Source of the DNA: Protoeuglena noctilucae
Taxonomy: Eukaryota
Direction of reading: 5' to 3'
Assembly: GCA_958009085.1 (NCBI GenBank)
Contig: OY253678.1
Location: 434,001-498,000, forward strand
Length of the DNA: 64,000 nucleotides
A program made the position numbers and the translations under genes. Positions 1 through 64,000 of this stretch are shown one piece after another. Every line of letters begins with the position of its first letter. The first letter of the stretch is position 1. The notes beneath the pieces are model-generated. The model worked only from the letters and a program-made list of their open reading frames with translations, did not search any database and was not told the origin of the DNA.

Positions 1-370
1 CGGTTGGGGCACAGTCACAGGCAGGCCTAGATAGGCACTTGTTGCCTTGGTGGGTTTGTTTCTGATGATATCTGCGAGTTACTGGCACCCACATGCGCCA
101 GGTGCCCCGGCTCAATTGCAGGGCTGGGGACGACGGTGGGGGCGGCGCTCGTGGGTGCGCCGGGGCTGGCCAAGGTGTCCTTCACGGGGAGCGTGCCCAC
201 GGGGAGGGCCATCTCGATGACGGTGAGAGAGGGTGCCCACACCTAGTAAGGGCAGGAGCGCTGGGTACCCTGGCCAACGCACTTCCCATGTCAACCCTGC
301 CAACACAGTGAGATTTTTGCTGTTCAATTGAGTGCCGTTACTGATACTACGACATCGTTTGTGACTGCAG

Positions 371-1703
371 TGCGCCAAGGCGCTGGTGCCTTGCACGATG
401 GAGTTGGGTGGCAAGAGTGCACTGATCGTGTTTGACGACGCGGACATCGGTGAGTTGCGCTGGCTCATGCGAGACCGGGGGCGGTGGGCTCACCTGGTGG
501 ATGTATGCGCAGCGCAGGGCAGCGGGTGTGGCATGACACTGACCTATAGCTCGCGTCCATCGCTGCGCAGAGAAGGCGGTGGAGTGGTGCATGTTCGGGT
601 GTTTCTGGACCAACGGGCAGATCTGCAGCGCCACGTCGCGCCTGCTCGTCCACGAGAGCGTCGCCCCACGGTTCTACCAGCAGCTGAGGAAGCGTGCCGA
701 GTCCATTCGCGTGGGGGACCCGATGGCCCACGGGACGCGAATGGGGGCGCTCGTCAACAAGCAGCAGCACGCCAAGGTGGGTGGGTGGCGGATTGGAACG
801 CCTGCGCTGAGCCGCTGGGGTTGAGTGGGGCTAGGGTGCGAGCGGGGCTGGGGTGCGGGAATGCGAGATGAGTCGTGAGGGCGGATTGTCTCTGACCCGG
901 TGTGCGCCTCGCAGGTCATGCAGCACATCCGGGAGGCTTTGGAAGACGGGGCGACTCTTCTGACGGGCGGCAAGGTGACGAGCAAGACCTGGGTGGCGCG
1001 CAACGCATCGCCCGTGACCGCAGCAGCTTCCCCATGCATGGGACGTGTCGCTGCTGGACCCAACCCATTTGACGCGCTTGCTCGCGACCCCCGCAGCGCC
1101 CCGCGAGCCTGCCCACGGGCTACTTCGTGGAGCCGACCGTGTTCGTGAACGTGAGGCCAGGTCACCGCCTCTGGCGCAACGAGGTGTTCGGCCCCGTGCT
1201 GGCAGCCATGACGTTCCGGTCGGAGGAGGAGGCCGTGAAGCTCGCGAACGACTCGGACTTCGGCCTGGCCGGCGCCGTGTGCAGCGCGGACCTCAACCGC
1301 TGCCGCCGCGTCGTGCGTGCTTTGGACGCGGGGATCACGTGGATCAACTGCTCCCAACCGTGCTTCTGCCAGCTCCCGTGGGGCGGCGTCAAGCTCTCCG
1401 GGTTCGGGCGGGATCTGGGCACCTACGGACTCTCCAGCTACCTCTCGCCCAAGCAGATTGTCACGTACGTCAGGTACGATGGAGTTTCAGGCAGTCCCTG
1501 CCATCGCATGGGATACGTGCTGTGCCCTGTGCCCTCCGCACATGCCAGTGGAGATGCGCATGACTGGTCGCGCGCTGGCGATGGTCAGGCGATGGCTTCT
1601 TGCATCTGCTCCCGCCCCACGCAGCAAGGAGAAGTGGGGTTGGTACCCTCAAGCGCCGGAGAAGGGGGCCAAGGAGACCATGGTGGTGGAGTCCAAGTTG
1701 TGA
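371..1703 (+). CDS. ALDH10: Aminoaldehyde/betaine aldehyde dehydrogenase (ALDH10 family), 3' part, spliced; 5' exons lie upstream of the window
   Basis: Exon peptides [34 protein letters not shown] (catalytic Cys), [25 protein letters not shown]. The last exon reads KEKWGWYP...ESKL* (PTS1). Introns are GT-AG. Confidence 0.95.
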
Positions 1704-1855
1704 AGTCGATGTTTCGAGCCTGCGTCTGCCATCACATGCTCGTCACACCTTGAGCCAATGAGGCTAATTACGCCTGCCCTCGCTGGGACGCTGGCAGCGG
1801 CTGCTGTCACATGTGTTTTACTAACCGCATGTGAATGCTTCAATTGTTGAAGTCT

Positions 1856-1860
1856 TGTAA
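1856..1860 (+). promoter_or_regulatory. TGTAA chlorophyte-type polyadenylation signal (ALDH10 3' UTR); a similar motif lies at 47503-47507 after PIG-V
   Basis: TGTAA occurs 110-150 nt downstream of these stop codons. It is a known chlorophyte poly(A) element. Confidence 0.45.
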
Positions 1861-1953
1861 CACGCTAGGCGCTCCAATGGCATTCCGCATATTGCATTCA
1901 CCCCCACCCCCACCCCCATCCGCCACGACAGCTTCATCGCAGCCCCGCAACGG

Positions 1954-4119
1954 TCACGACGACTTCTCTCCCGTGGTGTCCACCGCCCCAGCTTTGATGA
2001 GGAGGTCGTTCAGGCCCCTGAGGATGCGCATGTCGCCCGGGGTGTCCCTGTCAAAGTCAACGGCCTTGACGCTGCCAAAGTCGAAAGGCAGCTCGAAGGG
2101 CAGGCTCCCTGGGATTTCCTTCTGAGGCAGGGGGATTCCCGCGGCGTCGTAGCAGAATTGGAACGACTCGAGGAAGCGGCGAGGTGTGCACTTGAACGGA
2201 CCGGTGAAGTGGCAAGAGATGATCTGCGGGGGTGGCGAGGCGTGCAGTTGAATGAGTGTGGTGTGTTGAGACGGGAGAAACCACGGTTGGGCAGCGAGTC
2301 AGAGACGCATGGCCAGCCTGGTGCTATGCCGGGTGGCATGGTGGGCAAAAGAGCTTCCCTGCGGGTGCTACTAGAACCGACGCCACCGCGCGCCCCTCGC
2401 CTTGTCGAAGGCCCAATCGCGGGCGATGCCCTCAGCCCACACGATGGTGGCGCGAGGGACCTTGCTGAAGACCAGGGTGCGCACGACGGGGGAGCAGATG
2501 ACCTGGGGCTCGCAGAGCTTCTCAAACGTCTCGTCGGGGTTCGTCAGGTCCTGGGGCCCGAAGAAGAGGACCTGGGTGCACATGCGGCGCCACCCGAGCG
2601 CACGCGCCACGGGGGAGTCGGCTGGCTTGGGCGAGAAGGGGTTCAGCGGGTTGGGCGCCGCGGCGTCGATGAGGAGCTGCGGGGGCGGGGAGAGTGGCGC
2701 AGGTCGACGAATCTGCCAGCAGCTGCTGCGGGGGTACTGGCGGTGGGGTCGGGCAACGAGCCAGGTCAACATGCAGGCATGGACGGGAACACCTAATCCA
2801 TGGACATCGCATCTCTCGCCGCGCTGCGCACCTCCGGGTCCACGATCTCCAGGGGCTGCCTGGGGACCTGGACGACGCAGTCGGTGACAAGGAGCGTCTT
2901 CGTTTTGCTGTGGAAGAAGGCCACCTCGCAGTAGGGCCCGATCTCGCTGAATGAGTCGTTGCAGTTGACGCGAAGGTCGATGTCTGCGAGGAGAGAGCTG
3001 ATAGGTGATCGAACACAGCTCACCAAAGCGTGCGTGCGTGCGCCGGACCGGCGGCGTGCAACTGCGAGCTGTCAATCACTCCATTCGTCACTCACCCTGC
3101 CTCCACGAGCATTCCTCGGGCGTCAGGTCGTCGGAGAGCTCTTGGACGCTGCGGAAGCCGAGGCCGAGGAAGGAGAGGGGCAGGTTGAGAGGGAAGGACC
3201 ACTGCTTGGGAGCGACCCAGAGGCTCGCGTTGGGGAAGTTGCGGGCGAAGGGTCCGAAGAAGACCTTGTGCTCGATGGCGAACGTCGGCAGCACGATGTG
3301 CTCCACCTCCCCCAGCGACCGCACCATCTCCAAACACTCTTGCGTGGGGGCGATGGGCGCGTGCACCCACAGGCCCCCGGACGACAGGCGGATGACGGTC
3401 ATGCGCGTGTTGATCGTCACGTTGCTGCGGAGGGCGGGCATGCTGAGGTCGGTCACCGTGGGAGGGGCGGCAGAAAGCATGCCCAGCACGACGTGACTCT
3501 GCACTTCGGCTTCGCTGATAGAGGGGACCTGAGGAAGTGCATGCGTACGACCGGTGGCGCGTGCGCCTCGCCATTCATGCCACAGCACGTTCACACCTGA
3601 ATCCGAGCCCCTGAGGCTGCTCGAAGGTCCACAGCACGTTCGGAACGACAGTCTTCATAAGCGTCCTCCTCTCGAACACCGGTCGCAGCGGGAATGGGGA
3701 GCCCAGAAGCGTGTACGACGTGCTGGCCTTGGACGGCGCACCTGCGACCTCAAACTCCACTTGTTTTGCTCCTGCTGTTCGTCGCGCCTTGCCGCCTGTG
3801 TGTCACCCGGCGAGTGAATATCGTCACCCAGCCTCCCTCAACAACGCTGTCGCTCACCTCGTGCACCCTTGGACACCGACGGACGACCCACGGTCTTGTT
3901 GGCTTTCGGCGTGGGCTTGGAGGTTGCAGGCCCCTTCGTGGTGCCGGGGGTGCTGGCCCCGCTGCCGCTCGTCCCGCGCGAACCGCCCAGGAGGTTCACA
4001 AAGATCGAACCACTACCCGGCTTGTCCTTGACCGCTGCCCCGGCCGCGCGCTTGCCCCCAGAGTTGGATTGGGCCTTGTTCGGCCCACCGAGCAGCGCCG
4101 TCACGCGCAGGCCCGACAT
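1954..4119 (-). CDS. DUF4336-family protein (metallo-hydrolase-like), probably plastid-targeted, multi-exon; start uncertain
   Basis: Peptides TLMKTVVPNVLWTFEQPQG, RMTVIRLSSGGLWVHAPIAPT.EC, VEHIVLPTFAIEHK, QWSFPLNLPL, YCEVAFFH.K.KTLLVTD, WAEGIARDWAFD. Stop TGA at 1954-1956. Confidence 0.85.
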
Positions 4120-4737
4120 CTTTCACCCCAAGCGCACCTGCGAGGACGAACAAGCTATACTCAGTGAAGCTGGATGGATGCGATGCGAGATCGGCCTCTG
4201 GTCGCTCGAGGGCGGGGTAGCTATTCCGTGGCCACACACTGGCCCTCCGCGACCGCCGGAGCGGCAGGTCATCCGGCCCACACACTGCGCAGGCGAGTCA
4301 CAGCTTACCACGCAAACAGGGGTAGTGCGCGCGTACGACTGGGGACGCTGGAGGACGCTATAACGCTGCGTGTCGAGGTGACAAGGCTGGCTACCACCTC
4401 GCGGACTCTCCAAGCGCAGACAAGTTAATGGCGACTCTGAGTATCGCTGCGAACCATGCACCGGAGCTTTGCGTCGCATCTCGCTGTCCTGCACGCCACC
4501 CACTGACAATTTCCAGCAACAATTCCCTATCCGTGCAGTAGATTGGCCCGATGGCGTGCGCGATGGAAGGGAGCGTTAACTAGCATTGCAGCGGCACCGT
4601 ATCTTTCCTAAAAAGTGAGACTCCGTGTGATTTTCCTGTTCCTGGACGCGCCGTCTCCTCTCGCGCCACGTGCGGCGTCCCCATCACATCCAGATTATCA
4701 GCCAGTTCAGCGTTGATGCAAGCTTGCATCTGCGGCG

Positions 4738-6044
4738 ATGGGGGACTACCACACGACCTATAAGGCTGTGGAGGGCACCACAACCGAGTGGGACGACCTC
4801 CAGGTGCGGGGAAGCGGCCGCGCCGCCTGAAACGATGCCTTTGTCCCTGCGGAAAGCTTTGTCATGAGGTGCATTGGTCAGTCGTGCCGCCGGGTCCCGC
4901 GCCCGCAGCGCAAGTACGGGAACCTCCCGCCCAAAGCGCCCGTGTGGAAGCCAGAAAAGTGGACTTCGGCCGAAGAGCACGCGGCGGTGTCCAAAGATGC
5001 CGTAGACGCGGCAGAGACGGAGCAGGAGCTCGAGGATCTCGAGGTGGACGATGACCGCTTCCTGGAGGCAAGCGGCCCGGGTGCAGGCCCTGCGATGGCC
5101 CCGGCAGGCTGGCCAGCGCCAACCAGCGAGTGTCTGGAGGGTGGCTCACCGTCCTTGGTTCGCTGGCGTCGTCGTCGCAGGAGTACCGGCGGCAGCGGAT
5201 CGAGCAGATGAGGGAGGCAGCAGCGCGGCCGCGATTCGGGTCGTACGATGTCATCAAGGCGAACGAGTGGGAGCAGCAGGTCACGCGAGCGGGGGACGGC
5301 GTGTGGGTGGTACTCCATTTGTTCAAGGCAAGGGGCTGCCAGGGCTGTTGGCACAGCAGGACGGCCGCCGACGCGATGGCGTGGAACGTGTCATGCCCTC
5401 GTCTCGCTGCGTCGCCACAGGACCATGTCTCCCAGTGCGCCATCCTGAACGAGTGCCTGGAGGACCTGGCGAAACGGTACAGCAACACCAAGTTCCTGCG
5501 CATCGTGTCGACCGATGCTATTCCCAAGTACCCCGATGCAGCACTGCCGACTCTGCTCGTGTATCAGGACGGGAAGAAAGTCAAGGATTTCGTGGGCCTC
5601 GAGGTGCTTGCTGGGCAGGGGCTGGAGGGCCGGTGCATCGAACGGCGGACCTGTTGGCGCCGTGCTGTGACTAGTGACTGTTTACGATGTAGGGTGCCAT
5701 TGCGTTCTCTGCAGGTTTTCGGGGGCAGGCGGGTGACCCCGGAGGAGGTGGCAATCAAGCTGAATCAAATAGGGGACATCTGCGCCTCGGATGGCAATGT
5801 GGAGGCTGCGTCACGGCGGGAGGCGCTGAAGCTCCTGGAGAAGGTCGCCATCGAGGTGGGCTGGGTCGGAGGGGCAGGGAAAGGGATGCATGACGGCGCG
5901 ATTGCACCGAGGAGGTGCTTGGTCAGGGCAGCGGTGGGGAGTTGGCCATGCCTTGGGAATGAGGTCCTACTGTACTTACAGTGCGAGCCTGTGCCTCGCT
6001 CGCAGACGCTGGACGAAGAGTCCTCTGACTTTGACGACAGCTAG
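4738..6044 (+). CDS. Phosducin-like protein (PhLP2/PDCL3 type, thioredoxin fold, CCT co-chaperone)
   Basis: The spliced product MGDYHTTYKAVEGTTTEWDDLQ|RKYGNLP..DDDRFLE|EYRRQRIEQM..FGS..WVVLHLFK|..KFLRIVSTDAIPKYPDAALPTLLVY matches the family. It uses two GC-AG introns. Confidence 0.92.
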
Positions 6045-6246
6045 GAGGCCGTCCTTGTTCAAGCGAAGGGCGCTTGCAGACATGGCGCACGGTTGCAGCT
6101 GCGCAGCAGCTGTGCCCCTGCAGCCTCCTAGTGCTGCTCTGGGGAGATAGTACCTGTCGTCATCCAGTGAAAGTGAGAGTATGTACAGATGCATGAGACG
6201 TGGAGGTGCAAAACGTGGATCAGGCAGACACTGGCGGTGCGCGCCA

Positions 6247-7440
6247 TCAACGCGACCGCCGCTTCATGTCCTCGAGCTCCACGTCGATGGCGTCGCGAAG
6301 GGGCCTCCCCTCCGGCAGCGCCCCGGACGGTCCCCGGGCCGACAGCCGCTTGAGCGCCTGCAGGCGACTCGTCCTCTCGTCAGTGCACGCCGTCCGGGCT
6401 GGCAGCCCGCAGAATGACTAGCCTCGAGGATTGACACTTACTCCATCATCCGCTAGCGTCGCTTACCTGCAGGTCGTCCTCGACCGAGTCCCCCTCCAGC
6501 TCTCGGAATCGCTTCTCGATCGTGTCGGGTGCCACAAGCAGGTTCGCCGCCTCCGCTTCGCTCTCCATCGCCAGCACCTTCTCCTCCATCTTCTCAAACG
6601 CTGCGACAATCAAAAGCGAGGCGTTCGCCGCGAAAATAGCTTTGCTCTGCCATCTATGCACGCTCGCAGCCCCGGCGGCCAGAACAGCGCGCGCCGCACT
6701 CACCCACGACCGAGTTGGACGTGTTGAGCTGCCCTACGATCTCGTTGATCTGCTTGGAGGTCTTGGCCGACGCCGCCCGCGCCTTGAGGGTGTCCTTCTT
6801 GGACTTGGCCTCGGCCAGCTTGCCCTCGAGCATGCGCGTGTTGGCGATCAGCTGGTCCGTGGCCTTGCGCTGCGCCTCCAGCTGCTGGCTGAGCTGCTGC
6901 GCCGACTCCTGGTAGCCCTTGCGACGCTTGAGCGCCTCGCGCGCCAGCTCCTCGTCGCCCTTCTCCAGCGCCATCTGCGCGCGGCGGTACCACTCGTCCG
7001 CCGTGTCCTTGGCCTGCTGGTACTTCTTCTCCAGCTGCTTCTGAGACGCCATGACCTGCGCGAGAGGCGGGGCCCGCGGGGTCGCTTCTCTGCGCTCGAC
7101 GGGCTTGAGACGCGAATGCGCGCATCGCGACGTCCACACACCTGCGCCGATGCCTGTCGCATCTTGATGAGGTCCTCCTGCATGTCGTTGACGGCCTGAT
7201 CCAGCACCTGCGAGAGCAATTTCGGCAGGTCATGCACCCGTCGCGATCCGTTGGCGCGCATCTCCTATAGCCGCGCAGTCGCATCCCCCGCGCGTACCTT
7301 CTCAGGGTCCTCGAGTCCAGTCACGATCGTGTTGGCGTACGACTTGACGACGCGGACGAAGCGGCCGAACAGGTTGGCCTCCGTGATGATGCGCGTGCCG
7401 CGGCCCTGCCGGGGCTCGAGCGCCGCGACGCGCTCCAGCG
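6247..7440 (-). CDS. VIPP1: VIPP1/IM30 (PspA/ESCRT-III family) thylakoid membrane protein; transit-peptide exon upstream of 7440 not resolved
   Basis: ANLFGRFVRVVKSYAN..LEDPEK|VLDQAVNDMQEDLIKMRQASAQ|VMASQKQLE..WYRRAQMALEKGDEELAREALKRRK..KDTLKARAASAKT, with the C-terminal helix DAIDVELEDMKRRSR*. Confidence 0.95.
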
Positions 7441-8411
7441 CTGCGGGAGAGGGGCGAATGCATCTCCGCGTGAGCGTCGCGAGCGGGTGTGGCGGGCCGT
7501 CGGCTCCCTGCTCGCCGGATGGCACAGAAAGTGGTAGGTTGCCATCTCCGGCCCCACCGCGCGTCCCCAAGCAGCGGGCAGGCGGGCCGTGATCCCCAGT
7601 CCCGCTTCAAGACCGCACTGGTTGCGTGGGTAAGACGCGCGGGGCCGACCGCGCCGCCGCGGGCCTCGAGCCACTCAGGAGGGGTTCCCAGCAGGAATTC
7701 GTGGTCGAGGGGACGCGACGGCACCCCGCACGGGTCGCATCGCTCGAGATCTCCCCACCGTCTCGAAACCATCTCTGGACGGGCGCGGAAGCCACCCCTA
7801 CTCACCTCGACCCGAAACGAAGGGCCTAGAGCCCACGCGCTGCCCCGCGAAGCTACCCCGGCATCCAGCCGCGTTCGCCCCGCTGCAGCGACGCATTTCG
7901 CCGAGGCTCAGGGCCGTCATCTCCCGTCCACGTTGCTCTCGGAGCCGGGCAAGCTGCTGTATAGCAAATCAGCAAGGGTCGAACGCAGCGGGCCGAGCAG
8001 GCGTCATTCAGCGACAAATGGGCGAGGATGACTGCTCAAGCGAGTGAGGGGCTGGGAACTGGCACTCTGGCACGCTTTTCTGGTCCCACAGCGGGCGAGC
8101 CGAGGCCGTAAATCCTTGGCGAACATATTCAGGCGCTTCACACCCGTGCTGCGCGAGGGGAGTTGGGTTGCTGGCTTCTTGGTTGCACTATTTATGTTCC
8201 TTTGCATCTAGCTCGACCTCACTGCCGCGCCAGCGACTTCCTGGTCGCGAGTCCTTGCGGGGCACGTTGCTTGTGTGCTGAGGCTACCAGGATTGCGTTC
8301 TCCTTCGTCGCCCGACTTCTCTAGCAGCCCGGCTTTTTGAGTCGCAAGCGACAGCCGCGGGGGCGGAGAATGGTCGCGTTGTAGCGCCTGGGTCCGCCCC
8401 GCTGAGCCGAC

Positions 8412-10265
8412 ATGCGGCTGGAGGTGGAGCGGGAGCGCTTCCTGGCGGAGAGCCTGCTCAGGCAGCAGCGGCTCGCAGGCGAGGCGCTCTCGTGGCATCC
8501 CGTCCCGCGTCGGGGCTGCATGATGAGTCAACCGCATGGCGTGCTGACGCCCGGCAAACATTCCCTGCTCCGCAGAGCGCCCTGCAGCGACACTGGACCT
8601 CTGCGTCGATGGCCGGGCCGCTGGCCAGGCGCCCGGGCCGGCCCGCGCCCGCACCACGCGCCCTTCAACCGTGGCACCGACACGCGACGTCCTGGACTTG
8701 TTCGCTGGCGACCACGTGCCGCGGCCTCAGGGTGCTTGGAACCCAGGGGGCCAGCGCTCACGCGTCGCCCACGAGCCCCTTCCACAGCGGCCCCGGAGGA
8801 GGCCCCTCAGCGCTCCCACCTACGTCCCGGCTAGCCAGACGACGGGTCGGACCCTCCCTCAGCTCGAGGACGCCCTGCGCCATTGGCTCGTCACGGTGCG
8901 GATGCCTGTCCTGGCCACATGCCTGCTCTGGCATGCCCGCCTTGTGCACCCGCCCGCCCGCTCAAAGTGCCGCTGTGTCCTTCGCAGTGCCGGGAGCTGC
9001 ACGAGAACCGCCGGGTGACCCTTGTGCGCGGCTTGATGATGGGCGTGCCGTGCGTCAAGGACTCCTCGGGGCTGCCCCTGGGCATCCTGGAGACGGAGCT
9101 CGTGAGGCGGAGCATCAAGACGGTCGATGCGGGGCAGCCCACCTCCCGCGTCAGCCAGGTGCTGCGAGCACGGGAGGAGGCCCTGCGGTCCTCACGCACG
9201 TCCCACGGCGTCGCCCTCCCCGTCCTATCGGGGCCCGACCCACCCGCCGCCAGCAACCGCGCCTCGTGGGGGTTCCTCGGAGCCGCCAGCAACCTCCGCG
9301 AGAGCCTGGAAACGCGCAACAGCGTCCTCTTCTCGCCCGCGATGGCCGAGGAGGACCTGCACCGCATCCGCACCGACCGCGACCTCTCGGAGGCCGAGCG
9401 GTGGGGCTACGCGCGGCAGGTGGAGATCGCACGGGCCAAGGCACTCCGGAGCAGGCGAGATAACGGGCGCTTGCGCACAGCTCGCACAGCTACGGTCCCA
9501 CGTATGGCGCAGCAACAGCTCACGTTTCAAGGTGTTTCAGTGAACGTGACGCACGTTCAACCCCAACACCTTGAAACGTGAGCTGCTTCTGTGCCATATG
9601 GATGGTTGAAAGCTGACAGAGCCCAAACAGGGCCGCACGTCTGGTGCAAGGCCGTGGGCAGACCGCAGGACGTGACTGGCACGTGGCACGTGGCTCGTGC
9701 TCGCAGTTCGGCGGCGCTGCCGAACCGTGCGTCGAGTTGGAACCCCAAGGTTCACTATCACCCGGACGCAATCGCGGGCGGAGAAGCGCCGCACACTCCC
9801 GCGGGGGCCTGGTCTGCGCCGCCCCCGCGCCCGCTGTCGGTGCACGCGGAGGCGCGGCTGGCCAAGCAGGAGGCAGAGGCCTCGGCGGTCCGGCACAAGG
9901 GCGCAGGCACCACGCGGATGGTTCTGGCGGGTTTGGTGCTGTCGCCCGCGCAGCTCCAGGAGTCATGGCGGCAGATGCTGGCCGCGGAGGTGGCGCGCTT
10001 GGCGGAGGGCGGCGGTGCGGACGGAGGTGCGCCGCCGGCCCCGGCCCTCTTCGCGCCTCTGAGCGACGCCGAGGTGGCCCTGCTGGTTGCCAAATACGGC
10101 CGGCCGCTGGGGCCCCACGAGACGGTGATTGGGGACGAGGATCGGTTCGTTTCTGGCGTCCCGCTCGCCAGCGAGTCCCTGGTGAGACGGGGCGGGTGCG
10201 GGGGGCGTGTCCTGCACCGTGTCGCAACCCTCCCTCACCCTTGCCCTCGTTGCTACCCCACTGCT

Positions 10266-10315
<50 letters not shown>

Positions 10316-13300
10316 CCCGAACCCCACCCTCACCGTCACCGTCACCCTCACCCTCCCTGCTACACACCCCGCAGAGGGGCTGCGTCCTGGACGTCTCGGA
10401 GGTGGTCGAGGCCGTGTGCCGCGGGGCCAACAAGGACCTCGAGGAGCGGCCCACGGTGCGCGGGGCGCCCGTTTCTGGCGCCGATGACTTTGGTTCCAAG
10501 TATATGCCCCGGTTCGCCCACGCGGCCGCGTACGCGCCCTCTGACCTGGACTCCCGGGCGGCGGCGGAGGCGGCAGCGACAGGGCCCCGGGCGCGGCTCG
10601 AGCTGGAGCACGTGTACGGGTACGCGGGGATGGGCAGCACGGGGCAGAACCTCTTCTACACGCGGCACGGCAAGGTCGTCTTCTACACGGCGGCGGTGGG
10701 CATCGTGGCGGGTGGGTGGCCGGCGCACGAGCCAGTTGCTTTGTGGCTTGCAGAGTTGTTACATGTCGTGTCCTGCTTCTTGGAGGAGTGGGGCTGTTCC
10801 TGGGCTAGCCGGGTTGCCCTTGTGTCGCACGCTTTGTTGGAACCATCCGCACTGGCCCGTCTGTCTTCCGCAGACCCTCTGGAGGCGTCTCAGGTGCCGG
10901 CTCCTACGGGGAAGGACATCGTGGAAGCTCCTCCAGTGATGACCTTCTTCCGCGAACACACAGGCGAGGCCTGCGTTGGCACAGCGAGGCACAGCGACAG
11001 GGAGGTTGCGTGCTTGGACCTCCGCACCTCAGATGACGGCCAACGCTCTCTGCGCTTGCTTGTCCAATCCACGATAGCAAGTTTGCTTAACTCCAAACGC
11101 TGGCGTCATTCTGGCGCGCGCAGATGACATCACGGCTATGGCCGTGCACCCCGACGGCGCGACCGTGGCGACGGGCCAATGCGGCCTGGCCCCGTTCGTG
11201 TGCGTGTGGTCGTCGGTGACTTGCAAGGAGAAGATGCGACTGCGGCACCCGGAGGGATCCCGGGCCATCACCGCCCTGGCCTTCAGCGGGGGCAAGGGCC
11301 GCCTCCTGTGCGCCGTCAGCAGCGAGAACGACCATGTGGTGAGAATGAGGCTGTATGGGATTGGGAATAAGCATTGCAGCATCTCAGCTTGCAATTGCGA
11401 ACCTGTTCTATATGCATGCATCACACGTGTCCAACCTGCAACTGCGTGGTCTTTCCACAGGTCACGGTGTGGGACTGGGCAGCCGGCCGCACCGTGAGCC
11501 GCGGCAACGGCCACAAGGGCACGCCGCCGCAAGTGCTGGGGGCCGAGTGGGACCCTCATCTGGAGACCGGCGAGGAGCGATTCGTGACGTTCGGCGTAGG
11601 GCACCTCAAGGCCTGGCAGCAGGTGTGCGCGTGTGTTGACTCGCCAGCCGTGACGCGTGGCCTTCGTTGCATGCCCAGCGATGTCGGCGAACGCTGCCGT
11701 GGGTTTAGGTACCACTCGCCACCCCTTGTTCGACTCAGTTGCTGAGGTTGGGTCCATCAAGAGAGCGCTTCCTACACCTGTAAGCACAGTCGAAGCAGAG
11801 TCCACGTACCCACCCAACAACCCAAACGCATGCTCCCTCGCTGCCCTCAGGTCGTGACGCGGGGTCAGATGCGGTTCGAGGGGCGGACGTGTGCATGGAA
11901 CGGCGCGGAGCCATCCACGGTCCTCTCTGCTCAGTTCCTGCCACCCGGTCTGGAGGACGGCGTCGCGAGCCTCGTCAAGGACTCTGGGTGCAGCCAGGGG
12001 CGCGTGGGGAAGGGCGGGGCCCGCATCCACGACCGGACTGACGTGGGGTTGATCGTGACGGGGCACCCGACGGGAGAGGTGCTGTTTTGGAAGGACTATG
12101 CGGCGGTCATGAGGCTAGACACTTACACGGCCGACGTGGGCGTGACGGCACGGCGCATGGGGGCCGTGGACGGGGCGCATGGCGTCCGGTGAGCGCCGCT
12201 TTGCGAGGAGCGTGTACAGCGGGGCGCCGATGGTTGTTGTGTACTCTGCATGTGCGCTGGCGACGTGATGATGCAGATTGTTTATGATGGCGACGAGGCG
12301 TCGAGTTGTGGATTTTTGTACCATTTTTGTCGATCCTTTGGCGTTCGCAGGGGTCTGCACGTGTGCCTCCTGGACCCCTCAGGGTCAGAGTGGGACGAAA
12401 CAACTGACCTGACTCCGGCTGACGTCAGGCGAATGGCCACCGCATCCCCCCAGCCCCAAGCTGGGACGGCCAAGAGCCCCGTTGATGCGCCGAGTGCCCG
12501 CCAGGGTCGCCCTGCGACGGTGCGGGAAGGGGAGCCCGTGAAGGCCTCTGCCCAGTCCCGGCCGAGCACCGCGGGGCCAGTATCTGCCGGGCCAGCCAGT
12601 GCCGAGCCGGCCAAGCCCATCGCTGGCAAGGGTGACGACAACGACGGTCGCTCGCCGTCTCGTCCAAGACCCGCGACGGCATCTGCCGCGCAGGCAACTC
12701 CGTCAGCTGCGACCTCGTCCTCTCCCACCCCGGCAGGTCCAGGCATGCAGTCACCGGACCGTGCAACGGCGGGACCCAGGGCAAAAGGGGTCGCCACACC
12801 GGGCTCTGGTCCCGTGACGATCGACGCGTCGACCGTGTCTGGCAAAGGGCTTGCCAAGCCCTGGGAGCTTCGGCCCTTGGTGGCCGTCCCTCCTGACGAC
12901 TTGAGTGACGCCTCCCCACCGCCCCTGGAGCCTGCGTCGGCTCCCCGGGGCCCGCGGTCCGCGAGCGCCGACAGGCGACCGGGAGTCGGGTCCACGCGCC
13001 CGCCGGACGCGAGCCCGGGCAGCCTGGGGTCCGTCAACACGAGCGCCGACTCGACGGCCAGCAGCGCTCTGGCGGGCCTCCTCCGCGCCACCACCGGGGC
13101 CCTGTTCGGCTCCAGCCCCGAGTCGCCCTCTCTTCAGGGCTCGCACGGGTCGCCATCCCGCACGCCCCTGAGCGGCTCTGCGGCCTCGACCAACGCTTCC
13201 TCGCCAGGCCCACGCGCCAGTGAGCCACGACCGGGGGGTCACTCGAGGAGCCGACTGGGAATGGACGCGCGCGCGAGTGGCTCTGGGGCCGTGCTGGACC

Positions 13301-16300
13301 GTGCGCCCCGGGACACGGAGGGTGGCTGGTCACCTGGGCTGGGCACCGATGCGTCCGGCGAGGATGCCAGTGCTGAGTCAGGCGATGGTCAGGGGACCGG
13401 GACGTCCACAGAGGTAGACTTCGCGCTGAGCAGCATCGTCAGCGAAGCAGCGGGGGACGCGGAGTGGGCCCTGGAGGGGCCGGGTGGAGCAGGAGGGGGC
13501 CGCGCTCGCGATGGGGCGGCGGGTCCCAGCAGAGCGGGGGTGGGCGCTGCGAGCGGGTCTGCGCCCGATGTGTCGGCGTCCTGGGCGAGCCGTCGCCTGG
13601 CGGACAGTCGGCTGGACATTGTGGGTGACCTCGGGTCGTCCGGCAGCCTCTCCCTGCCTGGCAGCAGCGTCGGGAGTCTGGGGCTCGACAGGAGTGCGGG
13701 CGCCGTGGCAGGTTCAAAGAAAAGGGATGCGGGTGCCGCGAGGCAGCGGGCCGGCCTTGCGCCGACCGGGGCGGCGAGGCGTGACGGGATGGTCGCGGCG
13801 ACTGCGGCTGCAGCTCGCGAGGACGCCCAGGCCCCACGTGGCGTTGCAGAGGGTGCGGAGGTGCCTGGTGCCTCTGCGTCGAGGAGCGTGGGGTCCAAGG
13901 CCCTCCCGGGGATACCCCAGGGCCTCCTGCAGGCGAGTGCTGCTGCGGTCGATAGCACACGGAGCGCCGAGGCTGAGATGTGTGTCAATGTCTTGTTTCT
14001 GCTTTGTGAACGCGGGAGGAGCATCAACGCCACGCCACTCAAACATGCATGCCCTATGCTGTGCAGGTGCCTGGGCCTGGAGTTCCAGCAGGCGGAGCCA
14101 AACCCAACGACGCCAACAAGCCAACTGAGGCAGCCAAGCCAGCTGAGGGTGCAACAGATGGTGGCAAGCCTGCTGCTGGTGGCAAGCCGACGACTGAGGC
14201 AGCCAGGGCAACGACTGAGGCAGCCGGGGCGAGGGGTGACGGCAAGCCAACGGACGGTGACAAGCCAACTGAGGCAGCCAAGCCAAGCGAGGCGCCCAAG
14301 CCAGTTGAGGCAGCGAAGCCCAGCGAGGGTGTCAAGCCTGCGGGTGTTGGCCAGCCAGCGCAAGACGGCAAGCCGACTGAGGCAGCCAAGCCGACTGAGG
14401 CAGCCAAGCCAGCAACTGAGGCAGCCAAGCCAAGCCAGGGTGTCAAGCCTGCGGATGCGGGCAAGCCAGCGCAGGAGGGCAAGGTGGAGGCAACCAAGGC
14501 GACAGACGGCAGCAGGCCAGCTGAGGTGCCTAAGGCTGCGGTTGACAAGCCAGCTGACGCGGCCAAGCCTACGACTGAGGCAGCCGGGGCGACGGGTGAT
14601 GGCAGGCCAGCAGAGCGCGGCACAGCACCAGCGGCAGCCAATCCAGAGGAGGCGACCACGTCTGCGGGGAGTGGCAAGCCGGCCGATGGTAGCAAGCCGA
14701 GCGATGCAACCAAGCCTGCTGACGTTGGCAAGCCTGCTACAGTGCCCAAGCCAGCGGACGGTGGCAAGCCAGCCGAGGGTGGCGAGACAGAGGCAGCCAA
14801 GCCAGCTGAGGGTGGCAAGCCAATGGACGGTGGCAAGCCATCTGAGGCAGCCAAGTCAACGGAAGGTGGTGGCAAGCCAGCTGAGAGCAAGCCAAGTGAC
14901 ACCGCCAAGCCGACGACTGAGGCAGCCAAGCCTGCGGATGGTGGTGGGAATCCAGCTGAGGCAGCCAAGCTGACTGACCGTGGCAAGCCATCTGAGGGCG
15001 GCGTCCCGACTGACGCTGCCAAGCCAGCTGAGGTGCCCAAGGCAACACAGGCACCCAGGGCGGCGGATGACAAGCCAGCTGACGCGGCCAAGCCGGCGGA
15101 GGGTGGCAAGCCTATGGACGCTGCCAAGCCAACGACCGAGGCAGCCAAGCCAAACGAAGCAGCTAAGCCGATGGTGGGTGACAAGCAAACTGAGCCAGCC
15201 AAGTCGACTTATTGTGCTACAGGCGTTGGCAAGCCGGTCGACGCGCCCAAGCCAGCTGAGGCAGTCAAGCCGATGACTGAGGCAGCCAAGCCTACAACTG
15301 AGGCAGCCGGGGCGAGGGATGACGGCAAGCCAACGGACGGTGGCAAGCCAACTGAGGCAGCCAAGCCAGCAACTGAGGCAGCCAAGCCAACTGAGGGTGG
15401 CAAGCAGGCTGAAGCGGCCAAGCCGACGACTGAGGCACCCAAGCCCACCAAGAGTGGCAAGCCTGCGGGCACTGGTAAGCCAGCCGAGGCAGCCAAGCCA
15501 GCTACGGTGCCCAAGCCTGCGGACAGTGGCGACAAGCCAGCAGAGGGTGGGAAGCCAACTGACAGTGCAACCGACAGTGGCAAGCCTGCTACTGGCGGCA
15601 AGACGGACGCAGCCAAGACGACGACTGAGGCAGCCAAGCCTGTCAACACTGGCAAGCCGGCAGAGGGGGGCAAGCCAGCAGAGGGTAGCAAGACGGAGAC
15701 GGCCAAACCCAGCGAGAGTGGCAAGCCTGAGGGTGCTGGAAAGCCGACCGAGGCAGCCAAGCCGACTGAGGGTGCCAAGCCGACTGAGCCAGCTGTGGTA
15801 GCCAAGCCTCCGGAGGGTGGTGGTAAGCCGACGGAGGCGACCAAGTCTGGGGGGAGTGGCAAGCCGGCCGATGGCAGCAAGTCGAGCAATGCAGCCAAGC
15901 CTGTTGATGCTGGCAAGCCAGCAGAGGGTAGCGAGACGGAGATGGCCAAGCCGACTGAGGGTGGTAAGCCTATGGAGGGCGGTGCCAAGCCAGCCGAAGG
16001 TGGCAAGCCAGCAAAAGAGGGCGGAGGCAAAGCAAGTGCCGCAGCCAAGCCAAGCGACGCAGTCAAGCCGACTGAGGCATCCAAGCCGACTACCACGCCC
16101 CAGGTCACAGAAGCAGCCAAGCCAGCTACGATGCCCAAGCCTACGGACAGTGGCGGCAAGCCCGTCGACAGCAAGTCCCCAGTCCCTGGGGCCTCACACG
16201 CGGGCAGCCAACCTACTGCAGCCCACGACGCCTCCGGTGCTCCGTTGGACACGGATGCTTCCAGAGACGAGGACGTGCTGCGCCTGAGGGGCGGCCGGTG

Positions 16301-19300
16301 GTCACCTTCGGACGTCGGCATGACGATGTGGAGTCCGTCCGGAGGAAGCGGCTCCGTGGCGACGAGCCAAGCCGGGGAGCCACAGGCACCTTCGCCAGCT
16401 CCGCCCGTCCCCGCTAGAGAAACACCGCCCGGGAAGTTGTCGCAGGTGGCGCGGTGGGTGCAAGCGGCGCTCGCGGAGGTGCCCGAGGGCAGCATGGGCC
16501 CGAGAGCATTGGTCCTGGCTGAGTCGGACCTCTCTAGCGATTCAGGAGAGGGCGCTGGGCTGCCGTCTCCATCCACGTCCAGCTTGGACGTGTCCATCAC
16601 CCCGCGTCGCCCGGTGCGTGCTGAGGCCAGTCGTGGCGAAAGCGGCGGCCGCGTCGACCCAGCAGGGTCTTGCCAGCTGGATGGCGGTCTGTCGGAGTCC
16701 TGGTGGGGCAGCGACACGGGTTCCGATGACAGCGTGGTCGAGGCTGCTGCGTACGACGGGGTCCTTCGGCTCCGCGGTGGGGCGCCGCGGGGCACGGCAC
16801 CGGGGAGCGGCGCCAGTGCCGCCAAGGGGGGCGGCGAGGGCAGAGGGGCGGCTGCAACGGGCGTTAGCGCTGGGCGGGGCGGCGGGGCGGCCGCGTCGGG
16901 TCCCTTCCTGTCGGTTTTGTCCGTGGGCGCAAGGGATGGTGCGGACCGGTATAGCGGTGCGGCACAGGAGCTCCCTGACTGGGTGCCTGCGGTCTCGCAG
17001 TCACCTGGGCCGTCAGGGATCGGTCTCAGCCGGGACGGGCGAGGGCAGGGGGCCGTGGCGGCCACCGCTGGGGTCGCGACTGGCCGTGTGGCGGTGACTG
17101 CCAGCCGCCCCACGGATGCCGTGCCCCTGATGCGCGCTACCGAGCCAGCGGGTCCGGCTCCGGTGGGCAGGATCGATGGTCCGGGCTTGCCAGGGTCCTC
17201 GGGACGACCAGCGGAGCCCTTGCGGCCGCCCTCGCGTGCTGCGGCCAGTCGGCCTCGGTCAGCGGCAGCACCGGTGCCGAGCATCACCGCTGCCCCCGGC
17301 TCAGCCAGGGTCGCGGAGGTTGTTGCAGATGGGCCGGCTGTCCCGCCGCCAGCAGCGCCAAGGGCGCCGCTGAGCATCGCGGCACAAGTGCTGGCGGCGA
17401 AGCGCCAGAGAGAGGCGGAAGCCGCGGCAGCAGGACCCACGCCGTCGACCGCTGAGGTGGCCGCAAGCAGGCTCAAGACAGGGCCCGGGTTTCCACCCCA
17501 AGAGCCGCGGTGGGCGCTGGTCACGGGTGGCTGGGACGGCACCGTGCGCGTGTTTGACATGGGCAATGACATGTCGCTGCCTCGTCAGGGCGCGGGGCGG
17601 CGCCCGGTGGAGATCGCGCTGCCACGATGGCCCAGGGACGAGCCACAGGCCATCCGGGCCCTCCACGTCAGCTCTGCCCGGCGGTGCGTCGTGGTGGGCA
17701 CGAGGGACTGCGACGTGTGGGAGGTCCCGCTGCCGGACCAACTCTTTGGAGACTCCCTCCGGTCGTTGGAGGCCAAGCATACGTCTGGGGACGGCGGGCC
17801 AGCTGCCGCAGAGACACAGGCGTCCGCAGATGCGCAGGGCAGGTCTGGGGGGCGCCAGGGCAGCGCGGGCGCCGCCGACCGTGGCGGCCGTGCTCCTCAA
17901 GAGGCCGCTGGGGGTCAACGGGCAGCTGACCGGCCCGTGAAGATGGCAGGTGACCCCGCAGCCGCAGCACCGCGGGTGGTGGAGGGGTCACGGGCGCCAG
18001 CATCTGGGACGGCAGCGGCTGGGATGGCGGGCGCCGCGGCGGCACCGGGGGCCACGCTCGCGGCGCGACTGGCCCGCCTGGGCCCCAACGTCATCGTGCG
18101 GCTCGTGAACGGCAATGCCGGGGAGCTGACGTGCGTGTCGTGGCACCCCCGCGCCACGGCCGTGTTCGCGACCGCTTGCTCCACGCGCGAGGTCTTCATC
18201 TTCCATGCGGCCCACCGACACTCCATCGGGCTGCCCATCGTCGCCGTCGCGCCCGTCGAGTCAGTCGCCTTCTCTCGCCCGGACGGGGCCCACATCGCCG
18301 TCGGGTGCCGCGACGGGACTCTCCAGGAGAGATCCAGATTGGTGTGGGCTTGGCTGGCTGGGTTGCAGCAGCACCCCTTGGGTCCCACTCGCGCATGCCG
18401 CGCTCGCGCTTGCTAACCCTTCCGTTTTCACGACCTTCCGTTCCTTACGCGCCTCCGCCCGTCTCCGCCCGCAGATCTTCGACCGCAGCCGCCGCGAGGT
18501 GTTCCGGCGGCGCCTGGCCTCGCGGGGCATCGGCTGCCTGCAGTGGTCGCCAGATGGGGCCGTGCTGGCGGCCGGGTCCCACGACCGCTGCATCGACCTC
18601 CTGCGCGCGTCGCGGGACGGCTGGGCCACCTACGCCCGCTGCCGGGGCCACTCCGCGACCGTCCTGCAGATGGACTTCTCGGCGGACGGCCTCGTGCTGC
18701 AGACCAACTGCAACGCGTACGAGTGCCTGCACTGGGACGTGGCGACCGGGCGGCAGCTGGCGCAGAACCAGAGGGACCGGCGGTTCGCGACCTGGACGTG
18801 CCGGCTGGGGTTCCCTGTCATGGGCATCTGGCCGGAGCACGCGGACGGCTCGGACGTCAACGCGGTTGACCGGGACCCCCAGTCGTCGCTGCTGGTGGCG
18901 GCCGACGACTTTGGCGACGTGCGGCTCTTCAACTGGCCCTGCTGCGTGCGCGGGGCTCGGTGCGCCGTGTACGGCGGCCACTCGTCCCACGTCGCGTGCG
19001 TCCGGTTCAGTGCAGATGGACGCAGGGTGCTGTCGGTGGGGGGGCTGGACCGGGCCGCGTTCCAGTGGCGCGTCGTCGACCGCGTCAAGAGCCACGATGG
19101 GGACGCCGTCGAGGGCGACGGGGGCCTGGGGCGGGCCGCGGGTGCGGTCGTGGGCGCCCAGGAGCTCATGGAGGGTGGCGCTCCCCATGTGGAGGCGGCG
19201 GTGCGGATGGCGGCGGCGGCGGCGGCGGCGGAGAGGGCGGGCGCGGACGGCGGGTCGGCGACGGCGGCGCTGGCGGACGTGCTGGTGGAGAGGGCGCAGA

Positions 19301-19512
19301 TGGCTGGGGCCGGCAGCCGGACCTACGCCAAGCGTCGTTTGGCAGAGCTGAAGAGGCAGCTGGACGAGGAGCTGCAGCGGGCCGGGTTCGGGCGCCCGAA
19401 GAGCGCGGCGCGAGTGGATAACGCGGGGCGCGTGTGGACCCGATTGGACCCCGAGGGCCGCCGCTACGGTTGGGCCGACGCGGGCGACGAGGGGCCTGCC
19501 ATCGGGATCTAG
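8412..19512 (+). CDS. Giant EML (echinoderm microtubule-associated protein-like) HELP + WD40 protein with a huge low-complexity insertion; about 3,000 aa, multi-exon; start uncertain
   Basis: HELP motif LELEHVYGYAG..QNLFYT..GKVVFYTAAVGIV (~10600-10710) and the blade H.DDITAMAVHPDG.TVATGQ. The C-terminal EML signature RGHSATV.QMDFS..FATWTCRLGFPVMGIW..DVNAV..ADDFG.V.LF.WPC..YGGHSSHV..VRFS..SVGG.D..FQW lies at 18640-19070. Phase-compatible splice sites link the parts. Confidence 0.85.
9503..9598. repeat. Near-perfect inverted repeat/hairpin (MITE-like or pre-miRNA-like) within an EML intron
   Basis: tatggcgcagcaacagctcacgtttcaaggtgtt pairs with aacaccttgaaacgtgagctgcttctgtgccata. An inner stem is formed by tgaacgtg/cacgttca. 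TA lies at both ends. Confidence 0.9.
10266..10355. repeat. (ACCCTC)n hexamer microsatellite in an EML intron
   Basis: About 15 tandem ACCCTC or variant units are directly visible between the donor at ~10183 and the acceptor at 10374. Confidence 0.95.
14095..16170 (+). repeat. Coding minisatellite of ~18-bp units encoding (T/A)E(A/G)(A/G)KP hexapeptides
   Basis: AAGCC(A/G)ACTGAGGCAGCC and GGTGGCAAGCC units recur throughout. The frame stays open for the whole 14067-18326 exon. Confidence 0.95.
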
Positions 19513-19812
19513 CAGTGACTTTAGAACGCAAGACAGGGTTGCTTTGCGTGCCTTTATGCTGCTAGTTTTGATTGTCTCTGAGGTATCTGTGCTGTGGTCA
19601 AGGCATGGATTGAAAACGGTCGAGCTAATCGCTGCTATATCGGGCCGGGTTAAACCCGGGACCCCCCGTGCTTCACTTTGCTGCGAGCGGTTTCAGGTCT
19701 TTACCCACCCCTTCCGCCGGCTTCAAGAGGCGCCGACGAGCCCGCTGCTCTGCATTCTTTCCCTTTCCCTCACCCTCTCCCTTGTCAGGGCCGTGCTGGA
19801 GCAGGCAGCTGC

Positions 19813-20557
19813 ATGCGGCCAGAGAAGGACGTCCTCGCGCGTTTGCGGTGGGACCCTGCGTACGATCAAGGTGAATAGTTCAGTAACCAGGATTCGCGCC
19901 GAACGAGGCGCGGCTCCGCGTCCCGGGGTGCCGGCGGGCTTGGCACGTGCCGTGCTTCAACCATCGCACTGCCGCTGGGACCTCGGGCATCAGCGATACC
20001 CGGCCTCGACCCGCTCTCCTCCTCAGACCTAGTCCTCGTTGGTTGGGAGGACAGGTGGATAGGCATCGTGGAGACGCCGCTGGCAGGTGAAATGTGCCAC
20101 GCTCTGCACCCGTGCATGCGCACAGCCGCCAGCCTCCACGTGACACATGATGCAGACCCGGACTCATGGCTCATCTCCGCAACTACAAGGCTTCTGACGC
20201 TGCGCTGCGCTGCCCCGAGCGACACATGGCATTCAAACTCATTGTGCACATCTCTCATCCCCGGTCGAGCCACCCTGTGCATGCAGAATGGTGTCCAAAT
20301 GGGGGCGACTGGGACGAGCCTCCCCTCCATAGGATTCGTTATTTTAAGTACGACGGCGTCGTGATATGGGATCGCGTGAATCGCATCGACCTCTTGTTCC
20401 ACAGCGCCGGTGAGGTGGCTGGGCAGTGCTGGTGTGAGGTACCGACGTAGTCACCACGCAAGTTGGCATCCTGCTTCATTGTCCACACCCCACGGGAGCC
20501 CTGGCAACTGCGGCTGCAGGGTACAAGGGCAAGCACCCTCCCAAAAAAGCCACGTAG
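19813..20557 (+). CDS. Stand-alone MJ1316/DUF504 (RNA cyclic-phosphate end recognition, LENG9-like) domain protein, 4 exons
   Basis: Exons 19813-19870, 20027-20086, 20287-20409 and 20520-20557 splice with GT-AG in phase 1. The product is MRPEKDVLARLRWDPAYDQDLVLVGWEDRWIGIVETPLAEWCPNGGDWDEPPLHRIRYFKYDGVVIWDRVNRIDLLFHSAGYKGKHPPKKAT*. The family motifs RWD, G.DR, HRI.Y and W.R are present. Confidence 0.8.
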
Positions 20558-21190
20558 TCGACACGACTGGTCGAGATTTGTCGCTGGGGTGTGGTGCATG
20601 ACTACTGTCTGAGAGGCCTGGTGTGACGGCACCAGTCACGCATGCTCTGGCAGCCATCAGGTGCGCATGGACTGACCCACATGCCATGGCCGGGATTGTG
20701 CCATCCATTGCCTGGTGCCGCTGATGTGGTAAACGTAGTTGATACCCGCAGGTCCTGCCAAGGAGTGCCTCGGAGGTCGACGTGCAGGGCTGGTTGATCC
20801 AAGGAAGTGGCGCTAGTTGCCGCCAGTTCTCTCGCGACACCTGCCAGCATAGATGCTTAAGCACCATGCGTGGAATGGGTTGTTGTGGGAGCCTCGCAGC
20901 ATGCGTTGAAGTGGTCCAGCCAAACGCTGCTCAACTAGGCCTGGCGAAGCGACTGAGAAAGCACAAAAAAGCAGGAGAGTCTGACAGCAAGTCTGGGTGC
21001 ACCCATGCGATGACGGCACCAAAGCGCCTACCATGCCGCCGCGAGAGGTTGCCCGCAAGAACGAGGGGCTAAGGGACAACCCGAGCAATAGCGGCGCAGT
21101 CTGTATGTCCGAGCCGTGGGCCCTCAGATCTCCACCAGCGACGCTCGGGACGACGACCCAGAGAAGGCATGGGGCTCGTCCATGTCCCCC

Positions 21191-23206
21191 TCAGCCGCCT
21201 GCAGGGACGATGCGCGAGCACAAGATACGCTCGCAGCCCTCACACTTGTTCCCTAAAAAGCGCAGCTGCGCCAGAGACCATGCAACCATCACGGTCAGGC
21301 CCCCCACCTCGTCGGGCGCGTGGGCCGAGGCGTGGTCCTCGGTGCCACCCTCCGGTCGCGCGGCTGTCGACGGGTCCGTGTCGGCCGCCGTCCTGGGCGT
21401 GACGCCGTCCGTCGACGAAGAGTCGATGCCCATCACAGAGTGGCCCATCTCCGAGTGCAGGGCTGCATCGACGGGCGCGTGGGCCCCGCCCGCGGCGCCC
21501 CGGGACCCCCGGAAGCGTAGCACGTTGTTGCCCGTCACCGAGACGAGGTGCGCGATCTCCGCATCGTCGACCTCCGCGAGCGTGACGGAGGTGGCGGCCG
21601 GCGGCGGCGCGAGGGCGGGGCGCGAGGGGCCCTGGGGTGGCGGGTCGTCGCTGGGCCGACCGGACGCCAGGGAGCGCGCCAGGCCGGCGCCCGCGATGGT
21701 GCCGATCGCGGCGAAGCGGATGTTGCGCGCGAGGATCGCGCCCTTGAGCACCGGCAGCGCGGACACGACGATGGCTCCGACAGCGATCATGGTCGCGGCA
21801 GAGCACACTGCGGGCACGCGAGGCTCGAGCACGGCTCGCCGGTCCGGCACACGCCACCGCACGCATGGGCCGACGCGGTCAACACGCACGCACGCGGCGC
21901 ACCTTTCCGCAGGCGGGCGTCGGCCGGGTCGACCCCAGGGTGCGCGTGATCGTTGGTCATCTCCTCCGCCATCGTCATCAGGTTCTGCACGGCGCCTTGG
22001 ATGATGGCCCCCACGCGTTGCGCGACCGCCTGGCCCACCTGGCGGACCTTATCCAGTCCCTCCTGCGCCACACGTGCGTGGAACGCGTTCAGGGATTGTT
22101 GTTGTCATCATACACAACAGCGCGCACAGGGGCAGCCAAGCAGCGCGTGACAGCGCACGGGCTTCATTGACAGCAACCAGGTGCACCTTCACGGCCTTAA
22201 ACACGGTGCCCAGGAAGGCTCCAAAAGGGTCATGAGGGTCGTCCGCACGCGCAGGCAGTGGGTGCTCGCCATGCTCTGGCGCGGGGAGGGCATGATGGGT
22301 CGGCCCCGCGATGCCGAGTAAGGCGTCGTTCTCCGCAAGGAGCCTGCGGACCGACGCGAGTGGTCGCGTGCGGGACGCAGCACCGGGCGAGGGCTGCCAA
22401 CGCAGCTGGCCACGGCACTCACGAGCGGATGCTCATCATGTGGCGCGACTGCATGACGCGCCGCTGCAGATCCGGGTCCATCGCCATCTCCGAGGCCAGG
22501 CTGATCATGTGGCGCTGCAGCTGGCGCTCGTTGGACTCCAGGCTGGGGGGGCGCACTCTGAGAGGGACGGAGGGAGGAGGAAGGTCACGCTCAGCGTCAG
22601 AGGGATTCAGGCGCAGCCGCCTCAGTGGCGGGCCTCAGGTCATGGATGCACCCGCAAAGGTGCGTCCGCACGATGCAGCCCGCTCGACGCTGCGCTCAGC
22701 GTCTCCGAGTGGACTGCCATGGTGCTAGATGGGACCTCGCCTGGACTGGCTCATGATGACGTGGTCGGGTTCGGCGTCGTCGCTCCGAGAGCTCAGGGGC
22801 GTCCGTGCGTCCTCCTCGGCCGCCGTCCCGCGAATCCCTGCACGGTGGCCGATCACAGGCATCGCAACGGCATTATCGAGAGTGATTCTGTAACAATCGT
22901 GCCACCACGCGGCCAGGGATCCCCCCAGTTTCCCGGAAAATTTGGGAGCGTGCGGCCCTAGGACATGGGCGCCAAGCCCGCGATAGCCTCACCAAAAGCC
23001 ATCCGACCGAGCTCCTCCACGTTCGCAGAAATGATCTCATCGTTCAGGTCGGTCTCGTCGCCCGCAACGACCACGAACTCGTGCTCCTCCGCGGGCTCGT
23101 CCACGGTTGCCGCGGTCGAGCGCGCGGGACGCTGCGCCGGCGCACCCCGAGCAGCTGAGGTGCGTCCCACGAGCCTCATCGGCGCGCGCCCTGCGCTCCG
23201 GAACAT
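21191..23206 (-). CDS. Hypothetical multi-exon protein with a hydrophobic segment
   Basis: Coding-like exons EEHEFVVVAGDETDLNDEII, LQRHMISLASEMAMDPDLQRRV, EGLDKVRQVGQAVAQRVGAIIQG and MIAVGAIVVSALPVLKGAILARNIRF are flanked by splice sites. No family was recognised. Confidence 0.55.
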
Positions 23207-23288
23207 CCGCGTCCTATTTCGTTCAATGCGGGGACTCCGCGAGCCAGATCGTGCAAGCGACGTCTCGGCGGGAAGGATAGCCCCACAA

Positions 23289-24107
23289 ATGCCGCAGCGT
23301 TCGAGGAAAAGTGACAGCGCTGTGGAACCCGAAAAACTGACATCAGAATCGTGGTTTCACAAGGTCGTTCGCCCCTCTCCCGGCCGCCGATGCACCCGTG
23401 GCTCGCTCAGTCCAAGTATGCATTGCACGGGTGGTGCTGAGGCGGGATGTGCACGGTAGCATGACGGGTGGGGGGCCCACACAGCGCGTGCAGCCCGAAC
23501 AGGGGAAAGGAGGACACATTGGCGTCCAGGTGCGATGCCAGCCCCATAACTGCACTTCTTCTGCCGCTTCGCGGCGCCGAGGGATTGAGAAAACGGCGAG
23601 AACGGCTCGACCGACCCTGTCATCGCAGGCGCTGCCGTACCTGGAGGATAGCGAGAGCGAGGACGGCGAGGATGAGGGACACATGTCCCTGCCTACTCGG
23701 CTGATAAGGGGCGAGCGGCCAGGCGCGCGCACGGGTGAGATTTGTGGGCGACACCACCACGACCCCGTCACCTGCACGACTTCGTGCAAAGCTGGAACCA
23801 ATGTTCCGAGCTCCCCGGCGCAGGGGATCAAGAAGACGAGGATGAGGACGAGGATGAGAACGAGGAGGATGATGAGGACGAAGACTACGAGGCCTTGGGC
23901 AGGATGACGGTGAAGGCCCGAAGCGAGGCATTCGTCCAGGTCATGCGGGGGGCGGGCGCGGGGCCAGCGCCAACGGCCACGGTGTCCGCATCAGGGGCCG
24001 GTTCCACACAAGCAACGGGAGGGAGGGGCACTGGAGCCATGGCACGACCGCAGCATGGGCCCAGCAGGCTGGGGTCGCACGTAGCAGGGCCTCCCCTGCC
24101 ACCTTAA
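23289..24107 (+). CDS. Hypothetical small acidic protein; 5' end uncertain
   Basis: Exon ALPYLEDSESEDGEDE..RPGART joins in phase (GT ~23735, AG 23823) to an exon GDQEDEDEDEDENEEDDEDEDYEALGRM..PPLPP*. Confidence 0.4.
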
Positions 24108-24187
24108 TGACGGCACGGTGATTTCGCATGTTGTGATCCTCATATTCAATTCTCAATCTCGCGACCGGCAGTTGCACCCGCCCAGGC

Positions 24188-25831
24188 TCAGGGCGGCTCG
24201 GTGCTGGCCCCCCGCTTCCTGCGCCGCGCGTTGCTATGCGCCTCCACGATCTCCTCAGCAGGAACGCCGTCCAGCAACATCCGGCGAATCGTTAGCTCCT
24301 CCCGCTGCCGCTTGCGGGACCTCCCAGCAGGCCTCGGGCCCCTCCCGCCGTCCGCGCCCGAATCGCGTACTGCACCGCCCTCGGCTGCTGCGACGTCGCC
24401 ACCCGGGGCGGCGCTCGCAGCCGCCAGATCCCGCGCGGCCGCCGCCACCACGTCGCGCACCCGCGCCGCCTCAGCCTCCCTGCGCTCGAGCACGGGAGGC
24501 AGCGCCGCGGCCGTGACCTCCGTGAGGGTTGCCGAGGGTGCCTGCTGCCCCGCCCCGAGCTGCTCGGAGAGCCGGAAGAAGGACTGCACCAGGCGCAGGT
24601 CCGACACCAGGGCCTGGTCGGTGGGGTTGGCGAACCAGGGGATCACCCGCGCTGCGTCGCGCAGCCGCTGCAGCACTTCTCGGTAGCGCGAGGTCACGGA
24701 GGACGCCGACACGGGGAGCCTGTCCGCCAGGGCGGCCGGGGTGACGTCCGCGAAACCCTCGTGCTGCGCCGCCACGCACGCGCACGCCGCGGCGAGGGGC
24801 AGGGGCTGGCGGCCCTCCGACAGCGAGAATTGGACGCAGAGGTCCCAGAGCCAGAGGGCGTCGGAGAGCACGCGCTGGAACTGCATACCACAGGGAACGC
24901 GGAAGTTTGTCGTATTTGCACCCGTCCAGCAAGTGCGTGAGGCTGCTGCGCTCGCCTTGGATTTCAACGACTCGCCGCGGGCGTTGGACGCGGCAAAGTC
25001 CGTGGCTGCGCCCAGGGCTCGCGTCGCGAGCGCTCGCGGGTCGTGCGACGGCACCTCCACCCCAAGGGTTTCGAGGGCAGAGCGGTACGCAGCGGCAACA
25101 CGCGGTGCCGGCTGTCCCACTGCTTCGCAGACGTCGGCGAAGGTGACGGGCTGCCCCGACTGGCGTGCGGCGATCAAGGAGCACGCTCCTGCCTGCGGGG
25201 GCGACGCGGTGGGCCGGGTGAGACAAAGGGCGACGCACCCTCGGGCAACTCTAGGCGTGACGCTCTCTTGAACGCGCACCAGGCGGTCGACCCACGCGCC
25301 ATGGCCCCGCACGTCCCCCAGCACTCGGAAGAGAAGGTCCCGCGCGACATCCGCGACGTGGTCGGGGAGCCGCAGCACCCTGATGACGTGCTCCGCTTTC
25401 GCATGCGTCGCCGCGTTCCGCGCCCTGGCCGCCGCTACGGTGGAGCGCGCCCTGCAGAGGCAAGCGCCAGAAGCTGCGTTGGCGCGACCGCACGCGTCAT
25501 CGCGCGCCGCGCAGCGAGGGAATCAACCGCGAATCTCACCGGGGTGTTGACGCCTCCGCCAGCTCCCCAGGGCGCTCCCGAATCTGTGTGAAGCCTTCCG
25601 TGTATCGCACCTCCTGCTCATCGACCATGCTCTCCTCCAAAACGGTCCTGCATGCACGCGACGAGCCGCTTTCCCGGCGTGCGGCACGCGTGGGCTGCCC
25701 GCAGCGACGTGGGGACGTAGCGCGCTCCCTCACCCGCAAGTCGGACAGAACAGGAACGCCTCCGTCGCGTCCTTCTCGAGAGTCCCGCAGGCGCACTCCG
25801 GGCAGTTGCCTGGGCCCACTGGTGCGGCCAT
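24188..25831 (-). CDS. TFIIB-related factor, BRF2/PTF2-like (Zn ribbon + two cyclin folds)
   Basis: N-terminal MAAPVGPGNCPECACGTLEKDATEAFLFCPTCG|TVLEE zinc ribbon. Also AGACSLIAARQSGQPVTFADV, LSEGRQPLPLAAAC and the C-terminal ELTIRRMLLDGVPAEEIVE. Confidence 0.8.
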
Positions 25832-26725
25832 CGTGCATCGCAGTGGCGAGGGAAGGGGCCACGAGACGCGTACCTGTCGGCACGCGGCAGCGTAGCTCCC
25901 TGAAGCGATGAGGATCCCGCCCGACCCTCACGACACAGCCTGACCCCGTGGTCCTTGTCAGCCCCTGACGCGGTCGGCAGGCTCGTCGCTGGGCAAAGAT
26001 GCGCGCCCGTCCCTGACCTCTCGTCACTCGCCTTATCGCGGTTATCAACTTGGAATCAACACAGCCCGCCAGCCCCTTCCACGATCGAGAAAAGCGTTGT
26101 TGCACCGGCGTTCCTCCCCTCGGGCCCGGGTCACCGCCTTACGCTTCCCGTATGATAGCTTGCGCTGTCGCGAGCTCTGGGAATGGTGAGTTTGGAGCAA
26201 CGGTGGCGACGCGGCGCAACTCCCTTGGCGTTGTTGTCCCATCGCGGGGGCGAGCCGCGCCTTCGCTGCCCCCTATCCCCCCTTTTGGCATGTAATTTGT
26301 GCCGATGTGGGTGAGAGCCTCTCAAGTGCCGTGTGCGTTTCGTCACCTCGGTACCCGTTGTCGGACGCACCAAAATCGGTGCTAGCGCCTCGCCAAGCGC
26401 GGTCGTCGCGCAGTGGCCGTCGCCGCCGGCTCTCTCTCGGTCGACTTCGTTCGCGGGCGGGGGGTGCGGTCGCCTCGGTCCGCTGCTTCGGCGGCGTGCG
26501 GCACGTTTTGGCTGCCCCGACCTTGCGCGCGATTTGCGGTGCATCAGCGGCCCCTCGATAGGGCACGCGACCTCGGCATGTGCAATATCTCCCGCGCCAT
26601 CCATCGCGCCGGTGGCGGGCGCCCCAGGACGGCTGTGGGCGAGCAACGGCAGGTGTGCGCCCCGCCCACAGGCCACGGTCGCGCAGGATCGCCCCTACGG
26701 CTGGGAGAGCGCCAGCAGGGTTCTG

Positions 26726-28241
26726 ATGAGCCCGATGTGTAGCGAGACAATGGCATGCGAGGCGCGGGACGTCGACGCCGGGGGCCTGGTCTACAAGCTC
26801 CCCAAGGTGCGGCGCATAGAGGCGTGGTTATGGAAGACCGCGACGCGGTCGGCAGTCCCCCGCGACGCCCCCCGCATCTCCCCCTCTCCCCCCCGCTCGC
26901 AGCGTCGCCCGCTCCCCCTCAGCTCCCTAAACCACGTGTCGCGGCTGTGCTCGGACGTCAACGCCTCGCGGCGCTTCTACCGCGACCTGCTCGGCATGGT
27001 GGAGGTGAAGCGGCCGGACTCGTTTACCTTCGAGGGCGCGTGGCTCCTGGGATCCGGCATCGGGATCCACCTCATACAGGGCAACCCTCCCCCGAGGCCG
27101 TCGGACATCAACCCCCAGCGCGACCACGTGTCGTTCCATTCCGACGACATCCCCGCCGTCGCCCAGCAGCTCCGCGACGCCGGCGTGCCGTACGTGGAGG
27201 CCCCGGTGAGCTCGGTCCCGGCGACCGCGGGTCTTCGCGCCTCTGCGCCGCTGCCCTGTCGAGCGTTGGGTCTCGTCATGCGCGCAGGTGTGGGAAGGGC
27301 CCATCCTGGTCACGCAGCTCTTCTTCCACGACCCGGACAACAACATGATTGAGATATGCGACTGCAACAAGCTCCCCGTCGTCATGCTCCGCCCAGACGG
27401 GGCGGCGGCGGAGGGCGCGTCCCAGGCGCATGTCCAAGCCGAGGCGCCGTGCGTGCCGTGCATGGCCGTCGCCGGCGCGTACAAGGCTCCGAGGAGCTCC
27501 GCCGATTCCGCGGAGACGGACCACGTGAGCCGCTGCGAGGGCGACGAGGCCGCGGACGACGCGATGGGGCCCGCACCTGCGGTGGGCGCCTCCGGCGACG
27601 CGCCGCGGCCCGCCGAGGCGCCGGCGACGAAGGGCCGCCCGCCGCGGCCTCCGCGCGTGCCGGCCATCCAGCTGCCCGAGGCGGGCGACTGCGCGGCAGC
27701 AGCCTGGGGTGCGCCCTCTCCCCGCGCGACCCCGCGGTCCGCCCAGCGGCTCCGGGACGACACCGCCGGCCGGGTCACCCCGTGGGGCTCCCCGGTGGCG
27801 CGCTGCCGCAGCGCCTGCGCGGCCCGCGGCGACGTCGCCTCCCCGTCGTCCGGCGGTGGGGTCGCAGCCGCCGCATCGCCTTCCGGCCTCCCGGGCATCC
27901 GGCACGGCATCGCCGCGAGCGTCATCGTCCCCGCGCCCGTGCCTGCCGAGGAGACGGCCAAGTGGCTCGGGAGCCAGTTCGTGGGGGCGGCCCTGGTGCC
28001 GTGGCTAGTGGCCGAAGCGCCCGGGGAGGTCCCCGCCGTCCTTGCCGAGGCCGGGTGCCTGCAGGCCGGCGTGCAGGCGCAGGGAGCGGGTGTTACCGGG
28101 CCCAAGGAGGGGGAGGCGGTGGACGGGGATGACGCCCGGCGGTCCTTGGAGGTGCTGCCGCTCTTTGCGGGGCCCATCCACCCCGATGCCCTCCCCGCGG
28201 GCACCCTCCTGCTGCCCTGCCTGTGCCTCAAGCAGCGATGA
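26726..28241 (+). CDS. VOC/glyoxalase-I-like (lactoylglutathione lyase family) protein with a long C-terminal extension
   Basis: LPLSSLNHVSRLC.DV.ASRRFYRDLLG..KRP.SF.FEGAWL...GIGIHLIQ..INPQRDHVSF..QLFFHDPDNNMIEICDC.KLPVV is the plant/algal GLX1-like pattern. Confidence 0.88.
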
Positions 28242-28817
28242 GCACGGCGTCGGCGCCGCTGAGCCACCTTTTTCGCCTTGTCTCCCCGCTCGAGCGCGCA
28301 GCTCGGTTGCAAGTCCGGCTGCCAGCCCAGGTCGCTGTTACTGCGCGTTTCCCTTTCCCGGACCCTCTTTCCACTAGCAAGCCGCGAGCGCCTTTTCGTT
28401 GCCGCCGGCAAGACTCTATTATATCAAGCCTTTAAAGCAGTGACGCACGCGTGCGTACTTGTGTCTGATGCACGTGGTTGAGCTATGCCTATGCCAAGGC
28501 CTATCCGCGGGTCGTCGCGTAGGGTTGGAGAGGGCAAGTGGTGCAGGGCAGGTGCACAATGGTCCACGTAAGCGTCCAGGCGATACCTGCTGCAAGCAAC
28601 ATCTACGCAATGCCTTGGGCATTAGAAAAATGGGAGCTGTGGCATGGGAAATGGCAGTGCCTGCAAAGGGTCTGTAAAACCCTGTGGGGGCAACGGTCGC
28701 CGCAAAAAGACAGAAGAACAGATCCCAGACACATGCTGCGGCATGCGGCGCCACGCCACGCGCAGCGCCCCGCGACTTGCAGTGCGCACTCCCTGAGATC
28801 CGTCACATGGTCACGTG

Positions 28818-31800
28818 TCACGCTCCCCCGGACGGCGGGGCCCCGTCCTTCTCGGACCGCGGCTGGCTGTCCGTCCGATGGCTCCCAGGCGCGGGGGTCC
28901 CGTCCTCCCCGTCGCCCTTCCTGCGGTGCAACGAGCTTCGGCGTACGATAGGGCCCCAGCCACCGAGATGCTCCGCCCCACAAGCAGCCTGCCGAAACAG
29001 CCACACGCGGCGCCCCACCCTCTGCGCCCCACTCACCGTGTGGACACCGAGAACTGCACCCCGCCGCGCTTGGCCGACCCCGACTCTGCCGGTGCCTTGC
29101 CGTCGCCTGTTGCTGCCGGCCGGTCGCCCTTCTCCGCGACCTCGGCGGCCGCATCGCGCGGATTGACGGTGTTCGACCGCCCCGGACCCGGCCGCGCGCC
29201 CGCAGACCGCGCCTGGGACCGGCTGGGCAGCACTCCCCCCGGGCGCGGCCCAGTGGTGGACGGGGCAGTGCGCATGTTCCCCATCAAGTGGCCCTCCAGG
29301 ATGCCTTGGCCCGACGACGTCGACATGTTGACTGCGGAGAATGCGTTGGCTTCTAGTTAAGACAATTTGAGCGGCTGAGGTGCGAGGGCGCAGCAAAACA
29401 TCAGTGCGGTGATAAGGCATGCGATGAAAATCCGCTGAGCCTCACACCTTCCATTTCTATGAAAGGGTCCAGTTTGCTTTGCAGCACTGCCTCCGCTGCG
29501 GCAAGTGCCGCCACCTGCTCGCCCAGCGTGCGCACCAGCTGCGCCACCGCCTGTTGCCCTTCCCCCGCGTCCCACGGGCTCAGCGGCCCTGCGGCCCCCG
29601 CCTCCGCCCGGTTGCCCGCCACGTGATGCGGCGACCACGAGTTCCGGTTCGGGAGCTGCCCGTTCACCACCCCCACGCTCCCGCTGCGCACGATCGCCTC
29701 GCCTCCGGGCCCCAGCGGGGACGGCGCCGGCGCCCGAAACAGCGCCCCCGGCGCGTCCGCGCTCCGCGTCACCGCCCCCGCGTCCCCATGCGCCTTGTCC
29801 ACCGACGACATCCGCACCGGCACCCCCTCGACGTGTGACGTTGTCGCCACACCCCCGCGCACGCTCGTCCGCATCGACGGCCGGTCCTCGCTCGCGCTCC
29901 GGTGCGTCTCGCGCGCCGCCAGCTGCACCAGCTTCTTCTGCAGCGCCGGGGCCTCCCGCCCCTCAAACGCCTCGTCCTCGATGTTCCCGGTGTTCTGGAT
30001 CTCTTGCAGACGCCCCAGCGCCGCCTCGCGCACGCGCGCGGCGGAGTCGGGGAAGTCCTTCATCGTCGCCGCCAGGTCCACGGCCCGGAGCACCGCCATG
30101 TCGCAGTGGCTCAGCGTCGTGCAGTTGGCCGTCCGCCGCGCCGTCGCCAGCTGCGGGGGCGCAGCACAGGGCGGCTCCAGGCGGCTCCGCGCAGCCACCG
30201 CTGCCGCCCCCGGCACCAGCTCAGCGCAGCCACCGTTGCTGCTTACTTGGCAGCCGCGCCGCAGCCCTCACCAGCGCCAGCTCCCCGAAGAACCCGCCCT
30301 CCCGCAGGATCGCCACCGTCTCCCCGTGCGAGTTGATTACGGCCACCTTCCCCTTGTAGATCAGGTACATCTCGTAGCCCACGTCGCCCGCCCGGAACAC
30401 GATCTCGCTCGGCATGTAGACGGCATGATGCAGGCGCGTGACCAGGCTCGTCACGAACGCGTCCTCCACGCTGGCGAACAGCGGGATCATGCGCACGCGG
30501 TCGCCGTGCAGGTACATGGACACGTCCTCGTACAGCGACGACGGCAGGTCCTGCAGGTACTTCATCCCGTCCGGGCCCGGGTGGGAGAAGTTGGCGAGGT
30601 ATTCGTAGTACTCCTGTACTCGGTCAGATATGTCCTGAGGCAGCCCTAAGTAGCGAACGACGTCCATGACGAGCTCTTGCTTGTGCTTGTGGCGAGCGTT
30701 GGTGGCGTTAAGGTTGGAGACCAGCAGGGCCATGTTACCGATGATGGTGGCGTAGAACATGGCCCCGATCAGAAGCACGATGGAAGCGTAGAGCCGCTCC
30801 GCGTTGTTGACGGGCACGATGTTTTGGCCGCCCATGGCGCAGAACATGAGGTAGAAGCCCTCCAGGTACCGAGCCGTTAGCGAGTCGTCTTTGCCGCGGC
30901 CTAGGTTGTAGAACCACGTCGGCTCCTTGTTGGCGAGCTGCCACGCGATGTAGTGCCACCCGCAAGTGAGCCAGTGGCATAGCAGGACCATGATGAAGAT
31001 CAGTCGGAAGATGCGGAAAATGTTGGCGCCCTTCATGCGCTCCAGGAAGCGCAAGAGCTTGCCCAGACGCAGCAGCCGCGGCGTCTTGAGGAAGGTCAGG
31101 ATCTTGACGTTCTTGCCGAAGTTGATCCCCAAGCCCTGGGCCACTGCACGCACGCAAGGCACAACCGTCGCTGACCTTGCATGTGCGAACGTCTGGTGGC
31201 CACCAGAGGCCACGCTGCAGCCGCCAACGCCCCGCAGCGCGCGCGTCGCATCTGCTCACGCAGGTCAAAGGGGATGGACGCCGCCAAATCGATCCAGAAC
31301 CAGAACGCAATGTACTTCCGCGTGATCTTGGCCGGTTCTTTCACGACGTTGCCCTGAGTGTCGATGTATGCCGTCCGGAAGTTAAGGAGCATGTCGCCGA
31401 AGAACACAAAATCGTTTGCAAGCTCGAAGTTGGTGAGCCTGCGATGGTCAGGGTACCGCCAGGGAGGCGTCAGCAGAACGCAGCACCAGTGCCATGTGCG
31501 CAAGAGCCGGGCCCGGGTCCTGCGCTGCAGCTCCCAGCTCCCGCTGCGACGCAGGACGCGATGGGACTCACTTGGTCACTGGCTCGAACCCCACGTTAAA
31601 GGGCACGAGGACTGCGCTGTACACCACGATGAGGAGGATCAAGAAGTCCCAGTACTTGCGCCACCGCGCGTCCGGCATCAAGATGGGAAGGCGTTTCTCG
31701 AAGATCTTCATCTCTCGGACCTCTTTGAGCCACTTCTTCACTCCACGCAGCACGGTGGGGTCGTGGGGAGCTCAGCGCCTCCTTCCAAGCACCCAGCGCG

Positions 31801-32929
31801 CTTGTCCACGCGTGCGTCCGCAGGGATACTCACATCTCGCACGTATGGTCTTGTGCTTGCCCCGGCTGGCCTCGATTTCCATCAGCTGCGTCCACGTCAG
31901 CTTCACCAGGCCCTGCCCCCCCACCGTCCCGCCCACGCCTTTCGCGTCCTTCGGAGCACGGTACGCCCCTTCGCCTGCGAATAGCGGACGCCATGGCGTT
32001 TACGTGGTTGCGGCGCCGCGCGAATGCGCGGGGCAGGCAAGCCTCGCAGGTTCCTCGCCTGTTGAGTCGGCCCCCTTCCCCTCCGGGATCACGGACAGGT
32101 TGCGCGCGCTCGTCTGCGGGGCTGGCGCCACCCTGTTCCTCGACCCTTCCGTTGCCCCGTCCGCCTGGTCCACGTCCGCGGCCACCCTCCCCGTCACATT
32201 CACCAGGTCCCGTCGCTCCATGCTGTACGATTGCCGGAAGCTCCCGCTCTGCCCCGCCATCGCCGCCCTCGCATCCATCCCTGCGTGTGGCTCCGGCGGG
32301 CCCCCGACCTCGCTCGAGCTCTCGCTGTCGGAGCTCATATCCAAAATGCCGCGAGCGCCCGGCTCCTGCGGGACAGCGGACGCCTCGTGGTGGGTCAGCC
32401 CGGACGCCCCGCGTTCCCCGGTACATCGGAGACTGCGCCGTGGGCCGTGCGTCGGGCCCGTGCGCGAGACCAGCAGGAGCAAGGAGAGACCGGGACCAAC
32501 GGGTTCCAATGCCCCGCGACGCGTGCGGATGCCGTTGACTGGCATCAATGCACGCTGTCCCGCACGCGGGACACTGCACGCCGCGGTGCAAGGGCGGCAA
32601 TGCCGCGAAGCCCTCGGGCCCCCGCGAGTCGACGCTCGCGACCGAACCGAGCGTCACCTTGTGCCTATCCGCGATGCGACACAGCGCAAATGCGTGGGGG
32701 AGGGCCTCGCCTCGCTGCTGCCCGCGCCCCTTTCTCCGCAACATGCAAACGCATCCCAGTGCGGAACGCGGGACCGGCGAGGCACCACGACACATGCACG
32801 GCATATGCGCAATCATTAATTCGCTACGCACCACGGTGCAGCTGGAATCACCTCGTCCTGGTGCATCCGACGAGCATTCCGGACGGCCTGGTTCTCCACC
32901 TGGTGACGCATGCCCATGATCGCTTCCAT
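28818..32929 (-). CDS. Cyclic-nucleotide-gated (EAG/HCN/CNG superfamily) ion channel, multi-exon; termini approximate
   Basis: S1 RKYWDFLILLIVVYSAVLVPFNVGF, S2-S3 DMLLNFRTAYID..YIAFWFWIDLAASIPFD, S4 LKTPRLLRLGKLLRF, S5 CHWLTCGW, S6 FYATIIGNM, a C-linker, and a CNBD with G.FFGELAL..RRTANC. Confidence 0.93.
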
Positions 32930-33512
32930 GATGGCCACTCGCTCAGCGCGACGCCCGCGGCAGCGCGCCTCGAGGGCGCGCCGTCAGGCGCGCCAGCCTG
33001 TCGACTACACGCTTCACGCTTTGCTGAAGCAGCGCCGCCCGGCTGTGCATCGGATCTACAGAATTTGGAAGGACAGTGTTTGGTGATGGATGAAAGCTCT
33101 GTTTGTGGCCAGAAGTTGGTGTCAGCTTTTTCTGCAGCAAGCTTTTTTTTGTTTCCCTTCGCCGTTGTTCTTTACCTTCGCTTGTTGAGCACGTGCCATG
33201 TGTTGTGCGCTGTGGCTGGAATTACATTGGTGCAGCTTGAGTAACGTGGCATGCCTGCCCCTCATCTCCTGTAAAGGAGGAACTGTTGAGGGCATAAGTA
33301 TCAGCACGCGGCGTGGCCCGTGAGGTAGGTGGCATACAATGTTGCCAAGCAGGGCGACGCTTGTCGGGACTCCAGGCCCCGACGGCGGCGTACAACTCGC
33401 TGGCATGTCTCGCCGTGGCACCCCGTTGGCCGTCGCAGAGAGCTCCTGCGGATTACGCGTGGCATCTGACCTGCTTTTATCCGTGGCTGGAATCCGCAGG
33501 AGGGTCGGGGGA

Positions 33513-36500
33513 ATGGATGCAGGGGACGATGCCCCCTCGGGGGCCCCTGTCGAGGATGGGAGCCGCGCCGGCGACCCCGGGCCCGCATCAGCTGCTGTAG
33601 AAGGAAACGGTCATGACATGGTGCCGCGAGAAGCAATGGAGGAGGCCGGGACTGAAGGAGAGACCGCGGAAGAGGGCACGAGCCCACCTGATGCATCTGC
33701 TGTGGCCCCTTCCGCGCCGGACGACGAGCGGCCCGCGGAGCAGGTTGCCGCCGAGGATGTCTCCGCAAGCAGAGAGGACGAAGTTGGCGTCGTGTCGGGC
33801 CAGGACGCGGAAGCGACCCCTGCGGAGGAGCAGGAGTCGCCTGTGCATGTGTCGACCCTTTCTCCGGCGGACCGCGAGGCGCCCGCGCTTGCCGACGTGG
33901 CAGCGCGCACAGAGGACGCGACAAGAGCGCAGCAAGAGGCCGCTGCGCCGTCGGATGAGGCCCCCGCGGCACCATCTGCGGCGTCGACCTTCCACGCCGA
34001 CGCAGAGCCCACGCAGGCGCCCGGGCGCCTCCCCTTCAAAACCGTCGAGATTCTTCATCTCCTGGGTATGAATGCCCATGCCCGTAACAACATCCACCTC
34101 CTCGAGGACCACATCCTCCTCACAGCGGCGGGGAACTTCGTCATTCTTCTCAACACCGAGGTGCGTGGGAGGCAGAGGAAGTGCAGTCGGGCACCCTGTG
34201 CTTTGATCATCACGACGCGAGCTAGCTTCACGTTTTGACATATGCGGCGCCTACGTGCTAGTCGGCCCCTGAGTGCCTGCTCCGACGAGCGCTTCCCCAT
34301 CTCAACATGCAGACCGGGGAGCAGCGCTTCCTCCGCGGCCGCGACGGTGGCGGCATCGGCGCTCTGGCGGTGCACCCGGAGCGCCGCTTCTTCGCTGTCG
34401 GGGAGGCGTGCCGCACGGGGCCTCCGCACGTGTATGTCTACGAGTACCCCTCTCTGCGGCTGGTCCAGGCGCTGCCGAACGGCACGGAGCGCGCTTACTC
34501 GGCGCTCTGCTTTGGCCCGGACGGGACGGTGCTCGCGGGCGTCGGGCGCGACCCGGACTACATGCTCACGCTGTGGCAGTGGCCCCAGGCCCGCGTGATG
34601 CTCCGCTCCAAGGCCTTCTCCCAGGAAGTCTACTCGGTCAGCTTCTCCAAGGTGACTGGCTGATTGCTGGATGAGACGCGCGCCCTGCGTGTCAAGCAAG
34701 CGATGCCTCTGCCGGTGCCGCGACGAGCGCTGAGCCATGGCCCTCCCCACCTGTCCGCAGAGACTCGCTGGCACGCTCTACACGTCAGGCACGGGCCACA
34801 TTCGTTTCTGGCGCATGGCGCAGACCTTCACGGGACTCAAGCTCCAGGGCGACATCGGCAAGTTCGGCGGGGTCGAGATCAGCGATGTGCAGGGGTACCT
34901 GGAGCTCCCCAACTTCAAGGTCCTGGCCGGTGCCGAGTCTGGGGACTTGCACTTATGGGACGGCGGCCTCATCGAGGCCGTGGTGCGCAGGAGGGGCGGC
35001 AGGCCCTGCCACGACGGCCCCGTCGACGTCGTCATGGAGATGCCCCCCGCTGAGCCCGGGGGCCGGCCCATGATCCTGACCGGTGGGCACGACGGGTTTA
35101 TTCGGCTGTGGGACTTGCTGGGCCTGGTGGACATGCAGGTCGCAGACGGGGAGCAGTCGCTGGAGATCGAGCCGGTTGAGGAGCTGGAGGTGGGCCGGGG
35201 CGCGGGCATCCGTGGCATGGTGGCGGGGGGTGTCCCGGGGACCTGGGTGGCGCTGGACGTGACCGGGCGGGTGCTATCGCTGCGGCGCGAGGAGCCGGGG
35301 GCGCTGGCGGTGCGGACGGTGGTGGATTTCCATGCGGGGGGCATTGCGGGGCTCGTGCCGCTGCCACGCACGCACCTCTGCGTGTCTGCGGGATCGGACG
35401 GGGCTCTGAGGGTCGTGGACTACCGCTCCCTGAGCACCGCGTACAGCCAGGTCTTCCAGGCACCGGTCACGTGCGTAACGCCCTTCCCGCGGGTCCACGA
35501 CCCCACGGGGCGGCTGGTCCTGGCGGGCTTCGGGGACGGGTCTCTGCGCTGCGCGGCGAGGTGCAACGGCGTGTGGAAGCTCACGCACGCGTCCCGGCCC
35601 CACAGCCGGGAGCTGACGGCCCTGGCGTGCACGCACGACGGGACCGCGCTTGCGACGGGGTCGTCGAACGGCACTGTCTTCTTCTTCGTCGTCAGCTCCT
35701 CGCAGATGGGGCTCATCACGCCCCTCGCGTGCACCTCGGCCGGGGCGCCCGTCACGGCGCTGTCGTGGTCTCCGGATTGCCGCAGCCTCCTTGTCGGCTG
35801 TGCGGACGGCGCCATCTGCGAGCTCCTCGCGCCCCTGCGGTCCGTGGACACCTCCGAGTCGTACGTCGTCAGCCTGTCACGCCGAGACTACGTGTTCCTC
35901 ACGCCGGAGGAGAGGGGGCCTCGCCCAGGGACCCAAGACGAGGACGGCATCGACGGCCCGTCGGCACCCACACCGGCGCCAGCGCCGGCACAGGCGGCCG
36001 ATGCGCCCAAGCCCCGGCATCCCGTCACCGCCCTACGGTGCGTCTTCCGGCAATCTCACCCGCGGCTCTGCGCACCACCAATGCTGACCCGGCCGCTGCA
36101 TCGCCCTCGTTGCGCGCCTCGCCACCCCTGATTACCTGACCCATGAATGTTTCTGAAACTCACTTCTGCGTCTGCGACATCTGACCCCGTCAGCACCGAC
36201 CCCTGCCGCAGCTACGCCACGCCGCGGTCCTTCGTGGTTCGCGTGTCGGGCCCCGCGTCGGGATGCCTCTGGAAGTGCTCCCTGGAGGACCCATACGACA
36301 CGGAAGGCATGCCGCTGGCGCCAGCGTCGGCGTCCGTCCCGACCGAGACCACGTCCGAAGCCACCGACCCCGCGCTCAAAGTGCAGGCGTTCGGCACGGC
36401 AGACGGCCGCGTCTTCCTGCAGCCCAGGCCGCAGGGCACGCCCAGCTACGCCCTGCCGCCGGTGAGCGCGGGGAACGCGTCTGAGAGATTGGATGAATTC

Positions 36501-39500
36501 GCACACGGTCCTGGGTCGTTGCGTCGGCTCCCTTGCACCCGCGGACATGCACCTGCCATCAAGGCGCCTTGCTGCCGCGAGGCTCGTCACAGCCCATGTG
36601 CCGCTGACAGCTGGACGCGCGGCCCACCCTCGCAGGTCCCCGAGGCAGGCGGCCCTGAGCTCTGGGAGGGCGACGTGCACTCGATGGTGTCTGGCGCCGT
36701 GTCGGCCCTCGCCCTGTCGTTCGACGGCAAGTACGTCATCAGCGGGGCCAGGGACGGGTCCATGCTCGTGATGGAGAGCTTCCTGCCCGGCGCGGATGGC
36801 GACGCCCTGGACGGGGACGTGGAGCACCTGCCGGCGGTGGGGGACAACCCGTGTGTGGCAGCTGAGGACTTCCCCGCGGGTGCCCTGACCGAGGAGGAGA
36901 AGAAGAGGCAGGCGCAACGGGACGCGGAGGCGGCGGCGGCCGAGTCGAAGAAGCGCAGCATCCGCGACGAGGTGGCCAGCATCCGGCAGCAGCTGGCCGC
37001 CATCCAGAGGGACAACGACGCGGCATCCAAGGCCGAGCGCATCGACGCGCACTTGCTCGAGGTGGACCCGGGGCTGAACGAGATGGTGAGCGCGGGAGCG
37101 ATGTGGAGGATCTAAGCAGGCTCGCGGGTTGTGTTTAGATCCACGCACGCGAGGGCAAGCTTCTGACATCCCTGACGCGCGCGCGATTGTCATATGTCCG
37201 CAGATGTCCCTCCGCCGGCGCGCCCTGGTGGAGGAGGCGGAGCGGGAGGGCCAGTGGGGCTCTGAGAAGAAGCGCCTGGCGTTGGAGAAGGTCCGGCAGC
37301 GCTTCTTCGGGAGCCTGGCGTGCGATGGATTAGAACTGCGGGGCCTGCGGAGCCACCTGCGCGTCCGGAGCATGCGGTGCGAGCGCCTGTCTCCCGAGAC
37401 GGTGGCGGAGCTGGCGGAGCTGCGGGCGCAGCTGGCGGAGGAGTCGGGGTGGCAGAGCAGCCAGCACATGGCGGCGAAGATCCAGAAGGGGCGCGCGCGG
37501 GGCAAGAGCCAGATCCACGAGGACGAGGGCATGGTGGGCACGGAGGACCACGGGAAGCGGAGCAAGCAGAACAAGCACGACGTGTGGCGGCAAGCGCGAC
37601 TCGCGCGGCAGAGGTGCGGCCAGCCGCGCGGCTGTGCAAATGTCGTTGACGACCCTCGGTGCTTTGAGCTGCTTGCGGACGCAGACGCGCAGCGGTAGAC
37701 TGGTCCTGTGGAACTGCACGGATGATGTCGTTGTCAGATGTGTTCATCGCGACATCCTCTTATCTGTCGTCCCTGCAGGGAGCTGGCGTTCTTCATGTCG
37801 ACGCGTCCGGACGAGAAGTACGAGAACCCCGACGACGTGGCGGAGATCGTGGAGGCCGAGCGCACCATGGGCGACTACAAGCTCAAGATGGACAAGAACT
37901 ACATTGCGCCGGAGGGGGAGAGGGTCGACGCCAAGCACAAGCGCCTGCAGGTGCGAGGTCGAGCGGCTGCTGTGGTGACATGCGGGCCTCCGGGTACCAG
38001 TGCCTGTAAGCTTGCTGGTCTCTGGTGCATGTGAGCCTGCTGGTGGTACCCGGTGGGTCCTCGGGTCCTCGCATGCGGGGCTATGCGTGTGGGCAGGCAC
38101 ACAGACCATGCCCCATGAACACCTGCAAGTGCGGTGCTGGGAGCTACGTGGGCAAGTATTGAGGGTGCGTCGCGTCGCGCAGATCCTGGTGTTGGAGGAG
38201 GAGATCTTCAAGAGCAAACAGGACTTCAATGCGGCCTTCCTCGCCCTCCGCGACGAGAAGGAGTCGATCCTCAGGACCGTCGCGGAGAAGCGCGCACGCG
38301 CCGAGGACATCGCCTCCAAGCTCGGGCAGGGGCTCCCCAGCTCTCGTGAGTGGTGGCTGAAGCCTTGTGGCGTGGGTGGCGTGACGGGCGCTCGGTATGT
38401 GGTGGGCAGGGCGACGCCGGAAAGACACGCGCAGCCGCCGCCGACCCTCAACACGCTTCCTGGCCCCGCAGTGTTGCTCAGGGCCTCGCAAATGGGGCCC
38501 GAGGAGGTCAGGGACCGTACGTGGGACGTGGTGACGGAGGAGGACATCCGGGCGCACCAGGAGAGCGCGGCGGCGGCCGAGGCGCAGGGGAAGGCCGCGG
38601 GCGGCTTCGGTGGGTTCTCGCCTGCGGCGGCTCCCGCGGCCGGGGCAGCTGCCACTGCACCGGCGACCCCGGCCCAGGCACCCGCACGAGCTGCCAGCCG
38701 CATGGGCAGCGTCACCAACGAGTCCTCCGCGGGGAACGAATCGCGCACCACGCCGGCGAGGGCCGCTCAAGCCCGGGAGGCGAGTGCGCTCCTGCACTGG
38801 AGCCCGCGTCGCTGCCGGCCATCACACCCGCCGGCCTGACGGCAGCCACCAGCGAACCGTCACCGTCTCCCGCACGCTTCATACTCGCAGATGTCCGTAG
38901 CTGGGCGCTCCAAGACCCCCTCGAGCCGCAACCCGAGCCACTTGGGGTTCCGTAGCGCCGATGGCACGAGCGTGGACCTGGACGCGACAAACAGGTCCCA
39001 GGCGCTGGAGATCGAGTCTGAGGTGCAGCGCGTGCTGCTCGAGTATGAGCTGGAGGAGATCCAGCGGGACGTGGACGCGCTGGTCAAGTCCTTTGACGAC
39101 CGGCTGCGGGAGCTGCGGAGCCGGTGGTGCAAGACGATGAGCCTCGTGCAGTACCAGGCCATGAGGCAGCTCGTCATGTGGCAGGAGCTGCAGATGCTGC
39201 AGGTGCGGCCGGCGCGCGCGTGCGGGTGTCCGGGGTCAATGGCATGGACGAGTGCGGAATGGCGGCAATCGCAGCCGGCATGTCGGTCGCGCCTCCACCA
39301 CGCGCCTCCGCCACCGAGTGTGATCGCTGCACGCTTTCTTCGGTAACAATTGCAGGAGTTCGAGAAGAAGGAGCGGTCGCTGCAGCAGAAGCTGCGGGAC
39401 AAGGAGGACGAGGCGGCGCAGTGCGAGGCGAAGATCGCTGACTTCGAGGCCAAACTGGAAAGCAAGCAGGAGGAGGTGGAGGCGAGCCAGCAAAACAAGC

Positions 39501-41567
39501 AGGCCGTGATGCAGGTGAGGCGCGGGGGGAAAGCAGGCGGCCGGGAGCAGGACGGGGCTTGCAGTGCAGTTGCGCACTGCGCAGTGCGAAAGACAGCCAA
39601 CGGATGCAGGCTTGTCAATGCCTGGCAGTAACACCGGTACACTATCACCAAGTTGGCGGTGGTGTGCATCGTCGAGCCTTGCGCACCCGACCCGCGCCCT
39701 GACTACACAACTTACTCGCCTCTACGTGCCTCGCTCCCGCAGGAGTTCAACGAGCTGGTCCCCGAGTCCCATCCGTTCCGCGACCCCTTGCTGAAGATCT
39801 TCCAGCGTCGGATCAAGCGCAGCCGCAAGATCATGGGCGACGAGGACGACGAGGACGAGTCGGGTTCTGACGACGACTCTGACATGGACGACGGGGACTT
39901 CGAGGACAGCGACGCGGAGGACGAGGAGGCGTGCCCGCCGGACTGCGACAAGCTCGTGTACGAGAAGGTCTGCGAGCTGCGGGAGAGGCGGCTCGACGAG
40001 GAGGACGTCCTGGTGGAGCTCCAGAAGTCGATTGAGGCGTTCAAGAAAGAGCAGGACCAGGCGGGGAAGAAGCTCGCGGGCATGGAAAAGATCCTCAAGA
40101 GCATCAAGGCGGACATCCTCGAATTCCAGAAGGAGAAGCAGCAGGCCCTGGTGAGGGGGGCGCACGGTGGCGCGAGGTGCTGGGACGGCAGCTGGGCTGG
40201 GCGGGGTGCTCACTCGGTCAGGGTGCATGGTGTGGAGTGGCCGGTGCAGGCCAGGGCCTGCTTCGGGGCTTGGAGATGAACATGTGGGTTGCGTTGAGTG
40301 ACGATGTGTGGCCTTCACACCAAGTGGTTGGTCTGTGCCTGCAGAACAAGGTCAAGACGTCCTGCATGCTCAACCTGAGCCAGCTGCACTACTTGCACGA
40401 CGACAAGCTGCCCATGGACATGTCCAAGGCCCTGGTCTTCTCGGAGGTAAGTGGACAGTGGACAAGTCGCATCTGTCGCCCGTTTAGCACCGCCACAGCA
40501 CCATGCGCCATGCGGTGGCTTCCATGGCGATGTGGTACCGCGGACGCTGCCGACCGCAGCCACCTTTCTGGCCAGCATCCTGTGCGAACCGCTCTTGCTC
40601 ACTGTCGCTTCCCGCCAGGATCGGCTGAAGGGCCTCCGCCAGCGGATCGGGGAGCTCGTGCGGGAGCAGCACCAGCTGCGCGTGCGGCAGAAGAAGCTGA
40701 GGGCGGACCACAAGCAGCTGTCCAGGTCCAAGGTGGAGGCTGAGGGAGCCCTCGCCGAGCTCAGCGCCAGGGCCACGGGTGAGGCGACGTGGAGGGCGGG
40801 CAGGCCGAGAGGCGGCACAGCGGGTGCAACCTGTGACCCCGCACCTGGGGTGTCCAACTTGGACGCACTCCAATCAACGCATTCGCAGCGCCATGCATGC
40901 GTTCCAATCGAGCATTGCCCCGTTGCCTGACAGCATGCACTATCCCAGTCCATGGTATCGCTCGTCATTCGTTGCAGAGATCCAGCTGCTGAAATTCGGG
41001 CAGCTCGTGGACCTGGAGGTGGTGGACCGGGCGCTGCAGCGCAAAGGGGACGAGGACGTCCGGGAGGAGGTGCGGAAGCAGGAGCGACAGCTGAGGTCCG
41101 AGGCGGCCTTGCTGGACAAGCAGCTGGAGGCCAAGCAGGAGGAGCTGGCCGAGGTGAGAGCGAAGCGAGGCGTCGCGAATGCAGCCTTTCGCTTTGTTCC
41201 ATGACGCACTCGTAACGACACGACTGCCACAGCTGTCGTCTGCTGCATGGGGTCTGGCGACCCGCGCTGCGCCGTTTCGATGGGGCCGACCGCGGATACC
41301 AACATGACTCGGCTCTCGCAGCTCACCCTGCGCAACACGCAGCTGCTGGAGGACCTGGCGCAGCTCATTCAGGAGCAGCAGAGCCTGGGCCGGGCCATGC
41401 AGCACGCCGAGCGCGGGCTCTTCACGGACCCGATCAAGAAGCGGAGGGAGGAGATCCAGGAGCGGGACGAAATGGTGGAGGTGGTGCAGCGCCAGGCAGA
41501 GACCATCGAGAGCCTGCGGCACGAGCTGGCACTCCTGCGCAGCAAGATGGGGTCCGTTTACACCTAG
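33513..41567 (+). CDS. CFAP44: Cilia- and flagella-associated protein 44 (WDR52), WD40 + coiled coil, multi-exon
   Basis: [75 protein letters not shown] and LLKIFQRRIKR..CPPDCD..YEKV..RE.RLD.E. Also QLLKFGQLVDLE and the end LLRSKMGSVYT*. Confidence 0.95.
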
Positions 41568-41802
41568 CAGCCCGCCTGCTGGCGTCGCCACTGCGGGGGA
41601 CGTCATGTCCAGCTAGTGTTCGCGTCGCTGCTTTGCTTTTCTTCTGGGGGACTCTTGGGTAAAGCCTACCCTAGGGTTAAAGTACCCATTCTTGTCCTTT
41701 CAATCGTGATACGGTTGATTAGCGGCATAAGAGACGGAGGTATGCGCGACTTAGGAGCCATACAAGGTGGAAGGAAGAGCATTGAGACGACGGCGCTGAC
41801 AC

Positions 41803-43797
41803 ATGATGGAGGCCCGGGACCGCCCCGAGGAGGCGCCCGTGGGAAGCGGCAGGGGCGAGAAGAGGGACCGGGACCGCGCGGATGAGATGACCGCTGAGAG
41901 TGACGAGCAGCGGGACCGAGAGCGTCTAGAGGGGCGCCCCGCCGAGAGAGACGAGGAGCGGGACCGAGAGGGGGGCCCTGGGACGCGCGGCGACGGCGCC
42001 GGTCCTGGAGACGGACGCAGCGATAAGATCTGTTTCAAATGCAAGCAACCGGGGCACGTCGCGTCGCGCTGTCCTTTGGGGAAGCACAACGCGGGCCCAC
42101 AGGACTACTGGGGGACGGTCTTTCGCGTCCTGTGCATCAAGGTGAGACCGGGTTGGGGGCCTGCGTGGCCGTTACGATTGCTTGCAAGGAACGTCATGTT
42201 GTTGTGGGGCTGCGGCCATGATAGTGCGAGGAAGCTGCCGCTGCATCCCTGAGCTGGTGCGCGAGCTAAGTTAGCTAGCGAGCTGAGCTAAGCTTGACGG
42301 TGCGTGCAGGCGCCGGGGTCAGATGTGGTCCGCGCGAGTGTCGCGGGCGTTTTGGATACGGTGCGGGTACCACCGGGGATTTGGGCGCTGACGGACGACA
42401 CTCTCCAGGAGGTGATGGACGCGGCGATGAAGGGCTCGCAAAGGCAAGCGCTGCTACCCCAGCCGGGCCTGTTGCAGGGTGCATGCGCATTCCATGGCAC
42501 ACGTCTTGCTGCAGGTTGCAGGGGGGGACACAAATGGAGCACGTCTCTGCCTCAGCTGCCATATGCTCTGTCGCCACTGCAGGCGCCGCGTGCACGTCAT
42601 CCTGCTCACGTCGCACCACATCTGCGCCTCCGGGCACATCTTCTATCCCGACCGAAGCATCTTTGCCGTCGGCTGCCTGCCCGTCGACATCTGGCCAGAC
42701 CAGACGCAAGTCCGTGCGACCATGTTCGTGGTGCGTGTGGCCCCACCCTGCTCCGCACTGCTGTGCGCGTGCCTCGTCTCGGTCTCATTGCGCATGATGT
42801 TGGCGTCCCGCAGAACTATCGCCACGCGGGCCACCTCCCCATCGACCGGTTCCCGGACCTTGCTGACCGTCTCAAACAGGCCGGCAACCGGCCCTTCACC
42901 ATCACCAAGGAGATGGCACAGGAGGTAGCGAGCGCGCTGGAGGCGCAGGAGGGCGTCCTGTCCAGGCCCCCGCCCGTCATCCCCGATGCATTCAGGCGAG
43001 TGTGAGGGAGTCGGCTTGGGGTGCGCATGTCGCACCAGGGAGGTGCTGTTTTCTATGGCATTGCGCCCTTGTCCTGCCTTCTTCTTGGCCGACACGCAGG
43101 AGGCGTGAACGAAGGCTTCCTTGCGCCCGCAGACCTTACGCGGCCGAAAACGTCTTCTCGCTTCTAGAGCACGGCTTGACGCACGGGGCGCGGGGGCGCT
43201 GGCGGAAGCGCCAAGACCTGGCGTGGTCGCGGAGGTGGGCTGTGCTGATGCCTGCGGAGCGCATCGCGGCATGCGGCTTATCGAAGCCTTTTGGAGCGCA
43301 CGGAGGGATGGACTGTGGGGCCGGCAACACCGCTGGCTTTTATCTCTGCAGTGAGTCGCGGGCGTTGAAGGACCGGGCAAGGGGCAGCCCAGAGCTCGAC
43401 GAGGACTGGCCCAAGCTGGACATCTTGAGGATGAGGTGCGCCGTTGGGCAGGAGGGCCGAGGTGCCAGGGTGTCACCTTGCACATCACAACACGTTTCAT
43501 GTCTAACACAAACTCTCGGGTCTCATCCTCCTCTGCAGCTACGCCCAGTATTGCCGCTTGCATAAGCGCATTCGGAAGGAGCGGAAGAAGGAGGAGGAGG
43601 AGAGGAGGGAGGGCGACGGGGACCAGGAGGTGCGCTGCCTGCGCACAGCATCACAGCATCACACAGCGCCACAGACGACGCTTCGCGGAAGCGGTGTATC
43701 CTCACAGCCCCTCCCTGCGTTGGCGATCGCAGAAGCTGCAGAAAATGCTCAAGATGCTGGCGGCGGGGCTGGCACAGCAGTCATGAGGGCGTCATGA
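41803..43797 (+). CDS. CCHC zinc-knuckle protein with a divergent YTH-like domain
   Basis: An RD/RE-rich N-terminus is followed by the clear knuckle CFKCKQPGHVASRCP. Next comes FRVLCIK..VVRAS..GIWAL..VHVILL, which resembles the YTH pattern (tentative), and later LDILRMSYAQY. Confidence 0.6.
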
Positions 43798-43884
43798 GGG
43801 CGGACAATGGTCGCACCAGTGTACCAAGTTTCAGTTCTGGAATGCCGCGTGTCTGACGATAGAAAGACTTGCTGGGGCTCGCGC

Positions 43885-44611
43885 TTAGCTCTTCGTGTCT
43901 GTGCCGTGCTGGCCCGCTCCTTTCCCTCGGCGCTGAGAGGGGGATTGAGTGAGTACAAACCTGAGGAGACGCTGGCAGGATCTGAGCTTCGTTAAAAGAG
44001 AGGACGCGGCGCGCGGCGCCCAGCGTGCCGCGTTGGGCCCCCAGCGGCTCGAAGCGCCATGGCAGGCACGTACGACTCGTCGAGATTCGTCGTACAGAGC
44101 ATCAGCTCGGCAGAAAGGCGAGCGTCGCGATGACGACAGAGCATGGCGCTGCGCAACCGCGGTGCACGCCGGCATTCGACGCGACGTCCGAAAGAGCTGC
44201 CTGATCCCGTTACCAAAGGGTGCAGCGAACCCGCGAGCGTCTTGCAGTGGCAACGTCGATGACGACGCACGCCACGCGGCCCGCCCTCTGGTCAGCGGGG
44301 GGCGACGGGGGCTGTCCTCGGAGGACGTTTCAGGGGCCCATCCTGTCCTTTTATCGACCGATGGCCCCGCATCGCCATCCGCGCAGGGGAGAGCATGTGT
44401 CTGACGCTCCAAGCCCATCTCGCGGCAGCGGCACGCCCTGGTCCCAGCCGAGTCACCGGGCAGCGCCGCGAGGTCCCCACCAGCACACGCGAAACCTGAC
44501 GTACGACGAGCTGCACCCGGTCGGCCTCATTGAGACTCCTGCAACGAGCAGTCCGGACGGGTCATCGCCTTCGAAGGACGCGACGGACGAGGTGCTGCTG
44601 CTCGCATGCAT
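43885..44611 (-). CDS. Possible hypothetical protein
   Basis: Open stretches (MHASSSTSSVASFEGDD..; ..ADALYDESRR) have plausible splice sites but no recognisable motif. Confidence 0.2.
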
Positions 44612-44667
44612 GCGCAAGCGACCCTCTCTGCGTGCCCCTGCGATTGCGCCCGTGCTTATGGCTGCCA

Positions 44668-47389
44668 ATGGCGTCATTAAGCGACACGGATCACACATCG
44701 CGCCGATCGCAGGAGACGAAGGACCACCGCTTTGTCGACGAGCAGGCCCCACAGAATGGCGCCCTCACTCGCATCGTGTGGCTCTCTTTGGCATCCCGGG
44801 CCGCGTGCCTCCTGCTCTTCATGGTGACACATCATCGCCGCATCAAAGCTCGTCGACGCACTGCTCCTGAGGCCCCTGCGCTCCCAGCGGCGGTGCTCAG
44901 CCGCTGCGATTGTGGGCTTTTCCTTGGGCCGCAGTGCTTCGACGTCCTCATCGCGGACTACGACACGTCCCCCGAGTTAGGAATCGCGTGCACCGGCCCC
45001 GAGTACATCGTTCCCGTCACGTGGGGCCCCGGGAGCCGAGGTGGCGTGCCCCTGCTGTCCCGGTTGCTGCAGGGCTTGATGGTCTGGGACTCGGTGCACT
45101 TCGTGTCCATCGCCAAGTGCGGGTACGAGTTCGAGAACCAAGGAGCCTTCTTCCCGTTCGTCCCTCTCGCAAGTGAGGCCAGCGGCGGGCCGCCCTTGGC
45201 GCAGACACTGCTCGCGCGACGGGCGGCACCCGAGCCGCGCTGTCCTCCCTGTCATCGCCGCAGTGCGCATCCTGCACAACACGGTGCTTCTGCCGGTCGC
45301 CTTCCTCCTCGGCTCCATCCCGACGCTCATCCTCGCGGCCCTGCTCGTTTCCATGGCGTCCTTCGCTGCCGCGGCCGCCGTGCTCTATCGACTGAGCCTC
45401 CTCATAACCGCCAGCGCCAGGCGAGTTCACACCGCATGTCCTCATGTCCGTGCCCAGGCTGTGACTGTGCTTGTATCAGCTGCTCGCACTTCGTCGACTC
45501 ACGTGCCGCCCCAGCTCTGCACCGCGGCCGCTGTCTGAATGCAGAGCCTGGATACCGTCTCCCAAACCCTCTCGCGGTGTCACCGCCGTGCCTGCAGTGC
45601 GTCGGCGACGGCTACGCTGCTGTTCATCTTCAACCCTGCATCAGCCCACTTCACCGCCGCATACTCGGAAGCCCCCTTCGCCCTTTTCTCCATGTCGGGG
45701 ATGCTCTTCACCATGCGCAGCGACAGCTTCCGGTGAGCGTCGGCAGGACACATGCTGGTCATCTCAATTGGCCAGTGAAATGAGGGCGCGCGCCCCTCCT
45801 GCACCGCCCTCGCAGGGACCAGGCGCTCGCCGCCGCGTGCTTCGCCCTGTCATGCACCGCCCGCTCCAACGGCATTCTCAACGTCGGCTACCTCGCATGG
45901 ACCTGCATTACGCAGCTCATTGCCCTGCGCAAGGCGCCCACCCGCGCGGCCGTTGTGGTCCTGCGCACCGTCGCCCTCTCGGCCCTGGCTCTGTGGCCGT
46001 TCGTCGCATTCCAGGCGAGCCAGAGGGGCGCGCATCCCGCAGGCGTGGCTCAGGGCTGAGCTCTGAGCCACCAAGGCGTGCACGGGAGAGTCTGGACAGA
46101 GACTGTGACCACGTGCTCCTAAAAGCTCCCCTCCGGCGCACCAGGTGCGATGGTCCCTTCGCAGCAAGTCAAGTATCGGTACCAATGGCTTCGACCCTCG
46201 GCCCCCGCAGGCCTTTGGGTACTTTCGCTTCTGCAGCGTCGAAGAGTCTCTGCGCCGGCCCTGGTGCTCCTGGGCGCTGCCTTACCACTACGGCTTCGTG
46301 CAGGAGCATTACTGGAACAACGGCTTCCTGCGGTTCTGGTCGCTCCGCAAGATCGGCAACTTCATCCAAGGTGTGTGGCACGGCACGACCTTCGCTATTC
46401 TAACGTGTAATGGTGCGCTGTGCCATGGACCCCCTCCCAACCTCTTCCCGCAGCGTTACCCGTCATAGTCCTTTCGCTCAGCGGCGTGTACGCGTGGCTG
46501 TCGTTCGACTGGACGCGAGCAGCGACGCTGGGCCTGCGGAGCCCAGTGCTGGTGCGCGGAACGTGCTGACAGCGGCGGCTGCGCTGGTAGCTGCCCACCT
46601 CCTTCTTCTCGCCGCAGGACCTGCGTCCTTGCTTCTCTTTTCACCCGCAGTGGTCGACCCTGCCCTCGTCGGCCAAGGTCATTGGGCCCACGCACTTACT
46701 TCGCCTCCCTCGGCGCCCCAAGGTTGCCAAGCTCGTGCCAGAAACCATGGCGTACCGCCTCTTCGCGGACGCGCCGGACTCTCAGGTGACGGTGCTTAGA
46801 GTGCCACTCTGAGCCCTGCCCTGCCCAGCGTGGGGCACCGCACGACTGCAGCGGCACCGTGACATCGATGCGCGATGCACTCTGCGCGCAGGGCAGCCAG
46901 CGGTGGTCCTGGGAGGGTGCGCACCTCGCAGACGATGCCAACGGAGACGCGGCGCCCCTGCGGCCCGCGGGACCCCCCGTGCAAGCCGTCGTGCCCTTTC
47001 TCGACGATGGGATGGCCCCGTTCGTGTTCCACTGGGCCTTCAATACGGTCTTCGCCCTGCTCTTCATGCACGTCGAAGTCGCGACCCGGTTCGTGTCCAC
47101 CCTGCCCGCCATGTTCTGGTGCGCCGCGAGCTTCAGGTGACGTTTGCAAGGGCGCGGCGTGGGGCGTGGGGCAAGCAAAGGCGCATGCAAACATAGAGGC
47201 ACTGCCGTGCGCCCCGCACTCGCCTGCAGCTCCGAGCGCTCCGTCAGATCCACCACATGTGAACACCGTGCACGCTTTGCCTCCCCTCATCTCCGCAGGA
47301 AGCCCGTCATGCACTTCACTTGGCTCTTCTTCCTCGGTTACTTTCTCATCGGTGCCCTCCTCTTCCCTAACTTCTACCCGTGGACATGA
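44668..47389 (+). CDS. PIGV: GPI mannosyltransferase II (PIG-V/GPI18)
   Basis: ADYDTS, VWDSVHFVSIAKCGYEFE...AFFP, NPASAHFTAAYSEAPFA, RSNGILN.GY, Y.FVQEHYWNNGFLRFW, MHVEVATRF and the end LFPNFYPWT*. Confidence 0.95.
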
Positions 47390-48233
47390 CAGCTTCTCCC
47401 ACGGTCCCACGGTCTGCCGACCCCGCTACCTGATTCAGTTATCAGCTGGCCCACCGGGGCCACGTGAGGAGCTTCGGGACTCGCAGCGGCATAATGGTTG
47501 CATGTAAAGGCTATGCGTTTCAAACACCGGAGCGTCGTCTGCCTACACTGGAGCCTCGTCACCCGTACGTTATCACTTGCTAAAGGCCCGGCTAGAGACT
47601 GACATGAACGGGGTGCCACAAGGCAGGCACAGAGAAAGCCGACGAAGGAAGGGGAACGGGATGGGGGTTAGGAGAAGGCAAATCCAAATGTGAGAGCAGA
47701 GCGTGGGCTGGTCGATGCGCCACGAGAGCCGGGAGCGGGACTGTGCACTCGCACGACCCGGCCGGCCTGCCCCATGCATACTAGCATCCCCCAAAGGGGC
47801 TCAAAGTGCCGAGCATCGGCTTGGCTCGGCAATGGCCGCCACTGTTGCTACGGACCCATGCCTGCGCTCGTCTCGGGATGGAGGGCTGGCGGCCCTCACG
47901 GCGCGCCGCACCCCTCGTACGCCATCCGAGCGAGGCATGGCAGGGGCAGGCACTACAGGACAGTCGGGGCGATCGCACCCATCGACACCCGACCAGTGGG
48001 GGAAGAGCGTGCGGCACGAGAAATGCAAAACCCAGGAGCCGGCCGCCCAGAGGCTCGCTGGCATCCCGAACGACATTGCCGTCAAAAGGACGACTAGTGA
48101 AGTGGCCCCACGCAGGCGACCTCAGAGTGGGCAGGGCAAGGCAGAGAGGAATGCACCGGGGGGCTGGCCAGGTCTGCGCACCCCTGGTACCATCGGCAGG
48201 TGCCGCGGATGGGGACGGGAGGGGCGGACCCTG

Positions 48234-49774
48234 TCACTCGTCCTCCATCGCGTCCTCCTGCATGTCCACCCCGCCCAGCAGCAGCAGCGCGTCCGCCAGC
48301 TCCTCCATCTCCCTCTGTAAGCGAGGGAAACGCAACGCGGCCGTCATCCACCGCGACCCTCAGGCACTCCCTGCCCTCGCTGCCCCGCCCGCGCCCCACG
48401 CGCGACTACACGGCACCACCACGACCACGACCGCCCCGCCGCATCCGCCCACTCGCCTGCTCGCTGTTCTTGCGCTTCTCCATCCGTCGTGCGCTCCGGC
48501 GCACGGGGCCGTCGTCCTCGTCGCCGTCCCCGTGGTCGTCGCCCGACGACAGGATCGGCGAGTGGCCGGCCGCGGGGGCGCCGCGGCGATAGGTGAAGGC
48601 GGGCGCGGCGGGCGCCGAGGACGCCAGGGCCGCAGCGGTCGGGAAGCGGCCGAACCCGTCATCATCGCCCTCGTCGGGGAAGTTGGTGACGGCCCGGGGG
48701 CCCCGGATCTGCCGCGCCGCGCGGTCGTACGCTCGCGCCGCCTCCTCGGCCGTGTCGAAGGTCCCCAGCCACAGCCGCGCGCCCTTGTTGGGGTCCCGGA
48801 TCTCGGCGGCAAACTTGCCCCACGGCCGCTGGCGCACGCCGCGGAACTTGACCCCGCCCGACTTGGAGACGGCGCCGCCCTGGACGGCCTTGAGGGCGCT
48901 CGACACCCCGGCGGCGGAGCGGCGGGAGGCGGACCGCGGGGCGGAGGCGCCGAGGGGCGGGGAGCGGCCCAGCGGGGACGACCCCGCGGTGGTCGCGGCC
49001 GCGTGGGCCGACCGGCGGTCGGGGACGGCCGGGGTGGTGGGGAGCGGGTGCGCGCGGGACGCCGGGTGGGGGGGCGCGGGGGACGCGACGGACGGCTTGC
49101 GGACGGCGGGGGCCGGCACAGGGGCCGAACCCACCAGCATGGGCATGGGCCCCGAGTTGACGCCCGGTCCCGGCGGGCCCTGCGACCGACGCAGAGGGGC
49201 TGCCCGGATCGCCCACTGAGCCTCGCCGTGCGCGTCTCCCATCGCATCGCTTGCACCAGCAAACGGACTTGCCTGGAAGAACGTCGTGAAGACCACGGGG
49301 TACGGACTGACGATCGATATCGGGGCGCCGGCGGGGCCCGGGGCTCCGGGCGCGGCCTTAAGCGCGCCGGCGGCGGGGCCATGGATTCCCGAGACGGGGA
49401 GGGGCGGCATCGCCGCGTTGCGGAGCATGGCGGAGAGCCCGCCGGCGGGCGCGGGGGGGCTCTTGGCCGCGATCTTGTGCGTGGACACCTCCTCGGGCGC
49501 CGGATGATGTTGCGCCGGCTCCGGATCGCCGCCCGCCACCGCCCCGTCCGCGCCGTCCATGGGCTCGGACAGCGAGTCGTCCTTGGGGGACCAGGGCGGG
49601 GAGGGCCCGAAAGTGGAAGGAGGCGTGACGTGAGAGGCCTGCGGGGGGGCGCGGGGGCGTGGCGTGTCGGCGGCGGGCGGGCGCGCGGCCGCCGCATGTG
49701 CCGAGGAAGCGCCCCCATCGCACCTTCGTGGGCGGAGCCTGGACGGCCCCAACGTCGTACGCGGCGGTCATCAT
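48234..49774 (-). CDS. AP2/ERF transcription factor; may have further upstream exons
   Basis: [58 protein letters not shown]. The last exon [26 protein letters not shown] follows a GC-AG intron. Confidence 0.95.
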
Positions 49775-50625
49775 GTCTGCAAAGAAAGCGCGGGGCGAGC
49801 CGTCGGGGACGGAGGACGCGGCACCTAATCCCGTCCCATGGCCATCGGAGGCACTGCAGCGGGCGAAATTGGCGCCGGGAGCGGCGCGGGGATCCGTGCG
49901 CGGCCTCGGATGAGCATACGAGGCCGGGAGGTGGGCCAATCGAGCGAGCAGGCCGGCCCGCCGCGCGCGGACTTTGAAATAGCCGCGGTCGCACGGTTGC
50001 CCCCGGCGTGGGCCCCAGGCCCACGGCTCCCCGCGCGCGAGGCGGCTCGCGGACGAAACTCGGGCCACACCGGACACCCGCGGCGTCCATGCGCCAAAGC
50101 GAGGCCGCGGCTACGCGTCAAGCCCGGATGCTTGCCACGCGCGCAACGGGGGATGGCGGCCGCCGCCGCGGGGGGCGGGGCGAGCGTTTGCCAAATGAGA
50201 AAACTTCGACGCGAACTCGACCCGCTGCCGCTCCGGGCGGGTTGCCAACGATGACCCCGTGGGGCCCCAGGCCGCGGTCACGATTCGCGCGACGAGAACG
50301 TACCGACACGTCCGTCGAACACGTCGCGGCTCTCGGTCGATGACGGGGGGCGGCGCGCGCGAGGGGCGGGGGCCGTTGCCAAAAAGAAACTCGGACCCAG
50401 ATCCCGCCGCCCACCTGGGTCCTCCGCAACCGAACCGGAGCCACTCGCGGTCGTGTCGAAGTCGAATTGCGCTCCCAGCGCGCCGAGGATCCCGGAGGCC
50501 GCCGAATTGATCCGTCGAGGGTTTCCACGCGCGGGAATCAGCGCCGTCGCGCTCTGGAGGTCAGCGGAGTCTACCGGTGCTCGAATCTCGCTCGCGAGAG
50601 AGCTACTGTGGATACGCGGGTGCAG

Positions 50626-53600
50626 ATGGCGCTCATTATCCGACACGGAGGCGTCTACTGGCGCCAGTCCGCGGTTTCCCGCCGTCAAGGCGACGGTCGG
50701 ACCCCCGCTCCCGCGCTATCCCGGGATGTACCTCTTCCGGTACGTGCCGGCGACGCTGCTTGCGCGTAGGGACGATGCTTTTTGTGCAGGACGCCATCGA
50801 GAGGGGCGGGGGGAAGGATGGCGACGTGCACGACCTCCGAGTGACTTCCACGCTCCACGCCCCATCGGTGCGCTTCCTGGCCCAGCGGACGGTCGCTGCA
50901 TCGACCTGCATGCCGCATGCGTCGATGCGGCAGCGTTGTGGGCCGACCTGGGAGCGCGTAGCCGCAGCCTCGCCCCTCTGATGCAGACAATCAACGTCTT
51001 CGTCCCACCGCTCCACCCCATCGCCCCGGGTGACGATGAAAACAAGGCGGCATCAGCGTCTGCGGAGGATGTCGCCGTGATGCGCGAGATGGAGAAGGTG
51101 CGGCCGGCTTGGGACGGGGACGGTATGTGAAAAGCTCGAGGGCTCACACAGGACGACCACAACGCCTTTGCATGCCGCCCTTGCAGCGCCAGGAGGTGTT
51201 CTCTTTTCTTGCTCACGATCTCGGCCCTCCTGTCCCCTCAGGAGTACGCGCAAGTGTTCAACGGCGGCTTCACGATGATGCCGGTCCTGATCTACCTGTT
51301 CATGGGCTGGAGAGGAGCGCAGTACGCCCGCGACGCTCACAAGGAGCGCGCTGGCCTGCGCAGCACGCGCTTGCTGCACAAGTGGATCAAGCCCCCTAGC
51401 AGCGACGACTACGTGGTCAATTACCTGAGTCGCATGGGCGGCGTCTTCCTCCCGCTGCTGACAATCTTCTCGACAACGCTGCTGTCCATGGTCGGAGTGG
51501 GGCAGGACTTCTTGCTACTCAAGGGCAACGAAGAGTGGGGCATTTTGGGGTTCACGCTGGTACTCAGCGTCTCCATCTTGCTGAGCCTGGTGCGTGACAC
51601 CTTGCGCTGCTGCCTCTGCGGGGCTGGCACCCTGCCGCCAGCCATCGGCAGTCGCTTGCGTGCCATCCCGCTCCGCAGGTCGGCGCCATTTGCAAGCGAT
51701 ACATCTACTACCGGCTTCTGAGCCACGGAGTCCTCGTGGATTTCGTCAATCCCGACGGGCTGAAAGCGTTTCTCGCGGCCGATCGGTGAGGACTGCAGCT
51801 GGCGCCCACGCGTGCCTCCGCCCCTGGCACCTGGCAGCTTGACGAGGACAGCAGCCGGTGCCCACGCTTGCCCCTCCCCGCAGGTATCACGTGACCATCC
51901 TCTCCCTGCTCTACGCCGGCTGGTCTCTCTTCATCGTGCTGCAGCTGGCCACGCGCGCCAAGCAGGGCGCGACGGCCGTGGTCGCCCCCGCCATCACGGT
52001 CTTTACCGAAGCCTTCCTCCTCCTCAATTTCAACGCGACGGTGCGTCTTGCGCCTCCGCGCATGTCGGATCCAGGGCAGCCCGGCTGATGTGATACGCAC
52101 GCACCCCTGACATGCGACAGACGTGACGTGCACAGTCCTGACCCCGTCGCAGGTCCTGAACGTCGAAACGACGGCCCTGGCGACGTTAAACAAGCTCGTG
52201 GAGGACGTCAAAGCGACGTACGGCAACGCGGACAAGTACGTGCAGGGGGCCCTCGCGTTCCTCACGTCGCCCTACGGTGAGCGCTGTCAGGTCCCTGGGC
52301 TCCACGCTCGCCTTTAGGGTGGCCAGGCATGGAGAGGCACGGGCGGTGTGCAGGCCTTGGCTGCCGCCTAGAAATGGGCCATGCGTCATGCGGTGCAGGG
52401 ATCCGGACGGTGGACGAGGACAGCACGGTCGAGAAGCAATTTGAGTTAACCGAGCTCCATGAAAAGGGGGACGTGGACAATGCAGAGGGCATCTACCTGA
52501 GGAACAACCTGCGGTGAGGGTGTGCAGTGACTCACGATCCACGCCACACGCCATGCGCCTCTTTCCTTGCTGCACGCGCCGCCAGCGGGTGCTGGAGATC
52601 GACGGAGGGCGATGCGACGTGCCTCGCAGGAACGTTATTGTGCGAGTGAGGAACGAGCGCACCACCTACCTCATGCACCTGCTGGGCTACGAGCTTGGGC
52701 AGAGCACGGCCGACTTCACGGCGCGGCTGTGGGACTGGGAGGGTAACGTCGCGAAGTACCGCGAGGCGTGCGACGAGATCGTCAGGTAAGGGCGTGATGC
52801 AGCCACTCCCACCTTGGTAACTGGCCCCGGCACTCCTCTGTCGTGGCGTGCTGGGTGGGCCACCGCGCGGGGCGTGAGAGGAGCGCGAGAGATCCGGCGT
52901 CGTGGCACGTCAGTGTTGTGACCGCATGTCGCGCGTGCCTGCAGGGCCGGCCTCATGCGCGGGGGGGCCGACCTGCCCGAGAAGATTCAGCTGGCGGAGA
53001 GCGCGGAGGCCGTGGAGGAGTACAACCACGCCGTGGAGGTGCTGTTGCGGCGGATCAAGAAGGCCATGGGCTTCCACTGGCTCGTGTTCTGGCGCAACGT
53101 CCTGGACTACGTGACGCTGCTGCCGCTGCGGAGGGTGGACTACGCCGAGAAGGTCTCGCAGCGCGTCTTCTTCGCCCTCAACCACTACATCGCGTGGAGC
53201 GAGGGCGTCAAGGCGGAGGACAGCGAGTATGGGCCCATGGAGGCCAAGGGACACGCGCTGTACTGGGAGAGGTCGGACGTGCTCTGCGGTGAGGGCGCGG
53301 ACCCGGCGAAGTCCAGCTGCCTGCCGAGGGAAGGAACTCGTTTCTGAACGCCTGGCATTCTGGAACCCGGCATGTCGACATGGCAGGGACCCCGGCGGTC
53401 CAAGATGTGTCGCTCCTGGGTGCCACATGCTGTTGAGTCGTCCGGTGCCTGCAGTGGGGTGGCACCACGTGATGTCAGCGGAGTTTGGCATGAAGCGGCA
53501 CCAGGAGTGGCTCCGCACCCGCGAGGCCCAGGAGAAGAACAAGGAGACGGTCCAGGCCCTGTTCGGGGAGTTGCGCATCCGCGACTACATCTGGCGCGTC

Positions 53601-54053
53601 ATCACGGGCGACTACTTTGCCTTCTTGAATGAGGTACGCGGTGCTGGGGCACAGGGCACGGACGCAAATGGTGGCACGCTCTGATGAGGCGATGCATGGC
53701 ATCCAATTCTGGCACCTGGTTTCATCGTGTTACCGGCCACTCCGCGCAGAGCACGTTGGGGTCGATCGAGGACAAAGCTTTCGCGTGCCTCGCCCGGCAG
53801 CTCACGCGCATCTCCTTCGTCGGTGTGCTCGGGTTCATGGCCTACACCTCTTACCTGGTGCGTGCCACGGCACGCTTAAGAGTACGTGTGGGAGTGTCTC
53901 ACTACTGTTCCACAATGGTCCTGGGGCTTCGCCACTCCCCTGAGAGCCTAAATCGTCTACAGGCATGCGGGTGGTATGACCAGGAAGCACCAACCCCGTG
54001 CTCACCCCGTGCGTTCCCCGCAGGTCTACAATCCTCCGGGGATCGAGCACTAG
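50626..54053 (+). CDS. Hypothetical multi-pass membrane protein, about 12 exons
   Basis: Strong coding bias and hydrophobic exons (MMPVLIYLFMGW; MGGVFLPLLTIFSTTLLSMVGV; ILSLLYAGWSLFIVLQL; ISFVGVLGFMAYTSYL) separated by canonical introns. It ends VYNPPGIEH*. No family was recognised. Confidence 0.7.
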
Positions 54054-54462
54054 TGAGCGCTGCCATGGACCGGTGCACCTGCATGGACCGGTGCTCGCTT
54101 CTGTTCACCCGGTTCCCCTGCGCTCGTGCCCTTCGTGTGCCGTTCGAGACACGTGCCTTCGCCCCACGCTGGCGCACGGTGCTGGCGATGCCGATCCCTG
54201 TCCCACGGAGCCGGACCTTCCTGCACTGCCTTTGATCTCCCATGCGACCCGACAGCGGCAGCATGCCGTGCCAGTTTCCTTCAATGCAGCTGAGCCTTCG
54301 CATCACCGCCACGCGCTTGAAAAGGGCGGCAAGCTATGTTCACTAGATACCCTAACACGCGGCGCGGAGTCATCGCTTGCTTATCGAGAAGGCCCCACGT
54401 GTCACAATGACGACCTTGCCGCTCGTCTCGGGACGAGGGTAGGGTCACGAGGACGAGGATGG

Positions 54463-55627
54463 TCACGACGCCGGGGCCGCCGTGGTCGGCGTCGTCTGCC
54501 GCGCCGCGTCGCCGACGCGACCGGTCATGCTCAGGTATGCAGAGGAGATGGCGTCCTTTGCCACGTTCAGGATCCCCACTGCCATGCACAGCCGGAAGGT
54601 ACGGGGCAGGAACCCGAGGTACAGCCGAGAGACGCCGCCCTGCGATGGGTGGGCGATGGGTGGGTAAGAAATTAAGAACACCGTGTCCTGAAGGCGCTGT
54701 TCCGACCACTTGGGCTCGATTGGTCATAGAAACCGATTGCATGTCTCACCTCGCTCATGAGCGTTCCGAGGGTCGAGAAGGTGGTGCGGTATGCGGGGTT
54801 GCTGCCGTCGATGTTGGACTGCATCCGCGTCTTGGCCGTGTCGAAGGGGTGCGTGAGGGTCCCCGCCGTGAGACCCGACGCGATGGCCGACCCCACGAAC
54901 GCGACCGTGTCAGAATGCCCCGACTCTCGGAGCGCCTGTCGGATCACGGGGGCCAGCCCAAGGTACGAGGCCGTGTAGATGCCCTCGCGCACCATGGTCG
55001 GCGTGATGCCCCGGAGCTGCGCGGGGAGGGAGGGAAAACTGGGCTGGGAGTTGCCCACCCAGCTCAGCGATGCTTCTTCGAGCCATCACCGGCCCTCACC
55101 AGGGACATGGGGCCGTGCTTCTCCACGATTTCCCGGTACATGGCCCCCAGCTCCTTCTGGTGCTTCTGCTGCTGGATGACGAGAAGCTCGGGCGGGCACG
55201 CCACCACACCCGACGTCGCACCCGCCAGCGCAGCCACCCCGATCCTGACGGCCCCCGAGTCCACATCCGCCCCCGCCGACTTCGCCAAGTTCTCGTACAG
55301 CTTGTTCGCACCGAACTGCACCGCCGTAATGGGCGCGATGGACGCCGCGTTCGCCCCCAGGCCACGATATAGGTCAGAGGGGCGGAACGACAACGGGCGA
55401 CCGTCCTGCAGGGCGTTCTGCAGCGCGGGAGAGGTTGCCTCGTTGAGGGACGGAAGTGAACGACAGCCTGGCCAGCGGAGGGCGGCGACCGGCGTCGAGG
55501 GCGGCGCGGGCAGAGGCGCCTGTGCCGCAAGCTGCACCTTGAGCGAAATCGTCGGCTGCGAGGCGCTTATCTCCACGATCCCCGCCAGAGCCCCGCAAGC
55601 AGCGGATTCGGCTGTCGAGAGTGACAT
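54463..55627 (-). CDS. Mitochondrial carrier (SLC25) family protein
   Basis: Three-repeat pattern: GALAG..E...QP..SLK..LYRGL, ACPPELLVIQQQK..LRG..PTMVREG and THPFDTAKTRMQS..LYLGFLPR. Confidence 0.92.
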
Positions 55628-56300
55628 CGCCGCGATGCACCCCGCGCGTCGCCCGAGAAGCGGTGCGAGGCCCACCGCCGCGAATCCCTCCTACATTCAG
55701 GAGGCAGCGACGATACTTTGCATCCGGGCACGCAAATTCGGCCCTCCCCTTATCCTTCCCGTGCCTAGCGGGTCGCGGGCGGCGCAGGGCGCAGCATCGG
55801 AGCCTTGCAGCAGCGGCAGACGCGGGGACCCACTATCCACGTGGTCCAACGCGGAGCCCGCGTGGCCTACGCCACGGAGCCCACTGTCGCCTCACCAGGA
55901 AAGGCGGCGCTTTTGTTGCTTCTCCTCCCTTTGTTTCAACGGGTCTCCACCGATGCAACCGATGCGTTCCCCAAGCCTACGTGCCGTCGACAGGTCTCTG
56001 GTGTCATCCTTCGACGTAGCTGATCTCAGAACCGCCATCGCCTTCCCTGACGCACGCCCTGACTCGACGACAGTCCGACGGACCTGCCTGCCCGCCCTCA
56101 GCTCCTCCCGCGCTGCGAAGTGAGTGCCAGAAGTAGCTCTCACGCGTTGGGAATCTTGCCGTCGCTGCCAAGTCCGCTCCGCGCAACACCCGTGCCACCT
56201 GCGCATACGCGCCGCATCCTGAGCGTGGCTTCGAGTCGCTGGAGGCGCTCAGCTAGCTCCACGGGCCTGTCGGCCGGGGGTTGGAGAAGGAGGGGTCAAG

Positions 56301-59300
56301 ATGGCGGAGATGGGGATCAAGCAGAGGGACCTTACGGCCAAGCTGCCGAAGGCCGTCCCTGTGAAGAACAAGCAGCCCGCGGCCAAGCAGATGACAGCGG
56401 AGCAGCTTCTCAGGGAAGCGAGGCATATGCAGGTGCGTTGCGGTCTCCGATGCGGGGCTGGCCGCGCGGGGCTCGCCGTTGCGCTGGTTTGCGTGCTACC
56501 CCGGGCCCCCCGAGGCGGGGAAGGGCCCGGACGCCTCCGTGCTTGAACGCTTTGGTTTTGTATGTCATGATGACGAGGCGGAAGAAAGCCACGAACGTTT
56601 TCCCGCGCCGGACCGTCCCCCGCAGCTGGAGGAGGAGGCCCCCCCGCCCAAGTCGATGATCACGAACCCGGAGGAGCTCAAGGAGATCCAGCTGAAGAAG
56701 CGTATGGAGATGGAGGACCTGGTTCGGCGGACGGGGCGCTGGAACTTGCCCGTTTGGATCAAGTACGCCACCTTCGAGGAGGAGCAGAGGTGCGTGAGGG
56801 CGACAGGGGTCATCTGGAGCCGCCGCCGCGCAGGCTTGGAAATGCGACGTCTGCCGTTTGACGCAGGGACTTTGAGCGCGCGCGGTCCGTGTACGAGCGC
56901 GCGCTTCAGGTCAACTATCGCCACCTCCCCTTCTGGCTCAAGTACACCGAAATGGAGATGCGACACCGCTTCGTCAACCACGCGCGCAATTTGTATGACA
57001 GGTGAGCTTGCGTTCCGGGCCCCGCGCGACCCGGGGCGCCACGGGGGACGCTCTCCGCCGCTTTCGCGGGCTCGGCTGGGGCGCCGTGCCGATGGCCGCT
57101 TTGCGTCCCGCCGCAGGGCCGTGCAGCTGCTGCCCCGCATTGACCAGCTGTGGTACAAGTTCATCCACATGGAGGAGATGCTGGGCAACTTCCAGGGCGT
57201 GCGCAACATCTTCGAGCGGTGGATGGACTGGGAGCCCGACATGAACGCCTGGCAGCACTTCGTGCACTTCGAGATCCGGTACGGGGAGATCGACCGCGCC
57301 CGGGCCATCTTCGAGCGATTCATCCGGTGCCACCCCAAGGTCGAGGCCTACGTCCGGTACGCCAAGTTCGAGGTCAAGCACGGCCAGCCCTCCCTGGGCC
57401 GCCGTGTGTACGAGCGCGCGTTCGAGGATCTGGGGGAGGATGCGGAGACGGAAGAGCTTTTCAAGGTGAGGGTCGGCGCAGGGCTACACGTGGCGTGCAT
57501 GCGCCGGGGCGCTGCGTAGCATGCGCCTTGCAAGGATGCCCTGCGTGCGCGTCAGAGGGAGCGCTGACTTGCCTGCGCCCCGTCACGCTCGTGTCGCCCC
57601 GCTGGTCTCTCGCAGAACTTCGCCGTCTACGAGACCATGCACAAGGAGTACGAGCGCGCGAGGCTCATCTACCGGCACGGCCTGGACCGGATCCCCAAGT
57701 CCCAGGCCACGAGCCTGTACCAGGCCTACATGGCATTTGAGAAACAGTACGGCGACCGGCAGGGCGTCGAGGAGGCGGCCCTCAGGTGAGCCAGCAACCC
57801 ACCGCACCCACCCTCCCAGTGCGGGCGTCAGCCCATGGCGCGGGCGCAGCTGGCGGATGGTAGGGTCGGCAGACCTGGCGGGCAGCAGGATTGGCAGCGT
57901 TGGCGGATTGCAGAGTCGGCAGCGTTGGCAAGCAGCGGGGTCGGCAGACCTGGCAAGGGACACAGCCCTGAGTCGGTCCCGCGTGCGTTGCGCCCGCAGC
58001 AAGAAGCGCATGCAGTATGAGGACGACGTGGCCCGGGAGCCCCTCAACTACGACACGTGGTTCGACTACATCCGGCTCGAGGAGCAGGGCGGGGACCCTG
58101 CGCGCATCCGGGGCGTCTTTGAGCGGGCCGTGGCGCAGCTGCCGCCCGCGAACGAGAAGCGGCTCTGGCTGCGGTACATCTACCTCTGGATCTACTACGC
58201 GGTGTACGAGGAGCTGGAGGCCGGGGACGTGGAGCGGGAGCGTGCCGTCTACCGCGCCTGCCTCCAGGTCGTGCCGCACAAGGTCTTCACCTTCGGGAAG
58301 GTCTGGGTCATGGCGGCCGAGTTCGAGGTCCGCCAGAGGGACCTGAGCACGGCTCGGAAGATCCTCGGCCGCGCCATCGGGATGTGCCCCAAGGCCAAGG
58401 TCTTCGAGGCCTACATCGACATGGAGATTCGCCTGGGCAACGTCGAGCGGTGCCGCAACCTTTACGAGAAGTTCCTCTCCTGGGACCCCACGCGCGTATC
58501 GTCCTGGTGCCACCTCGCGGAGCTCGAGGCGGACCTGGAGGAGATGGCGAGGGCGCGGGGAGTGTACGAGGTCGCCATCGCGCAGGTGCGTGGGGTGACG
58601 AGGGCTGAACATCGTCCGTCGCGCGGGACGTGGTTTGCGGGTCAAACTCCCGTGCACATGGCGCGCAGCTGGGGCTGCGGTGGTGCGGCACAGGCTCGTG
58701 GTGCCTTGTGTTACGTGACGTTTAACGCGTGACGGCCTGTGGGAGCTCCTTGCGCGCAGCCGGCCCTGGACCGCCCGGAGGTGCTGTGGAAGGCGTACAT
58801 CGGGTTCGAGATCGGCCAGGGGGACCGGGCGGCGGCGCGGCAGCTGTACGAGCGGCTGCTGGAGCGCACGCAGCACGTCAAGGTGTGGATATCGTACGCC
58901 CAGTTTGAGGCGTGCCCGATGCCGGTGCTCCAGGCCGACGAGGGGGAGCTGGAACCGGCGGCGGAGGCGGAGCTGCGGCGCGGGGGCGACGGGGAGGAGG
59001 CGCCCGAGGAGCGGGAGGCGAGGGCGCGGGCGGTGTACAACCGGGGCTTCAAGGCGATCCGCGAGAGCGACCCGGACTCGAAGGAGGCCGCGGCGATGCT
59101 CTTGGACGCGTGGCTGGGCTTCGAGAGGGAGTGCGTGGGGACGGACGCCGAGGCGCGGGAGCGGGCGGTGGCGGCCGTGGAGGGCAAGCGGCCCAAGCGC
59201 GTCAAGAAGCGCCGCGCGGTGACGCTGGAGGACGGCGCGCCGGGTGGGTTCGAGGAATACTGGGACTACGTGTTCCCCGAGGAGGAGGAGAAAGCTCCGG

Positions 59301-59386
59301 CGCTGCGGCTCCTGGAGGCCGCGCAGCGGTGGAAGCGGCAGAAGACCGAGGCGGCGCAGGGCGGGAGCGCGGAGGACGCGTCCTAA
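56301..59386 (+). CDS. CRNKL1: Crooked neck-like pre-mRNA splicing factor (Clf1/Syf3), HAT repeats
   Basis: [74 protein letters not shown] and LLEAAQRWK. Confidence 0.96.
57860..57956. repeat. Short internal direct repeats in a CRNKL1 intron
   Basis: gggtcggcagacctggc occurs twice (~57863 and ~57938) and ggcagcgttggc occurs twice between them. Confidence 0.75.
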
Positions 59387-59653
59387 TGGCAATGCTTGCG
59401 GCGCGCTTGGCTTCACGACGGCTCGATTCCATTCAACCAATCCATCTGACATCTCCGCGCATCTGGCGTGCCGAGGCATGCGAACTGGCGCCGGGCGACG
59501 CAGCGCACATCACTTTCTCGCAAGTCAGCCGTGTCGTTCCCGCATCGGACTGCTAGAGAGTTTTGGAGCGCGTGCGTTATTCCTCATCCCGCACTAGGGT
59601 CTGGAAGCCCGTGCAATTTAGCATGTCAAAGCCAGCAGCTCCCGCCAAACTGC

Positions 59654-62600
59654 ATGTTCGCAACAACCAGGTGGGCCAGGGTACCAGCGGAACCATGTTT
59701 TGGCCGTGGCCACGCCTCCTCTGACCGCGGAGCCATCCGCAGTCATGGGCGCGCCTCTTCTCCCGCCAAGCCACCGATGTGTCCCTTTCGCGGGCTCAAA
59801 CACAGCGGTGGGGTCTTCGATCTCAAAGCCGTCGCTTTTGCGCGGCCCCAATGATTTGCCCCTTTTTCCGCTCGCAGGCTGGCCGGGCCGCTCTGGAGCC
59901 GGAGGCGCTGACGCAGGGGCAGATTCAAGCGGCGTTCGACAAAGCTGTGCGTCTTTTCCCCGACAGGGTCGTGCCAGCGGATAGCAACGAGGCCCCCGGG
60001 CCGGGCGCACCTGGCAAGGCTCCCGCCGGAGGATCCGCAGGCCGGAAGTGACTTGCCAGAACGGAAGAAGGGGTGGTTTGTCGGTTCCTACCGCTATCTG
60101 GAGGAGCCATGAGGCCTTGTCGCCCGGCCAGCCCTCGTACCTGGCGGCGAGGATGCGCGCCCTGGAAGAGTCCTCCCCGCTGACGTCCAACACGTCCCTT
60201 GGCACGGAGGACTCGCCGAGTGCGTCGGGCGTATCGGCTGGGGCGGAAGTCAGCTCGTCGGCCCCCCGGTGGCCCGGGCGTGGCGGTGGGAAGAGACGCA
60301 ACGTGCCTTCGGGAGTCCTCAGCCCGCATGCCCGCGACGAGGGGCAGCCGACGACATCGGCGCGGGACAGGCGCAGAGACGGGGACCGGGAGGCGGACCG
60401 AGGTCCCCAACCGTCCCTGCGGAAGGCCAGGGTGCGTGCCGCAGCCATGCACAGCACGTTGCAGCGCGCCGCTCCGTGACTGACGCCGTCGGCCGTCGCG
60501 TGTTTGCAGTCTGGCTTCGGTCGCGCGTCGAACTGGGCGCCGTCGGGGGATCCCGCCTCCGTCGCGGCTATGCGCACGCTCCGCCGAACGCGCGGGCCCG
60601 GTTTCAGCACCCTGTCCCCCACCTCGCCTCACGACGTCTCGTCCCGACCCGCGCACGTGGAGGGCACGCACAGCGAGCGCCAGCTGGTGCCGGCCGGGCC
60701 GCAGGCGGCTGCGGCGGCGGAGAGTGCGCGGCTCTTCCTACGCAAGGCGCGTTCCCTGGCAGCAGACACCGCCTCTGCATCCGTCAAGTCCCCGCCCTCG
60801 CACGGCTCTGCGGCCCATGCCCCCCGGCACCTCGACCGCGTCTCGGGCTCCGGCGCGTGGCGATCCGTGGACCTGGCGACGCTGTCGCGGCTGCGGCGAG
60901 GGCGGGGCGACGAGGGCCGGGCTGCAGCCAGCAGGGACCGGGGCGCGAGCTCCGGGGAGGAGTCGGCGAGCAGCGACGAGGGCGTGGTCGAGTCCAATCC
61001 CATGTCCAAGTGGGCCAGTGCCTCTCGGCTCGCCTTCTCGGGTTTGCCCCGGGACGGACCCTGCGGCGGTCGCATTGGGCTGCCCGAGGTGAGGCGGCGT
61101 ACGCCGCATCATACGAGGCAGGGTGGGTGGGTTTGCAGAATGAAACGGGCGGGCCTGGTTTCATGCAGGCGCTCTGACGGACAGGTTTGACGCGTGCGCG
61201 CGTGTTGACACTGCCGGTCACAGGCGCGCAGCTGAGACGTGTCCCGGCACTTTCCGTCTCCACTGCAGGGATCGGACGTCGATCTGACGCGCGCGGGCTT
61301 CCTCGGGGGCCAGGCGCCCTTCTCTGTCCGGAGTCGCATCGGTTGGGCGCAGGGCCGGTGGAAACCAGAGAACCAGGACACGTTTCTTGCAGAAGAGGCT
61401 TCCGGAGAGGGCATCCTGGCCGTGTTCGACGGGCACGGGCGGCGTGGGCGGGATGTCTCTCGCGCTGTGCGTGGCCTCTTCCAAGTGCAGCTGCCCAGGG
61501 TCGCGGGGAAGGTGAGCGCCAGGGCGGGATGGTGAGAACAGGTACGTCATGGCGTTAGAGTAGGGCATGGGATTTGCGACACTCGGCATTCATAGAACCG
61601 ACGCGGGTGCGCGACACGAGGGCCTGCACCCCACGATGGGGCTGGTGCACGGCTGTTTTGCAAACATTGCTACCCCTCCTTCTGGGTCCCTGCAGGTTGC
61701 TGCGCACGCGGCGTCTACTGCCGCGACGGAGGAGGCACTGCGGTCCGCCTTTGCCTCTGTCGACAAATCCCTCTCCTCGATGGGGCTCGACACGGAGGCG
61801 TCGGGGTGCACGGCCGCAGTCGCGCTGCTGGACCCCACGGCGCCGCGCGTCGCGGTTGCGTGGTGCGGGGACTCGCGCATCGTGCTGGGCCGGGACACGC
61901 GCCACCCGGGGCGCAGCGCGGCAACGGACGGGGCCGCGGGGGCTCAGGCTCCGGTGCAGTGGGCCGAGGGACGGGGTCGCGAGGCTCTTACCACTGGTGG
62001 CGCCCAGGCGGCGTACGAGTCCGACGGAGAGCACCTGCGACTGGACGACTCAGTGGAGCATGGGGCGGACGCGGTGCTGACGCTGGACGCGCAAGCAGGC
62101 CGCGCGTCGGGTCGCGTGTCGAGTCGGGTGGGCGCCGACGCCGCTGGGCCTGTGTCGGTGGGCCCGAGTGGCGTGGACGCCCACGGCTTGCGGCGAGGCT
62201 TGGCGGGACCCGCGGCAGGTCGAGGCATGAAGGACAGCGACGATGCGGGCTTGGGCGATGCGGCCCGAGCGTTTGAGTCCTTGACACTTAGCGACGGCAC
62301 GGAGGGGGGCGCAGAGGCGACGCTCCTGTCCCCTCCCGGTCGCTTGACGCCCCTATCGCCGAGCTCTCCTCAACCAGTGGTGAGGGTCGAGCCTGCACCT
62401 GCCTGGGCGTGTCGATGTTGGCATTGGAGTGTAGTGTTCCTCAGCAAGCGAATATGCATGACCTGTCCGAGTCCTCGTGTCCCCACTCTGGACCCGGCGC
62501 ACCTGCATCCCTCGCGACCCCTTTGTCATCCCCCGTCGCGTGCCAGGATGGCATCGAGGCCGTGGACCTGACGCACGATCACAAGCCTGACCTGCCGGAG

Positions 62601-63301
62601 GAGCTTCGCCGGATCGAGGACGCAGACGGCCGCGTGCTGCAAGTCACGAGCGGGAGAGGCGCACCCGGGCCATTCCGTATCTTCCTGCAGACCGGGTGGG
62701 TCCCAGGGCTCTCCACGTCGCGTGCGTTCGGAGACGCCATCGCTCGGCGCGTCGGAGTCATCTCGAAGGTGAGCGAGGCCAGGCGGAGCTGCTGCCGTGC
62801 GCCCATAACGCTCCCTGCTCTGCGCGCACAGCGTGACATGCCGCGCTGCGGTCCAGGGCGCCCCACGAGCGTGCCTCCACGTGCACCTGTCCCCGCAGCC
62901 CGACGTGCGCGTGGTTGACCTGAGCCCCGCGGACCGGTGGCTGGTGCTGGCGACGGACGGCGTGTGGGAGGCGATGGAGTCTCAGGAAGTCGTGGACATC
63001 TGCGCCAGGCATCAAGGGTCACCCGCGGACGCCACCAAGGCGATCGGTGAGCTCACACGCCCGCACGCATCTTCCTATGAGCGGTGTGGAAGCGGTTTGG
63101 TGCTCTTGGGTCGCCTTGCTTGGCATCACCCATACTGCGCTGACGCCTGGTAGCTGCGGTGGCCCACACAGCCCCATACGACGGCCATTTCTCGTGCTTC
63201 CACTTCTCGCAGTGGCTGAGTGCCTGGACCGGTGGGCAGACGAGACGGACTCCTGGGAAATCGATGATATCACCGTCATAGTTGTCGAAATGTCGCTCTG
63301 A
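59654..63301 (+). CDS. PP2C (PPM) protein phosphatase with a long low-complexity N-terminus; start uncertain
   Basis: ENQD, AVFDGHG, SGCTA, AWCGDSR, LTHDHKP, GLSTSRAFGD, LATDGVW and IDDITVIV motifs across exons. Confidence 0.9.
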
Positions 63302-63409
63302 CTGTCTGCCTTTCTAGACCTCGTAGGCGCACCCGCTCTTAGTCTAGCATCTAGCACAGCATAGCACCCGCTCGCTTCGTTGCAGCCTAGGACAGCCCAG
63401 CGCCAATGG

Positions 63410-64000
63410 TCACTGCAGGGCCGGTGGCGGATCCGCGACTTTCCCTGCCCCGCGGCCCCTCCTGTGCGTAGCAGTATGGACGCACTGCGCCACGAGCGTC
63501 CCGTTCAAGAGCAGCTGCAGGACGCTCGAGGCCAGCAGGAGGCCGTCCTGCGTGAGGGCCAGCGTCGTCAACACCCGCGCAGCGTTCCCTGCGAGCGGGG
63601 GCTGTGGGCTGTGGGCACCACCACGGTGCTCGGCCGGTGGCTCGTGCGTCACTGCGGGCCCTTCACCTGCGACGTTGAGCGCGCAGGTGGTTAGAGCGAG
63701 CTCCCCCGTGTTGCCGCGGCGGTGGTTGAGCACGATTTGCGGCACCCGGGAGCCAAACGCGACAATGAGGGTGGACCAGCCCTGCAGCGCGGCCAGCACC
63801 GCGGGGCTGACGAGAGGCGTGAGGAGCACGGCAAAGACCGCGGCGCAGGCCGCGGAGATGGCCGCAGCCGCGGGCCAAGGGACGGGCTTGAAGGCAAAGA
63901 AGAGGGCCATGATGACGATGTCTTGCACCCAGCAGCTCAGGACATCGCCCCACGACGAGAAGGCGTACCTGCAGTCACGGGCGGATGCGGGTAGCACGCC
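63410..64000 (-). CDS. MPDU1: Mannose-P-dolichol utilization defect 1 (PQ-loop) protein, 3' part; runs off the window
   Basis: YAFSSWGD......Q.IVI and SRVPQI.LN.R.GNTGELA..T..LN.AG|NAARVLTTL..TQD, which is the second PQ loop. Confidence 0.88.
   Translation of the reverse strand, partial: GVLPASARDCRYAFSSWGDVLSCWVQDIVIMALFFAFKPVPWPAAAAISAACAAVFAVLLTPLVSPAVLAALQGWSTLIVAFGSRVPQIVLNHRRGNTGELALTTCALNVAGEGPAVTHEPPAEHRGGAHSPQPPLAGNAARVLTTLALTQDGLLLASSVLQLLLNGTLVAQCVHTATHRRGRGAGKVADPPPALQ

Follow-up and report, generated by a model that had tools for sequence, protein, structure and literature searches.

Conserved ubiquitin-tail motifs in a disordered loop of an algal EML-like protein, candidate sites for tail-reading enzymes

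Ubiquitin-like processing is thought to require the ubiquitin fold, a requirement on which the split-ubiquitin method is built. The heptad VLRLRGG is the exact C-terminus of ubiquitin (residues 70-76). In the window (the whole 64-kb stretch of DNA analysed, with a GC content of 67%), a plus-strand ORF of an EML-like gene (14010..18416; product, P0001) encodes this heptad twice, both copies in one frame. The locus raises the question of whether bare ubiquitin tails are kept by selection inside a cytoskeletal protein and, if so, what might read them.

Two ubiquitin-tail motifs in a transcribed EML-like gene

The original prediction had described an in-frame VLRLRGG pair 162 codons apart, with different codons and unrelated flanks, in an exon at 14067-18326. 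ORF translation and a six-frame scan confirmed the pair, as follows.

16275..16295, plus strand: ubiquitin-tail motif 1, reading ...RDEDVLRLRGG/RW... (V at 16275, G at 16295)
16761..16781, plus strand: ubiquitin-tail motif 2, reading ...AYDGVLRLRGG/AP...

The spacer between the motifs comprises 162 codons (16296-16781). Motif 1 (GTG CTG CGC CTG AGG GGC GGC) and motif 2 (GTC CTT CGG CTC CGC GGT GGG) differ in 7 of 7 codons, all synonymously, and the 50-residue flanks on each side could not be aligned between the copies. LRLRGG was confined to these two sites in a six-frame scan of the whole 64 kb. The same scan also returned a lone, unrelated RLRGG at 29969 in a minus frame.

RNA contigs with full identity to the window run through both motif sites without a joint: motif 1 is spanned by record 3 of X1, covering 15979-16434, and motif 2 by record 14 of X2, covering 16668-17607. 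The predicted position of both motifs, in frame within a transcribed exon, is thus borne out by exact-match contigs that cross the sites unspliced. The exon bounds are likewise consistent with two introns, one inferred and one resting on an RNA-supported junction (18326/18475):

13933..14066, plus strand: inferred GC-AG intron, 134 nt, joining the frame beginning at 12193 to that beginning at 14010
18327..18474, plus strand: intron, 148 nt, with non-canonical GA..AG ends, a joint in RNA contig X1 record 6

The upstream intron is frame-compatible, has the ends GCGAGT...GTGCAG and a GC content of 0.575 versus 0.725 for the exon stretch 16200-17500, and is crossed by none of the listed RNA contigs. 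At the downstream junction, the spliced contig X1 record 6 joins about 18323-18326 to 18472-18475, and mRNA from the EML-like gene is therefore present in X1. Wherever this junction is placed, the intron ends are neither GT-AG nor GC-AG; the spliced product across it, GTLQIFDRSRRE, matches both orthologues described below. Further upstream, introns 10711-10872 (GT-AG) and 10964-11123 (GC-AG) are joints in an RNA contig.

A giant disordered insertion in the first propeller

Two full-length orthologues were available for comparison: P0004 from Pedinophyceae sp. YPF-701, and P0123/P0124 (loci L001/L002) from an uncultured relative. Domain searches and alignment to these proteins gave the following architecture.

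10585..10704, plus strand: HELP motif (Pfam PF03451, E=2e-13), residues 134-173 of ORF 10186-11124
11120..11413, plus strand: blades at the N-terminal end of the first EML beta-propeller, matching profile positions 9-114 of Pfam PF23409 Beta-prop_EML (E=1e-15)
12337..12375, plus strand: last strand before the insertion, FGVRRGLHVCLLD
12376..17501, plus strand: giant, mostly disordered insertion of about 1,700 codons with one inferred intron
14190..16087, plus strand: degenerate 18-nt (six-codon) tandem repeats with units of the KP(T/A)E(A/G)(A/G) type
16440..16475, plus strand: conserved helix SQVARWVQAALA, then E, inside the spacer between the motifs
17502..18326, plus strand: the propeller resumes at EPRWALVTGGWDGTVRVFD, with the last blades of propeller 1 and the start of propeller 2
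18475..19512, plus strand: second EML beta-propeller, then the C-terminal tail as far as the stop codon (Pfam PF23414, E=5.6e-67)

By its sequence, the gene belongs to the EML/EMAP family of microtubule-associated proteins, since it has both the HELP motif (50 bits against a gathering score of 27 for PF03451) and the tandem beta-propellers, with HELP, Beta-prop_EML and Beta-prop_EML_2 in the order usual for EML/EMAP proteins. PF23414 scored 226 bits (cutoff, 90), and PF23409 reached 58 bits on one exon ORF; the latter family was found in pieces, as one would expect when a gene is split and contains introns, and both full-length orthologues pass the PF23409 and PF23414 cutoffs. The product of 17502..18326, in which WD40 and Beta-prop_EML_2 were matched, is 62% identical to P0123 and 53% identical to P0004 (alignment A1), and the C-terminus of the protein matches that of P0004. 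Only HELP, WD and EML families were found in the ORFs of the gene, in P0004 and in P0123 (Pfam, best 25 of 30 and 37 families), and a papain-like protease or USP catalytic domain was absent from the same best 25 of 30 and 37.

The region carrying the motifs had been called the EML linker. The alignment of homologues corrects this: the strand FGVRRGLHVCLLD has its counterparts in YGIRGLQVACIV of P0004 and HGVRGLRCFRLE of P0123, and the region does not link the two propellers but is an insertion within a blade of propeller 1. Its size ranges from 368 to about 1,700 residues across carriers, which among the 13 EML homologues aligned to the window protein are only P0004 and P0123; in contrast, the 11 other aligned EMLs have neither the insertion nor LRLRGG. 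The part of a second EML gene visible in the window also lacks both. HMMER found no homologues of the linker region of the window among 1.84 billion representative proteins. Within the insertion, conserved islands are KPWEL, L..T..G.FG[SD], the two LRLRGG motifs, the VARWV helix and LAAKRQRE, and parts of it are covered by RNA contigs. The tandem repeats (AT skew, +0.31 to +0.50), of which the stretch 14432-14801 is covered by RNA contig X1, are specific to the window species and missing in P0123 and P0004.

It had also been claimed that no ubiquitin fold precedes the motifs, and this was upheld by Pfam searches and a low-confidence AlphaFold model. A ubiquitin domain was absent from P0001 (Pfam, E<=0.01), and neither PF00240 nor any other UBL family was detected at E<=10 in the 102 and 162 residues preceding the two motifs of the window; the same held for UBL families in the stretches preceding the second P0123 motif and the P0004 motif (Pfam, E<=10). 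The context of the motifs is disordered by composition and in the single-sequence AlphaFold model of the window stretch, which at low confidence (mean pLDDT, 39) has no strands and places both motifs in coil. The only helix of at least 4 residues in this model (residues 151-162) is SQVARWVQAALA, which aligns with SRVARWVRDALG of P0123 in the common pattern S.VARWV..AL. Since the spacer carries a helix common to the window and P0123, it does not look disposable, contrary to the original proposal.

Conservation of the motif in three lineages

LRLRGG occurs in 5 copies in 3 lineages, twice in the window, twice in the same loop of P0123/P0124 and once in the same loop of P0004. The counterpart of motif 1 is ALRLRGG/VG in P0123 (L001 8127), and those of motif 2 are VLRLRGG/AP in P0123 (L001 8688) and VLRLRGG/SG in P0004. 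A comparison of the window with L001 gives 6 synonymous differences and no residue change over the twelve LRLRGG codons of the two motifs; position 70, which precedes LRLRGG, is V in four copies and A in one. The linker around the motifs, however, is only about 25% identical between orthologues, the level that composition alone would give, and MAFFT leaves motif 2 unaligned. The motif is thus coding, transcribed, free of a ubiquitin fold and conserved where the surrounding loop has diverged beyond alignment. Composition predicts 6e-5 LRLRGG per protein for P0001 and 2e-3 and 9e-4 for the two orthologues, and shuffled sequences contained it in 0 of 3000, 5 of 3000 and 2 of 3000 cases, respectively.

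The orthologues decided several points of the original prediction. Protein-level selection, first argued from the window copies, is now more strongly indicated by 5 copies with an invariant LRLRGG and many synonymous differences, kept at equivalent places of the same insertion in 3 lineages. The absence of Pro at P1' extends to all five copies (R, A, V, A and S). On the other hand, the Arg proposed as an N-degron at the head of the spacer varies (Arg in the window, Val in P0123), and the proposed three-piece product is not general, since P0004 has a single motif.

Cutting, docking or coincidence

Retention of the copies in distant relatives makes a role as cutting or docking sites for ubiquitin-tail-reading enzymes probable. 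We read the heptads as short linear motifs kept by purifying selection, mimics of ubiquitin residues 70-76 in the disordered loop of a lineage of EML proteins from marine green algae, that are putatively cut after Gly-Gly by an R-x-R-G-G peptidase, with a probability of roughly 45%. The most likely putative function is that a ZUFSP-type peptidase, recognising RxRGG independently of the fold, cleaves after GG. Ubiquitin and UBL fusion precursors (polyubiquitin, Ub-ribosomal, FAU, SDE2, TUG and algal internal fusions) also have an internal RGG/GG tail, with a variable P1' that is never Pro and expected products ending in Gly-Gly, and an LRGG tail with non-Pro P1' is present as LRLRGG in 5/5 algal copies. 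However, those precursors have a folded domain before the tail, whereas the algal protein has the last 6 to 7 residues only. Coronavirus-type polyproteins are cut into pieces at LXGG sites, which resemble the ubiquitin tail without its fold, by a papain-like protease. There, the protease is encoded in cis and the site matches ubiquitin over 4 residues, whereas no protease domain was found among the best-listed Pfam families of the EML gene and its motif matches over 6 to 7. PLpro is mentioned in PMC8776766. A cellular non-ubiquitin protein cut after an internal diglycine is USP1, which according to an excerpt of PMC8013793 autocleaves after a Gly-Gly in a loop and has its N-terminal fragment removed through the GG end; but USP1 is itself a self-cutting DUB, whereas the EML protein has no peptidase domain among its best-listed Pfam families and its cleavage is a proposal. 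A Gly-Gly end is, moreover, a KLHDC2 C-degron in human cells (PMC8013793, excerpt).

A further comparison is with enzymes that read the tail itself. In the excerpts of PMC5824887 and PMC8776766, typical DUBs depend on folded ubiquitin and leave the tail peptide alone uncut, whereas ZUFSP-family enzymes cut it without the fold, cleave RLRGG-AMC faster than ubiquitin-AMC and use R-x-R-G-G as determinants; AtZUP, a plant member, also acts on the RLRGG peptide. All five algal motifs keep R-x-R-G-G, and all five lie in a putatively accessible, disordered context as judged from composition and the AlphaFold model. The ZUFSP substrates of these excerpts (ZUFSP/ZUP1/Mug105/AtZUP) are synthetic peptides and ubiquitin chains, with no natural tail-only substrate named, whereas the algal EML is a natural protein and a candidate substrate. 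ISG15 ends in RLRGG but is not processed by ZUFSP; the authors suggested possible occlusion of substrates that exceed the pentapeptide in size (PMC5824887, excerpt). A Pfam scan of 150 ORFs of the window found no ZUFSP-family gene.

If cleavage occurs, a ubiquitin-tail-recognising enzyme would read LRLRGG in the disordered loop, and a peptidase for which R-x-R-G-G suffices, with no need of the ubiquitin body, would cut the chain after Gly-Gly; the ZUFSP/ZUP1 family, which has plant members, is the best described class of such a peptidase. The cut would open the loop of propeller 1, leaving an N-terminal piece with a free ...LRLRGG end and a C-terminal piece beginning with a small residue (Ala or Ser), and the propeller halves could remain associated non-covalently. 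Two-site proteins would also release a middle piece of 162 to 187 residues that bears the conserved helix. A P1' that varies but is never Pro fits a protease reading the P side only. Taken by themselves, five Pro-free sites are weak evidence, and the lineages found with the motif number only three, one of them with a single copy, which also speaks against the cleavage reading.

An uncut docking or pseudosubstrate site would be maintained just as strictly, and conservation that reaches position 70, beyond the minimal RxRGG, would suit a tail mimic filling the cleft where a DUB, an E1 or some other reader binds the tail, recruiting or inhibiting the enzyme at microtubules with the chain left intact. 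Typical DUBs bind the tail yet cleave tail-only peptides poorly (PMC8776766, excerpt), which fits a decoy. However, isolated tail peptides bind most DUBs weakly, and the invariant GG exceeds the demand of binding alone and is what a scissile site needs. Known tail-specific readers (ZnF-UBP domains) require a free Gly-Gly carboxylate and thus prior cleavage. We therefore regard docking without cleavage as unlikely.

The motif could also serve a conserved function unrelated to ubiquitin, as a WD-repeat strand remnant, a SUMO-interaction-like hydrophobic core with an acidic flank, an arginine-methylation RGG site or a contact to tubulin or a partner. Motif 2 (DGVLRLRGG) resembles strands of the post-insertion blade (DGTVRVFD in the window, DGVVRLWD in P0123 and GGVVRMFD in P0004), so that origin from a duplicated WD strand is conceivable, and an acidic residue lies at most 4 positions upstream in 5/5 copies. 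But real WD strands vary (VRVFD, VRLWD, VRMFD) where LRLRGG does not, DG is missing at motif 1, no other WD features accompany the motifs, and the low-confidence model gives coil at both. A coincidental match of 6 to 7 residues to the most conserved tail of eukaryotes, with R, R, G and G fixed, is unlikely, and we doubt this explanation. That the motifs are relics of decayed ubiquitin insertions, or chance products of GC-rich Leu/Arg/Gly-rich sequence, might be argued from the internal ubiquitin fusions of other algae (PMC6332867, excerpt) and the GC-rich codons of L, R and G. Invariance amid diverged surroundings and synonymous codon change is unlike a functionless relic, no upstream ubiquitin-like remnant was detected (Pfam, E<=10), and expectations of 6e-5 to 2e-3 per protein stand against 2, 2 and 1 observed; the conservation data come near to refuting this origin, which is highly improbable.

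One may go further, though tentatively and at less than even odds, and regard the bare ubiquitin tail as a portable, cell-encoded processing signal in green algae, with a tail-specific peptidase nicking the EML loop. A ZUFSP-type or new peptidase would cut at one or two LRLRGG sites and release the middle fragment with its helix, and ubiquitin-tail receptors or degron pathways could recognise the free, ubiquitin-like ...VLRLRGG end of the N-terminal piece. The EML protein would then provide a natural tail-only substrate such as the peptide activity of ZUFSP hints at, and a bare tail under selection in a disordered cellular loop offers a concrete candidate for that puzzle. Cleavage would represent a new mode of maturing or regulating a cytoskeletal protein and would also supply a small natural tag for cleavage. 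Docking of a DUB by the motif would instead define a new class of linear motif in the ubiquitin system.

Two ubiquitin-tail heptads in one exon of an EML-like gene

VLRLRGG corresponds to residues 70-76 of ubiquitin. The P0001 ORF (window 14010..18416, + strand) confirmed the original observation of two in-frame copies with differing codons and unrelated flanks, spaced by 162 codons. All seven codons differ synonymously, with no residue changed, and the flanks could not be aligned over 50 residues on each side. A six-frame scan of the 64 kb found no other LRLRGG; a lone RLRGG lies at 29969 in a minus frame. A reading of motif 2 as a LIR-like Y-x-x-V was ruled out, as the relative P0123 lacks the aromatic residue.

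Features of the motif-bearing gene
10585-10704, + strand: HELP motif (Pfam)
10711-10872, + strand: intron (RNA contig joint)
10964-11123, + strand: GC-AG intron (RNA contig joint)
From 11120, + strand: blades of the first propeller (Pfam)
14190-16087 (~1.9 kb): degenerate 18-nt tandem repeats encoding KP-rich hexapeptides of the KPTEAA and KPAEGG types
16275-16295, + strand: motif 1, RDEDVLRLRGG followed by RW
16761-16781, + strand: motif 2, AYDGVLRLRGG followed by AP
18327-18474, + strand: 148-nt intron with GA..AG ends (best of four placements)
18475-19512, + strand: second propeller (Pfam)

The gene is EML-like. RNA contigs from marine metatranscriptomes matched the window with 0 mismatches, and one of them joins 18323 to 18472. 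This joint allows four placements of a 148-nt intron, none of which has GT-AG or GC-AG ends; GA..AG at 18327-18474 is the best of them, and the intron itself is backed by a single spliced RNA contig and by a spliced product that fits two orthologues exactly. On the 5' side, frame and splice signals point to a GC-AG intron at 13933-14066; uncovered stretches in the RNA (e.g., 13904-14270 in run X1) were not counted as intron evidence. With these two introns, the proposed exon 14067-18326 stands, bounded by the RNA joint at its 3' end and by the predicted GC-AG intron at its 5' end. The gene would thus have two GC-AG introns, 10964-11123 in an RNA contig and probably 13933-14066, and such introns may be frequent in this genome. 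Motif 1 was crossed without a joint by an RNA contig of X1 (record 3, 15979-16434) and motif 2 by one of run X2 (record 14, 16668-17607); both come from RNA libraries in which DNA may be present. A spliced contig of the EML-like gene in X1 shows its mRNA to be present in that run. We disregarded a DNA joint from 10578 to 16826, whose depth was 6 versus about 350 and which is probably a chimera of assembly.

The neighboring ORFs match ordinary nuclear gene families, and a Pfam scan of 150 window ORFs gave neither a peptidase nor a DUB.

Neighboring ORFs (minus strand where marked)
1073-1750
2374-3654 (-)
5055-6041
6657-7229 (-)
24191-25522 (-)
30224-31255 (-)
48409-49767 (-)
56395-58729
61564-62915

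Their families, as listed, are aldehyde dehydrogenase, DUF4336, phosducin-like, PspA/IM30, TFIIB, cyclic-nucleotide-gated channel, AP2, HAT-repeat splicing factor, and PP2C.

A giant insertion in propeller 1

The motifs had been assigned to an EML linker, but an alignment of 13 EML homologues placed the region inside a propeller-1 blade and not between the propellers. It is flanked by the conserved blade segments ...GVRGL... and ...EPRW.L..GG.DG.VR..., between which other EMLs have a short connection. The insertion comprises about 1,700 codons in the window (12337-17501), 864 residues (883-1746) in P0123, an orthologue from a metagenome contig, and 368 residues (810-1177) in P0004, the orthologue of Pedinophyceae sp. 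YPF-701. Among database proteins, only these two share it; the 11 other EMLs have 124 to 216 residues over the insertion columns and LRLRGG in none. A second EML-like gene fragment in the window (34734-36128, +), possibly a paralogue with the compact layout that is usual, has propellers 1 and 2 contiguous in one ORF, with neither the long insertion nor LRLRGG in the part seen.

The 18-nt repeats are transcribed and show a strong A-over-T skew; no KP-rich repeats were found in P0123 or P0004. In run X5, whose kind is not on record and which contains 0.99 of the sampled words of the stretch, depth was about 70 to 80 at 14638-15371 versus about 350 elsewhere, which suggests a repeat that is hard to assemble or variable in length. 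Farther downstream, contigs of X1, X3 (both RNA runs), and X5 pass into unlike sequence from 17059 for 255 letters, those of X1 also from 17049; a second haplotype or another copy could diverge here inside the loop.

As a whole, the disordered loop resembles a chain of linear motifs. The small islands KPWEL and LAAKRQRE/LLAEKRERE and a helix between the motifs, S.VARWV..AL, are common to the window and P0123, and L..T..G.FG[SD] is present in P0004 as well; LRLRGG is the most strictly conserved of all. Residues about 1300-1330 of the P0123 loop (locus L001) contain ATRIQAVARGNRDRELAAQLRRR, which we take to resemble an IQ-type calmodulin-binding helix; the window carries its KP repeats in the counterpart of this part.

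Conservation of LRLRGG and search for a ubiquitin fold

The blades of P0123 and P0004 are 60 to 62% and 53 to 55% identical to the window, respectively. P0123 contains SEDEALRLRGG followed by VG and, 187 residues on, SGAVLRLRGG followed by AP; both motifs are present in P0124, which was assembled independently from that organism and is 99.6% identical to P0123. P0004 has a single motif, DDDEGVLRLRGG followed by SG, 136 residues ahead of the resumption of the blade. LRLRGG is thus invariant in five of five copies from the three lineages found, and the proposed check on orthologous EMLs showed the motif to be conserved, with loops otherwise only about 25% identical around the motifs, as expected from composition alone. 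Four copies have V just ahead of the hexamer and the fifth has A, and an acidic residue lies at most four positions upstream in every copy. Between the window and L001, six codons of the two orthologous hexamers have changed, all synonymously, without a replacement. BLAST alignments of the linkers were long and composition driven (~25% identity) and served solely for spotting islands; as MAFFT did not bring the second motifs of the three linkers into one column, motifs were compared by pattern.

Both orthologues were recovered only via the propeller. phmmer with 417 linker residues gave 0 matches in 1.84 billion representative proteins, and a word-based search with residues 720-1140 of P0001 found no homologue among 8000 candidates scored; composition filters could mask true relatives in such searches. 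A metagenome scan with an alignment of the resumed propeller segment (window 17502..18326 with P0123 and P0004) gave 52 pattern matches and two confirmed loci, both from the organism of P0123, and no further lineage.

Pfam gave P0001 no match to a ubiquitin or UBL family (E<=0.01), nor did it give one (E<=10) for any of the four stretches ahead of the two window motifs, the second P0123 motif, and the P0004 motif. An AlphaFold model of P0001 residues 661-994, made with no alignment, had a mean pLDDT of 39 and no strands, and its sole helix of at least four residues was the conserved helix between the motifs; given its low confidence, we read no more from it than a lack of evidence for a fold, in agreement with Pfam. 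A PDB phmmer search with a 30-residue piece at motif 1 gave no match (E<=10), the query being too short to inform. The claim that no ubiquitin fold precedes the motifs therefore held, the model adding weak support to the Pfam result.

Processing, docking, or another function

Composition alone leads one to expect 6e-5 copies of LRLRGG in P0001 (0 of 3000 shuffles had one), 2e-3 in P0123, and 9e-4 in P0004. Against the invariance of all five copies, a relic or chance origin is very improbable; the sequence comparisons effectively exclude both chance and neutral relic. The motif is very probably under selection for some function.

Our best reading, with a probability of roughly 0.45, is that LRLRGG is a putative tail-only processing site. 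Passages in PMC5824887 and PMC8776766 deal with ubiquitin's five final residues and with the parts played by Arg72 and Arg74. According to them, typical DUBs require folded ubiquitin and leave RLRGG-AMC uncut, UCHL3 and coronaviral PLpro cut it weakly, and the ZUFSP-family enzymes, Arabidopsis AtZUP among them, all act faster on this peptide than on ubiquitin-AMC; members occur widely in plants, animals, and fungi, although many lineages have lost the family. ISG15 ends in RLRGG yet is described as uncut by ZUFSP (PMC5824887). The motif might instead be an uncleaved docking or decoy site for a putative tail-reading enzyme, which we consider unlikely, or have a function unrelated to ubiquitin, an equally doubtful alternative that includes a possible WD-strand origin, in favor of which the adjoining blade reads DG.VR..D.

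Several proposed details are not conserved or do not fit. Cutting at two sites into three pieces would not be general, as P0004 has a single site; the Arg with which the spacer begins, the proposed N-degron, is Val in P0123; and the spacer does not look disposable because it contains the conserved helix. After the blade-proximal site, a small residue is conserved (A, A, S); the stabilizing Ala itself is found in two of three. The absence of proline from P1', noted for the two window sites, extends to all five copies (R, A, V, A, S), which is statistically weak. Non-ubiquitin proteins processed by DUBs (FAU, SDE2, and TUG, each with a UBL domain), USP1 autocleavage, and a C-degron pathway that removes GG-ended products in human cells are described in passages of PMC8013793.

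Full-text literature searches for LRLRGG with alga returned only unrelated papers, and those on cleavage at internal sites, mimicry of the ubiquitin tail, and linear motifs gave no description of a cellular protein with a tail-only motif. Signals for processing or recognition of the ubiquitin type are already known; what is new here would be a putative signal of that type used without the fold.
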